Assembly (NCBI GenBank): GCA_016839515.1 | Contig: JAEOUE010000160.1 | Span: 1 to 35,424 of the forward strand | Reading direction: 5' to 3' | From: Candidatus Hodarchaeum mangrovi | Lineage (GTDB): Archaea; Asgardarchaeota; Heimdallarchaeia; Hodarchaeales; Hodarchaeaceae | Length of the DNA stretch: 35,424 nt | Shown: positions 1 to 35,424 of the stretch, one piece after another | Position numbering within the stretch: the first letter of the stretch is position 1 | Layout: every line of letters starts with the position of its first letter | Notes under the pieces: generated by a model | Databases searched by the model: none | What the model was told of the DNA's origin: nothing | Seen by the model: only the letters and a program-made list of their open reading frames with translations | Program-made: the position numbers and the translations under genes

Positions 1-124
1 ACACTAACTTGTTATATAGATTTGAAGAGAATATAAACAGCATAAAAAAGACATTTTCCCTCCGGAGAGATCACTTTTATTAAGAATAAGGCCTTGGGGG
101 ATTCTTTAAGCTAAAGAGTGAATC

Positions 125-168
125 GATTCATTAGCTGGATGGGATAATCCCATTCCTCCTACTGAATC
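125..168. repeat. Imperfect inverted repeat (long hairpin) just downstream of the minus-strand deacetylase stop
   Basis: gattca(125-130)/tgaatc(163-168), tag/cta, gg/cc and atggga(139-144)/tcccat(148-153) around a taa loop. Confidence 0.6.
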
Positions 169-172
169 AACC

Positions 173-895
173 TTAATTCGTTAACAAATGCTCGAAAAAG
201 TTCATTTGTATTATTTTATTTCCAAAGAAAACTTCACCGTACTTACAACCCGCAAGATTTCCATAATATCGTCCCATACCCTCGATCCAATCTATAATTG
301 GTGGGTTATAACTAGGATGGGCTTTAAACTGAGATTTATATTCAAGGAGAGCTTTTTTCTTTATTGCAAAGAAATCAGAAATATTTACAATGAACTGGAA
401 AGGTAGATTAGTTGGAACTTGCTCTCGTGCTGTATAATAGTAAAAAGACTGTTCAATAAGCCATGGCTTTAATCCACCAAACTTTTTTTCCCATTTAGAA
501 AGACGACTATAAAAGATAGCACTATCAAAAATTAATTGGCTTTGATAATGATCAGGTGATGTTCCAGGGGTCATTCCGATCATTCCCACAACAATTCGTG
601 GTCTTGTCTCCCTAAAAAGTCTAGCTAGCTTCATCCGAGCCTCTATACTATCTAGGAGTTCACGGTTAGGAAGGTCCAATAGAAATCGATCCACCCCTAA
701 AATACGGGCAGATTCATTTGCTTCTTGTATTCGAACTTCTGGATTTTCATTGAACGGAGTTGGTTCACCATCTGTTAAATCTATGATACCTACTCGATAT
801 CCTTTTTTAGTAAGTAAAGCTAAAGTGCCTCCACATCCAATCTCTGCATCATCGGGATGTGGGGATATTGCAATTAAATCATATAAATAAGACAT
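173..895 (-). CDS. PIG-L/LmbE family N-acetyl-sugar deacetylase (BshB1-like)
   Basis: ISPHPDDAEIGCGG metal motif, DLTDGE, RxxEA, (S)PDH, KKxALxxYxSQF. The ORF track starts at TTG 925; ATG 895 (MSYLYD) is the more likely start. Confidence 0.85.
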   Translation of the reverse strand: MSYLYDLIAISPHPDDAEIGCGGTLALLTKKGYRVGIIDLTDGEPTPFNENPEVRIQEANESARILGVDRFLLDLPNRELLDSIEARMKLARLFRETRPRIVVGMIGMTPGTSPDHYQSQLIFDSAIFYSRLSKWEKKFGGLKPWLIEQSFYYYTAREQVPTNLPFQFIVNISDFFAIKKKALLEYKSQFKAHPSYNPPIIDWIEGMGRYYGNLAGCKYGEVFFGNKIIQMNFFEHLLTN

Positions 896-1512
896 AAGTA
901 AATTCCTTTCTTGCCAATAAATCAAGAAATTCCAAGGTACTAGTTAATTATTTCCTAATTTAGAGTTTTCATGATTACTCTTGATGAACAGAAAATCTTT
1001 AAGACTAATTAATATTAATTAATATAAGATTAATCATAGAAACAGCTTAAAATCCATGATTCCTCCTGAAAAGATCAATATTGTTTAAATACATCCAATA
1101 TTAAGAAATTCTTTGAAATACCGATCAAGTTGAATAATTGGCTGATTATGTGAAGTATTAGAATATGGGGTCACTTTTTTTCTATATTATTATTTAATAT
1201 TAGTTAAATTATTAGTTTCAAAGGAAATTAAATAAAACTAATACAAAGTTAGATAAAATTATTAGATAATTCCCTTTTTTCAAACAATAAGAGTTGTAAG
1301 ACCTGATGTTATTATATTAAAGTTGTTTTTGTGATTATAGAAAATAAGTCTTTATTAGAATAGCCTTTTTAAATTATAGGGTTTTACATTTTATGATGGT
1401 GTGATTATGTTCTCGTGTTCGATAGACCCTCTGTTTCCACAGCATGGTTCTCCTAGGATCACTCCTCTTTACCTATCTCTATCCTATCTAGTTTAAGGGT
1501 TGTTTTTCATCA

Positions 1513-2217
1513 TTGAGTCAAGAAGAATTAGTTTTTGAAGAATCGCAGCAGGGTATTAAAATTGTTTTCTGGGGGCCTACTTTAGCGGGAAAAACCACTG
1601 CGTTAAGTTTATTTCATGCCATAAAAAAGAAAGAAGATCCTGAATCTGTCTATAATTTCTTGAAACTCGAAGATAAAGCAACTGAGCGTACTATTGGTTT
1701 TGACCAAGCTACCTTCGGTCTTGGAACTGGAAGTAAAGGGTTTAAATATCATTTATTCACTACACCTGGCCAAGATCGGTTCAAATCCATGCGGAAGATC
1801 GTTATCAACGGTCTTCATGGTATGATTGTTGTTATTGATTCTGAAAAAGCACGATGGGAGGAGAATAAAGTAAGCCTAAAGGAGTTATTTGATATTCTTG
1901 GTGACAAACTATACAGTCGTGAGGTCAAAATGGCGATCATGTTGAACAAGATGGATCTTCCTGTTGATACAAGGATCTCTGCTGCCGATGTAGGACGTCT
2001 AATGATTGAAGCTGGGGTTTCTGATAAATTAAGAGATACTTTTGCTAGTACTTTTGAAGTTAGTTGCTTGGAGGCCTTAAATGCTTTAAAAGAAGCTTGG
2101 AGTCGTGGTGAATGGAATCCTAAAAACCGTCCCCAACCAGTTCAACGTATTATACAACCTATTCAAATGGTTATTCGGGATATATTAGTATCTGAGCTTC
2201 AAAAACCCTCTCAATAG
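1513..2217 (+). CDS. Small Ras-superfamily GTPase of the MglA/Arf-like type
   Basis: KIVFWG, G1 GPTLAGKTT, switch I ERTIGFD (cf. MglA DRTLFFD), G3 TTPGQ (MglA-type TxPGQ instead of DxxGQ), G4 NKMD, G5 VSC; TTG start. Confidence 0.85.
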   Translation: MSQEELVFEESQQGIKIVFWGPTLAGKTTALSLFHAIKKKEDPESVYNFLKLEDKATERTIGFDQATFGLGTGSKGFKYHLFTTPGQDRFKSMRKIVINGLHGMIVVIDSEKARWEENKVSLKELFDILGDKLYSREVKMAIMLNKMDLPVDTRISAADVGRLMIEAGVSDKLRDTFASTFEVSCLEALNALKEAWSRGEWNPKNRPQPVQRIIQPIQMVIRDILVSELQKPSQ

Positions 2218-2353
2218 TTTAATATTGTCTAATTTTAGTATTTTTAATATTCTATTAGAATTTTAGGTAGTTTTCTTTATTAAATATGGACTTTCAAAAC
2301 AAAACTTTTTTTCAAATCTGGTTCGCTAAATTTATAATTTCCGTCTTAGCAAA

Positions 2354-2455
2354 AATCTAAATAATCATCTCATCGTAATTGAATACAATTTTCAATCCTT
2401 TAAAATGTTCATTAGGGATTGACTAGTATCTGAGCTATAGAAACCGTCTCTTTAG
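2354..2455 (+). pseudogene. Decayed copy of the 3' end of the upstream GTPase gene
   Basis: 2405-2455 matches 2167-2217 at 39/51 nt by hand count, ungapped: MFIRD*LVSEL*KPSL* vs MVIRDILVSELQKPSQ*. Weaker codon-colinear similarity extends back to 2354. Confidence 0.75.
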
Positions 2456-2519
2456 ATAGTTACTGCTCTAAAAGAATTTCAATAAAATTATTTTAATATC
2501 ATGAAGATTTTTATCAGGG

Positions 2520-4415
2520 ATGGCGTTTATGGAAAAAACTCGTTTACAAGAAATTCAAACAGGAAAAGAAAAACTTCCCGAAAATGAATTATTGCGCATG
2601 GATCTTAAACCTAAGGAAATTCCCCCGCTTCCTTCTGGAGAGAAGGCTTTAGTTCCCCATACAAAGGCTGGATGGCAAACAGAAGGCATTATTCGGGCTA
2701 TTATATCAAATCTCCATAATGGTAAAGATTGGGAACATCTTTTTATCTATGGTGGGAGTGGAAAAGCTTTACGGAACTGGAAGGCCTTTTATGATACACT
2801 TGAGTTAATTAAATCACTTAATCCTAATGAAACTTTGTTTATGCAATCTGGAGTTCCTTATGGAAAGATGCTTACCCATCCACTGGCTCCCCGCTGTGTC
2901 ATTACCAATTCAATTATCGTTCCTAATTGGATTCAATCATTTCAGGAAATGGTTGACGTAGGTTTAACTGTTTACGGTCAAATGACAGCTGGTAGTTGGA
3001 TATTCATTGGTTTACAGGGAATTATACAGGGTACATATGAAACAATGATGGCAGCGATAAAAGCTGCTGAATCACATACTCATTATCAGAAATTTTCTTC
3101 TTTTGAGCAGTTATTAATAGTTACTGCAGGATTGGGATTGATGAGTGGAGCACAACCCTTAGCGATTAAAATGGCTGGAAAAATTGCCCTTGTTGCTGAA
3201 ATTAATCCTGAAAATTTAGATAGGATGTATAATGAGGGAAGAGATAAAGGAACTCCTTATTTAGATGTGAAAACAGACTCAATAGCTAAAGGAGTAGCAT
3301 TAGCAAAGCATTTTGCAGAAAAAGGTGAATCACAATCTATTGGTATTTTATGCAATGCTGTTGATTTATTAGGGTATCTTGTAGATCATCAAATTACCCC
3401 TCATGTTTTAACTGATCAAACATCAGCACATGACATGCTAAATGGCTATGTACCATGTGGGATGAATTATGCTGAAGCACTGTCTTTAAGAAAAACTGAC
3501 CCAAAGAAATATAAAGAAAAATCTTATGAAACAGTTGCCAAACATGTGAACTTGATGTTAATTCTACAGGAAAGAGGAGCAGGAACATTTGATTATGGAA
3601 ATAACATTAGAGCTCAAGCATATCAGATGGGTGTGAAGAATGCCTTTAATTTCAAAGGTTTTGTTCCATTATACATTCGTCCTTTGTTTTGTGAAGGAAA
3701 AGGACCCTTTCGATGGGCCGCTCTCTCTAATGATCCTGATGATATCCGATTAACTGATAATTATGCTAAAATGCTTTTTCATGATGACCCTATGCTTATA
3801 AATTGGATTGATTTAGCCTCAAAATACATTCCGTTCGAATCAGGACTTCCTGCAAGGGTTTTTTGGGCTGGTTATAAGGGAAGAGCTGCTTTTGGCATGT
3901 TATTGAATAAATTATATGCTGATGGTAAATTGAAAGCTCCAGTTATCATAGGTCGTGATCATTTAGATGGAGGATCTGTTGCTAGTCCATATCGGGAAAC
4001 TGAAGGGATGTTAGATGGCTCTGATGCAATTGGTGATTATGCAGTCCTGAATCTTCTAGGGAATACTATGTGTGGGGCAACATGGACAAGTTATCATGGT
4101 GGGGGTGGTGTAGGAGTTGGATACTCTCTCCATGCTGGACAGGTGTGTGTAGCAGATGGAACCCCTATGTCCCAAGAGAAAATCTTTCGTGTTTTGACTT
4201 GGGATCCAATGTCAGCTGTCTTACGTCATGCATCAGCTGGATATAAAAGAGCTGAAGAGATCGCTATGCAAAATGAAATCATTCTTCCTGGTAAAACTAA
4301 GCAGCTGGAAATGAACTATCACGCATTATATCAAGAAATCATTGATTTAGTCAAAGAAAGAACAGGAATAGTCTTATATCCTCCCTTGGAATCAATTAAC
4401 TTGAAAATACTTTAA
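2520..4415 (+). CDS. hutU: Urocanate hydratase (urocanase)
   Basis: IYGGSGKA, YGQMTAGSW, QGIIQGTYET, TDQTSAHD, FDYGNNIR, FCEGKGPFRW, IGRDHLD, SPYRETE, HGGGGVGVG. Confidence 0.97.
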   Translation: MAFMEKTRLQEIQTGKEKLPENELLRMDLKPKEIPPLPSGEKALVPHTKAGWQTEGIIRAIISNLHNGKDWEHLFIYGGSGKALRNWKAFYDTLELIKSLNPNETLFMQSGVPYGKMLTHPLAPRCVITNSIIVPNWIQSFQEMVDVGLTVYGQMTAGSWIFIGLQGIIQGTYETMMAAIKAAESHTHYQKFSSFEQLLIVTAGLGLMSGAQPLAIKMAGKIALVAEINPENLDRMYNEGRDKGTPYLDVKTDSIAKGVALAKHFAEKGESQSIGILCNAVDLLGYLVDHQITPHVLTDQTSAHDMLNGYVPCGMNYAEALSLRKTDPKKYKEKSYETVAKHVNLMLILQERGAGTFDYGNNIRAQAYQMGVKNAFNFKGFVPLYIRPLFCEGKGPFRWAALSNDPDDIRLTDNYAKMLFHDDPMLINWIDLASKYIPFESGLPARVFWAGYKGRAAFGMLLNKLYADGKLKAPVIIGRDHLDGGSVASPYRETEGMLDGSDAIGDYAVLNLLGNTMCGATWTSYHGGGGVGVGYSLHAGQVCVADGTPMSQEKIFRVLTWDPMSAVLRHASAGYKRAEEIAMQNEIILPGKTKQLEMNYHALYQEIIDLVKERTGIVLYPPLESINLKIL

Positions 4416-4466
4416 AAATTATCTTGGATTGTCAAAATAATAATTTAATGTGGTGAACAAATATTT

Positions 4467-4931
4467 ATGCAACCTACAAGGGCTTTGATGGGTAATAGAA
4501 ATACAAGTTGGGTTTCAAATAATAAAGGAGTGGTTATTTCCTCCTTTTTTGGACTTTTATTCGTGATTATCAGAATATGGATTTTAATATTTGAGGCTTC
4601 GATAAGTTCTGCCATTGTGGTGTTAATGGAAACAGTTCAACTAGTCATTCTCTTTCTAGGTTTAATGATTTTTGTATACAACTTTGGTTATGTTGTGATA
4701 ATGCTCACAGTTGATGAAGGGTTAAATGAGGAGGAAAAAAATTTGTTAAAATGGATGATCAAACGTGCAATAATGATTTCTGTATTTTGGTTTGTCAGTG
4801 TTTTGAGTTTCTTAATTATTTTTCAAAGAGATCCTTTTTTACTTGCATCAGCCAATTGTTTCTTATTAGCCTCATTATTTTTCTTTATTAGAAAAGGTGA
4901 AAATCCTCTTGTTGAGGGTACCTTTGTATAA
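4467..4931 (+). CDS. Hypothetical membrane protein (about 4 TM helices)
   Basis: 154-aa ORF with four hydrophobic segments, ggtga SD-like motif upstream, ends 26 nt before the AAA-vWA gene. Confidence 0.65.
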   Translation: MQPTRALMGNRNTSWVSNNKGVVISSFFGLLFVIIRIWILIFEASISSAIVVLMETVQLVILFLGLMIFVYNFGYVVIMLTVDEGLNEEEKNLLKWMIKRAIMISVFWFVSVLSFLIIFQRDPFLLASANCFLLASLFFFIRKGENPLVEGTFV

Positions 4932-4957
4932 ATATAAAAAAAACTTGGATATTTGAA

Positions 4958-7795
4958 ATGAACTTATCTGACGGTCTTTCTGGAGTAGAAAAGTACGTTA
5001 CTACTTCCGAAACTTTCTCCCGACTCAAAGGTAATGAGCCGTTAAAAATTCTTCTTTTATTACTTGCAATTGACCCTTCAATAGGGGGAATGGTAATTAT
5101 GGGTCGTACTGGTACTGGAAAATCTTGTTTCTTAGAAGCCTTTAAAGATCTTCAAATTCCCTTGCATAGAGAGGATAAGAACTTTGCACCAATCATTGAT
5201 ATCCCTTCAAACATTTCTTTCGATGCACTTATTGATACATTAAATCTCCAGTTGAAATTCAGAGAAGGGATTTTCTCCAAAGTGCATAATGGATTTCTTA
5301 TTATAGATGATTTTCATTTACTTTCCGAATCTATTGCCAATACTATAATCAATGTATGGAAAACTAAAGAGAATATAGTACATAGATCTAATCTGTCCAT
5401 AAATCAATCGAGTAATTTTTGTTTACTGATTTCCATAAATAGTAGCTTTCACGAAATTTCAACCGCTGTATTAGATAAATTTGCATTTGTTTACGAAATG
5501 AAAGATTTTAATACACTTCAAGAACGTTTAGATATTGTAAATATGAATATAGAACCCATGAAAGATCCTAACTTGTATAAAGAAAAAAATAATCTATATA
5601 ATTCAATAAATCAAGCACGTAATATGTTATCTGAGGTTAATCTTCCTATATCAAATATTCAATATATTTCTACTATTTGTCAACAAAGTGAAATTCAAGG
5701 ACATAGAGCAGATATAGCTCTAGCTCGTGGTGCTATAGCATTAGCATGTTTACTAAATCGCAATGAAGTTGCACGAGAAGATATAGATTTTCTTGTTCCT
5801 TATGTACTTTCTCATAGATTACCAGAAAGAAAAGAGTCTTTTGAAAATGATATTATTAATATAAATAAAGGAGTATCTCATGATCTTAGAGAAAAAAAAG
5901 ATCCTAACTTTTCTTCATCACCAATGAGAGCAGAGTCTCCTAAGCGTATCCGAATTATTTTAGAATGGTTTGCTTCAATTTTTGGAATATGCATGACAGC
6001 TCTATTTTCATCAATTATCATTACTCAAATAATTACTAGACCTGATTTACTTATCTCCTTATTTAGTGCATTATCATTGTGGGGATTAGGTACCTTTCTT
6101 CTTTTAATCTACTTGAAGAAACGTAGAAAGTTAATGAAAGAATATAAAGTTAAAGAAGATGAAAATGTAGAACAAAAACCTGATTTAACCTCATTTTCCC
6201 ACGTGAAACATTTCCAAATTATTAAATCCGTAAAAGAGGAAAAAAAGCCGTCTAAAAAGGAAGTTATTCTTGATTTAGATGAGGATAGATCTAGAAAAGG
6301 CAAATTGTTACGATTTGTTGGTTTAAAGCGTCGACAGGGTTTAATCTCTTTCACGGAGAAACAACGTCTATATGCTAGCCTTTTTGGGGTAATAGTTCTT
6401 ATTATTAGTTTCTTCATTTTTTCATATTTTATTTCTATCCTCCCAGTAGAATTCTGGATTCAATTAATTATCTTCCTTGTTTCTTTATTTACCATTGGAT
6501 ATATTATACAATCTTTGAGAAAAAATTGGCGAGTTCATCGTGCAGCAGATATTGGTGCTTCAGAGGGGGAATCAAGTCGTAAATTAGATGATAAGGGAAT
6601 AGGAACACATATTTCGCCTATTGAAAGACTAGATAATGAATCCTTGAACCCTCAAGAGGACTATGGGACAAATTTACTCAATCGATTAGCTGAACTCGAC
6701 CTTTTACCTAAAAAAAATTTTCAAGGAGTTGAGTTAATAGTACCGCCTAATAATACCTCACTGAGATCAGTTAGAATTATTGCTGATGCTCTCCCAACTC
6801 TTAAAACTCGAATTGATTCTCGTAAAAGATCAAAAATGGGAAAGAGAGCAATAAGTGTAACCTCCTTACAATCAGGTCGAGTAATAGGATCTCACCCATT
6901 TATTCATTATCCTAAAAATATTCATCTATTAGCTACTCTAAGGAATACAATTATGCGTCAATATCGTGAGAGGGCATCATGCTCTACTAACCGTTTTATT
7001 ATTAAATTAGAAGACATTCAGGAAAAAACTTTTTGCACACGAGTTTCTGCTACCATTATTTTTGTTCTTGACCTCTCAGAATCAATAGTTAGTACAATAA
7101 ACGCTGTTTCAAGCTCTGTAAATTGGTTAAGTCGTCAAGCATATTTATATCGTGATCGTGTGGGTATAGTTGTCTTACAAGGAACCCAAGGAGTTATTAT
7201 ACAACCTCCGACTTCTAATTTAAACTTGGTGAAAAGAAAATTAAAAAATTTAAAGGCTTCAGGAGCTACTCCGCTCGCAGGTGGTCTTCAAAAAGCCGTT
7301 GAACTAATAAAACTAGATTTAATAAGGAATAAAAATGAATCAATACCTATGATTATTCTAATAACTGATGGAGCAACAAACATACCGTTATTAAAAGATC
7401 CATGGACAGGAGTAACTCGTAATACTCCATTAAAAGAATTAAAAGATAGAGCATATTCCATGGCAATTCTTGATTGTCTTGCAATTGCCCATCAAATTAA
7501 AAAAAGTAAAATTTCCCTCATAATATTTAATACTAATAGACGAGGAGAACTCATTTTCCGAAAAATTCCAAGAACTCAACAGGAATCAATAATTGATTTT
7601 CTTAATCAGTTAATAGTTGAAAGCACCCTATTTCGAGGTAGACGACATATGGATCTTTGGTCCTACACTCTGTTGCGTGCGATGCAGGAAATTACAAGAG
7701 GTTTCTTGTATCATCTTACTCGAATAGAGTCTGACTATAATTTAGAAACTTTAAGGATTGCACGAGCAGAGATTTTAGCGAATATAACTAATTAA
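4958..7795 (+). CDS. ChlD/BchD-like degenerate AAA+ plus vWA protein with four internal TM helices
   Basis: LLAIDPSIGG, Walker A GRTGTGKS, degenerate Walker B IIDDFHLL, GHRADI. The vWA domain has MIDAS DLSES, GATPLAGGL and ITDGATN. Two hydrophobic hairpins lie at about 5954-6116 and 6368-6518. Confidence 0.85.
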   Translation: MNLSDGLSGVEKYVTTSETFSRLKGNEPLKILLLLLAIDPSIGGMVIMGRTGTGKSCFLEAFKDLQIPLHREDKNFAPIIDIPSNISFDALIDTLNLQLKFREGIFSKVHNGFLIIDDFHLLSESIANTIINVWKTKENIVHRSNLSINQSSNFCLLISINSSFHEISTAVLDKFAFVYEMKDFNTLQERLDIVNMNIEPMKDPNLYKEKNNLYNSINQARNMLSEVNLPISNIQYISTICQQSEIQGHRADIALARGAIALACLLNRNEVAREDIDFLVPYVLSHRLPERKESFENDIININKGVSHDLREKKDPNFSSSPMRAESPKRIRIILEWFASIFGICMTALFSSIIITQIITRPDLLISLFSALSLWGLGTFLLLIYLKKRRKLMKEYKVKEDENVEQKPDLTSFSHVKHFQIIKSVKEEKKPSKKEVILDLDEDRSRKGKLLRFVGLKRRQGLISFTEKQRLYASLFGVIVLIISFFIFSYFISILPVEFWIQLIIFLVSLFTIGYIIQSLRKNWRVHRAADIGASEGESSRKLDDKGIGTHISPIERLDNESLNPQEDYGTNLLNRLAELDLLPKKNFQGVELIVPPNNTSLRSVRIIADALPTLKTRIDSRKRSKMGKRAISVTSLQSGRVIGSHPFIHYPKNIHLLATLRNTIMRQYRERASCSTNRFIIKLEDIQEKTFCTRVSATIIFVLDLSESIVSTINAVSSSVNWLSRQAYLYRDRVGIVVLQGTQGVIIQPPTSNLNLVKRKLKNLKASGATPLAGGLQKAVELIKLDLIRNKNESIPMIILITDGATNIPLLKDPWTGVTRNTPLKELKDRAYSMAILDCLAIAHQIKKSKISLIIFNTNRRGELIFRKIPRTQQESIIDFLNQLIVESTLFRGRRHMDLWSYTLLRAMQEITRGFLYHLTRIESDYNLETLRIARAEILANITN

Positions 7796-8677
7796 TTGTC
7801 GGTCGTGAGAAAATTGGAGATTGAACTACCTAAGAAAGTATTTCGACAAGGCGAAATGATAGATGTGTCAATTAATTTCTCCGCCATAAAAGCTCCACTT
7901 CAAGAGGGAACAATTGCTCTCATCGGAAAGGAAAAAACTGAATTTACCATTCAATCAATATTTGGTAAAACAGGTTTTCACCCTGCATGGAGTTTTATTT
8001 TACCAAGTCGTCATCAAAAAGAAGAAATAGAGTTTCTTAGACAAACCCATGAAATATCAACTCAAGATGCTCATTGGAATGAGAGTTTAGAAGTCCCTAG
8101 AAATGCTATTCCATCATATTATGGGGATAATGGGAAAGTATCGTATTTTCTTGAGATTCTATTAAATTTTGAAGATGGATCAAGTGAAAAAAAGACAGAA
8201 CAGATCATTATAGATCGGGATTACGAAATTGAAGAAAAAATAGAAATTCTTTCGATTCAAAGTGGGACATTAACAATATGCTATTCCACTCCCTTGCAGG
8301 TTGGACGAAAAAACCGATTAAATATTTCAACTCAGAATCTGACCTCCATTAATCCATTACGTATAATTCTAAAGAAAATTGAAACCTACACAGCAAATAG
8401 AATTACTATCAACGATGATAACCACAGTTTACCTATTTGTCAATTGACTTTCGATACAGACTTATCCGATACAGAAATTAATTTTGAGATTCCTTCTCGT
8501 TATCAACCGAGTTATGAAGGACTTCTGTCACGATGTGAATATTATGTTGAAATCTATTATTTATTAGGTAAGAAAGGAATAACATCTCGTCGTGAACGAT
8601 TAAAATTACTAACTAAGTTTCAAACCACTATAGAACATCCAGATCCTGGTCTTAAGTCAATTACGGGTGATAAATAA
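7796..8677 (+). CDS. Arrestin/Vps26/SpoOM-fold two-domain beta-sandwich protein
   Basis: N-terminal IELPKKVFRQGEMIDVSI pattern, then the arrestin-type motif twice: VPRNAIPSYYGDNGKVSYFLEI and IPSRYQPSYEGLLSRCEYYVEI. TTG start abuts the upstream stop. Confidence 0.7.
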   Translation: MSVVRKLEIELPKKVFRQGEMIDVSINFSAIKAPLQEGTIALIGKEKTEFTIQSIFGKTGFHPAWSFILPSRHQKEEIEFLRQTHEISTQDAHWNESLEVPRNAIPSYYGDNGKVSYFLEILLNFEDGSSEKKTEQIIIDRDYEIEEKIEILSIQSGTLTICYSTPLQVGRKNRLNISTQNLTSINPLRIILKKIETYTANRITINDDNHSLPICQLTFDTDLSDTEINFEIPSRYQPSYEGLLSRCEYYVEIYYLLGKKGITSRRERLKLLTKFQTTIEHPDPGLKSITGDK

Positions 8678-8680
8678 CTT

Positions 8681-9127
8681 ATGATAAGATCTATAGAACC
8701 TATCATATCAGATATTATAAAATGGAGTATAATATTAACTACGATTAGTTTTTTAGTTTCAATTGTAAGTATTTTTCTTTTTATTGATATAGAACAGGAA
8801 AACATTCCATACTTAACCTTGTTGTCGACAGCAATGAGTAACCTGAATTTTTTATTAGGCTCCCTTTCTTTAGCAACAGGATTAATAATTACCTTTTTTA
8901 AACCCCCTAATCGTCATTCAGAATCCTCTAGCGAGAAACCTAAGTTCATACCACAATATAAAAACGAAAGAATCAAAAAAAACAATATAAAATCAGTTAA
9001 ACCTTTTCCGAGCTCACCACCTCTATTTTCGGAACGAGAAAAAAAACTAATATTAACAGGCTTATTCACTATTGGAATTGCATTTGGTATTTGGATAATA
9101 TTCCTGTTTCTTTACCCTTTATACTAA
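8681..9127 (+). CDS. Hypothetical membrane protein (3 TM helices, basic/Pro-rich loop)
   Basis: Three hydrophobic segments, ggtga upstream, starts 3 nt after the previous stop. Confidence 0.65.
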   Translation: MIRSIEPIISDIIKWSIILTTISFLVSIVSIFLFIDIEQENIPYLTLLSTAMSNLNFLLGSLSLATGLIITFFKPPNRHSESSSEKPKFIPQYKNERIKKNNIKSVKPFPSSPPLFSEREKKLILTGLFTIGIAFGIWIIFLFLYPLY

Positions 9128-9187
9128 TCAGCAAATTATATCATTGATGATAAAGGATTTTTTCATGTTACTGATTGAATTCTTCCC

Positions 9188-9970
9188 TTAGATCCCATTC
9201 ATAGCAGCTAGAACAAGCATAACTGGGATTGGAGATAGAATTAAAGCAATAACGGTAGCATATAACGATTGAAATGCGTCATAGCTTCGTATAAATGTGA
9301 ATGTAATAATACCTATCTTCAGAAGAAAGAGAATTAATAGAAAATTATGCAGGATCACCTCCAAATAAGAAAGTGCCTCATAATAGATTTGATCATGATT
9401 AAATTTAACATAATATGGGGAAATTTCATTTAATTGTGAATCTAAAATGTTGATAATCATGTTTTCATCTAGATGAACTTCTACCCACGAATGCCATTTT
9501 CCGATAACCACATAGCTATCATATCCTCGTCGAGTCAATAAGGAAGCTGCAACTAATGCAATTCCATCACAATCATCACCACGGGCTAAGACATCCGAAA
9601 CAGAAGCACGATGATCCAACGTTATATAATTTGCTATATCATCTGTAAATGGAATTATTCTATCAATGAAAGCTTCTACCGCTTTGATTTCTATAATAAA
9701 GTTATTTTTGGTCTTTAATAATAAGGAAATAGATTCATAATTTGCATTAAGATATGCTTCAAATTTTTGGTCTAATTCAATAATTTTTGGGTTATCAGGT
9801 TGAATTGTTTCAGTTAAAGCAAAACGATTCATCATTTGATCAGGCCATACTAGAGGGTTTAAGGAAAATCCTGTTAGGAGATATGTTAAAGTCAAGAGTG
9901 CAGCAATAGCTAATTCCTTATTAGTAAAAGTTAAGCGGGCCATCTCTAATTTCTCAAAGTTCAACCACAA
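9188..9970 (-). CDS. Membrane-anchored transglutaminase-like cysteine protease domain protein
   Basis: GDDCDGIALVAASLL (Cys), WHSWVEV (His), ILD (Asp); one N-terminal and two C-terminal TM segments; the start may be ATG 9943. Confidence 0.7.
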   Translation of the reverse strand: MWLNFEKLEMARLTFTNKELAIAALLTLTYLLTGFSLNPLVWPDQMMNRFALTETIQPDNPKIIELDQKFEAYLNANYESISLLLKTKNNFIIEIKAVEAFIDRIIPFTDDIANYITLDHRASVSDVLARGDDCDGIALVAASLLTRRGYDSYVVIGKWHSWVEVHLDENMIINILDSQLNEISPYYVKFNHDQIYYEALSYLEVILHNFLLILFLLKIGIITFTFIRSYDAFQSLYATVIALILSPIPVMLVLAAMNGI

Positions 9971-10107
9971 ATCTAAAATTCTTCGTAAGGATTCTCGTAA
10001 TTACAGAAACTTTTCTTCTTTATATAATCATTTATTTTAGTGCAAAACCTTAATCAGCCAAATTTATGTATAACATTTAAAAAAATTCCAGATAGACTTC
10101 TAAGCCA

Positions 10108-12141
10108 TTAGTTTTCTTTTTTCATTTTCGTTTTATCATTCTGGTAGGGAATTTTCTCTAATGCAGCTCGTTTTGATGCAATTACTCTTTCACGGGAACG
10201 TAATTCGATTTTTTTCACCATCTCTTTATCTAGCAAATCACGAGTTGGTTGGTTTAAGCTTAATACTTGCATTTTTCCTCTATAATAAACAGTAAGAACT
10301 AGAAAAAAAAGCATACCTACAAAAAAGGTTGGATTCATATCAGTATATTTTCCTTTATCTTTAATGTGATTTAAACTGGTATCAAAGCTAAGAAGTGATG
10401 TGTGAAGTTTTCTAACAAGTGAGTAAGCTTCTCTGTAGTTCATTTCTTGATATTTCGTTAAAACTGCAAAATAAGAAGCATTATATGAATTAAATAGATT
10501 TTGTAAGTTTTTAGTATATACTTTATCTTTAGCTGAAACTATAGCTTGATTGATAATTGAACGGGAAGCTTTGAGTAGAATATCTATTTGGCCCCGTTGA
10601 ATGTTATCAATAGAAAATATACTGAACTGGGAGGAATGCGTATAATAAGACATTACATCGTCAATAAAATTACCCACAGTCCCAAATTGAAAAGGATGCA
10701 TTAATCCGATTTGATGTCCCAGCTCATGGATTAGAGTCTGCGATAATCCATGAAATGGTTGAGGATTTGATCGATTGTCACCATAAGTATATTTATAATC
10801 ATGGCTAATGATCGTCAATGGAGAATCAAGTTCATCCCGTAATGCAATGCCTAAAAGACTAGGCTCCAATTTTGCTTTGTCAGCAATACCAAATAAGGCG
10901 TCATCAAAAATGAAAGCAAACGTTTTAAAGTGAACCGTAAAAAATTGAAAGTAAATTTCTTCAAGAAACGTCCCAGCATTCGAATAAAGTTCCTCATAAA
11001 TAGGGATAAGATCAACTGCATACTTTCGAGTAGATTGGTTATTAAATTCTCCCCAAGGAACAATGGAGGACTGTATAATGGAATAAAGACTTGGAACGGT
11101 GTTTAATGCTTGAAATTTTACATCGATGACACATTTTATCCAAGGATAAACAGTTTCAAAGGAATTTAAAATGAAAGTTTCATTAACTGTCCATCGAAGA
11201 TCTTCAGGAGAAAACCCAGTCACATTTGTTAAGACTAGAATTTCAAAATAAAATTGTACTCCAGTACTTAAATCACCAACTGGTGCGAGTGGCGAATATA
11301 CATAATCTTGAACCCAAAGATTTCTTTCGACTTCATAAATCCATTGTGCAATAAAATCTGAGAACCTTTGGAATCCATAGGGGGTCTGGAGGTTGTACAA
11401 CTGCTCAAATTCTTGAAGGGTACTATTTGAACCCTCATTTTGTAAATAATAGGAATCTGAGGTGAGATCTAAGTAATAAAGGCGATCTTGAGAACCATAC
11501 CCTGTCATAAAACTCCTACGAATAGAAGTATGCGCGTCTGGGTCGATATATGTTTCATTATACCAGTGAGTTGTGTATTCTCCATCATCTAGCATTGTAA
11601 GATTCGAAAGAAATAAGGTATATCCTGGGATTGGTTTTAATCCGTAATAAAATTCATAATTATCTGCAAGCCATGAAATTGTTTTTGTCGCATTAATAAA
11701 TCGTCCCTTATCACTGGTTCCATCAGAATGATTGATAGTATCAGGAATCGCTGTATAGTTTATAAAATTGAAAAATTCATTATCAAAAGAGTTTGAAGCT
11801 AGTTCATAATAGTGATTTATAAAGAATGATTTATCAGTGTAATCTTGTTGAAAAAAGCTTATTACGCTTCTCTCAATCTGAGAAGGTTGTCCTTCTATTA
11901 TAGGATTAATTAGACTGTTCATTATTTGAGTATTAAAACCAGTAAATATAATTCGGGAAAACAACTCTGATCTTGTTGGGAGATTTGGAGTATCATAGAA
12001 CGACGCAGCGCTCGTTGGAATCGTATTAGGTACTATTATCAAACAAACAATTAAAAAAAAGATTAGGTTATTCTTCATCAAGAAAGATCTTTTGATTAGC
12101 AATATTTTCTCACCTATTTTCATAATTATGAATTTATTCAA
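10108..12141 (-). CDS. Secreted, membrane-anchored zinc metalloprotease (metzincin)
   Basis: Signal peptide ending TSA-A, HELGHQIGLMH (HExxHxxGxxH), Met-turn DVMSY, C-terminal TM followed by a basic tail; probable start ATG 12078. Confidence 0.8.
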   Translation of the reverse strand: MNKFIIMKIGEKILLIKRSFLMKNNLIFFLIVCLIIVPNTIPTSAASFYDTPNLPTRSELFSRIIFTGFNTQIMNSLINPIIEGQPSQIERSVISFFQQDYTDKSFFINHYYELASNSFDNEFFNFINYTAIPDTINHSDGTSDKGRFINATKTISWLADNYEFYYGLKPIPGYTLFLSNLTMLDDGEYTTHWYNETYIDPDAHTSIRRSFMTGYGSQDRLYYLDLTSDSYYLQNEGSNSTLQEFEQLYNLQTPYGFQRFSDFIAQWIYEVERNLWVQDYVYSPLAPVGDLSTGVQFYFEILVLTNVTGFSPEDLRWTVNETFILNSFETVYPWIKCVIDVKFQALNTVPSLYSIIQSSIVPWGEFNNQSTRKYAVDLIPIYEELYSNAGTFLEEIYFQFFTVHFKTFAFIFDDALFGIADKAKLEPSLLGIALRDELDSPLTIISHDYKYTYGDNRSNPQPFHGLSQTLIHELGHQIGLMHPFQFGTVGNFIDDVMSYYTHSSQFSIFSIDNIQRGQIDILLKASRSIINQAIVSAKDKVYTKNLQNLFNSYNASYFAVLTKYQEMNYREAYSLVRKLHTSLLSFDTSLNHIKDKGKYTDMNPTFFVGMLFFLVLTVYYRGKMQVLSLNQPTRDLLDKEMVKKIELRSRERVIASKRAALEKIPYQNDKTKMKKEN

Positions 12142-12233
12142 TCCCTCTTAAAGTTCAAGAGTGTGGTAATTTTATTGTCAAATATTTAAATTGTCTTAGA
12201 TATTCTCCAAATTCAGTACCTGAAATTAAAGTT

Positions 12234-12260
12234 AAAAGAAAACAATGAAAAAGAAAAAAT
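12234..12260 (-). terminator. Oligo-T archaeal terminator after oppF
   Basis: The minus strand has consecutive T-runs immediately after the stop at 12265. Confidence 0.5.
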
Positions 12261-12264
12261 TAGA

Positions 12265-13263
12265 TTATTTATAAGCATAATCTGACTCTTCAAGTGGAAA
12301 ATGACAAGCCACAAAGTGATTTGGTGATATTTCATCTAGTGGAGGCTCTTCCTTTGAACAGATTGATTTCGCGTACATACAACGATTACTAAATCGACAG
12401 CCGGAAGGTGGAAATATAGGAGACGGTACATCACCCCTTAAAACTAATCGATTCATTTTTCGTTGGAGGTCTAAACTTGGTACTGCTGAAATTAATGCTT
12501 CAGTATAAGGGTGAGCTGGATTACGGAATAATTCCTCGGTTGCAGAGCTCTCAACAATTTTTCCGACATACATTACGTTAACAAATCGTGTAATATGTCT
12601 TACTACACCTAAATCGTGAGCTACAACGATATAGGTAAGATTCAGTTCGTTTTGTAGGTCTTGGAGAAGGTTCAGAATTTGTGCTTGAATCGATACATCA
12701 AGAGCGGAAACAGGCTCATCTGCGACTATAAGTCTTGGGTTGAGTGCAAGAGCTCTAGCAACGCCAATACGTTGACGTTGACCTCCTGAAAACTCATGTG
12801 GAAAGCGATAGTAATGATCAGGAGCTAAGCCAACTGTTTTAAGTAGGTTAAAAACAATCTCAGATCTTTCCGAAGCGTTTGCGACACCATGAACAACAAG
12901 AGGTTCACCAATAATGTCACCTACCTTCATTCTAGGATCTAGAGACGCATAAGGATCCTGGAAGATAATTTGCATATCTCGCCTAAGTTGACGCATTTTT
13001 CGGCCTTTTGAACGAGTGATATCTACTCCATCAAAGAGAATTTGACCTCCAGTAGGATCATATAACCGTAAAATGCACCTTGCTGTCGTGGTTTTTCCGC
13101 ACCCTGATTCTCCAACAAGACCAACAGTGCCACCTCGTGGAACTGAGAAGCTCACATCATCAACTGCTCGGAGCGTTAAAGTATCAGAAGAGAAAAGTCC
13201 TCTTGTAACTTCAAAGTACATCTTTAAATTTTTGACTTCAATAATATTATCTGTTTTACTCAT
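12265..13263 (-). CDS. oppF: Oligopeptide/dipeptide ABC transporter ATP-binding protein
   Basis: GESGCGKTT, FSGGQRQR, VADEPVSALD, HPYT, C-terminal Cys cluster; start set at ATG 13263, preceded by aggagttga. Confidence 0.93.
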   Translation of the reverse strand: MSKTDNIIEVKNLKMYFEVTRGLFSSDTLTLRAVDDVSFSVPRGGTVGLVGESGCGKTTTARCILRLYDPTGGQILFDGVDITRSKGRKMRQLRRDMQIIFQDPYASLDPRMKVGDIIGEPLVVHGVANASERSEIVFNLLKTVGLAPDHYYRFPHEFSGGQRQRIGVARALALNPRLIVADEPVSALDVSIQAQILNLLQDLQNELNLTYIVVAHDLGVVRHITRFVNVMYVGKIVESSATEELFRNPAHPYTEALISAVPSLDLQRKMNRLVLRGDVPSPIFPPSGCRFSNRCMYAKSICSKEEPPLDEISPNHFVACHFPLEESDYAYK

Positions 13264-13283
13264 AATATCAACTCCTGAATACT

Positions 13284-14258
13284 TTAGGTATATAGATGAC
13301 AAGCAATACGATGACCTGGTTCTACTTCTAATTCTTCAGGAAAGCTCTCACGGCATACAGGCATTGCCTTTGAGCAGCGGGGGTGGAATGGACAACCTGA
13401 AGGAGGATTAATTAAATCAGGAACTTCTCCCGGGATTGGGGCAAGGCGATCCTTTTTCTGACTGATTTTAGGAATTGACTCATGAAGACCTTTTGTATAG
13501 GGATGTAGAGGATTTTCAAAGATATGTTCAACTTTACCAAACTCAGCAATATGTCCTGCATACATTACTGCAACTTTATTCGCTAATTCAACAACTAATC
13601 CCAAGTTATGAGTTATTAGAATCAGGGAAGTTTGAATTTCTTCCATTAAATTAGCCATAATTTCCAGAATTTGAGCCTGAATAGTAACATCAAGGGCAGT
13701 AGTAGGTTCATCTGCGATTAAAAGGCTCGGATTACAGGAAAGTGCCATGGCAATACCCACTCTTTGGCGCATTCCTCCACTCAATTGATGAGGATAATTT
13801 TCAAGACGATCTTCTGGATTTGGAAGCCCTACCATACTAAAGTATTCAACTACCTTTTGAAGAATTTCCTGTTTTGATAAAGACTGATGTAAACGAATTG
13901 CTTCTGCTACTTGCTCACCAACAGTTAGTACTGGATTAAGAGAGGTCATAGGATCTTGAAAAATCATTGAAATCCGATTTCCTCTGATTTTTCTCATATC
14001 ACGCATTGGTAGCTGCAACAAATCGATCCCATCGAACCAGACTTCACCACTTTCGATACGACCAGGAGGTATCGGAATCAGTCTCATCATTGAGAGTGCG
14101 GAGACACTTTTACCGCATCCAGATTCCCCCACGAGTCCAAGACTTTCTCCTCGATTTATTCGATAAGAAACCCCTTCTACAGCTTTTACAACCCCTTTCT
14201 TTGTATAAAAATGAGTCCGAAGATCTCGGACGTCTAATAATACTCCACCAGTACTCAT
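13284..14258 (-). CDS. oppD: Oligopeptide/dipeptide ABC transporter ATP-binding protein
   Basis: [38 protein letters not shown]. Confidence 0.95.
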
Positions 14259-14260
14259 GG

Positions 14261-15232
14261 TTACACATCCCTTGTCCTTGGATCTAATACATCTCGTAAC
14301 CAGTCTCCAAGAAGATTAAAGCCTAATACTACAATGAATATAGCTAATCCAGGAAAGAACATCGGCCATGGGTGATCAAAGAAGGTATAACGTGCACCAT
14401 TCATATCACCTCCCCAGTCTGGTTGATTTGGTCGTGCACCAAGGCCAATAAAACTGAGTCCAGCGGTACTCATGATGGCACCACCAATACCCATGGTTGC
14501 ATATACTAGAATAATTGGGAAAACGTTGGGTAGTACATGTTTTACGATAATTCGTGCTTCACTAGATCCTGTAGCTCGTGCTGCATCAATAAAATCCATT
14601 TCACGAACCGCTAGTACGGATCCACGTAATATTCGGGCATAACCAGGGATTCCCATAAAACCAACGAAGAACATTGCAATTAGAAGGGTGTATTTTCCTG
14701 CTGGATTCCAAGGCTGGTCCGAGAGGGCTGCTACTATAATTAATAGCATAAAGAAACTAGGAATTGACATCCAAGCATCTACAATTCGCATTAAAATATT
14801 ATCAACACTACCACCAAGATAACCAGAAAGCGATCCAATTAGGATACCCCCAAATAGGCCAACTGATATCGCCAATGTCCCTGCTAGAACAGCACTTCGG
14901 GCTCCATAAAGGATACGAGAAAATATATCTTGGCCAGCCCAATCAGTTCCCATCAAGTAAGGAAATCCAGTGGTAGGGGTATCTCCGGTAATTAAGAATG
15001 GATCTTGAAAGGAAGGCATACCTACAGTATAATCATCTTCAGTTGGGTGATATGGAGCTATTACATCAGCAAAAATTGCAATTGAAAAGAATCCAAGGAT
15101 TATGATGAATCCGATTAACGCTGTCCAGTTATGGATAAGGGAGTGAAAATAGGCCCGTAGTCTTGCTCGAAATCGTCGTTCACGTTTGACTTGAGCGATA
15201 AGCTCTTCTTGAGTCATAATACTCATACCCAT
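14261..15232 (-). CDS. oppC: Oligopeptide/dipeptide ABC transporter permease
   Basis: MGTDWAGQDIFSRILYGAR, EAA-like FIDAARATG, HVLPN, GDWLRDVLDPR; SD aggagtga. Confidence 0.93.
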   Translation of the reverse strand: MGMSIMTQEELIAQVKRERRFRARLRAYFHSLIHNWTALIGFIIILGFFSIAIFADVIAPYHPTEDDYTVGMPSFQDPFLITGDTPTTGFPYLMGTDWAGQDIFSRILYGARSAVLAGTLAISVGLFGGILIGSLSGYLGGSVDNILMRIVDAWMSIPSFFMLLIIVAALSDQPWNPAGKYTLLIAMFFVGFMGIPGYARILRGSVLAVREMDFIDAARATGSSEARIIVKHVLPNVFPIILVYATMGIGGAIMSTAGLSFIGLGARPNQPDWGGDMNGARYTFFDHPWPMFFPGLAIFIVVLGFNLLGDWLRDVLDPRTRDV

Positions 15233-15247
15233 GATAAATCACTCCTT

Positions 15248-16255
15248 TTAACTGTACCGAATACGTGGATCTAAATAAGCATACGCAATATCCACCACAA
15301 GGTTCATCAAGATTAACAAAGTAGAACTAAATAGTACTACGCCCATAATTACTGGATAATTACGTGTAAGTAGTGCACGATAACCATAACGTCCCATACC
15401 AGGCCATGAAAAAATAGTTTCCATAATTACAGCTCCACCAAACAAACCAGCAAGATCTAGTCCAATAATAGTTACTACTGGAATTAGGGCGTTTTTCAGA
15501 GCATGTTTGTAGATAACCACTTTTTCAGCTAAACCTTTAGATCGTGCAGTGGTAATATAATCTTGTCGAATAACCTCTAACATACTCGACCGAGTAATTC
15601 GGGCATAAAATCCTGCTGACGCAATTCCCATTGCCACTCCTGGAATAATTAAGCGTCCAATGGGGGATGCATTATCACGCCAACCTGGAGTAATGAATCC
15701 TCCATGTAAAGGAAATAAGTCAATGGCTATGAATTGAATTAGAATAAATGCTAACCAATATCCCGGTGTAGAATAAAGAGTTAATGTAACAAAAACTAAA
15801 AACCGATCAGTAAATTGATTGTGTTTGACAGCTGAAATAATCCCTACAATTATTCCTGTTGAACAGGCAAATAATAGTGCTGTTGTTGTTAACTGTAATG
15901 TTGCAGGGAATAAATGTAACATCTCTTCAACTATTGGTTGGTTCGTCTCCCAATTTCTACCAAAATCACCTGTTGCGAGATGGGCTAACCAGATTAAGTA
16001 TTGTATCCAAACTGGATGGTTTAATCCCAGTTCATCTCTTAATCGTTCATATTCTGCTTCCATGGCCATTAAATCTTCTGCAGTAATATCTTTTTGCCCT
16101 CTCATCATCTCGGGGTTGATTGCTCCACCAAAAATTAGTGTAGCAGGATCCCCTACAGCAAGGGCTGCGGAAGAATAGGTAATCATTGTGATTACCAATA
16201 AAAGCACAGGGGCAAGAATTAACCGTTTGACAACGTATCCTCTAAGACCTGCCAT
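15248..16255 (-). CDS. oppB: Oligopeptide/dipeptide ABC transporter permease
   Basis: GDFGR, RITRSSMLEV, DYITTARSKGL, HALKNA, ETIFSWPGMG, LDPRIRY. Confidence 0.95.
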   Translation of the reverse strand: MAGLRGYVVKRLILAPVLLLVITMITYSSAALAVGDPATLIFGGAINPEMMRGQKDITAEDLMAMEAEYERLRDELGLNHPVWIQYLIWLAHLATGDFGRNWETNQPIVEEMLHLFPATLQLTTTALLFACSTGIIVGIISAVKHNQFTDRFLVFVTLTLYSTPGYWLAFILIQFIAIDLFPLHGGFITPGWRDNASPIGRLIIPGVAMGIASAGFYARITRSSMLEVIRQDYITTARSKGLAEKVVIYKHALKNALIPVVTIIGLDLAGLFGGAVIMETIFSWPGMGRYGYRALLTRNYPVIMGVVLFSSTLLILMNLVVDIAYAYLDPRIRYS

Positions 16256-16281
16256 TGTTTTGCACCTTTTACCAATATTAC

Positions 16282-16330
16282 GGCAAATATCTGTGAAACA
16301 GAGAATTGCCAGAATAGAAATCCTTATATA
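16282..16330 (-). promoter_or_regulatory. Putative oppB promoter: TATA box TATATAAG (16330-16323) with an inverted repeat over the expected start site
   Basis: The same TATATAAG octamer occurs upstream of oppA; the inverted repeat ggcaa..tctgt-gaa-acaga..ttgcc spans 16282-16310. Confidence 0.45.
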
Positions 16331-16602
16331 TCTTTATAAAGGAAATTAATTCTTCACTTCCTAGTTATATATTTTAATTATATGTATCAGAAAAATGATA
16401 TATCAGAAATAAGAATTTCATCCCACAAATGAATATTATATGAGAAAAAATTAAATATTGTTAATTTATTTCGTAAATTATTTCTTATAGGTTGGATAAA
16501 TAAGATTTCAAGTTGAATTATAAAATAAATGCTATTTTATAGAAATGAACTAATTACCTAGATTGAAGAAGTCCTGAGAAATTTGGAATTATAAATGAAG
16601 AA

Positions 16603-17012
16603 TTAAACAAAAAATATCTCTCTAATCCAAGAATTTAAAATAACTAATTGCTCATCTTTTAGGACTGCTCCATTTCTGTGAATACTTGTAAAATTCTCCC
16701 AAACCTTGGATGATTGGGTGATTAGGTTAATAAATTTTCCTAACTTTTTTATTGGATGGTAAGATAGGCCTTAAAAACATAACAGAATAGGAGTGGACTT
16801 TTTTCTTTGAATATTAAATTATATTCTTTATATTTTATACGCTCAATTGAACCTCCACTTATAGAGGCAAATGCGTTCTTCATTATAGAATTAACGGCTG
16901 AAATAATCCCACTTAATAGCTGTTCTTCAAATTTCTGTTCATTAAATCTTTTTGAATAAACGCATAAACCATTCTCATGCATTACTAGAAGCAGAATGGA
17001 TTCTTCTTCTTT
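16603..17012 (-). pseudogene. 5'-truncated, frameshifted fragment of a longin-like C-terminal domain of the kind found on Asgard proteins
   Basis: The frame reads KEEESILLLVMHENGLCVYSKRF...LLSGIISAV...SIERIKYKEY...FCYVFK. After a 1-nt shift near 16770 it continues (G)LSYHPIKKLGKFINLITQSSKVWENF...LNSWIREIFFV* to a stop at 16603. Confidence 0.7.
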
Positions 17013-18729
17013 AACTGAAATAGGGATTAATTCTAAAATATTTTATAGTAATATGTTATTTGCGAAAATCATAGGTCAAGAAATACCTGATCTTTATCAA
17101 CGATTAAGTCTAGTTAGAAGTACTAGTTTGGCTGGTGAATGGATTTTCGCTTCAACAGCTTTTCCCCATAAGCAGAAAGCTCATCAATATTACGGAAAGA
17201 GAAGATTCACTCCTAACGTATCTGTACCAATGTTATCGACTTCTATTTCTTATGAGGATCTTTTGAAGTGTCAATCTTTTGTTCCAGAATTCCTGAATCT
17301 CTGTATTAAATCTATTAAAAAATACAACGCCCCAATTATTGGTATTTCAACCTTTTTTCAGCAAACCTGTGCAGCTATTTCCATTGCTAAAGAAATAAAA
17401 AGAAATTTTCCCAAAAGTTTAATCATTCTTGGAGGAGGGAACTGCTTAGTTCCCATGAATTATGCACTTGATTCCTTAACACGAAATACAGTAGATTACA
17501 TTTTTAGCGGGGAAGCTGAGAGGGAATTCAAAGATTTCTGTCTGAATTATCTGAAAGAAGGGGTTTTACCTTCAAAACATCTTATTGAATGTGCACCGAT
17601 TCCAGATCTTGATCTATTACCGATTCCAGATTATGATGAATATTATGGACAATTATATGAATTTGGATTAGAATCAAATATTCGAAGACTTGGATTTGAG
17701 TCTTCTCGAGGATGCTGGTGGGGTGAAAAATCAAACTGTCTATTTTGTGGGTTGAATGGAATAGATATCCATTATCGCCAAAAATCTCTTAAAAGAATAT
17801 GTCATGAAATAGAATTCTTAAGTAAGAAATATAATGTAACATTATTGCAAGCAACGGATAATATCATGCCCAAAGATCTACCCGAAGCTTTAATGCAAAA
17901 ATTTAGCCCTCCTTCAACTCTCAATAGCATTTATTACGAAGTAAGGCCAACTCTTTCGTTTGAAGAATTATATTATTGTAAAAAAGCAGGAATAAAAACA
18001 CTTCAACCTGGAATGGAATCATTAACTAATCATTTATTATTCCTATTATCAAAAGGATTGACAGCTTCAGGAAACATCCGATTTTTAAGAGACTGCCGAA
18101 ATTTAGGGATTCGACTTGATTGGAATCTGTTGTATGGGATTCCTGGGGAAGAGGTAAAAGATTATGAGGAAATGTTACGGATTATTCCATTTATAAGTCA
18201 CCTAGCACCTCCAGATTTCATTGGACCAGTCAATATTCAACGATATAGTCCATTATATATGAATCCGAAAAAATATGGAATTTCCAAAATCATACCTCAT
18301 CCCAACTACTTGGAAATATATCCAGATGAAACTGACTTCTTTCAATTTGCGTTATATTTTGAAAGTAATTTCCAAACTGTATTTACTGGAGCATTAGAAC
18401 GTGAATTCCTAGCTCAAATCTCCTTCTGGCGTGAGAAATGGAAACAAAATCCTCCAACACTTCGAGCTATTAAATTAAATGAAGAAACATATTTGATTGA
18501 TGATACTCGATCTGAAGTTAATCAGGGTATAAGATTAATTTCTGCGAAATATATTAAGATATTAAACAATTTTAGAAATCCAGTAAAAAGATCTCAATTC
18601 GACATAGATGAAATACAGCTTCTTAAATGGGGTTATTTACTTAAAATAGGAGAATATGTTGTCTCTCTAGTATGTGAACCAATGCAAGTCCTAAACTATT
18701 ATGAGAAATTTAATAAAAGAATTCAGTAA
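16996..18729 (+). CDS. RiPP-maturation B12-dependent radical SAM methyltransferase-like protein (PoyC/TIGR03975-like), probably N-terminally truncated
   Basis: GEWIF, IGISTFFQQ, ILGGGNC, FSGEAE, LPIPDYDEY, ESSRGCWWGEKSNCLFCGLNG (CX7CX2C), TDNI, LQPGMES, WNLLYGIPGE, RYSP. Confidence 0.85.
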   Translation: MDSSSLTEIGINSKIFYSNMLFAKIIGQEIPDLYQRLSLVRSTSLAGEWIFASTAFPHKQKAHQYYGKRRFTPNVSVPMLSTSISYEDLLKCQSFVPEFLNLCIKSIKKYNAPIIGISTFFQQTCAAISIAKEIKRNFPKSLIILGGGNCLVPMNYALDSLTRNTVDYIFSGEAEREFKDFCLNYLKEGVLPSKHLIECAPIPDLDLLPIPDYDEYYGQLYEFGLESNIRRLGFESSRGCWWGEKSNCLFCGLNGIDIHYRQKSLKRICHEIEFLSKKYNVTLLQATDNIMPKDLPEALMQKFSPPSTLNSIYYEVRPTLSFEELYYCKKAGIKTLQPGMESLTNHLLFLLSKGLTASGNIRFLRDCRNLGIRLDWNLLYGIPGEEVKDYEEMLRIIPFISHLAPPDFIGPVNIQRYSPLYMNPKKYGISKIIPHPNYLEIYPDETDFFQFALYFESNFQTVFTGALEREFLAQISFWREKWKQNPPTLRAIKLNEETYLIDDTRSEVNQGIRLISAKYIKILNNFRNPVKRSQFDIDEIQLLKWGYLLKIGEYVVSLVCEPMQVLNYYEKFNKRIQ

Positions 18730-18750
18730 TAAAACGAAATATATCTTAGT

Positions 18751-18781
18751 ATTTTTTTAAAAAAAAGAAAAAAAGGGGGGG
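18751..18781 (-). terminator. Oligo-T terminator after oppA (may be bidirectional)
   Basis: The minus strand has a C-run then TTTTTTTCTTTTTTTT right after the TAA; the plus strand has a T7 run facing the rSAM gene. Confidence 0.6.
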
Positions 18782-18782
18782 T

Positions 18783-20714
18783 TTAGGCCCAATATGAATA
18801 AGCCACGTGATACATACTGCCACGAGAGCCAAGGAAGTTCATTAGATGATCGTTGAATGCGTATGTATCTACATACCATACGATTGGAACCTTAGGTACT
18901 TCGTGAGATATCAGATAACCTGCGTCTTCACACCCTTCAATAAACTGAGCGTCATCATTTGACCATTCAGGAGTTGGGAATGTATCTGCAGGGGCTCCAG
19001 GGATATAATTGAGTAATCCACGTCCGCCTGTGGCTTTTGCATATGCAACTTCATAATCTACATTAAGCCAGCTGTAACCTCCATATCCATAGAACATCCA
19101 GTATGCGAATGATTGGTAAGCAATGAAGTCCCATGGGGTCTCATAATTACCACCAAATCCACCTACATAGAAGTCCCAGTGTGGACCAGAAAATTCAGGG
19201 TCAGGTTCGTTCACATATGAATCATTGTATGAGTATCCACTGCCACCTTCGTATAAGGCAGTTAAGTAATTTCCCCATTCTAGCAGTTCAGTATCTACAT
19301 AGATTCCGATTTGCTTAAGGTCTTTTTGTATGGCGATAGCTCGTTTTACACAGAAGTCACAGTCCATGGTTGTAAGGACAAAATGACGACCTTTTGTTTG
19401 GTTTACACCGCCTATAGCTGTTTCATTTGCATAGATACCCCAACCAAATCGGTTGTCAGGTTCGTCTTTTAATCCCAGTGCTGTATAGCCTGCCGCATTA
19501 AGGAGGGCTTTCGACTCATTCACACCTTGATCAAAGTCATAATAATCAGAGGTGTCAAGATTTGAGAATTTATCAAGGATCCAATCTGAGAAAATTGAGT
19601 TTCGTTCATCAGCGATTCCAAGGTAAACATTATCAACAATATTTGTCCTATCAATCGCATGTGATACAGCTTTTCGGAACCACTCTTGAGAAACAGGGAA
19701 GTTACCGGGTCCACCGTAAACAGTTGGCCAATCTCCTTGAATATTCATTCCCATAGTAGCGCCTCCCAATACAGGGAGTAAATAGGCAGAATAACCTTCA
19801 GTGTTGTTGATAATTTCTAGAGATTCTAAGCTTGAAAAACGTCCTGTAGTAACATCTACACCACCAGTTCGTAGTTCAACTAAAGCCATTGCTTTCTCTG
19901 ATATGAATCGGTATTTAACGGTCTTGAAGGCCTTATCAACTGTTGGAAATGTGTAGGTTTTTCCATTATCAGCAGTGAATGTTTGACCCCAACCGAACCA
20001 ATCATCAAATCGCTCTAGAAGGACATAATCTTCTTTGGCCCATTCTTTGAACATATAAGGTCCACAGGAGACGGGATTTTCGGTGAAGTTTTCATATTTT
20101 GCCTGACAGACTGCAGTGGTGTCGGTATAGGATCCGTGTGATCCGTATGGTACAAGTGTAAAAATCTTCCAATTTCCAGCCACATCAAATTCAAACATTG
20201 GATCAGGGAACCAGTCACCAGAGAAGATTACTGTTAATCCGTCACCGTTTGGATCAGATACTGGGAAGGTTACATTCAAGTCATGTTCAGCTACTGCTTC
20301 ACTCATATTGTCGTATTGGTTGTAAGCCATATAATCGGCATATATGCTATATCGAACTGCTTTCGCATCGATTTTTGATCCATCATGGAATGTTAAACCG
20401 TCGCGAAGCGTAAATGTCCATTCTGTTCCATCTTCATTATGTGTCCAGCTCTCTGCTACTCCTGGCATTGTTACTATAGTTTCTCCAGGGGCAACTTGAC
20501 CTAGGTAGCCTTGGTATTGATAGGCTACTACTGCGTCATAGAGTGCGCTTGCGGATCGCCAGCGATTGTCTATAGTGACAATTTCTTCTTCAATTTGAAG
20601 AACTAATTCACTTTTGCTAGGTGTGGTTACACATCCGCTTAGAACAGAAATGGCAAAGATACCCACTATAACTAGTGCTAATCGAATTTTTCCGTTCATT
20701 TTTCTATTCTCCAT
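18783..20714 (-). CDS. oppA: Peptide ABC transporter substrate-binding lipoprotein (family 5)
   Basis: Lipobox VLSGC, VAESW, WTFTLRDGLTFHDG, PVSCGPY, RKAVSHAIDR, several N-x-S/T sequons; alternative start ATG 20699 with GGAG upstream. Confidence 0.9.
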   Translation of the reverse strand: MENRKMNGKIRLALVIVGIFAISVLSGCVTTPSKSELVLQIEEEIVTIDNRWRSASALYDAVVAYQYQGYLGQVAPGETIVTMPGVAESWTHNEDGTEWTFTLRDGLTFHDGSKIDAKAVRYSIYADYMAYNQYDNMSEAVAEHDLNVTFPVSDPNGDGLTVIFSGDWFPDPMFEFDVAGNWKIFTLVPYGSHGSYTDTTAVCQAKYENFTENPVSCGPYMFKEWAKEDYVLLERFDDWFGWGQTFTADNGKTYTFPTVDKAFKTVKYRFISEKAMALVELRTGGVDVTTGRFSSLESLEIINNTEGYSAYLLPVLGGATMGMNIQGDWPTVYGGPGNFPVSQEWFRKAVSHAIDRTNIVDNVYLGIADERNSIFSDWILDKFSNLDTSDYYDFDQGVNESKALLNAAGYTALGLKDEPDNRFGWGIYANETAIGGVNQTKGRHFVLTTMDCDFCVKRAIAIQKDLKQIGIYVDTELLEWGNYLTALYEGGSGYSYNDSYVNEPDPEFSGPHWDFYVGGFGGNYETPWDFIAYQSFAYWMFYGYGGYSWLNVDYEVAYAKATGGRGLLNYIPGAPADTFPTPEWSNDDAQFIEGCEDAGYLISHEVPKVPIVWYVDTYAFNDHLMNFLGSRGSMYHVAYSYWA

Positions 20715-20715
20715 A

Positions 20716-20870
20716 ACACAACGATCTCTATCTGTACTCTCGATAACTGAATCTAAGTTTTATTTCTATTTTACTAACTAAGAAGTAATTAAATGATTTT
20801 TACTGGTAATAAGGGAGAGTACACCTATAAGATCTGTGCGACACTTCGCTACTCTTATTATTCTTATATA
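20716..20870 (-). promoter_or_regulatory. oppA promoter (TATATAAG at 20870-20863) and a long self-complementary 5' leader
   Basis: Minus-strand arm GCACA-GATCT-TAT-AGG-TGTACTCTC (20839-20815) is complementary to GAGAGTACA-G-ATA-G-AGATC-GT-TGTGT (20741-20716). Confidence 0.5.
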
Positions 20871-21000
20871 GTTATCCTCACTCAGCATAACTATCTTTAA
20901 ATTCACCCTCTTATTCTGGATTTACTCTTTCAAATATCAAAGGTAGTACTTTCGATAGGATTTTATTCTGGTTAAGAATTAAATAAAACTTGATTTTCTA

Positions 21001-21492
21001 ATGATATTCTCTCAAAATCGAAAGATACTGCTTGATATTATTCTTTTAGGTCTTCTTTATGCCATTATTTACACTTGTTTAGTATATTTTGTTTATCCGA
21101 TTGAAATAGGATCTGGAGAAAATGTTATTGCTCGTGCTTTAGGTTCTGCTTTTTATTTTGGGGCCTTTAGTGGATTTTTTACTGGGCTTATAGGTGGGAT
21201 ATGGGTCAATCGCTTAGAGTTTAAGTCATCAATTACCATTGGTATTCTTATTGGTCTGACAAGTGCAATTTTAGGTTCAATTATTTTTCCATTTATTGGG
21301 TCTTGGTTAAGAATATTTTATTTTGGCGAGAACCCATCGGATTTCATTGTTGAAGTTTACTTTTTAATTAACTATTCAATTGTTGGGGTTGCTCCTGGGC
21401 TATTCGTAGGTTTGATTGCCGGGGTAATTGGAGGTATTTTCACAGGGGATATTGGAACAGGAGTTGGGCCACATAAAGAAGCTGATTCTTAA
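21001..21492 (+). CDS. Glycine-rich (GxxxG / glycine-zipper) membrane protein
   Basis: Four hydrophobic segments with repeated GxxxG, e.g. GAFSGFFTGLIGG and GLFVGLIAGVIGG. Confidence 0.65.
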   Translation: MIFSQNRKILLDIILLGLLYAIIYTCLVYFVYPIEIGSGENVIARALGSAFYFGAFSGFFTGLIGGIWVNRLEFKSSITIGILIGLTSAILGSIIFPFIGSWLRIFYFGENPSDFIVEVYFLINYSIVGVAPGLFVGLIAGVIGGIFTGDIGTGVGPHKEADS

Positions 21493-21493
21493 G

Positions 21494-22564
21494 TTACTTT
21501 TTCTTTGAATCCATAATACGTCCTAAGACTTGATTTATTTCAAGTTTTGATGGGGGTTCTCGCATACCTCCTTCTCTAGTTCTATGAAGAAGAGTTAAAT
21601 AAGCACATTCAAGAATATCGTCAATAGTTACTTCAGTTCGGCCATCATACGCGGCTTTTGCTCGGCTTCCTCTCGTAAGAACGATGTCAGATCGAAATCC
21701 ATCTACTTTAAGTGCCATACAAAGTGATACGATAATTTCTTTTCTATATTGAGGGATTTGAACATTTGTAAGGTTTACCTTAGCCTTACTAATTCTTTCT
21801 TTAAGTCGTTGATCATGATTTTGATAATCTTCTATCCACATTCCCCAATCTTTACTTTCCTCCTTTAAATTAAGTTCAACGATTTTCATTCGTTCATTAA
21901 TGTCTTGAATGTTTCCTGCTTGGGCAAAAAGGCTTAATCTGTCAAGTAATTGAGGGCGTAATTCCCCTTCTTCAGGATTCATAGTTCCAACAAGGATAAA
22001 ATTACTTGGGTGTCGAATTGAGATATTCTCTCGTTCAACAATGTTCCAACCTGATGCAGCACAATCTAGGATAGTATCGACTAAATGATCTGGTAAGAGA
22101 TTGATCTCATCTATATAAAGGATTTCTTGGTTCGCGTTAGCTAGAACTCCTGGAGAAAGGGCTTCGATTCCTGAGCCAATAATTTTTTCTATGTCTAGCG
22201 AACCTATAACACGATCCTCAGTAGCACCAAGAGGTAAAGTGATAATTTCCATTGTTTTCTTTTTCTGGGGAATACTTTCATAATCTTTTTCCGTTCTTTG
22301 TAAACAGCTCTCGCACATTTCTTTGGGCTTGTCTGGATTACATTTAAAAGGACAATCGGAGATTATTGTTATATTTGGTAGGATACTGGTTAATGATCGT
22401 ACGAGTGTACTTTTCCCTGTACCTTTTGGTCCTGATATCAGCACTCCTCCTATTTTGGGGTCGATAAGAGCTAGAATCAGGGCTAATTTTGCTTCTTTTA
22501 ACCCAACAAGTGAGGAAAATGGAATTACGGGCCTTTTGTCTTCTTTCATTTTTTTTTCGCCCAT
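21494..22564 (-). CDS. ChlI/BchI-like chelatase-family AAA+ ATPase
   Basis: PFSSLVG, IDPKIGGVL, GPKGTGKS, CPFKC...CESC insert, ATEDRVIGSLD, YIDEINLL, TMNPEEGELRPQLLDR. Confidence 0.92.
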   Translation of the reverse strand: MGEKKMKEDKRPVIPFSSLVGLKEAKLALILALIDPKIGGVLISGPKGTGKSTLVRSLTSILPNITIISDCPFKCNPDKPKEMCESCLQRTEKDYESIPQKKKTMEIITLPLGATEDRVIGSLDIEKIIGSGIEALSPGVLANANQEILYIDEINLLPDHLVDTILDCAASGWNIVERENISIRHPSNFILVGTMNPEEGELRPQLLDRLSLFAQAGNIQDINERMKIVELNLKEESKDWGMWIEDYQNHDQRLKERISKAKVNLTNVQIPQYRKEIIVSLCMALKVDGFRSDIVLTRGSRAKAAYDGRTEVTIDDILECAYLTLLHRTREGGMREPPSKLEINQVLGRIMDSKKK

Positions 22565-22706
22565 TTTCCAAATTGTTTCTCTATCTTTATCTATAATGTG
22601 GTTATGACAAAATGAATTCTATTTTTATCCTTCTTTTATTCTTTGAGATTTAATGTAAATTTTAAATGGATTCATCTTTATTTAGATTCATTAAAAGTGA
22701 AATCTC

Positions 22707-24197
22707 ATGGAAAGACCTAAAGTTACTTTAGATGGCAGTTCTCTTACAATTCAAGATCTTGTGAATGTTACTCGTCAGTTTTACAGAGTTGAATTAGCTA
22801 CTCAATCCATTGAAAAGATTAAATATTCTTCTCAAATTGTTCAAAGTATTTTATCTAAACAGCGTCGTGTTTATGGTGTAACTACTGGTTTCGGTTTTTT
22901 ACAGGATGTCGCAATATCACCCTCAGATTCTGAACAGTTACAATTAAATCTTGTAAGAAGCCATTCCGCTGGAGTTGGAGTAGAATATCCTGAAGAGATT
23001 GTTCGTGGAATGATGCTTCTACAAGCGAATAAATTTGCCCGAGGCAATTCAGGAATTCGATTAAAAACTGTAAATCTTTTACTTGAGCTTCTTAATAAAG
23101 GAATCACGCCTATTGTTCCTTCTAAAGGCAGTTTAGGAGCTAGTGGGGATTTAGCTCCACTTGCCCATCTAACTGCTGTGTTAATTGGTGAAGGTGAAGC
23201 TATGTATAAACAACAACGTCTTCCTAGTATTGAAGCGTTACAAAAAGCTAATTTGTCCCCTGTTACGCTTATTGCAAAAGAAGGATTAGCTCTACTGAAT
23301 GGTACTCAAGCAATGACTTCAATCGCTGCTCTCGCTATTTCTGATGGTGAATATTTATTGCGAATAGCTAATATTGCTGTTGCTCTCAGCATGGAAGTTC
23401 ATAGAGCTAATATTGACTCATTAAATCCCCTTATTCATGAGGCACGTCCTCACCCTGGTCAAATCTTTATTGCTCAAACACTTCGTGAGCTTTTAGAGGG
23501 CAGTCGTTTAGTATTTAGTAAGATTGGACGTCAAGATTCTTATTCAATACGATGTGTACCTGCTGTACATGGTGCATCTTATGATACTCTTCAATATGTA
23601 CGAAAAGTAATTGAAACTGAAATGAATTCTTCCACAGATAATCCCTTAATCTTTTCTCCTAACGAAATTTATTCTGGAGGGAATTTTCATGGACAACCTG
23701 TTGCCTTAGTCATGGACTTTTTAGGAATTGCTTTTGCGGAAATTGGAAATATCTCTGAAAGAAGAATTGAACAGCTTTTGAATCCAACTCTGAGTGGATT
23801 ACCTGCTTTTCTTGCTCCTAATAGTGGATTAAATTCGGGTTTTATGATTGCCCAATACACCGCAGCGTCTTTAGTATCAGAGAATAAACATCTCGCGAGT
23901 CCAGCATCTGTAGATTCTATTCCTGTATCTGCAAATCAGGAAGATCATGTTAGTATGGGATCGATTGCAGCGTCACAAACCCGTCAGATTATTGAACATC
24001 TTGAGATAATTCTCGCAATTGAATTACTTTGTGTTTGCCAGGCTATTGACTTAGCAGATATACAAAACAATTTATCTCCCCCCTTACGTGAAGTTTTTAA
24101 TATTTTACGTAAAGTAATCCCTGTTTTAGAATCAGATCGTATATTATCTACCGATATAAAGAAAAGTTCAGCCCTAATCAAGTCCAGAGCATTTTAA
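22707..24197 (+). CDS. hutH: Histidine ammonia-lyase
   Basis: VYGVTTGFG, LVRSH (HAL-type SH specificity motif), MIO-forming GASGDL, KEGLALLNGT, QDSYSIRC, GGNFHG, NQEDHVSMG. Confidence 0.96.
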   Translation: MERPKVTLDGSSLTIQDLVNVTRQFYRVELATQSIEKIKYSSQIVQSILSKQRRVYGVTTGFGFLQDVAISPSDSEQLQLNLVRSHSAGVGVEYPEEIVRGMMLLQANKFARGNSGIRLKTVNLLLELLNKGITPIVPSKGSLGASGDLAPLAHLTAVLIGEGEAMYKQQRLPSIEALQKANLSPVTLIAKEGLALLNGTQAMTSIAALAISDGEYLLRIANIAVALSMEVHRANIDSLNPLIHEARPHPGQIFIAQTLRELLEGSRLVFSKIGRQDSYSIRCVPAVHGASYDTLQYVRKVIETEMNSSTDNPLIFSPNEIYSGGNFHGQPVALVMDFLGIAFAEIGNISERRIEQLLNPTLSGLPAFLAPNSGLNSGFMIAQYTAASLVSENKHLASPASVDSIPVSANQEDHVSMGSIAASQTRQIIEHLEIILAIELLCVCQAIDLADIQNNLSPPLREVFNILRKVIPVLESDRILSTDIKKSSALIKSRAF

Positions 24198-25396
24198 ATT
24201 TTGTTAAATTTAGTCAATGCTTCCCAGCGAGGATAAAACGCTAAGATTGAATATAATGCACTCCCTTTCCATAATACTGTTTCATCTACTTGGAATTGAG
24301 GGTGATGATGAGGATAGATTGTTCCTTCTTGTTCATTATAATTGCCTAAAGTAAAGAATACCCCTGGAACTTTCTCCAAGTAAAATGCAAAATCTTCGCC
24401 AACCATACTTTGATCCATAATTTGTATATTATTCAAAGGCTGAAGGATTATTAGACTTTTTTCTACTATATCTGCTGTATTAACTACAGCGGGATAAGCT
24501 AATGGATCAAAAGTTACTGATCCCTTACAACGCCAAGCTTTACTATAATCTACTACAATTTCAGAAATCCTATTTCTAATATAATCTCTTAAATCAGGAT
24601 TAAGGGTTCTTAGAGTACCTTGAAGATAAGTTTCAGAAGGAATAATGTTATGAGCTTCACTTCCTCCAAATTTTGGAAGTGCAAGAACAACCGGTTCAAA
24701 TGGATTAATTTCTCGGCTGATTATCTTTTGTAATGCTACATAGATGTCATTTAAGACAGCTGTAGGGTCAATAGTTTGATGGGGATTGGCCACATGACCT
24801 CCTTTTCCTATAATTTTAACAAGAAATCGATCTGAAGAGGCGAATACTGGTCCAGCTCTTGTACCAATTACTCCTGAGGGTAAATCATGCCACATGTGAA
24901 GTCCAAATATATAATTAACATTTTCAAGGTGTCCTTCCTCTATTAAGTATTTAGCTCCCGCACCCCCCTCCTCTGCAGGCTGGAAAATCAACTTAATTGG
25001 TCCTTTCAGATACTGTTTGTTTTCTATAATAATTTTTGCCGCTCCCAAGAGCATTGCAGAATGAGCATCATGACCACAAGCATGCATTTTTCCTTTAAAT
25101 TTACTTTGATAATCGACATTTGTTTCTTCTCTGATATTAAGTGCATCTATGTCTGCTCTAAGAGCGACTGTCTTCTGTCCTTTTAAATCCGGGATAGTCG
25201 CAATCACACCAGTTTTTGCTGCTTTAGTCGTATTATAACCAATTATTTGTAATTCCTTTTCTATATAGGTAGCTGTAGAGTTTTCCTCAAACGCTGTTTC
25301 GGGATGCATATGGAAATAACGACGTTTGGATATGATATAGGATTCTAATTCTTTTGAATGCTGAATTAGTAAATTTATGAGATAAGAGTGATCCAT
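24194..25396 (-). CDS. M20 family (Acy1-like) amidohydrolase
   Basis: RRYFHMHPE, LRADIDAL, MHACGHDAH, FQPAEEG, GLH, GEDF, HHPQF; start set at ATG 25396 (gggga upstream) rather than 25504. Confidence 0.9.
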   Translation of the reverse strand: MDHSYLINLLIQHSKELESYIISKRRYFHMHPETAFEENSTATYIEKELQIIGYNTTKAAKTGVIATIPDLKGQKTVALRADIDALNIREETNVDYQSKFKGKMHACGHDAHSAMLLGAAKIIIENKQYLKGPIKLIFQPAEEGGAGAKYLIEEGHLENVNYIFGLHMWHDLPSGVIGTRAGPVFASSDRFLVKIIGKGGHVANPHQTIDPTAVLNDIYVALQKIISREINPFEPVVLALPKFGGSEAHNIIPSETYLQGTLRTLNPDLRDYIRNRISEIVVDYSKAWRCKGSVTFDPLAYPAVVNTADIVEKSLIILQPLNNIQIMDQSMVGEDFAFYLEKVPGVFFTLGNYNEQEGTIYPHHHPQFQVDETVLWKGSALYSILAFYPRWEALTKFNKI

Positions 25397-25592
25397 TTTT
25401 TGTCCCCAATAAATTTTATTAATTTTAAACTTTGATTTCAACTTAAATAGAGTATTTTTTTCAATTCTGTGTGGAATATATAATTTTTTGACTTTGAGTT
25501 TCATCTACCATTTATACCCACTTTAAAATAAAACTTGAAAACTGTTTAAAGAATCTCCTCTTTAGATAATTGAATTATAGGATATGTCGTAA

Positions 25593-26921
25593 ATGAACTT
25601 ATCAGACATTTTACAGCTCATTCAATCAGAAAAAATTGAAGAAATCGCGTTACAATTTACTGATATTGCAGGAATTCTTCATACTCTATGGATTCCTTCT
25701 GAGGAAATTACCAAAGTTATTCAAGAGGGAATTCATACTGATGGGTCATCTCTTGGAGTAGTAGATGTCAGTAAAAGTGATATTAAGCTAGTTCCTGATT
25801 TATCTAGTTTTGTTTTACTCCCTCCCGACCTTTATGCACATAAGATTGCTCGCGTTGTCTGTGATTTATATGAACCAGAATCTGACAAACCTTTTGAATT
25901 AGATCCTAGATTTATTTTGAAAAAAGTAACTAGAGATGTTCAAAATATCCTTGGATCATCTATATCCTGCTCTGCTTCTAGTGAAATAGAGTTTTTCCTA
26001 TTTAGAAAAGGTGAAAATGGGCAACTAGTTTTAATTGATGATGCAGGATATCTGGCTTCTCCTCCTGCAGACCAAGGAGCAGACTTACGATTAGAGATTA
26101 CCAAAACTCTTAGAAAAATAGGAATTCTTATTGAAAAACATCATCATGAAGTTCCCCATGGAAAAAGTGAGTTTAACCTCCCCTATGCTGATGCAGTAAA
26201 GATGGCTGATACAATTTATTTGATCAAGTTTATCATAAAATTGATGGCATCAAAAAAAGGACTCATCGCGTCTTTTATGCCTAAACCATTTCACGGTGAA
26301 TATGGAGCTGGATTACACACACATATAAATCTAAGAGATAATGCTAAGAATCAAAATTTGTTTGTTGATCCGAATGGTGCTTCTGGATTAAGTTCCCTTG
26401 CTTTGAACTTCATGGCCGGTATCTTAAAACACGCAAAAGCTCTCACAGGATTTACTAATCCTTCTGTTAATTCCTATAAACGACTTGTTCCTGGTTGGGA
26501 GGCTCCTGTATACATTTCTTGGGCTAATTATAATCGTTCAGCACTTATAAGGATCCCTCCAGGAAAGAAGAAAGCTGCACGCCTGGAATATCGACCTACT
26601 GATGGGTCCTGCAATTTTTATCTTGCCTATGCGGCCCTAATAGCCGCAGGATTATCTGGATTAATTGATAAACTAGATCCTCCTCCACCAATTGAAGAAA
26701 ATATTTATGAAATGAATCCGAAAGAACGTTTACAGCGTGGTATTGGAATCTTACCTAGTAGTCTAGGAGAAGCTCTTACTGAGCTAGCTCAAGATAATTA
26801 TTTACGAGAGCATATGGGAAATAAATTTTTTTCTAAATATTTAGAGATTAAAGATTCTGAATGGAGAGCATTCAGTATATTTGTTCATGAATGGGAAAGA
26901 AAAAGATATCTTGATGTTTAA
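25593..26921 (+). CDS. glnA: Glutamine synthetase type I family protein
   Basis: QFTDIAG, DGSS, EIEFFLF, HHEV, FMPKP, NSYKRLVPGWEAP, NRSALIRIP, RLEYR. Confidence 0.85.
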   Translation: MNLSDILQLIQSEKIEEIALQFTDIAGILHTLWIPSEEITKVIQEGIHTDGSSLGVVDVSKSDIKLVPDLSSFVLLPPDLYAHKIARVVCDLYEPESDKPFELDPRFILKKVTRDVQNILGSSISCSASSEIEFFLFRKGENGQLVLIDDAGYLASPPADQGADLRLEITKTLRKIGILIEKHHHEVPHGKSEFNLPYADAVKMADTIYLIKFIIKLMASKKGLIASFMPKPFHGEYGAGLHTHINLRDNAKNQNLFVDPNGASGLSSLALNFMAGILKHAKALTGFTNPSVNSYKRLVPGWEAPVYISWANYNRSALIRIPPGKKKAARLEYRPTDGSCNFYLAYAALIAAGLSGLIDKLDPPPPIEENIYEMNPKERLQRGIGILPSSLGEALTELAQDNYLREHMGNKFFSKYLEIKDSEWRAFSIFVHEWERKRYLDV

Positions 26922-26947
26922 ATGTTGCTAAGATAGGTGATTGGGCA

Positions 26948-28219
26948 ATGATTGAAGCTGATTTTGTGATTATAAATGCAAATGAATTGGTAACTCTAAA
27001 AGGGGGAAAATATAAACCTAAAACTGGGGAAGAAATGCGAGATCTAGGGATCATAAAGAATGGAGCGATTGCAATTTCTAAAGGAAATATCGTTGCAGTA
27101 GGAACAACAAGAGAGATTTTACCAGAGATCCAGAAAGGCTCTGAGATAATTGATGCAACAGGTAAGTTAGTCACACCAGGACTCATTGATCCGCATGTTC
27201 ATCTTGTTTTTGCTGGTACACGAGAAGATGAACTTGAGAAAATGGCAGTTCTTGGACAATCTTATTTAGAAATTAAAGAGCAAGGTGGGGGAATGAATAA
27301 ATCACTTAAAATGACTGCAGAAACACCTTTTAATGAGCAGTTAGCGATTACAACCAAAATCCTTGATAAAATGCTAATTTATGGAACTACAACTATTGAA
27401 GCAAAAAGCGGATATGAAATGACTTATGAGGGGGAATTAAAACAGCTAGAAATAATTAGTACATTAAATAAAATCCATCCGATCGATTTAGTACCTACAT
27501 TTCTTGCACAAGGGATTCCTCCTCAATTTGAAGCTAATGTAGATGAGCTAGTTAATGAAATTGCTGTAAAATGGATTCCTGAAATTGCGAAGCGCAAATT
27601 AGCCGAATATGCTGATGTTTTTTGCGAAAAAGGATATTTTAACCTAGAACAAACTCGTAAAATCCTTCTTTCTGCACGAAAAAACGGGCTGAAATTACGA
27701 AACCATTGTGATTGGCTTGTTCATAGTGGAGGAACCCGATTATCTGTTGAAATCGGAGAGATTGTTTCTGTTGATCATCTAATTTGGACTCCAATAGAAG
27801 AAATTGAACCTTTAAAAAATCAAAAAACTGTCATTATCTTTCTTCCTACATCTCCATTCTGTTATGTAGGTAAGTATGCAAATGCTAGAGAAATTATTGA
27901 TAGAGGATTACCTGTTGCTCTAGCTACAGATGTTAGTGCCGCAAATATGTGTGAATCAATGCAAATGATGATGACTCTTGCAGTTTTAAGAATGAAAATG
28001 ACTGCAGCTGAAGCATTAGTCGCTGCTACTATAAATGCTGCCCACTCAATAAATCGGAATATGAATATAGGATCTCTTGAGGTTGGTCAAAAAGCTGATA
28101 TTGTAATATTTAATGCACCTAACCACAAATTCTTTGCATACAATTATGGTATAAATTTAGCTGAAAAAGTATTCAAGAATGGTGTATTAGTTGCTGAGAA
28201 TGGGAGACGAATCCGTTGA
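26948..28219 (+). CDS. hutI: Imidazolonepropionase-like amidohydrolase with a divergent active site
   Basis: PGLIDPHVHLVFAG, GTTTIEAKSGY, DVFCEKGYF, ATINAA; HCDW and TDVSAAN replace the usual HA(D/E)(E/Q) and TDxNPG. Confidence 0.75.
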   Translation: MIEADFVIINANELVTLKGGKYKPKTGEEMRDLGIIKNGAIAISKGNIVAVGTTREILPEIQKGSEIIDATGKLVTPGLIDPHVHLVFAGTREDELEKMAVLGQSYLEIKEQGGGMNKSLKMTAETPFNEQLAITTKILDKMLIYGTTTIEAKSGYEMTYEGELKQLEIISTLNKIHPIDLVPTFLAQGIPPQFEANVDELVNEIAVKWIPEIAKRKLAEYADVFCEKGYFNLEQTRKILLSARKNGLKLRNHCDWLVHSGGTRLSVEIGEIVSVDHLIWTPIEEIEPLKNQKTVIIFLPTSPFCYVGKYANAREIIDRGLPVALATDVSAANMCESMQMMMTLAVLRMKMTAAEALVAATINAAHSINRNMNIGSLEVGQKADIVIFNAPNHKFFAYNYGINLAEKVFKNGVLVAENGRRIR

Positions 28220-28242
28220 AAAAAATGAGGGAGCAATTTCCC

Positions 28243-31200
28243 TCATTTATCTCGTTCACTTTTCAAGGATGGAAGTAGAATAACACATACCATTACACTT
28301 AGAAGAAGAATCCATTCAAACCCCGGCGATGATTTTTGAGACGTGGTGGATTTTGGTGGATATCCGCGAATAAAAACAAAATTGATACTTTTTGGATTTC
28401 CTGCTAGATCTTGTACAGTTAATTTGATTATATGACTTCCAGATTCGAAATTTTCTGGATATAGATTCTTTTCAATATAAAATCCAGAATGAGTTTTATT
28501 AGCCTTAGGACCATTGAATCCCGTCTTTTCCCCATCAATTTGCATAAAAGCTTGAAATTGATCAATTCCAGATTCATAATCATCAAACCAGAATATTATC
28601 TCCTCTGTTTTATATAAATAGGAATTATTTTCCATTCCTTTTACTCCAATGATTGGAGGTGTTGTATCTGTAATGATCTCGAATCCTACATACTCTGAAT
28701 TCCACGAAAAGTTAAAAATTCTAATACCTTGATCAATACTTGTACTAAAATTATACCATCCATTCACACCAAAATTTGGGATTAAGTCACTGATATTAGT
28801 AGTTAAGCTTCTTGAAGGATCATGTACAACTCCTTCTATATATGCTGAGTTATTTATTGTACCATTTTGAGAAACATGAAGGGAAATAGAAATAGTTTCA
28901 TCTACTAATTCGTAAGTACCAAATAATTGGTCTTTAGCTTGTAACCATGTGAAAATCTCTTGAAGAATTAGATCATTATGAGTTTCAAAAGTTGAAATTT
29001 CATTTAAATATCCACGATTTGAAATAAAGATAGAACCTGATGTGACCACGATTCTTCCTCCCAAAGGATAATCATATGATGCCATAGCTATATTTGATCT
29101 TCTATTATGATAAGCCAAAGCCATAGCAGGGTTCTCTATACTAAAAAAAGACCCTGATACATCAAAGTAATCGGCTGAACTACCAATAGGAGAAAGATGT
29201 TGTATCGTCGCAGGTGTTATGCCTATTGAAGGGGTAATTTCATTTGTAAATATTCCCCAATCTTTTAATAGGGACTCCATACCTAGAGGAGTACTTATTG
29301 GGGAAAGAAGAAGAGCTCCCCCCTTCTTCACATAATCCTTAATCGTTTCTTGTTCTGTAGCATTTATTAATGAATTTCGGTTTTTATAGTCCAAGTAATA
29401 GAAAAAGCTATCCACATAATATTCTTTATATGTTATATTGCTTGCCACTAACCAAATCACGTCATATTCATTTAAAAGTGAAGTAGTGAGATATGCTTTA
29501 TTTTCATTGAGAACAATTCCTTTTTTTGAAAGATCAAAAATCATGTTTCTAAAATCACCAAGGCTATTATATGCAAAATCAGCGGTAGTGCGTGTATGTA
29601 GAAGAACTTGTTTAGATGCCAGTCCAATAGTGAACAAATATGGAAAATCTAATAGAATGGTGTCATTAACTTTGAATACTATTCTACCAGAGTATTGACC
29701 TATCGGAGTATCATTAGGGACATCAAAAGATAGGATTAAGTCATGGGAATAGGCTTTAGACAATAAACCATTATTAAGATCTTGGATACTATATCTTAAA
29801 CCATTACCTGTATAATTGACTAAAACCTGTTCTTTAATATTCAAATAATTAGAGATATTTCCTTCTATAGTGACGGAAACGTTTTCCATCTCTGAAGAGA
29901 CAAAAGTAAAATGAGCTGATTTATAAACCATTCCTTGTAGAAGATTCGGTATAGGATATGTCCCAGGAACATAATTACTAATATTTAAAGGATTTGTAGC
30001 AGCATAAATTGGGTGGTTGTTAATTTTTGTTGCATTCATTAGTGCTAAGTATGCATTATAAACATTAATTTGTCCTGTTCCATGTTCCCAAGGATTATCT
30101 GAAATTATTGGCATAGCTGTACCCATTAAAGAAGCTTTCAGAGTTCCTGGATTAACTTCTAAACCTTCCTGTCTCATAGCACTTAGTAATACTGCTGCAG
30201 CTCCTGCTACATGAGGAGAGGATTGAGATGTACCATCAGTTGTAAAATATCCTCCTTCAGGAGATGTAGTAGGAATATTTGTTCCAGGTGCCACAACATC
30301 TGGTCCCATAGCATTGGTACCCCATACAGGGCCAGTACTACTATAGATAGCTCTTGATACCATACTTTCTCCTGTTGCTCCAACACTTATCTCATCAATA
30401 AGATTTGTTCCATCAATTCTGTAATCTCCACCTCCTAAATTACCAGCAGAGTGGACAAACAATACTCCATTTTCAATCGCCCGTCTTATTGTATAATAAC
30501 CTATTCTTTCATTAGGATCCAGTAACATGTTCCATGTACCAGTTTCTGGGTCAGTTGGACCATAACTACGATTAATAATATCAACACCATTCTCAATTGC
30601 CCAATTAATTGCTGCAATCTCTCCTAAAACAGTTGTTTCAAGGGAACTGTCAGAGGTTTCATCCATATCTGCATCAAGAAGCCATGATTCTGGGGCCATA
30701 CCCTTTTTGGATGAATCATTTATACCACCTCCCGCAGCAAAACCCGCAACTCCTGTTCCATGAAAGTCCGGAGTATTTGTTTTATTTTCTGAATTACCAT
30801 AAATTGTATTTATAAAGCTTTGAGAACCTAGAATTCTAGAGGTTCCATTAGGAAAACTGAAGTCAGGATGTCCTGCAAAAACTCCAGTATCAAATATTCC
30901 AATAGTTACTCCTTGTCCTTTAAAACCAAGTCCCCACATTTGAGTAACCCCTATTTTAGCTGCAGTTGCTTCTGTCTGGATATAAGGAGTAATTGTGGTT
31001 GGTGGAGAATGATGTAATACCATATTCCGTGGAGATTTTCTAATATGAAAAATATTAGACTGAGTTACCACTCTAGATTCTTTCACAAGTGAATCAATAG
31101 TTTTAGGGGTTGTATAAATCACTACTCCCTTTAATCCACGAAAAATGATTTCTACAGGATATTTTTCTGTGAATTGCTTTAAATCCTGATCTGTATTGAA

Positions 31201-31404
31201 ATAGATCAAATATAATTGCTCGGATTCACTTTTTACTGAGATAAACCTAGATACTAATCGATTTATGTCATCAGTTGTTGGTGGGGTTGGGATATCACTC
31301 CTTGATTCGTTAGTTTTAACAAATCCTATTGAAATACACGGCGAAATTATCATTATAAGAAGGAGTAATGTCAACTGTAACTCTATTGTAATCATTTTTG
31401 GCAT
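28243..31404 (-). CDS. Cell-surface S8 subtilase with accessory domains and a PGF-type C-terminal sorting/TM segment
   Basis: Signal peptide; catalytic IFDTG, FHGTGVAG, oxyanion SAGN and GTSQSSPHVAG; Ig-like region (DTTPP...DLAGN); tail STTSQKSSPGFEW followed by a TM. Confidence 0.92.
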   Translation of the reverse strand: MPKMITIELQLTLLLLIMIISPCISIGFVKTNESRSDIPTPPTTDDINRLVSRFISVKSESEQLYLIYFNTDQDLKQFTEKYPVEIIFRGLKGVVIYTTPKTIDSLVKESRVVTQSNIFHIRKSPRNMVLHHSPPTTITPYIQTEATAAKIGVTQMWGLGFKGQGVTIGIFDTGVFAGHPDFSFPNGTSRILGSQSFINTIYGNSENKTNTPDFHGTGVAGFAAGGGINDSSKKGMAPESWLLDADMDETSDSSLETTVLGEIAAINWAIENGVDIINRSYGPTDPETGTWNMLLDPNERIGYYTIRRAIENGVLFVHSAGNLGGGDYRIDGTNLIDEISVGATGESMVSRAIYSSTGPVWGTNAMGPDVVAPGTNIPTTSPEGGYFTTDGTSQSSPHVAGAAAVLLSAMRQEGLEVNPGTLKASLMGTAMPIISDNPWEHGTGQINVYNAYLALMNATKINNHPIYAATNPLNISNYVPGTYPIPNLLQGMVYKSAHFTFVSSEMENVSVTIEGNISNYLNIKEQVLVNYTGNGLRYSIQDLNNGLLSKAYSHDLILSFDVPNDTPIGQYSGRIVFKVNDTILLDFPYLFTIGLASKQVLLHTRTTADFAYNSLGDFRNMIFDLSKKGIVLNENKAYLTTSLLNEYDVIWLVASNITYKEYYVDSFFYYLDYKNRNSLINATEQETIKDYVKKGGALLLSPISTPLGMESLLKDWGIFTNEITPSIGITPATIQHLSPIGSSADYFDVSGSFFSIENPAMALAYHNRRSNIAMASYDYPLGGRIVVTSGSIFISNRGYLNEISTFETHNDLILQEIFTWLQAKDQLFGTYELVDETISISLHVSQNGTINNSAYIEGVVHDPSRSLTTNISDLIPNFGVNGWYNFSTSIDQGIRIFNFSWNSEYVGFEIITDTTPPIIGVKGMENNSYLYKTEEIIFWFDDYESGIDQFQAFMQIDGEKTGFNGPKANKTHSGFYIEKNLYPENFESGSHIIKLTVQDLAGNPKSINFVFIRGYPPKSTTSQKSSPGFEWILLLSVMVCVILLPSLKSERDK

Positions 31405-31682
31405 TACACTTATTCCTCAAATATAGATGGCATTAAAATTGCCTTATTTATTTTCCCTCAAAAAAAATCATAATTCTAATCTTTTTTGAAGTATCAATGT
31501 ATTTAATGAACTTCAGTAGTGGATTGTTAATATTTAATATTACGAATTTGAAAATTAATTTTTAAAATTAACAGAACTTTTATGAAAAACCCATTATTTT
31601 TCTTGTCAGAGCTTAGGCTAGTTTTTAGAAACGAAGATCTTAAAAGCTAGGGTGGAATTATTATGGTTAAAGGTAGACTAAT

Positions 31683-32402
31683 ATGTCAGTAATAACCAAA
31701 AGCTTAGGAAAATGGTTTACAAAACCAGTAGAACCTTCTGAAAAAGAATTGCTGATTGATTTTATTGGTGATCTGGATTCTGTGTTAGAATCCATGGAAG
31801 ATTTAGCAGCTGACATGTATGAAGGATTTAATTCTCAGATTTTACAACAGCGATCGGTTTATTCGAAACTAATAGCACTACTACCTAATTTCTTACAACC
31901 CACTGAAATTCGTGTGCAAACAAAAAGAAGAAATGAACTTAATTCTACAAAGCTAAAAATGATGTATCTTCGAAAAACTCTCAATGAAATAGGATCATCC
32001 ATTAAACAAAAAGAATTTTCCGCAAAATCTTCTTCAGAAATTAACTTTGGCCAACAAATTTATGAATTGGCGTATCCTGGAGAGAGAATTAATACTCACA
32101 AAGTAGGAACCCTTGAAGAACGTCTTCAAATTCTTGAAAATTCATTCCTAACATCCATGGATAAAGTAAATGATCAGTTAAATGATATATCACACAATCT
32201 GAAAACTTTGAAGGATCGCCTTGATGAACAAAATGTTAAAATCGACCGAATCGATAACAAAATTTCTGAAGTGGACTCTAAATTAAAGAAAATTCAATCT
32301 TCCCTAGTTAATATATCACGGAAGTTAACCCAAAACCGTACATTATTGGCTTTGCTTGCTGGATCAGTCATTGCTTTAATCATTGTAATTATCATTATCT
32401 AA
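31683..32402 (+). CDS. Tail-anchored coiled-coil protein with a Q-SNARE-like motif
   Basis: Helical N-terminal region, an uninterrupted heptad M159-I211 centred on Q183, and a C-terminal TM (221-239) ending at the stop. Confidence 0.7.
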   Translation: MSVITKSLGKWFTKPVEPSEKELLIDFIGDLDSVLESMEDLAADMYEGFNSQILQQRSVYSKLIALLPNFLQPTEIRVQTKRRNELNSTKLKMMYLRKTLNEIGSSIKQKEFSAKSSSEINFGQQIYELAYPGERINTHKVGTLEERLQILENSFLTSMDKVNDQLNDISHNLKTLKDRLDEQNVKIDRIDNKISEVDSKLKKIQSSLVNISRKLTQNRTLLALLAGSVIALIIVIIII

Positions 32403-32551
32403 AATGGAATATAATAATGATTTCAGACTAATTAGAATGGATTCAAAGAAGTAACCTCTTCATTAGAAAAAGAATTTAAAGTAACAACTTTAAAAGGATT
32501 ATTAGATACTAAAAGTATCAAGACTGTAAGGAGAATCTAGGTGGAAACTTA

Positions 32552-33022
32552 ATGCAGAGAGATGAAATTCATCGTGAGCTCACGCGTCTGCTAAAAAGCG
32601 ATATTTCAATAAAAGTCACGCTCCTAGGCGATAGAACTGGTTTAACAATAGCCCGTGCATCAAGATTACTTGTTTCAGAAACCATGGGAGCCTTTGATCT
32701 TGAAAGCATAGGAGCTATCGCTTCTGCAGTCTTCTGTGGGGCTGCAGAACAAGGTAGTGCCCTTTCATTAGGAAGCTTAGGATTAATGCTTGCGGAGTTC
32801 TCTGATGGAAAGATTCTCACTGCTGAATGCGGGGAAAGAGGCGTACTAGTTGTTGTTGCAGAATCAGATGCTCAACTAGGACTAATCAGAGTAAAAATGA
32901 AAGAATCATCTGGAAATTTAGCTTCACAAATGGATAAAATATCTGAGCCATCAGCTGTTAAAATTAGAAAACCAGAATCCCAATCTATTATGGCAGCTTT
33001 GAAAGAATTAGAGAATTTTTAA
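32552..33022 (+). CDS. Roadblock/LC7 (MglB-like) domain protein with a C-terminal extension
   Basis: LLGDRTGLTIA, IGAIASAVFCGA, LAEFSDGKILT, VLVVVAESDAQLGLIRVKM; SD aggtgga. Confidence 0.88.
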   Translation: MQRDEIHRELTRLLKSDISIKVTLLGDRTGLTIARASRLLVSETMGAFDLESIGAIASAVFCGAAEQGSALSLGSLGLMLAEFSDGKILTAECGERGVLVVVAESDAQLGLIRVKMKESSGNLASQMDKISEPSAVKIRKPESQSIMAALKELENF

Positions 33023-33130
33023 GTTTTATAAAATTGTATGGCAAATAATTTTAACTTCAGGATCATATATTTTATGAAAGAATAATTTATAAGTGATACA
33101 AAATATTTTTTCTAACTCTGCTACTAAAAG

Positions 33131-33751
33131 GTGAAGTCGATGTCTTTTTCACAGCTTAATGATATTATGTTGAAATTAACAGATGAGGTAACAGTTCAGG
33201 TACTTAATGTGCTACTCGGGCATCGTGAGATTATTGATGAAGAGATTGTTAACATTCTCAATGAAGGATCTTCACCCGAGACTGAAGAAAATATTGAACA
33301 GGAAATAAAAGAAGAACCTGCTCCCAGAATTGCATTGAAAGAGGTTAGAAAGTCTCTATACAAATTAAACGAAAGATCACTGGCAAGATATCGACGGGTA
33401 AGGGATCGTGAAACAGGATATTTCGTTTATTACTGGAGTCCAATATGGGAGCGAATACGTGACCTTATTGTACGAAGAAGAAAATCGAGTCTTAAGAAAT
33501 TACGTCAAAGATTGGATTACGAGGAAAGAAATCTCCTTTATGTATGTGCTTCAGGACATAACCCTGTTACCTTTTCTGATGCTTTCGAACTTGGATTTAT
33601 CTGTACCACTTGTGGAGAGGAACTTTCACAGAAAGAAAATGCTCAAACCATTCATTTTCTTAAAGAAAAGATTCAAGAATTAGAAAAAGAGCTTAAAACT
33701 GGGTTAGATGAGCTGGATGGATTAGTAGAACTTCAAGAGAAAGTAAAATGA
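33131..33751 (+). CDS. tfe: Archaeal transcription factor E (TFIIE-alpha homolog)
   Basis: Winged helix EVRKSLYKL...RVRDRETGYFVYYW and zinc ribbon CxxGH...FSDAFELGFICTTCG; the start may be ATG 33140. Confidence 0.92.
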   Translation: MKSMSFSQLNDIMLKLTDEVTVQVLNVLLGHREIIDEEIVNILNEGSSPETEENIEQEIKEEPAPRIALKEVRKSLYKLNERSLARYRRVRDRETGYFVYYWSPIWERIRDLIVRRRKSSLKKLRQRLDYEERNLLYVCASGHNPVTFSDAFELGFICTTCGEELSQKENAQTIHFLKEKIQELEKELKTGLDELDGLVELQEKVK

Positions 33752-34813
33752 TTAGAAAGCCCTTCTAACAGAAAAATCTGCTATTTTCTCTAGATCTTCT
33801 CTTAATTTTTCATCCTTTAACGTGGTGGTTGTCAAAACCATTTTTGCCTTGTTTGCCCACTTTTCTGCTTCTTGTAAAACTTCATCTCTGACATTTGCTT
33901 TTTCAATCAAAGGGATACTTTTTGATATCCTTTCTTCATCACTCAAATTTGAGCTTGTAAGATATTTATGTAACAATTCAGAATCTTCTTGAGTCAATTT
34001 TTCAAAAGCTTTTACGATAGCGAAATTACCTAATTTTTGTTCAATGATATCTTTATAGACTACTTTTCCGAATTCATCAGCTGTCGCAAATAAATCAAGG
34101 TAATCATCAGCAATCTGAAATGCAATGCCTGTAGCCCAACCAAATTTTTCTGCACAAGCCTGTTCTTCTAATGAAGCTCCTCCTACTAACGCACCTAATT
34201 TACACGCAGCTGCAATCAATGCAGCAGTTTTTCCTGTTATCATCCTGCGATAATCTCTAAACGAAACATGTTTAAAGCGATGTGTTTGAAAGTATTTATG
34301 AATTCGATCTTCTTTTTGTTCAAATAAAACATCTAGTCGTTCTCCTTCAGTTAATGCTCGAATTGCTTCAGAATATATTGCAATTGTTGAATTAAAATGC
34401 TTACCTGTACCTTTTGCAGCCTCAAATACAGCTTCACGATGAATTATTCCTGATAAAATAGCAAATTCATCACCGAATTTTGCTCGAGTAGTAGGTTTTC
34501 CACGACGAAGATCTCCTCGATCAATGATATCATCAAGAATTAATGAATAAGTGTGAATTAGTTCGATTCCTGCAGCTGCTGCTTTTGCTTCATAATCGTC
34601 AGATGCAATCCCAAATGCTTTAGCAAAAATTAAAGTCAAGGCAGGACGTAATCTTTTTCCACCAGTAAAAGTCTGCCACTTTATTAAATCCTTAAAATCG
34701 TTGTTAATGCCCTTAAGTAAAAAATTATACATTAATGGCTCTACAGAAGCACCAAGAAGGCTCATTTCTTTTAAAACTTTCTCTAAAGATCTGTTATTCA
34801 TGATTGTCACCAT
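33752..34813 (-). CDS. Short-chain polyprenyl diphosphate synthase (archaeal GGPP synthase type)
   Basis: GGKRLRP, FARM DDIID with Tyr at the -5 position, RRGKPT, KTA, SARM FQIADDYLD. Confidence 0.9.
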   Translation of the reverse strand: MVTIMNNRSLEKVLKEMSLLGASVEPLMYNFLLKGINNDFKDLIKWQTFTGGKRLRPALTLIFAKAFGIASDDYEAKAAAAGIELIHTYSLILDDIIDRGDLRRGKPTTRAKFGDEFAILSGIIHREAVFEAAKGTGKHFNSTIAIYSEAIRALTEGERLDVLFEQKEDRIHKYFQTHRFKHVSFRDYRRMITGKTAALIAAACKLGALVGGASLEEQACAEKFGWATGIAFQIADDYLDLFATADEFGKVVYKDIIEQKLGNFAIVKAFEKLTQEDSELLHKYLTSSNLSDEERISKSIPLIEKANVRDEVLQEAEKWANKAKMVLTTTTLKDEKLREDLEKIADFSVRRAF

Positions 34814-34948
34814 CTTGAAGTTTTTCGATTGGTCTTTTCTTTTTTTAATACTAAATTTTAAAAAATATGTTTTAAAATTTATTTTCAGTCATCCTAAATG
34901 TATCTTATTTAAATTCTAAATTACTGAAAAAGAATAATATTGATCCAT

Positions 34949-35424
34949 TTATTGTTTTAAGGTTAATTCTTGGTGTAATATCCAATCAGAAGCTTCCTTT
35001 AAAGAATCCACAATGATTGTTGGAGAAGAATACTCTTGCAATATATCTTTATTGACTAATCCAGTTGTAAGACCAATTGTTTTCACCCCAGCCCTTGTTC
35101 CAGCAATAATATCAACTGGCATATCACCTAAAAAAAAGCTTAAGTCAGAGGATGAAGAACAGCCTTCAAAAGCTAAGATTAATCCTTCAGGGTCTGGCTT
35201 TAACTTTTTCACATCATTACGTGAAATTAATGCATTTGGATTGAAAAAATGGTACAACTCATTTTTTTCTAAAATAAAAACTAGTTGTTTTTTTGAGGCT
35301 AAAGTGAAAATACCGAGTTCAAAACCTGCCTCTTTCAATCTTGTTAAGCTATCTATTGTATCTGAAAAGGGAATAGCTGATGAATAAATTTCCTTTGCTT
35401 TCCGTACACATTGAATTGCAAAAA
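34949..35424 (-). CDS. HAD-superfamily hydrolase, 5'-partial (runs off the window end)
   Basis: The frame is open to the window edge (FAIQCVRKAKEIYSSAIPFSDT...); motif II GIFT, motif III KPDPEG, motif IV LGDMPVD, AGVKTIG. Confidence 0.85.
   Translation of the reverse strand, partial: FAIQCVRKAKEIYSSAIPFSDTIDSLTRLKEAGFELGIFTLASKKQLVFILEKNELYHFFNPNALISRNDVKKLKPDPEGLILAFEGCSSSSDLSFFLGDMPVDIIAGTRAGVKTIGLTTGLVNKDILQEYSSPTIIVDSLKEASDWILHQELTLKQ

What the first reader, a model, noticed from the sequence alone, without database searches (positions are those of the whole stretch)
4467..9127. Candidate undescribed membrane module: TM-anchored AAA+/vWA protein plus arrestin-fold protein plus two small membrane proteins
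Seen: four co-oriented genes with gaps of 26, 0 and 3 nt. They encode a 4-TM protein, a ChlD-like AAA-vWA protein with built-in TM hairpins, a two-domain arrestin-like protein and a 3-TM protein. Knowledge: AAA+/vWA pairs act as remodelling machines in which the vWA MIDAS grips a substrate, and arrestin/Vps26 folds are cargo adaptors for membrane proteins in eukaryotes. Inference: a membrane-protein recognition, remodelling or sorting complex rather than a tetrapyrrole chelatase. I know of no description of this combination.
Basis: partly seen in the sequence, partly recalled or inferred. Interest (0 to 1): 0.8.

Follow-up and report, generated by a model that had tools for sequence, protein, structure and literature searches.

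The report
Membrane-anchored ChlD-like motor beside archaeal arrestin
In some members of one genus of Hodarchaeales (Asgard archaea close to eukaryotes), a chelatase-type ATPase/vWA protein held in the membrane by four helices sits in a tight gene row with a true arrestin-fold protein and two small membrane proteins; it is not a chelatase, and its function is still inferred, not shown.

Summary
Four co-oriented ORFs (4467-9127) encode a ~4-TM protein, a 945-aa ChlD-like protein with two TM hairpins replacing the usual linker, a two-lobe arrestin-fold protein and a 3-TM protein.

The row is not a complete or obligatory unit. The catalytically intact ChlI partner lies 14 kb away (21494-22564). 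It occurs in exactly the 7 of 22 genus genomes that carry the ChlD-like gene. One of those 7 has only ChlD-TM and ChlI, adjacent, with no arrestin or small TM genes.

The stretch 4467-22564 is a variable island between hutU and hutH, which directly adjoin in 6 of 8 module-less loci read.

A chelatase role is unlikely: no CobN, HemB or HemC was found.

The vWA domain with an invariant MIDAS is the best conserved part. The AAA module of ChlD-TM has lost the Walker-B Glu and the Arg finger.

My best reading (about 0.45): a membrane-tethered ChlI/ChlD-type AAA+/vWA motor acts on a protein client, with arrestin, TM4 and TM3 as an accessory adaptor or client set. Binding and expression are untested.

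This scan reported the same module before on other genomes. I found no published description.

The parts
4467..4931 (+). TM4: 154-aa protein with 4-5 hydrophobic segments. It has an invariant acidic loop (DEGLNxEE) and an invariant C-terminal GENPLxEG.
   Evidence: alignment A5. Orthologs at 51-61% identity occur in 5 other genomes. No Pfam or NCBIfam family. A distant paralog sits in Opp-operon context.
4958..7795 (+). ChlD-TM: 945-aa ChlD-like protein. It has an N-terminal AAA-like module, a linker with four TM helices, and a C-terminal vWA domain.
   Evidence: 16 protein clusters were found, and every one that carries a name is Hodarchaeales/Heimdallarchaeota. The linker matched in only 7 of 400 phylum genomes.
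4958..5857 (+). AAA-like module of ChlD-TM (residues 1-300). Walker A GxxGxGK[ST] is present in 14 of 14 orthologs. Walker B reads DD instead of DE in 14 of 14. Lys replaces the Arg of the LLDRF motif in 13 of 14.
   Evidence: plus the alignment to BchI 1g8p. That these positions are the catalytic Glu and the Arg finger rests on established knowledge of ChlI/BchI.
5948..6115 (+). TM hairpin 1 (residues 331-386).
   Evidence: Present in the 5 orthologs and in the G012 ortholog.
6362..6520 (+). TM hairpin 2 (residues 469-521).
   Evidence: The basic flanks (KKRRK, RKNWRVHR) place the AAA and vWA domains on one side of the membrane, presumably the cytoplasmic side (inference from the positive-inside rule).
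7043..7567 (+). vWA domain (residues 696-870) with MIDAS residues D705-x-S707-x-S709, T771 and D804, all invariant in 14 of 14 orthologs. It is the most conserved part of the protein.
   Evidence: Mean pairwise identity is 72.7% with 71 of 175 columns invariant, against 45.2% for the AAA module and 36.0% for the TM linker.
7796..8677 (+). Arr: 293-aa two-lobe arrestin-fold protein, no TM segment, no PPxY motif.
   Evidence: The family is very narrow: 8 representatives at E<=1e-30 among 1.84 billion proteins and 16 clusters.
8681..9127 (+). TM3: 148-aa protein with 3 TM segments and a basic, Ser/Pro-rich loop that carries a conserved FxPxY motif.
   Evidence: alignment A6. Orthologs at 32-40% identity occur in the same 5 other genomes.
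21494..22564 (-). ChlI-like AAA+ ATPase, the likely motor partner of ChlD-TM, with Walker A, Walker B DE and LLDR intact.
   Evidence: E 7.1e-96 to Synechocystis ChlI (6l8d). TIGR02030 scores 376.6 bits, below the 466.95 cut-off. Orthologs at 64-70% identity occur in exactly the 7 genomes that hold ChlD-TM, and the gene is adjacent to ChlD-TM in G012.
9188..9970 (-). Transglutaminase-like membrane protein with invariant Cys133, His159 and Glu163. It faces the row and co-occurs with Arr, TM3 and TM4.
   Evidence: It was found in 0 of 5 module-less genomes. The model has pLDDT 67.1. Foldseek hits are weak but consistent: PNGase at 2.1e-3, then TGase, LapG and Rad4.
10108..12141 (-). Membrane-anchored metzincin-like protein (HELGHQIGLMH motif). 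Its ortholog is specific to the genomes that carry the island.
   Evidence: Only 24-40% paralog matches were found in 4 of 5 other genomes tested.
4467..22564 (.). Variable island of ~18 kb between hutU and hutH, bounded by TM4 and ChlD-TM on one side and ChlI on the other. It also holds an Opp-type ABC operon, a radical-SAM gene and a small TM gene.
   Evidence: hutU and hutH are directly adjacent in 6 of 8 module-less loci, and a different insert sits there in the other 2. The minimal form is in G012.

Best explanation
The core is a two-gene, non-chelatase AAA+/vWA motor.
- The soluble ChlI-like ATPase (21494-22564) supplies ATP hydrolysis.
- ChlD-TM supplies a hydrolysis-impaired AAA-like platform, a four-helix membrane anchor and a vWA domain. 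The intact MIDAS of that domain grips a protein client at the cytoplasmic face of the membrane.

By analogy with CobS/CobT, NorQ/NorD and ChlI/ChlD, ATP-driven movement of the ring would be passed through the vWA domain to the bound client.

In 6 of the 7 genomes, three co-transcribed-looking genes are added: TM4 upstream, and the arrestin-fold protein and TM3 downstream. I read these as an accessory client or adaptor set. The arrestin would act as a soluble adaptor that recognises a cytoplasmic loop or tail of a membrane protein. TM4, with its invariant acidic motifs, would be a candidate MIDAS ligand or membrane partner.

Shown here: the domain architecture, motif states, fold, phyletic pattern and locus structure. 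Inferred: every physical contact, the topology, the client and the direction of action.
For: 1. Architecture and motifs. ChlD-TM has Walker A intact, Walker B DD (14 of 14) and Lys at the Arg-finger place (13 of 14), with the MIDAS invariant in 14 of 14. The vWA domain is the most conserved part, at 72.7% against 36-45% elsewhere.
2. Partner. The ChlI-like gene is catalytically intact. Its orthologs (64-70% identity) sit in exactly the 7 of 22 genus genomes that hold ChlD-TM. In G012 the two genes are adjacent, 56 nt apart.
3. Not a chelatase. CobN-Mg_chel was over cut-off in 0 of 15 genus genomes, while the control rang in 5 of 14 known genomes. No HemB or HemC was found in the own genome (91% complete), while controls rang in 11 of 14.
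4. Membrane anchor. Two TM hairpins are conserved in all 7 orthologs read.
5. Accessory set. TM4, Arr and TM3 occur in the same 6 genomes and nowhere else in the genus. They keep the same order, with predicted gaps mostly under 50 nt, in 6 of 6 loci. Five further ChlD-TM/Arr pairs of database proteins share a longest-contig length.
6. Arrestin fold.
7. TM4 carries an invariant DEGLNxEE loop and a GENPLxEG tail.
8. The mechanism of AAA+/vWA motors, with a vWA finger in the ring pore and MIDAS binding the partner, is taken from passages of the CobST preprint 10.64898/2026.10.09.757910.
Against: - One of the 7 genomes (G012, 83% complete) has ChlD-TM and ChlI but none of TM4, Arr, TM3, the TGase-like gene or the island's Opp operon at this locus. 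The motor therefore does not need the arrestin set.
- All six full loci belong to one genus and to one syntenic ~18 kb island. Conserved order is expected from common descent alone.
- Arr (38-47%) and TM3 (32-40%) diverge much faster than the vWA domain, which is not what a fixed vWA ligand would predict.
- ChlI lies 12-14 kb away on the other strand in the six full loci.
- There is no evidence of expression, and the topology is only predicted.
- The island is patchily distributed: on a hutU tree, module-bearing G002 is sister to module-less G020 (support 99/96). That pattern suits an accessory or conflict function as well.
Confidence: 0.45

Rival explanations
1. Two unrelated modules lie side by side. 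ChlI plus ChlD-TM is a self-sufficient membrane motor. TM4, the arrestin-fold protein and TM3 (perhaps with the TGase-like and metzincin-like genes) do something else, and merely landed in the same variable island.
For: - G012 keeps only ChlD-TM and ChlI, adjacent.
- The whole of 4467-22564 behaves as one insertion between hutU and hutH.
- The TGase-like gene tracks Arr, TM3 and TM4 rather than ChlD-TM: it was found in 0 of 5 module-less genomes, G012 among them.
- A TM4 paralog lives in a different context, at the 3' end of an Opp operon.
Against: - The three genes flank ChlD-TM on both sides, with gaps of 26, 0 and 3 nt here and similarly small gaps in 5 of 5 other loci.
- Arr, TM3 and TM4 were never found without ChlD-TM in the 22 genus genomes or the 400 phylum genomes searched.
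Confidence: 0.25
2. The island is a conflict or defence system. An NTPase/vWA sensor-switch would work with small membrane proteins as effectors and a beta-sandwich (arrestin-like) sensor.
For: - Presence is patchy at a fixed site within one genus, with a sister pair that differs.
- Module proteins diverge faster (32-61% identity) than the flanking GTPase (86-91%) and hutU (74-78%).
- That AAA+/vWA pairs are common in proposed conflict systems is recalled knowledge; I read no paper on it here.
Against: - No meaningful PADLOC match for 9 island proteins; the best were AbiLi at 0.0028 and generic AAA hits.
- No nuclease, protease-toxin or other recognisable effector lies in the row.
- The island also carries an Opp peptide importer and sits among histidine and peptide catabolism genes.
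- No mobile-element genes were seen among the ORFs scanned.
Confidence: 0.12
3. It is a metal-cofactor insertion or maturation chaperone, like NorQ/NorD, CoxD/CoxE or CbbQ/CbbO. Its target would be a membrane or secreted metalloprotein, for example the co-occurring metzincin-like protein or the Opp/Nik-type transporter substrate route.
For: - The family's known roles are metal insertion and enzyme activation (abstract of PMC9976466 in the listing; CobST passages).
- A metzincin-like protein is specific to the island.
- Opp/Nik-family ABC genes lie in the island, and also next to the soluble ChlI/vWA paralog in G010:C2.
Against: - The metzincin-like protein has an N-terminal and a C-terminal hydrophobic segment. 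It is presumably extracellular, while the AAA and vWA domains are predicted to be cytoplasmic.
- G012 keeps the motor without the metzincin-like ortholog.
- This reading explains neither the arrestin fold nor the membrane anchor.
Confidence: 0.1
4. It is a genuine class I Mg/Co chelatase motor whose catalytic subunit was missed.
For: The best family hits are chelatase models: TIGR02442 and TIGR02031 for ChlD-TM, and TIGR02442 and TIGR02030 for ChlI.
Against: - All scores lie far below the curated cut-offs.
- CobN was not found in G000 or over cut-off in 15 genus genomes, including three of 96-99% completeness.
- No HemB or HemC was found in G000.
- The acidic/Pro-rich linker is replaced by four TM helices.
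Confidence: 0.03

Closest known systems
ChlI/ChlD (BchI/BchD) motor of class I Mg-chelatase, and the single-chain ChlI-ChlD 'putative cobaltochelatase' (TIGR02442)
   Same: - The two-protein logic is the same: an active ChlI-type AAA+ ATPase, plus a D-type protein with a ChlI-like N-terminal module and a C-terminal vWA domain with MIDAS.
- The pre-vWA segment is homologous to that of the soluble fused paralog in the same genus.
   Different: - Four TM helices replace the acidic/Pro-rich linker.
- No ChlH/CobN and no HemB/HemC were found.
- All scores are below the family cut-offs.
- The gene is flanked by an arrestin-fold gene and small TM genes.
CobS/CobT, NorQ/NorD, CbbQ/CbbO and RavA/ViaA (AAA+ with vWA adaptor systems)
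   Same: These systems show how it probably works. An AAA+ ring acts on a vWA protein whose MIDAS holds the client (passages of 10.64898/2026.10.09.757910; abstract of PMC9976466 in the listing).
   Different: - Those ATPases belong to the MoxR/CobS type and their clients are known enzymes.
- Here the ATPase is ChlI-type, the vWA protein is itself membrane-anchored, and the client is unknown.
Eukaryotic arrestin-fold adaptors: alpha-arrestins/ARTs (ARRD-6, TXNIP), Vps26 and visual/beta-arrestins
   Same: The two-lobe beta-sandwich fold is shared. The top structural matches are 7usy_J (ARRD-6) at 2.6e-13, TXNIP, and Vps26 (2fau) at 1.9e-11. Pfam Arrestin_C scores above its cut-off.
   Different: - Sequence identity is only 9-14%.
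- There is no PPxY motif (direct reading of the translation).
- No Vps35, ubiquitin-ligase or GPCR context.
- The neighbour is an AAA+/vWA protein, a pairing I found in no paper.
Asgard arrestin-domain 'eukaryotic signature proteins'
   Same: It belongs to the known class of Asgard arrestin-domain proteins. These are mentioned in passages of 10.1101/2021.04.02.438162 and 10.1101/2025.11.06.686947.
   Different: - This is a narrow, divergent subfamily found in 6 of 400 phylum genomes.
- The other Asgard arrestin-like hits (8 weak matches) showed no ChlD-like neighbour within about 1.5 kb.

Membership tests
ChlD/BchD (TIGR02031) or single-chain chelatase (TIGR02442) | Score above the curated family cut-off | tested here: not met
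   TIGR02031 scores 262.4 bits against a cut-off of 499.55. TIGR02442 scores 284.4 against 779.45.
ChlD/BchD | N-terminal ChlI-like AAA module and C-terminal vWA domain with MIDAS | tested here: met
   MIDAS DxSxS...T...D is invariant in 14 of 14 orthologs.
ChlD/BchD | Soluble acidic/Pro-rich linker between the AAA and vWA domains | tested here: not met
   The linker holds two TM hairpins, at residues 331-386 and 469-521. They are conserved in all 7 orthologs read.
Class I chelatase system | Catalytic ChlH/CobN subunit present in the genome | tested here: not met
   PF02514 gave no match in G000. It was over cut-off in 0 of 15 genus genomes and in 1 of 23 genomes overall. The control rang in 5 of 14 known genomes.
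Class I chelatase system | Tetrapyrrole core pathway (HemB, HemC) present | tested here: not met
   PF00490 and PF01379 gave no match in G000, which is 91% complete. Controls rang in 11 of 14 genomes. Absence in an incomplete genome is not proof.
Class I chelatase motor | Active ChlI-type partner ATPase | tested here: met
   Window 21494-22564 matches ChlI 6l8d at E 7.1e-96, with Walker B DE and LLDR intact. It co-occurs with ChlD-TM in 7 of 7 genomes. It scores below the TIGR02030 cut-off, 376.6 against 466.95.
Arrestin / Vps26 fold superfamily | Two beta-sandwich lobes (arrestin N and C domains) | tested here: met
   The model has pLDDT 84.9, with strands spanning residues 8-140 and 146-277. 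Foldseek alignments run full length to ARRD-6, Vps26, TXNIP and arrestin-1.
Arrestin / Vps26 fold superfamily | Pfam arrestin model above its gathering score | tested here: met
   Arrestin_C scores 37.0 bits against 27.7. Arrestin_N at 19.5 bits is below its 24.9 cut-off.
Alpha-arrestins (ARTs) | PPxY/LPxY motifs that recruit HECT ubiquitin ligases | tested here: not met
   No PPxY or LPxY occurs in the 293-aa translation (direct reading).
Visual/beta-arrestins | Polar core, phosphate sensor and receptor-binding finger loop | not tested
   No residue-level superposition was done, and sequence identity is 9-12%.
Known anti-phage defence systems (PADLOC) | Match to a defence-system protein model | tested here: not met
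   9 island proteins were scanned. Only marginal generic hits appeared (AbiLi at 0.0028; RtcR-type AAA at 5.3e-05).
Transglutaminase-like cysteine peptidase fold (neighbour at 9188-9970) | Cys-His-Asp/Glu triad on a TGase core fold | tested here: inconclusive
   C133, H159 and E163 are invariant in 6 of 6 orthologs. The model pLDDT is 67.1. Foldseek hits are consistent but weak: PNGase at 2.1e-3, then TGase, LapG and Rad4. No Pfam hit.

The most novel reading that the evidence does not exclude
An archaeal arrestin works as a cargo adaptor. It would recognise cytoplasmic loops or tails of membrane proteins, such as TM3, TM4, or the Opp-type peptide importer with which the TM4 family is repeatedly linked. 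It would then hand them to a membrane-anchored ChlI/ChlD-type AAA+/vWA motor for extraction, remodelling or turnover. That would be a prokaryotic counterpart of alpha-arrestin-directed down-regulation of nutrient transporters, in the archaeal order closest to eukaryotes. It would also give the first functional context for an Asgard arrestin.
Probability: 0.1. Interest if true: 0.9.

Novelty: new variant of a known kind. Interest (0 to 1): 0.55.

Why it matters
Arrestin-domain proteins are counted among the eukaryotic signature proteins of Asgard archaea, but nothing is known about what they do there. This locus gives a concrete, testable context: a membrane-tethered AAA+/vWA motor plus small membrane proteins, in Hodarchaeales. 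It also shows that the chelatase-type ChlI/ChlD motor has been re-used away from tetrapyrroles and fixed to a membrane, which widens the known range of AAA+/vWA machines. The caveat is its narrow, patchy distribution: 6-7 of 22 genomes of one genus, on a variable island. It is therefore a lineage-specific accessory system, not an ancestral trafficking device.

Tried and rejected
- Complex prediction of ChlD-TM residues 300-945 with the arrestin protein (collected) gave score 0.00 against a mark of 0.32, with the verdict 'no answer'.
- RNA evidence: no RNA holder was listed for 4400-9200, so I did not lay reads.
- The metagenome contig scan with the ChlD-TM alignment returned only one 1155-base fragment. 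The genome-contig scan returned 6 loci in genomes already seen.
- ESM Atlas on TM4 gave no hit at 0.9 or above and no family.
- PADLOC gave nothing meaningful.
- The look-up of earlier notes by place returned nothing.
- The neighbours of 8 weak arrestin-like hits in other Asgard genomes hold no ChlD-like gene within about 1.5 kb.
- I tried to extend co-occurrence counts by matching longest-contig lengths between the protein lists. Five pairs matched. Seven ChlD-TM clusters had no matching Arr cluster, one of them being the verified Arr-less locus. Both lists are incomplete, because Arr genes I read directly in three loci were missing. The seven are therefore not evidence of absence.
- I rejected the idea that the seven module genomes form one clade with a single gain, because the hutU tree does not group them (single gene, 15 of 22 genomes, weak backbone).

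Full report
**Observation.** The window is contig C86 of genome G000. Source names of the closest proteins place it in Hodarchaeales/Heimdallarchaeota. Four + strand ORFs lie at 4467-4931, 4958-7795, 7796-8677 and 8681-9127, with gaps of 26, 0 and 3 nt.
- A Kyte-Doolittle scan finds 4-5 hydrophobic segments in the first protein (TM4) and three in the last (TM3). It finds none in the third, and two hairpins (residues 331-386 and 469-521) in the 945-aa second protein.
- The second protein hits AAA_lid_2 and VWA_2 in Pfam. It hits the chelatase models TIGR02442 (1.8e-84) and TIGR02031 (9.3e-78), both far below their cut-offs.
- The third protein passes Pfam Arrestin_C (37.0 bits against 27.7). 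An AlphaFold2 model built on 16 sequences (pLDDT 84.9, pTM 0.77) has two beta-sandwich lobes. Its best PDB matches are the alpha-arrestin ARRD-6 (7usy_J, 2.6e-13), TXNIP, Vps26 and visual arrestin, with 283 matches at E<=0.001.

**The motor and its partner.** I aligned 14 full-length orthologs of the ChlD-like protein, which I call ChlD-TM (A3).
- Walker A is present in 14 of 14.
- The Walker B pair reads DD in 14 of 14. BchI has DE at that place in the phmmer alignment.
- Lys stands in 13 of 14 where BchI has the Arg of LLDRF. That these are the catalytic Glu and the Arg finger is established knowledge of ChlI/BchI, not something I tested.
- The MIDAS residues (D705, S707, S709, T771, D804) are invariant.
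- The vWA domain is by far the most conserved region. Its mean pairwise identity is 72.7% with 71 of 175 columns invariant, against 45.2% for the AAA module and 36.0% for the TM linker.

A ChlI-like gene at 21494-22564 on the minus strand is catalytically intact. It matches Synechocystis ChlI at E 7.1e-96, with DE and LLDR in place. It still scores below the TIGR02030 cut-off, at 376.6 bits against 466.95.

**Phyletic pattern.** The genus holds 22 genomes, counting G000.
- ChlD-TM is found in 7 of them: G000, G002, G004, G010, G012, G018 and G019.
- Orthologs of the ChlI-like gene (64-70% identity) are found in exactly those 7.
- Seven genomes, G010 among them, carry a different paralog at 49-51% identity. 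It is a soluble fused ChlI-vWA protein of about 800 aa, or a split version.
- TM4, the arrestin-fold protein (Arr) and TM3 occur in the same 6 genomes, namely all of the 7 except G012.
- With the TM linker alone as query, only these 7 of 400 phylum genomes match.
- With the Arr profile, 6 of 400 match strongly. Eight further genomes give weak hits (E 1e-5 to 1e-3) to other arrestin-like proteins. None of those has a ChlD-like gene within about 1.5 kb.
- In the large protein collections the families are equally narrow. ChlD-TM has 16 clusters. Arr has 16 clusters, and 8 representatives at E<=1e-30 among 1.84 billion proteins.

These genomes are close kin, so the co-occurrence counts are not independent events.

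**Locus structure.**
- In the five other full loci the whole neighbourhood is syntenic. The order is Arf-like GTPase, hutU, TM4, ChlD-TM, Arr, TM3, then a facing TGase-like gene and a metzincin-like gene. ChlI lies 12-14 kb beyond ChlD-TM in four of them and on another contig in the fifth.
- Identity to the window falls from 86-91% (GTPase) and 74-78% (hutU) to 64-70% (ChlI) and 51-61% (TM4). It falls further to 42-48% (ChlD-TM), 38-47% (Arr) and 32-39% (TM3).
- In G012 the locus reads GTPase, hutU, ChlD-TM, ChlI. The last two are convergent and 56 nt apart. TM4, Arr, TM3, the TGase-like gene, the metzincin-like gene and the Opp operon are all missing.
- I read 8 module-less loci. In six of them (G003, G007, G011, G014, G015, G020) hutU directly adjoins hutH. 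In the other two (G001, G016) a different gene sits there, a 1011-1019-aa APH/M23/aminotransferase fusion.
- So 4467-22564 is a variable island. ChlD-TM sits near one edge, just inside TM4, and ChlI forms the other edge.
- On a hutU tree of the 15 of 22 genomes whose locus I had fetched, the module genomes are not one clade. G002 (module) is sister to G020 (none) with support 99/96. This is a single gene with a weak backbone.

**Not a chelatase.** CobN-Mg_chel was not found in G000. It was over cut-off in 0 of 15 genus genomes, and G028 of another family has it next to a canonical ChlD. HemB and HemC models found nothing in G000, which is 91% complete, while they ring in 11 of 14 control genomes.

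**How it most likely works.**
- Published AAA+/vWA motors place a finger of the vWA protein in the pore of the ATPase ring and use MIDAS to hold the client. I took this from passages of the CobST preprint 10.64898/2026.10.09.757910 and from the abstract of the NorQ/NorD paper PMC9976466 in the listing.
- By analogy, the ChlI-like ring would drive ChlD-TM. Its even number of TM helices and its basic flanks put both soluble domains on one side of the membrane, presumably the cytoplasmic side (inference).
- The strongly constrained vWA domain would then hold a client at the membrane.
- Candidate clients or adaptors are the three extra genes. TM4 has an invariant DEGLNxEE loop and a GENPLxEG tail. 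TM3 has a basic, Ser/Pro-rich loop with FxPxY. Arr is the only soluble one.
- I give this reading 0.45. The core statement, a non-chelatase membrane-tethered ChlI/ChlD motor, is more secure than the role of the arrestin set.

**Rivals.**
- Two juxtaposed modules (0.25), favoured by G012 and by the island behaviour.
- A conflict or defence island (0.12), favoured by patchiness and fast divergence. There was no PADLOC match.
- A metal-insertion chaperone for a membrane or secreted metalloprotein (0.10).
- A true chelatase (0.03).

**A further lead.** A distant TM4 paralog (25-28% identity, sharing the loop and the ENP[LF]xE tail) has six strong matches in the genus.
- At four loci (G000:C301, G009, G011, G012:C314) an OppF gene lies upstream.
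- At three loci (G000:C301, G010:C11, G021:C43) the paralog follows an Rce1-like gene and a 177-aa gene. The fetched stretches for G010:C11 and G021:C43 do not reach further upstream.
- The island in the window also carries an Opp operon.
- This is one syntenic locus among kin, so it is a hint only. It does make peptide importers a candidate target.

**Comparison and novelty.** The module works like ChlI/ChlD and the MoxR-type AAA+/vWA pairs, but it fails the membership tests for ChlD. Its scores are below cut-off, the linker is replaced, and there is no ChlH/CobN and no tetrapyrrole core. The arrestin-fold protein belongs to the arrestin/Vps26 superfamily by fold and by Pfam, but it lacks PPxY motifs.

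Asgard arrestin-domain proteins are known as eukaryotic signature proteins (passages). Four full-text searches found no paper that links them to a ChlD-type protein. bioRxiv supplements were closed and no supplements were read.

This scan reported the same module five times before on other genomes. My results agree with those notes on:
- the outside ATPase partner;
- the degraded ATPase motifs;
- the missing tetrapyrrole genes;
- the ChlD half standing alone.

I did not see the arrestin half standing alone in the genomes I searched.

**Verdict.** The feature is real. It is a new variant of a known kind of machine, of moderate to high interest, with its function inferred only.

Noticed in passing
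window 4415-22707; L036-L043: The hutU|hutH junction is a variable site in this genus. The two genes are directly adjacent in 6 of 8 module-less loci. In this window the junction holds an ~18 kb island. In G012 it holds only ChlD-TM and ChlI. In G001 and G016 it holds a 1011-1019-aa APH/Peptidase_M23/aminotransferase-III fusion plus a 144-aa ORF.
   Followed up: partly
G000:C301 (L050:681-1136, minus strand); L051:7063-7533; L058-L061, L064, L065: A distant TM4 paralog (25-28% identity, same loop and ENP[LF]xE tail) has 6 strong matches in the genus. At 4 loci (G000:C301, G009, G011, G012:C314) OppF lies upstream. At 3 (G000:C301, G010:C11, G021:C43) it follows an Rce1-like gene and a 177-aa gene. 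A 113-aa ORF follows it at 5 of the 6 (not at G012:C314).
   Followed up: partly
L028 about 5824-5833 (G010:C2): A run of ten A's lies between a ChlI-like ORF (4669-5862) and a vWA ORF (5958-7025). These two are fused into one soluble 797-aa protein in G009 (L027:5522-7915). It resembles the published poly-A -1 frameshift of 'magnesium chelatase' fs-genes (passages of PMC3711429; sequence).
   Followed up: partly
window 9188-9970 (minus strand): A membrane protein with invariant Cys133, His159 and Glu163. Its weak but consistent structural matches are to transglutaminase-fold proteins, with yeast and mouse PNGase on top. It co-occurs with Arr, TM3 and TM4, not with ChlD-TM alone.
   Followed up: partly
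window 10108-12141 (minus strand): A 677-aa protein with an HELGHQIGLMH metzincin-type motif and hydrophobic N- and C-termini. Family matches are marginal only. The ortholog is confined to the genomes that carry the island.
   Followed up: partly
alignment A3, columns about 71-100; window 21494-22564: 11 of 14 ChlD-TM orthologs carry a Cys-rich insert (C..NCS...C..C) after the Walker A region. The window's protein and its two closest relatives lack it. The ChlI-like partner has a Cys cluster (CPFKC...CESC) at the corresponding place, where cyanobacterial ChlI has none. This may be a zinc-ribbon-like insert.
   Followed up: no
window 1513-2217 and 32552-33022: Two other eukaryote-like proteins lie in the window. 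One is an Arf/Ras-like small GTPase, 86-91% identical across the genus. The other is a Roadblock/LC7-domain protein.
   Followed up: no
window 16996-18729 and 21001-21492: A radical-SAM gene interrupts the Opp-type operon. A 163-aa Gly-rich multi-TM ORF with no family lies between oppA and the ChlI-like gene.
   Followed up: no

Follow-up and report, generated by a model that had tools for sequence, protein, structure and literature searches.

The window, by which we mean the whole stretch of 35,424 nucleotides analysed from the Candidatus Hodarchaeum mangrovi contig, carries a gene for a ChlD-like protein in which four predicted transmembrane (TM) helices lie between an AAA+ module and a von Willebrand factor A (vWA) domain. 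This gene, hereafter the TM gene, is the second in a run of four with spacings of 26, 0 and 3 bp. A gene for a standalone ChlI-like ATPase lies 13.7 kb away, on the opposite strand and outside the operon of the TM gene. The coordinates of these features are collected in Table 1.

Table 1. Genes and protein features of the locus (positions in the window; aa, residues of the encoded protein)
Feature	Positions	Strand	Remarks
4-TM protein, 154 aa; candidate partner, not obligatory	4467..4931	+	26 bp upstream of TM gene
ChlD-like protein, 945 aa: AAA+ module, four predicted TM helices, finger, vWA/MIDAS	4958..7795	+	
ChlI/ChlD-type AAA+ module, aa 20-290	5015..5827	+	top fold matches BchI/ChlI
TM1, aa 333-360	5954..6037	+	hydropathy, AF2, charge bias
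TM2, aa 364-386, then KKRRK (387-391)	6047..6115	+	hydropathy, AF2, charge bias
Charged inter-hairpin loop, aa 387-468, predicted cytoplasmic	6116..6361	+	
TM3, aa 469-495	6362..6442	+	hydropathy, AF2, charge bias
TM4, aa 497-520, then RKNWR (521-525)	6446..6517	+	hydropathy, AF2, charge bias
Pre-vWA finger region, aa 625-692	6830..7033	+	AF2 model, 55-row alignment
vWA domain, MIDAS D705-x-S707-x-S709, T771, D804	7034..7795	+	
Arrestin-fold protein, 293 aa; candidate partner, not obligatory	7796..8677	+	0 bp downstream of TM gene
3-TM protein, 148 aa, last of four-gene run	8681..9127	+	not found in G012
ChlI-like ATPase encoded on its own, 356 aa, catalytic motifs complete; presumed motor partner	21494..22564	-	

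The helices occupy residues 333-520 of the 945-residue protein (positions 5954-6517) and sit within a linker of 345 residues, whose soluble parts on the two sides of them measure about 40 and about 100 residues. The TM calls are based on hydropathy, charge bias, conservation and AlphaFold2 (AF2) models. Kyte-Doolittle peaks for TM1 to TM4 are 2.1, 2.0, 2.6 and 2.3 in 19-residue windows, four such segments appeared by chance in two of 2000 shuffles of the linker, and all 14 full-length homologues have four segments at a threshold of 1.6. The proline at each hairpin turn (P362 and P496) is invariant in the full-length homologues. AF2 predicts two helical hairpins (328-360/362-395 and 467-494/497-533) with a pLDDT of about 70, in a whole-protein model with a pTM of 0.37. 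K+R residues average 3.6, 4.8, 4.2 and 4.6 in the four outer flanks, and the two turns average 0.3 and 0.2. An initial annotation had placed four TM helices between the AAA and vWA parts and had argued, from their even number and positive-inside flanks, for a membrane anchor with both domains on the same side; the hydropathy, shuffles, homologues and hairpin models bear out the former, and the charge bias and parity the latter. The protein is, judging from its sequence, probably held in the membrane by these four helices. A fifth TM segment at residues 28-50 was considered and rejected, because this hydrophobic stretch aligns with ChlI and makes up the helix and strand with which the AAA fold begins.

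The same annotation had supposed that the helices replace a soluble, Pro-rich, acidic linker. A TM linker is indeed present, with a mean of 349 aa, 3% Pro and 10% D+E in the four-helix form versus 106 aa, 8% and 18% in the canonical one, but the closest soluble relatives have a linker that is itself long (about 190 aa) and basic. The gene itself is genuine. It occurs in six other genomes of the genus, and a contig of run X11, from another study (P6) that bears no flag as a possible source, covers positions 4987-6974 with six letters differing and no gap. Since the helices are present in all 14 full-length homologues and the second-study contig crosses the junctions, we reject a chimera or mis-assembly, for which the initial annotation had proposed a check.

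Conservation is uneven along the protein. The vWA domain is the most conserved part (81% mean identity, aa 693-812) and the TM segments are the least conserved of the folded parts (27-42%). The second half of the inter-hairpin loop equals the AAA module in conservation (53% mean identity), and the juxtamembrane segments at residues 434-468 and 521-555 are conserved at about 53%, which is more than a pure tether would need. The MIDAS residues D705, S707, S709, T771 and D804 are kept in 14/14 full-length homologues, so the motif is intact, as had been noted. Ahead of it, the finger region is modelled by AF2 as a beta-hairpin at residues 631-647, followed by a long strand (688-705) leading into D705 of the MIDAS; the model, from the 55-row alignment, has a pLDDT of 83.7 and a pTM of 0.79. 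By analogy, this finger would resemble that of NorD and CobT (PMC9976466 and the CobST preprints).

The N-terminal AAA+ module is of the ChlI type. It matches TIGR02030, TIGR02031 and TIGR02442, and BchI/ChlI proteins are its top matches in both sequence and fold searches; compared with MoxR-type AAA, both this module and the standalone ChlI match ChlI/BchI far better. The family scores fall below the cut-offs (TIGR02031, 262 versus 499.55; TIGR02442, 284 versus 779.45), while a CobN-adjacent control protein clears the same cut-offs with 842 for TIGR02442 and 519 for TIGR02031. Walker A (GRTGTGKS) is intact. The helix-2 insert is 7 aa shorter than in ChlI, and the NPEEGxLRP motif and the Arg finger are gone; the Arg finger position is K in 13 of the 14 full-length homologues, and Walker B is DD in all 14, so that its Glu is lost. 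Two residues, K55 of Walker A and R250 of sensor II, do not vary among the full-length homologues. In Synechocystis ChlD, it is the loss of these two that is reported to do most harm (PMC3789969), and the motif pattern of our protein fits that mutagenesis. The module is probably non-hydrolysing and yet not dead, the two invariant residues being those that ChlD needs most. The description of it as inactive was thus right about the DD and LDK motifs but overstated.

The ATPase that could complement such a module is encoded in the same genomes. The ChlI of the window and its six orthologues have intact Walker A, Walker B, Arg finger and sensor II motifs, and, among the 22 genomes of the genus, the gene is present in exactly those seven in which the TM gene occurs. 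In one of these (G012), only the TM gene and chlI are left between hutU and hutH. The link between the TM gene and the ChlI paralogue that the initial annotation had pointed to is therefore upheld. These genomes are metagenome-assembled, 70-99% complete, and related ones are not independent. In the Bathyarchaeia, chlI is directly upstream of the TM gene in 13 of 17 TM-bearing genomes; of the others, three are cut by a contig end and one has a single gene. A different pattern is seen in family f11 (labelled Thorarchaeota), where a run of 8 to 11 A lies just 5' of the hairpin in all 28 split loci examined, so that frame 0 yields a soluble ChlI-like product. Soluble Hodarchaeales relatives also bear poly-A recoding sites. 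The TM gene of the window has no poly-A site of the fs-chlD type, being one open frame with no A run longer than 8, and none of the seven four-helix genes, which have a separate chlI, has a run of at least 9. Where a separate chlI exists, Walker B differs from DE in 7/7 genes of Hodarchaeales and 7/18 of Bathyarchaeia; among single-gene TM forms it does so in 1/17, and among f11 genes (0/11) and standalone ChlI (0/24) it never does. Across the clade, soluble motor subunits are supplied by a separate chlI or by a poly-A frameshift.

The clade is a broad one of TACK and Asgard archaea, consisting of orphan ChlD-like proteins with 0, 2, 4 or 8 linker helices, and the 2-, 4- and 8-helix forms are widespread in both groups. 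The architecture is therefore not unique to this gene. Our literature searches, which miss most subscription journals, found no paper describing a TM-bearing ChlD. TM helices are present in 110 of 283 proteins with both domains, and their number is even in 102 of the 110 (threshold 1.6); by eye, the remaining eight have a further, weaker hydrophobic stretch. Parity is weak in two Bathyarchaeia loci, whose first helix has a hydropathy below 1.3, and in one Thermoproteota locus with a third hydrophobic stretch. A pattern scan of GTDB returned mostly canonical proteins, with linker helices in 3/78 loci. An ESM Atlas search with the TM region gave no usable match, and PF26791, displayed on many relatives, was not among the matches against Pfam.

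No profile likeness was found between the Hodarchaeales hairpins and the Bathyarchaeia hairpin, or between the two Hodarchaeales hairpins, and both duplication of hairpin 1 into hairpin 2 and homology to the Bathyarchaeia hairpin found no support (hhalign probabilities of 1% and 17%). A single origin of all anchors was rejected (AU p 6e-5, at least 4 changes), in a test that used 35 dereplicated rows of the 110 under LG+G4, with long branches present and a FastTree tree looked at beforehand. The low conservation of the TM segments, the lack of profile likeness, the counts of 2, 4 and 8 and the failure of the TM forms to group as one clade would suggest that the helices serve mainly as a generic anchor, by which the motor is kept in the same plane as its client. 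Soluble members of the clade (62/171) also lack CobN, which implies that the anchor is not needed for the basic job of the clade. Amphipathic helices in the soluble linkers were not clearly above shuffles (4/19 with z>1.64).

No large chelatase subunit was found to go with these proteins. Searches for CobN/ChlH with PF02514 gave no match over the cut-off in the 22 genus genomes (70-99% complete), and CobN was not found in 48 f11 genomes, 14 genomes of family f17 and 17 TM-bearing Bathyarchaeia genomes; the profile was positive in five control genomes. Three TM genomes do have CobN (G043, G151 and G187), and in these a separate short ChlD adjoins it. In Asgard genomes generally, a ChlI/ChlD-type match is present in 143/201 and CobN in only 28. 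The function of ChlI/ChlD pairs that lack a large chelatase subunit is described as unstudied (PMC9227772). The initial annotation had passed over the absence of the large subunit.

On balance, we favor the view that the protein is an adaptor, fixed in the membrane, for a remodelling motor of the AAA+/vWA kind with a membrane client, and is not part of a chelatase. The four helices, the co-inheritance with ChlI and the failure to detect a chelatase partner together point to the membrane-held arm of a machine that uses ATP to pull on a membrane protein. The protein would then be a membrane-anchored adaptor of the ChlD/CobT/NorD type in a two-component motor whose ATP-hydrolysing ring is built from the ChlI of the window. 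Its two hairpins would span the membrane and leave the AAA and vWA parts in the cytoplasm, where its own AAA module would bind nucleotide and dock the ChlI ring without hydrolysis. As in NorQD and CobST, the finger may enter the ChlI pore and relay the power stroke to the face that bears the MIDAS, and the MIDAS would grip, by an acidic residue, a client that lies in or near the membrane and is presumably not a tetrapyrrole chelatase subunit. This client would then be remodelled, by assembly, disassembly or cofactor loading. The template for such a mechanism is NorQD (PMC9976466) together with two CobST preprints; the MIDAS of NorD is proposed to bind acidic residues of the membrane protein NorB (PMC9976466).

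As to the client, no gene common to the clade was found next to the motor among 1061 ORFs from about 90 loci, so the client may vary by lineage. The neighbors are lineage specific: an AIR-synthase-like gene in f11, a longin-like one (by eye) in f17 and a 255-aa gene in some Bathyarchaeia. In the Hodarchaeales, the helices could instead lie at the heart of a membrane complex that includes the 154-aa, arrestin-fold and 148-aa proteins and in which the motor remodels or sorts membrane cargo, the arrestin is the cargo adaptor and an acidic loop of the 154-aa protein is the MIDAS ligand. We consider this unlikely, while noting what speaks for it. The genes are tightly spaced, the three neighbors occur in the genus only alongside the TM gene (the 154-aa gene in 6/7 TM genomes, or 6/22 of the genus, and the arrestin-fold gene in 6/22), the juxtamembrane segments are conserved, and the 154-aa protein has between its TM2 and TM3 an invariant acidic loop, DEGLN[ED]E, that is predicted to be cytoplasmic and recalls the NorB proposal. 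However, G012 (83% complete) keeps chlI and an intact TM gene adjacent on a contig and none of the three neighbors was found there, and such neighbors are missing near the 2-TM forms of other lineages. The co-occurrence may also be passive, as the whole 18-kb Hodarchaeales block shifts as one unit between hutU and hutH. A complex prediction with residues 325-945, Mg and the 154-aa protein scored 0.05, a value that weighs in neither direction. The arrestin profile had no match among PDB sequences, and the 154-aa protein met only unnamed clusters scoring below 0.9 in the ESM Atlas.

A narrower form of the anchored-adaptor reading, a chaperone that inserts metal or cofactor into a membrane metalloenzyme in the manner of NorQ/NorD, strikes us as improbable. 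The ancestry of the protein in the class I chelatase motor, the retained finger-MIDAS module and the same motor-adaptor-effector parallel drawn in a CobSTN preprint would all suit it, but no gene for a respiratory protein or a metalloenzyme recurs next to the motor across lineages, and the HExxH metalloprotease-like and peptide ABC genes of the Hodarchaeales block are absent in G012. It is very improbable that the hairpins do not cross the membrane and are re-entrant, monotopic or a soluble oligomerising helical bundle. The even count and very short turns also suit re-entrant hairpins, hydropathy is modest (about 2.0) in TM1 and TM2, which contain several Ser, Thr and Gly, and the AF2 confidence is only about 70; against this, the segments are 23-28 residues each with an uncharged core, the positive-inside bias is strong, and the inter-helix loop of many 2-TM relatives, with an average of 14 residues and 0.9 K/R versus 3.8-4.0, is what one would expect of an outer loop. 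Lastly, that the protein serves a class I chelatase or dechelatase whose large subunit is too divergent for detection is hardly credible, since, despite best family matches to TIGR02442, TIGR02031 and TIGR02030 and top folds of BchI/ChlI, its scores are far below cut-offs that the CobN-adjacent control passes, PF02514 was not found though detected in the controls, and only one tetrapyrrole-methylase-family gene per genome was found in five genomes.

Returning to the anchored adaptor, its conserved anchor shows where the client should be sought and would allow a straightforward substrate-trap pull-down. The chelatase motor would become a general remodelling engine and not just part of a tetrapyrrole enzyme. 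Hodarchaeales are a proposed close relative of eukaryotes, and a membrane-bound AAA+ machine would be added to the inventory of a lineage near their origin. A bolder reading, which we hold to be rather doubtful, is that TACK and Asgard archaea have an undescribed membrane-embedded AAA+/vWA family derived from the chelatase motor, with an anchor repeatedly gained and lost and three routes to the soluble subunit, and that the four-helix Hodarchaeales form, with its arrestin-fold adaptor and two small membrane proteins, is an ATP-driven device for remodelling or sorting membrane proteins. If true, this would for the first time assign a function to orphan ChlI/ChlD and to an arrestin of archaea.

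Several known systems resemble parts of this one. The MoxR-type pairs CobS/CobT, NorQ/NorD, CbbQ/CbbO and RavA/ViaA share the predicted finger joined to the MIDAS by one strand (PMC9976466), and NorQD, like the proposed motor, acts on a membrane protein. However, NorQ and NorD are soluble (PMC9976466), whereas the adaptor described here is itself membrane integral and has its own AAA module, which is of the ChlI type. The orphan and frameshifted chlD/chlI genes (Antonov 2013, PMC3711429; PMC9227772) likewise include chlD and chlI without chlH or cobN, and poly-A recoding sites like those of f11 and the soluble Hodarchaeales relatives; the portions of these two papers that we consulted do not mention membrane helices or Asgard or Bathyarchaeia forms.

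Archaeal LonB and BatA/BatB are similar in having a membrane-anchored AAA+ (LonB) or vWA (Bat) domain, and BatB was among the fold matches. In LonB, the helices lie within the AAA domain and a protease domain is present as well, and the Bat proteins are without an AAA module; to our knowledge, neither has helices between AAA and vWA. A further comparison is with ChlD/BchD and its partner ChlI/BchI, the motor of class I Mg-chelatase, and with the single-chain putative cobaltochelatase TIGR02442. Our protein differs in its four predicted TM helices, in the loss of the Walker B Glu and the Arg finger, in a helix-2 insert that is partly gone, in scores below the NCBIfam cut-offs and in that ChlH/CobN was not found. 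Shared features are the order AAA+ (ChlI type), linker, finger and vWA, an AAA module that binds nucleotide without hydrolysing it (here a prediction) and retains the Lys of Walker A and the Arg of sensor II, pairing with a soluble ChlI, and an intact MIDAS.

We favor, with some reservation, the explanation that the ChlD-like protein is anchored in the membrane and acts as the adaptor of an AAA+/vWA motor driven by ChlI, a reading drawn by analogy. The protein matches three NCBIfam models (TIGR02442, TIGR02031 and TIGR02030), each far below its cut-off. The initial annotation had placed four transmembrane (TM) helices between the AAA module and the vWA domain, and hydropathy bears this out with four hydrophobic segments (residues 333-360, 364-386, 469-495 and 497-520). 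Four segments arose in two of 2000 shuffles of the linker, and they are predicted in all 14 full-length homologues among the 16 proteins matched by residues 300-945; seven of the 16 have Hodarchaeales, Hodarchaeota or Heimdallarchaeota labels. The check for a chimeric assembly favored a genuine gene: it was also found in six further genomes of the genus, and a contig from an independent source covers 4987-6974 of the window without a gap, although the full 4.8 kb was not covered by any one piece.

Features of the window, by position
Feature	Position	Strand	Description
Small GTPase gene	1513-2217		Typical of Asgard genomes
Block	4467-22564		Borders: 154-aa 4-TM and four-helix genes at one end, chlI at the other; inside, genes for a peptide ABC transporter and for two peptidase-like proteins anchored in the membrane
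ChlD-like ORF (four-helix gene)	4958-7795	+	945 aa; Pfam AAA_lid_2, Mg_chelatase (weak), VWA_2
Membrane protein	9188-9970	-	260 aa; conserved DDCDG, WH.W.E; transglutaminase/cysteine-peptidase-like by eye; orthologue has weak CEP76 peptidase match
Secreted protein	10108-12141	-	677 aa; anchored at C-terminus; HELGHQIGLMH, metzincin-like (weak serralysin match)
B12-binding-like/radical SAM gene	16996-18729	+	Between oppB and solute-binding protein gene; not at that place in orthologous loci
ChlI gene	21494-22564	-	Standalone ATPase
Coiled-coil membrane gene	31683-32402		Typical of Asgard genomes
Roadblock/LC7 gene	32552-33022		Typical of Asgard genomes

The AAA module had been described as looking inactive, and this holds in part. 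Compared to the product of the ChlI gene, its Walker B is DD, its helix-2 insert is seven residues shorter, and the NPEEGxLRP motif and the Arg finger are missing; however, all 14 full-length homologues keep both K55 of Walker A and R250 of sensor II. DnaA has Walker B DD, and DD by itself is no proof of inactivity. In Synechocystis ChlD, whose site the authors of the study termed allosteric, chelatase activity was undetectable in a Walker A mutant and strongly impaired in a sensor II mutant; the loss was smaller on mutation of Walker B or the Arg finger (PMC3789969). Because the residues kept and lost match this order of severity, we infer from the sequence that the module binds nucleotide but does not hydrolyze it, which the joint motif losses and a long AAA branch in the tree support.

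The vWA domain is the most conserved part of the protein (mean identity 81%, compared to 50% in the AAA core and 27-42% in the helices). Its MIDAS is intact, as first annotated: D-S-S and D are invariant across 55 sequences of a clade of orphan ChlD-like proteins from TACK and Asgard archaea. A model from the 55-sequence alignment (pLDDT 83.7) has a hairpin at 631-647 and a single long strand at 688-705 that ends at D705. A fold search with the vWA end matched generic vWA domains only, and so, the finger is assigned by description: the modelled hairpin and strand resemble, from descriptions and not by superposition, the finger that, in the accessible parts of the reports, NorD (PMC9976466) and CobT (bioRxiv 10.64898/2026.10.09.757910; bioRxiv 10.64898/2026.07.21.739949) insert into the AAA pore. 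By inference from NorQD, CobST and ChlID, on which the mechanism beyond the sequence features depends, the AAA module would dock the ChlI ring, the finger would enter the pore of that ring, the MIDAS would grip an acidic residue of a membrane client and the predicted helices would keep the machine in place.

Standalone ChlI is confined to exactly the seven of 22 genus genomes that carry the four-helix gene. Between hutU and hutH, the two genes form the borders of an 18-kb block. This block is whole in six genomes, is reduced to these two genes, tail to tail, in the seventh (G012) and is missing at the hut locus of the remaining genomes examined. Among the 15 genomes lacking the block, hutH follows hutU in 12, other genes lie between them in two and the contig ends in one. 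Three co-oriented neighbors, encoding a 154-aa 4-TM protein, an arrestin-fold protein and a 148-aa 3-TM protein, flank the four-helix gene in six of the seven genomes, and genus-wide searches found the arrestin and 154-aa genes in those six of 22 only, apart from one weak extra match (E 1.6e-4). A dedicated four-protein membrane complex, arrestin included, is conceivable, if clearly less probable than an adaptor; none of the three genes was found in G012, and we consider their products candidate partners, not required parts. Insertion of a metal into a membrane enzyme is unlikely. No neighbor gene common to all lineages was found.

It is quite improbable that the hairpins do not span the membrane. 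The AlphaFold2 model of the 945-aa protein has two hairpins at a pLDDT of about 70, the prolines at both turns are invariant in the 14 full-length homologues, and K+R is 3.6-4.8 on the outer flanks of the helices versus 0.2-0.3 in the nearly bare turns. For the wider family, 283 proteins with both AAA and vWA were collected from the best 150 matches of a profile search against 1.84 billion representatives and the best 120 of a second search. High scores on the clade vWA profile mark 171 of them, near-duplicates included; these have no linker helices in 62 cases, two in 83, four in 17, eight in one and an odd number in eight (19, 44, 13, one and three after 75% dereplication), and 111 of the 112 remaining have none. 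Each of the eight odd-count proteins has an extra weaker hydrophobic stretch by eye, and the count is doubtful at three genome loci. Family labels include Bathyarchaeia, Methanomethylicia, Thorarchaeota, Baldrarchaeia and Hodarchaeota. Trees support separation of the clade from canonical ChlD. A single clade of TM members was rejected (p-AU 6e-5; at least four changes). Among the members of the group that is sister to the four-helix family are P0029 (1060 aa, eight linker helices, Hodarchaeota label) and P0024 (926 aa, probably four).

Three gene layouts occur. Layout (a), two genes, is present in Hodarchaeales and in 13 of the 17 TM-bearing Bathyarchaeia genomes (101 genomes searched). One Bathyarchaeia genome (G085:C1, L168-L171) has three TM-chlD genes, two after a full chlI and one after a 118-aa remnant, plus an extra lone chlI. 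Layout (b), in the Thorarchaeota-labelled family f11, is one gene split by a poly-A run immediately before a 2-TM hairpin (L230-L237, L289-L308, L219-L221). Matches occur in 44 of 48 f11 genomes, and in 40 of the 43 listed the AAA frame is about 400-480 aa long. The site of the run is conserved: each of the 28 split loci examined has A8-A11 there, 26 needing a -1 shift and two a +1 shift, and three in-frame alleles have A10. The coexistence of these alleles, together with the lack of any constant hairpin downstream at the loci examined, fits transcriptional slippage. Poly-A recoding of chlD is already published, with measured values of 10-63% (PMC3711429). In the Hodarchaeales genus, a soluble paralogue of ~800 aa carries runs of A10-A11 at two distinct places in the linker; it is split in four of seven genomes (L044, L047, L048, L050), in frame at L045, L046 and L049, and accompanies the four-helix form in G010 only. 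Layout (c) is a single intact gene for which a separate chlI was not found; 14 of 14 genomes of family f17 are an example. In 10 f17 loci (within L204-L214), the gene directly downstream of this 2-TM form encodes a protein of 220 aa that looks longin/roadblock-like by eye and matches nothing in Pfam or NCBIfam. Walker B differs from DE in 7/7 Hodarchaeales and 7/18 Bathyarchaeia of layout (a), 0/11 of (b), 1/17 of (c) and 0/24 ChlI, counts in which kin are not independent.

CobN/ChlH, the large chelatase subunit (PF02514), was above cut-off in none of the 22 genus genomes, and CobN was found in 0/48 f11, 0/14 f17 and 0/17 TM-bearing Bathyarchaeia genomes. G043, G151 and G187 have both the TM form and CobN, and there a separate short ChlD adjoins CobN. 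Five genomes checked in the genus each have one tetrapyrrole-methylase-family gene. A hidden chelatase is very improbable. In family f14 (matches in 45/45 genomes, CobN in 12/45), an orphan ChlD-like gene for a soluble protein of ~735 aa (L238-L242) follows a JAB/MPN gene and precedes an ATP-grasp gene. In Thermoplasmata (L096:2389-12622, L102:7044-9038), TM/coiled-coil or zinc-ribbon regions precede fused ChlI-type AAA modules, and a protein of the reverse order vWA-AAA-AAA is included.

The literature searched held no description of a TM-bearing ChlD, although papers' supplements, Chelatase DB and subscription journals might. PMC9227772 states that what chlI and chlD do when there is no large subunit is unstudied, and PMC5898192 covers other archaeal vWA/ATPase modules. 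By membership tests, the four-helix protein is not a class I chelatase; in its proposed role, it would work like the ChlD, CobT and NorD adaptors.

What the first reader, a model, noticed from the sequence alone, without database searches (positions are those of the whole stretch)
31683..32402. Syntaxin-6/SNAP-25-like Q-SNARE candidate in an archaeal genome
Seen: setting Q183 (codon 32229) as layer 0, all 15 other SNARE layer positions are hydrophobic: M159 V162 L166 I169 L173 L176 L180 [Q183] I187 I190 I194 V197 L201 I204 L208 I211. A short basic linker (SRKLTQNRT) and a terminal TM with no external tail follow. About 105 residues of helical-looking N-terminal sequence plus a Ser-rich linker precede the motif. 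Knowledge: the core RLDEQNVKIDRIDNK resembles the SNAP-25 Qc core EIDTQNRQIDRIMEK, the size and layout match Qb/Qc SNAREs with an Habc domain, and SNARE-like proteins have been reported from Heimdallarchaeota. Inference: a proto-SNARE. Every layer is a large aliphatic residue, without the small-residue asymmetric layers of eukaryotic SNAREs, so it may form a symmetric homo-bundle.
Basis: partly seen in the sequence, partly recalled or inferred. Interest (0 to 1): 0.9.

Follow-up and report, generated by a model that had tools for sequence, protein, structure and literature searches.

The report
Known Heimdall archaeal SNARE-like protein

Summary
The ORF at 31683-32402 (+, 239 aa) is real. It is the only one of 4325 ORFs in its 4.0-Mb genome with this pattern.

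It belongs to a small, length-conserved family confined to Heimdallarchaeia and is single-copy here. It is 57% identical (E 2e-89), with the same gene order, to a 239-aa ORF of Heimdallarchaeota B3_Heim. That ORF has the taxid, F155 and Q183 reported for HPS1.

Published work on HPS1 reports a crystal structure: a parallel homotetramer with 16 layers and a four-glutamine 0-layer (bioRxiv 10.1101/810531 and 10.64898/2026.10.19.760048).

My own tests agree:
- Q183 is invariant in 49 of 49 close orthologues.
- A four-copy model is parallel and in register, score 0.84 against 0.01 for the best control.
- The nearest language-model clusters are eukaryotic SNAREs.

Pfam SNARE hits stay below threshold. 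The N-terminal domain models as a two-helix hairpin plus a short helix, not a clear Habc bundle.

Verdict: observation confirmed, interpretation supported, already known. Fusion activity in vivo remains unshown.

The parts
31683..32402 (+). Complete gene for a 239-aa tail-anchored SNARE-like protein (stop codon 32400-32402), orthologue of Heimdall SNARE HPS1
   Evidence: ORF list and translation. 67 homologues with E <= 0.01, mostly 239 aa. 57% identity, E 2e-89, to the B3_Heim ORF L014:6001-6720. Single copy in its own genome.
31740..32009 (+). N-terminal helical domain: two long helices (residues 20-54 and 74-109) joined by a loop containing a short helix (59-65)
   Evidence: AlphaFold2 on residues 1-140 with a 46-row alignment: mean pLDDT 78.5, with the 10-residue blocks covering residues 21-100 at 85-95. 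The full-length model shows the same helices. Foldseek found only generic helical hairpins, 0 of 130 matches at E <= 0.001.
32037..32084 (+). Short third helix (residues 119-130) running into the conserved motif Y127-E128-x-x-x-P132-G133-E134
   Evidence: The helix is predicted with lower confidence, block pLDDT about 67. Y127 E128 P132 G133 E134 are invariant in 49 orthologues. Its role is unknown.
32157..32315 (+). 53-residue SNARE motif, layers -7 (M159) to +8 (I211)
   Evidence: Layer residues verified and conserved as hydrophobic. The four-copy model shows same-residue contacts at 169, 187, 190, 194, 197, 201, 204 and 208. The HPS1 construct covers aa 150-216.
32229..32231 (+). Codon CAA for Q183, the polar 0-layer
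   Evidence: Q in 49 of 49 close orthologues. Q in 17 and H in 3 of 20 divergent relatives. Q183 is the 0-layer in the HPS1 crystal structure (paper).
32316..32342 (+). Basic juxtamembrane linker SRKLTQNRT (residues 212-220)
   Evidence: Sequence. S212 K214 L215 T216 Q217 N218 T220 are invariant in 49 orthologues.
32343..32399 (+). C-terminal transmembrane tail anchor (residues 221-239) with no luminal tail
   Evidence: Sequence. The mean Kyte-Doolittle value of the best 19-residue C-terminal window is 3.32. The only other stretch scored as TM-like was excluded by the tail-anchor filter.

Best explanation
The gene encodes a member of the published Heimdallarchaeial SNARE-like family (the 'Hod' clade that contains HPS1).

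Architecture: the protein is tail-anchored, with a cytosolic N-terminal helical domain, a flexible linker, a 53-residue 16-layer heptad motif with glutamine at layer 0, a 9-residue basic linker and a C-terminal TM helix.

What is shown or predicted: four identical motifs zipper in parallel and in register into a very stable homotetrameric four-helix bundle. This is shown by crystallography and SEC-MALS for the orthologue HPS1, and predicted here for this protein.

What is inferred: because each helix carries its own membrane anchor at the C-terminal end, N-to-C zippering between copies sitting in two membranes would pull those membranes together, as eukaryotic SNAREs do. That trans assembly and any fusion in the archaeal cell have not been shown. 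Also inferred only are insertion by the genome's Get3/ArsA-type ATPase and disassembly by one of its four Cdc48-type ATPases.
For: Family membership:
- 67 homologues, almost all 239 aa, named by their sources as Hodarchaeales or Heimdallarchaeota MAG proteins.
- Only 28 proteins at E <= 0.001 among 1.84 billion cluster representatives.
- 57% identity, E 2e-89, to the 239-aa ORF of B3_Heim. Its taxid 2012493 is the one the 2019 preprint gives for the HPS1 source. It carries F155 and Q183, the residue numbers used for HPS1.
- The gene order S8 peptidase | SNARE | Roadblock | TFE | polyprenyl synthase is identical.
- Strong matches (E <= 1e-50) occur in 37 of 400 Asgard genomes, all in the window's own class. 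There is one copy in the window's genome, as the paper reports for most species.

Motif: the layers are verified and conserved. The pattern is unique among the 4325 ORFs of the genome.

Assembly: four copies of residues 140-216 scored 0.84 in all 3 runs, against 0.01 for the best of 3 controls. Partner pLDDT was 89, and the runs agree in at least 100% of their contacts (as the tool printed it). The tool's mark was reached by 20 of 30 solved pairs and 1 of 23 single chains in its calibration. Same-residue contacts indicate a parallel, in-register bundle.

SNARE likeness: the language-model search returned 30 named hits and displayed six sets. Five of the sets carry PF05739 (one together with the syntaxin 6/10/61 N-domain family) and one, of 4 hits, has no common Pfam family. 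The best hit scores 0.94 with 196 of 256 features shared. At E <= 0.01, 35 of 49 orthologues hit PF05739 and 31 of 49 hit PF12352.

Published work on HPS1: a 2.4 A crystal structure of the homotetramer, unfolding above 90 C, ER localisation in HeLa cells and fibroblasts, and complexes with neuronal SNAREs.

Cellular context in the same genome: one strong ArsA/Get3 match (E 2.9e-84) and four CDC48_N matches.
Against: - This protein's own Pfam SNARE hits are below the curated cut-offs: PF05739 15.1 bits against 26.8, PF00957 15.5 against 26.4, PF12352 14.7 against 27.1. They rank behind unrelated coiled-coil families; Baculo_PEP_C is best at E 2.5e-05.
- Among orthologues, DUF1664 is hit by more members (46 of 49) than SNARE (35 of 49).
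- Profile and single-sequence searches of PDB sequences give no hit better than E 0.0026. The top hits are a viral phosphoprotein, designed coiled coils and viral fusion proteins. SNARE chains appear only at E 0.017 to 0.95: VAMP2, syntaxin 7, syntaxin 6 and SNAP-25.
- The complex model may score high from memory of solved SNARE bundles. The job tested only four copies, so it does not discriminate four from two or three. Its calibration used two copies.
- That the B3_Heim ORF is accession PWI47941.1 is inferred from taxid, length and residue numbers.
- The paper reports no disassembly by murine NSF and no fusion assay.
- A cultivated Heimdallarchaeion with internal membrane compartments is reported to lack SNAREs (passage read). 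One family of the same class has no match in 0 of 31 genomes. So internal membranes in this class do not depend on this protein.
Confidence: 0.88

Rival explanations
1. It is a tetrameric tail-anchored coiled coil that resembles SNAREs by convergence and is not their homologue. Any long parallel four-helix bundle next to a membrane anchor would have this look.
For: Sequence similarity to SNARE models is sub-threshold and mixed with many unrelated coiled-coil families. All layers are large aliphatic residues, without the asymmetric small-residue layers of eukaryotic SNAREs. Layer 0 tolerates His in 3 of 31 genes from three families. The paper's simulations show that an Arg at layer 0 is not accommodated, and NSF does not disassemble the bundle.
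Against: The combination of 53-residue length, a central polar layer, a short basic linker and a tail anchor is unique in this genome. Five of the six hit sets shown by the language-model search carry PF05739; the sixth, of 4 hits, has no common family. The published phylogeny places Heimdall SNAREs as a well-supported clade beside the eukaryotic types, and the core volume profile matches eukaryotic complexes. The family occurs only in the archaeal class regarded as closest to eukaryotes.
Confidence: 0.12
2. It is a true member of the family, but its cellular role is not fusion. The four anchors sit in one membrane (a cis tetramer) and the protein acts as a scaffold, tether or regulator, for instance of membrane shape or of another tail-anchored protein.
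For: With four identical chains nothing enforces a trans topology. The bundle is extremely stable (unfolding above 90 C) and resists NSF, so it might form once and stay assembled. No SM protein (Sec1 family) match was found in the genome, which is 91% complete, although the control genomes also gave none, so that search has no positive control. Relatives with internal compartments lack the gene.
Against: The parallel, in-register geometry with the anchors at the C-terminal end is the fusogenic geometry (paper). HPS1 can replace individual helices in neuronal SNARE complexes. Four Cdc48-type ATPases are available as possible disassembly machines.
Confidence: 0.3
3. The ORF is a chance open frame, or its heptad pattern is an accident of an AT-rich genome.
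For: The window has 34.7% G+C, which enriches I, L, K and N codons.
Against: The full-length protein is conserved in 37 genomes and the reading frame is kept at 239 aa. One of 4325 ORFs shows the pattern. There are 50 invariant columns in 49 orthologues.
Confidence: 0.01

Closest known systems
HPS1, the Heimdallarchaeota Prototypic SNARE (PWI47941.1 of Heimdallarchaeota archaeon B3-JM-08 / B3_Heim); Neveu et al. 2019 bioRxiv 10.1101/810531; Bentahar et al. 2026 bioRxiv 10.64898/2026.10.19.760048
   Same: Both are 239 aa with F155, Q183, the same layer residues or conservative changes, the same linker KLTQNRTLL and the same tail anchor. Identity is 57% over 228 residues. The flanking genes are the same. 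A parallel homotetramer is predicted here and solved for HPS1.
   Different: This is another species of the same GTDB genus. It has N184 instead of the family's near-invariant G184 and a Ser-rich stretch in the linker. Nothing has been measured on this protein itself.
Eukaryotic Qc SNAREs of the syntaxin 6/10/61 type and the SNAP-25 C-terminal motif
   Same: They share a 16-layer motif with a central Gln, a short basic linker, a tail anchor (syntaxin 6) and a helical N-terminal domain of about 100 residues. Syntaxin 6/10/61 clusters are the commonest set among the language-model look-alikes, 15 of 30. The authors phased HPS1 with the syntaxin-6 helix of 2NPS.
   Different: - Pfam thresholds are not reached.
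- The published tree puts the family outside Qa, Qb, Qc and R.
- The assembly is a homotetramer with a 4Q layer, not a QabcR heterotetramer with 3Q:1R.
- All layers are bulky aliphatic residues.
- There is one gene per genome.
- NSF does not disassemble the bundle.
- The N-domain is modelled as a hairpin plus a short helix, not a clear three-helix bundle.
Generic prokaryotic and viral coiled coils that top the sequence searches (DUF1664, Baculo_PEP_C, archaeal FlaC, paramyxovirus fusion and phosphoproteins)
   Same: They share heptad periodicity, which yields E-values of 1e-2 to 1e-5. Some sources label orthologues 'archaellum component FlaC', 'chromosome segregation ATPase' or 'RecN'.
   Different: None of these hits reaches its curated cut-off. 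They lack the combination of a central polar layer, a basic linker and a terminal TM helix. The source names are automatic labels, not tested functions.

Membership tests
Heimdall SNARE-like proteins (HPS1/HPS2 family) | Full-length sequence homology to HPS1 | tested here: met
   57% identity over 228 of 239 residues, E 2e-89, to the B3_Heim ORF L014:6001-6720. The identity of that ORF with PWI47941.1 is inferred from taxid 2012493, F155 and Q183.
Heimdall SNARE-like proteins (HPS1/HPS2 family) | Architecture: N-terminal helical extension, central SNARE motif, short linker, C-terminal TM domain | tested here: met
   The same architecture holds across 48 aligned relatives.
Heimdall SNARE-like proteins (HPS1/HPS2 family) | Restricted to Heimdallarchaeia, usually one gene per genome | tested here: met
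   Matches at E <= 1e-50 occur in 37 of 400 Asgard genomes, all of the same class. The 14 other genomes with a match have only partial hits at E 1e-6 to 1e-3. There is one match in the window's own genome. One tandem duplicate was seen in G078.
Heimdall SNARE-like proteins (HPS1/HPS2 family) | Parallel homotetrameric four-helix bundle | tested here: inconclusive
   The model of four copies scored 0.84 against 0.01 for the best control, with contacts parallel and in register. This is a prediction only, other stoichiometries were not tested, and the score may partly reflect memory of solved SNARE bundles. The bundle is solved for HPS1 (paper).
Eukaryotic SNARE superfamily (Pfam PF05739 / PF00957 / PF12352) | 53-residue heptad motif with 16 core layers and a conserved polar Q/R 0-layer | tested here: met
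   Q is present in 49 of 49 close orthologues; in the divergent set, 17 have Q and 3 have H.
Eukaryotic SNARE superfamily (Pfam PF05739 / PF00957 / PF12352) | Score above the curated Pfam gathering threshold | tested here: not met
   PF05739 15.1 bits against 26.8, PF00957 15.5 against 26.4, PF12352 14.7 against 27.1. The published assignment used the Kloepper SNARE HMMs at E <= 1e-4, which I could not run.
Eukaryotic SNARE superfamily (Pfam PF05739 / PF00957 / PF12352) | Heterotetrameric QabcR complex with asymmetric layers and a 3Q:1R 0-layer | tested here: not met
   There is a single gene in the genome, all layers are bulky aliphatic residues, and HPS1 is a 4Q homotetramer.
Eukaryotic SNARE superfamily (Pfam PF05739 / PF00957 / PF12352) | Drives membrane fusion and is recycled by NSF/alpha-SNAP | not testable with these tools
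   The paper states that fusion has not been demonstrated and that the bundle resists murine NSF. PF14938 (SNAP) hits in the genome lie in long TPR-like ORFs, and the model also matches in Bacillus subtilis, Deinococcus radiodurans and Methanosarcina acetivorans, so they are not informative.
   The models show two long helices (20-54, 74-109; the 10-residue blocks covering residues 21-100 have pLDDT 85-95) plus a 12-residue helix 119-130 (pLDDT about 67). Foldseek found 0 of 130 and 0 of 149 matches at E <= 0.001, and no syntaxin N-domain in the listed top 50 ranks. There is no Pfam hit to PF09177 or other syntaxin N-domain families among the 25 families shown of 80. The papers call the region 'likely' a three-helix bundle.

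The most novel reading that the evidence does not exclude
In the order Hodarchaeales the SNARE-like gene is kept next to a very strongly conserved Roadblock/LC7 gene, 81-92% identical within the genus while the SNARE is 57-61% identical. The SNARE's own N-terminal domain is a helical hairpin plus a short helix ending in an invariant YE...PGE motif, not an Habc bundle. The boldest reading not excluded is that the Roadblock protein is a dedicated regulator of the archaeal SNARE. Roadblock has a fold related to the longin domains fused to eukaryotic R-SNAREs (recalled knowledge). On this reading it would dock on the hairpin and motif and control whether the homotetramer forms in cis or in trans, a forerunner of longin-SNARE coupling.
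Probability: 0.07. Interest if true: 0.75.

Novelty: already known. Interest (0 to 1): 0.3.

Why it matters
SNAREs are the core fusion machines of the eukaryotic endomembrane system. An archaeal homomeric precursor bears on how that system arose. That point has already been made and structurally documented for the orthologue HPS1, in the 2019 and 2026 preprints read here. What this window adds is modest:
- Another species' orthologue with a conserved gene neighbourhood.
- Confirmation that the motif is unique in a 4-Mb genome.
- A count of the family's distribution: present in five families of the class, absent from a sixth with 31 genomes.
- Recurrent His at layer 0.
- A model-based doubt about the Habc-like nature of the N-terminal domain.

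Tried and rejected
- PDB sequence searches, with the single protein and with a 49-row profile, gave no hit better than E 0.0026. The HPS1 structure is evidently not in this copy, so no direct structural identification was possible.
- Foldseek with the full-length model and with the N-domain model found nothing at E <= 0.001. The best-probability match of the N-domain is a lengthened ROP helical hairpin (prob 0.93, E 1.3). I therefore do not claim an Habc fold.
- Linkage of the SNARE gene to Roadblock and TFE was tested across clades. It holds in 17 of 18 named loci; the 18th ends at its contig end. It also holds in all same-genus loci and in one locus of a second family, L037. It is absent within 1.5 kb in 10 loci of families f2, f3, f5 and f6. 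I do not claim a functional link.
- A conserved 345-aa neighbour in families f5 and f6 was followed up. It has no Pfam family. It is present in 66 of 83 genomes of the class, including 30 of 31 genomes of the SNARE-less family f4. In the window's genome it is unlinked (contig C234). I reject it as a SNARE-specific partner.
- The Sec1/SM family search of the window's genome found nothing, but nothing matched in the 14 control genomes either, so there is no conclusion. SNAP (PF14938) hits are TPR-like and non-specific.
- For expression, no RNA holder was listed.
- Supplementary files of the two SNARE preprints (sequence lists, Extended Data tables) and the Tracey database were not seen. They may list this very protein.
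- Papers, and how much I saw. 10.64898/2026.10.19.760048: abstract, Introduction, all Results, Discussion and the phylogeny Methods. 10.1101/810531: abstract and outline, plus eight passages found by term search. 10.1101/2025.11.06.686947: one passage. All others: search listings only.
- The statements that VAMP2 R56 would align with Q183 in the sub-threshold hits, and that roadblock and longin folds are related, are recalled and not tested.
Full report
**The observation.** The window holds an ATG-started ORF at 31683..32402 on the + strand, encoding 239 aa. Every residue in the finding is correct. M159 V162 L166 I169 L173 L176 L180 precede Q183 (codon CAA at 32229), and I187 I190 I194 V197 L201 I204 L208 I211 follow it. 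The core reads RLDEQNVKIDRIDNK. The linker SRKLTQNRT (212-220) leads into a hydrophobic stretch, 221-239, that runs to the stop codon.

To ask whether an AT-rich genome (34.7% G+C) would give this by chance, I laid the window's own genome (4.0 Mb, 348 contigs, 91% complete). I scanned all 4325 six-frame ORFs of at least 80 aa for a proline-free 53-residue window with L/I/V/M/F at the 15 flanking layer positions. One ORF reaches 15 of 15 (this one), 5 reach 14 and 22 reach 13.

**The family.** A word-indexed search found 67 homologues at E <= 0.01, down to 52% identity. Almost all are 239 aa, and where their sources name them they are hypothetical proteins of Hodarchaeales, Hodarchaeota or Heimdallarchaeota MAGs. 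A few carry other Asgard labels or automatic names such as 'archaellum component FlaC'. An exhaustive phmmer scan of 1.84 billion cluster representatives found only 28 proteins at E <= 0.001, among them about 17 full-length relatives at 26-38% identity.

In 49 close orthologues Q183 is invariant, and there are 50 invariant columns in all. These include F155, the motif Y127-E128/P132-G133-E134 and most of the linker. In 20 divergent relatives every layer stays hydrophobic. The exceptions are small residues at +6 in 11 of the 20 and single T, C or A residues at +3 and +4. Layer 0 is Q in 17 and H in 3.

A profile search of 400 Asgard genomes gave strong matches (E <= 1e-50) in 37 genomes, all in the window's own class:

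| Family | Genomes with a strong match |
|---|---|
| f1 (plus the window's genome) | 19 of 21 |
| f2 | 2 of 2 |
| f3 | 1 of 1 |
| f5 | 3 of 3 |
| f6 | 11 of 12 |
| f4 | 0 of 31 |

Family f7 has only two weak partial hits in 12 genomes. The 12 hits outside the class are partial, at E 1e-6 to 1e-3, in ORFs of other lengths. The window's genome has one copy.

**Identification with the literature.** Two preprints from one laboratory describe this family. The 2019 preprint (10.1101/810531; abstract and passages read) found tail-anchored SNARE-like proteins in Heimdallarchaeota. It named PWI47941.1 of archaeon B3-JM-08 (txid 2012493) HPS1, with the SNARE region at aa 150-216. It showed that HPS1 forms complexes with neuronal SNAREs.

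The 2026 preprint (10.64898/2026.10.19.760048; Introduction, Results, Discussion and phylogeny Methods read) reports the following:
- HPS1 unfolds only above 90 C.
- It is a 34-kDa tetramer by SEC-MALS, measured with an F155W variant.
- It crystallises as a parallel, fourfold-symmetric four-helix bundle with 16 layers and four Q183 residues in layer 0.
- It localises to the ER in HeLa cells and fibroblasts.
- It is not disassembled by murine NSF.
- It belongs to a set of about 50 proteins found only in Heimdallarchaeia (clades 'Hod', 'Kari' and 'Heimdall'), usually one per genome, forming a clade apart from Qa, Qb, Qc and R.

Taxid 2012493 is now named 'Candidatus Heimdallarchaeota archaeon B3_Heim'. 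A scan of species-representative genomes returned a B3_Heim contig (L014) with a 239-aa ORF that has F155 and Q183. The window's protein is 57% identical to it over 228 residues, E 2e-89. Both genes sit in the same order: S8 peptidase (opposite strand), SNARE, Roadblock/LC7, TFE-alpha, polyprenyl synthase.

The equation 'L014 ORF = HPS1' is therefore an inference, though a tight one.

**Independent tests of the SNARE reading.** By ordinary profile methods the resemblance to eukaryotic SNAREs is weak. PF05739, PF00957 and PF12352 hit at E 0.015-0.038, all below their curated cut-offs and behind unrelated coiled-coil families. Among 49 orthologues, 35 hit PF05739 and 31 hit PF12352 at E <= 0.01, but 46 hit DUF1664. 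PDB sequence searches are led by viral and designed coiled coils, with VAMP2, syntaxin 7, syntaxin 6 and SNAP-25 only at E 0.017-0.95.

A protein-language-model search is more specific. It returned 30 named hits and displayed six sets. Five sets carry PF05739 (best 0.94, 196 of 256 features shared), and the commonest set, 15 of 30, is syntaxin 6/10/61. One set of 4 hits has no common Pfam family.

A model of four copies of residues 140-216 scored 0.84 in all three runs, against 0.01 for the best of three controls, with partner pLDDT 89. The tool's mark was reached by 20 of 30 solved pairs and 1 of 23 single chains in its calibration. Its lowest-error contacts are between the same residue numbers on neighbouring chains (169, 187, 190, 194, 197, 201, 204, 208), which means a parallel, in-register bundle. 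The tool warns that such a pass may reflect memory of solved SNARE bundles. The job also did not compare stoichiometries.

**The N-terminal domain.** AlphaFold2 on the full length (48-row alignment) gives mean pLDDT 65 and breaks the SNARE helix at 183-189. On residues 1-140 alone the mean pLDDT is 78.5. That model has two long helices, 20-54 and 74-109 (the 10-residue blocks covering residues 21-100 have pLDDT 85-95), a short loop helix, and a 12-residue third helix, 119-130, of lower confidence.

Foldseek finds only generic helical hairpins: ROP, the F1 gamma subunit and PspA/Vipp1/ESCRT-III-type hairpins. Nothing reaches E <= 0.001, and no syntaxin N-domain appears among the listed top 50 ranks.

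**Mechanism.** Shown for the orthologue and predicted here: four identical motifs form a very stable parallel bundle with the membrane anchors at one end. Inferred: if the copies sit in two membranes, N-to-C zippering would pull the membranes together. If they sit in one membrane, the bundle is a cis assembly with some other role.

The genome offers a strong Get3/ArsA-type ATPase (E 2.9e-84) for tail-anchor insertion and four Cdc48-type ATPases as candidate disassembly machines. These are common archaeal genes, and their link to this protein is speculation, raised also by the authors. No Sec1/SM match was found, but that search had no positive control.

Two facts argue against an indispensable role in internal membranes. 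A cultivated Heimdallarchaeion with internal compartments is reported to lack SNAREs. A whole family of the class lacks the gene, 0 of 31, including two single-contig genomes 92-93% complete.

**Gene neighbourhood.** SNARE-Roadblock-TFE is kept in 17 of 18 named loci; the 18th ends at a contig end. It is also kept in one locus of a second family of the order (L037). It is not found within 1.5 kb in 10 loci of families f2, f3, f5 and f6. There, in f5 and f6, a conserved 345-aa protein with no Pfam family lies upstream. That protein is also present in 30 of 31 SNARE-less f4 genomes and is unlinked in the window's genome, so it is not a specific partner. The neighbourhood therefore gives no firm functional clue.

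**Verdict.** The interpretation, a proto-SNARE that may form a symmetric homo-bundle, is supported and coincides with published experimental work on an orthologue of the same genus. It is therefore already known. My additions are minor: uniqueness of the motif in the genome, distribution counts, recurrent His at layer 0, the unusual N184, and doubt about the Habc fold. Interest 0.3.

Noticed in passing
window 32552-33022 (+) and 33131-33751 (+): A Roadblock/LC7 gene (PF03259, E 1.7e-06) and a TFE-alpha gene (PF02002) follow the SNARE gene. The Roadblock protein is 81-92% identical across same-genus loci, while the SNARE is 57-61% identical. The trio is kept in 17 of 18 named loci and in one locus of a second family (L037), but not in families f3, f5 and f6.
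   Followed up: partly
L037 (G079), L038 (G010), L048 (G045); layer-0 position aligned to residue 183: His replaces Gln at layer 0 in 3 of 31 family genes, taken from 30 genome loci belonging to three different families. It is also His in 3 of 20 divergent cluster representatives. The 0-layer glutamine is therefore not absolutely conserved in the wider family.
   Followed up: partly
window 32232-32234 (codon 184): The window's protein has N184 where G184 is at least 90% conserved in the family.
   Followed up: no
L041-L048, upstream of the SNARE gene (e.g. L041:306-1340, L046:2368-3402): A conserved protein of about 345 aa with no Pfam match and about 100 invariant columns in 7 sequences lies next to the SNARE gene. 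It is co-directional in family f5 and divergent in f6. It is present in 66 of 83 genomes of the class, including 30 of 31 SNARE-less f4 genomes, and lies on another contig (C234) in the window's genome.
   Followed up: yes
L040 (G078:C473:2993-3697 and 3760-4464): There is a tandem duplication of the SNARE-like gene in one genome of family f2. One copy has H instead of F at the position of F155. The 2026 preprint mentions two genomes with a duplication.
   Followed up: no
window 1513-2217 (+), 4958-7795 (+), 7796-8677 (+): Other eukaryote-like genes lie in the window: a small GTPase matching Arf and Ras (E about 1e-08), and an arrestin-C domain protein (PF02752, E 5e-09) directly after a 945-aa AAA-lid plus VWA protein.
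   Followed up: no
window 28243-31404 (-): A 1053-aa S8 subtilase with hydrophobic N- and C-terminal ends lies divergent to the SNARE gene. It is found at this position in 5 of 18 named loci.
   Followed up: no
window 2520-4415, 22707-24197, 12265-20714, 25593-26921: Metabolic genes in the window: urocanase and histidine/aromatic ammonia-lyase (histidine use), an Opp-type peptide ABC transporter with its binding protein, an M20 peptidase and glutamine synthetase.
   Followed up: no
own genome G000 (all contigs): A crude hydropathy filter marks 82 of 4325 ORFs as tail-anchored-like. The 2019 preprint remarks on large tail-anchored repertoires in Heimdallarchaeota.
   Followed up: no
homologues P0016, P0019, P0024, P0043, P0061 and others: Public sources label several orthologues 'archaellum component FlaC', 'chromosome segregation ATPase' or 'DNA repair ATPase RecN'. 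These look like automatic coiled-coil mislabels.
   Followed up: no
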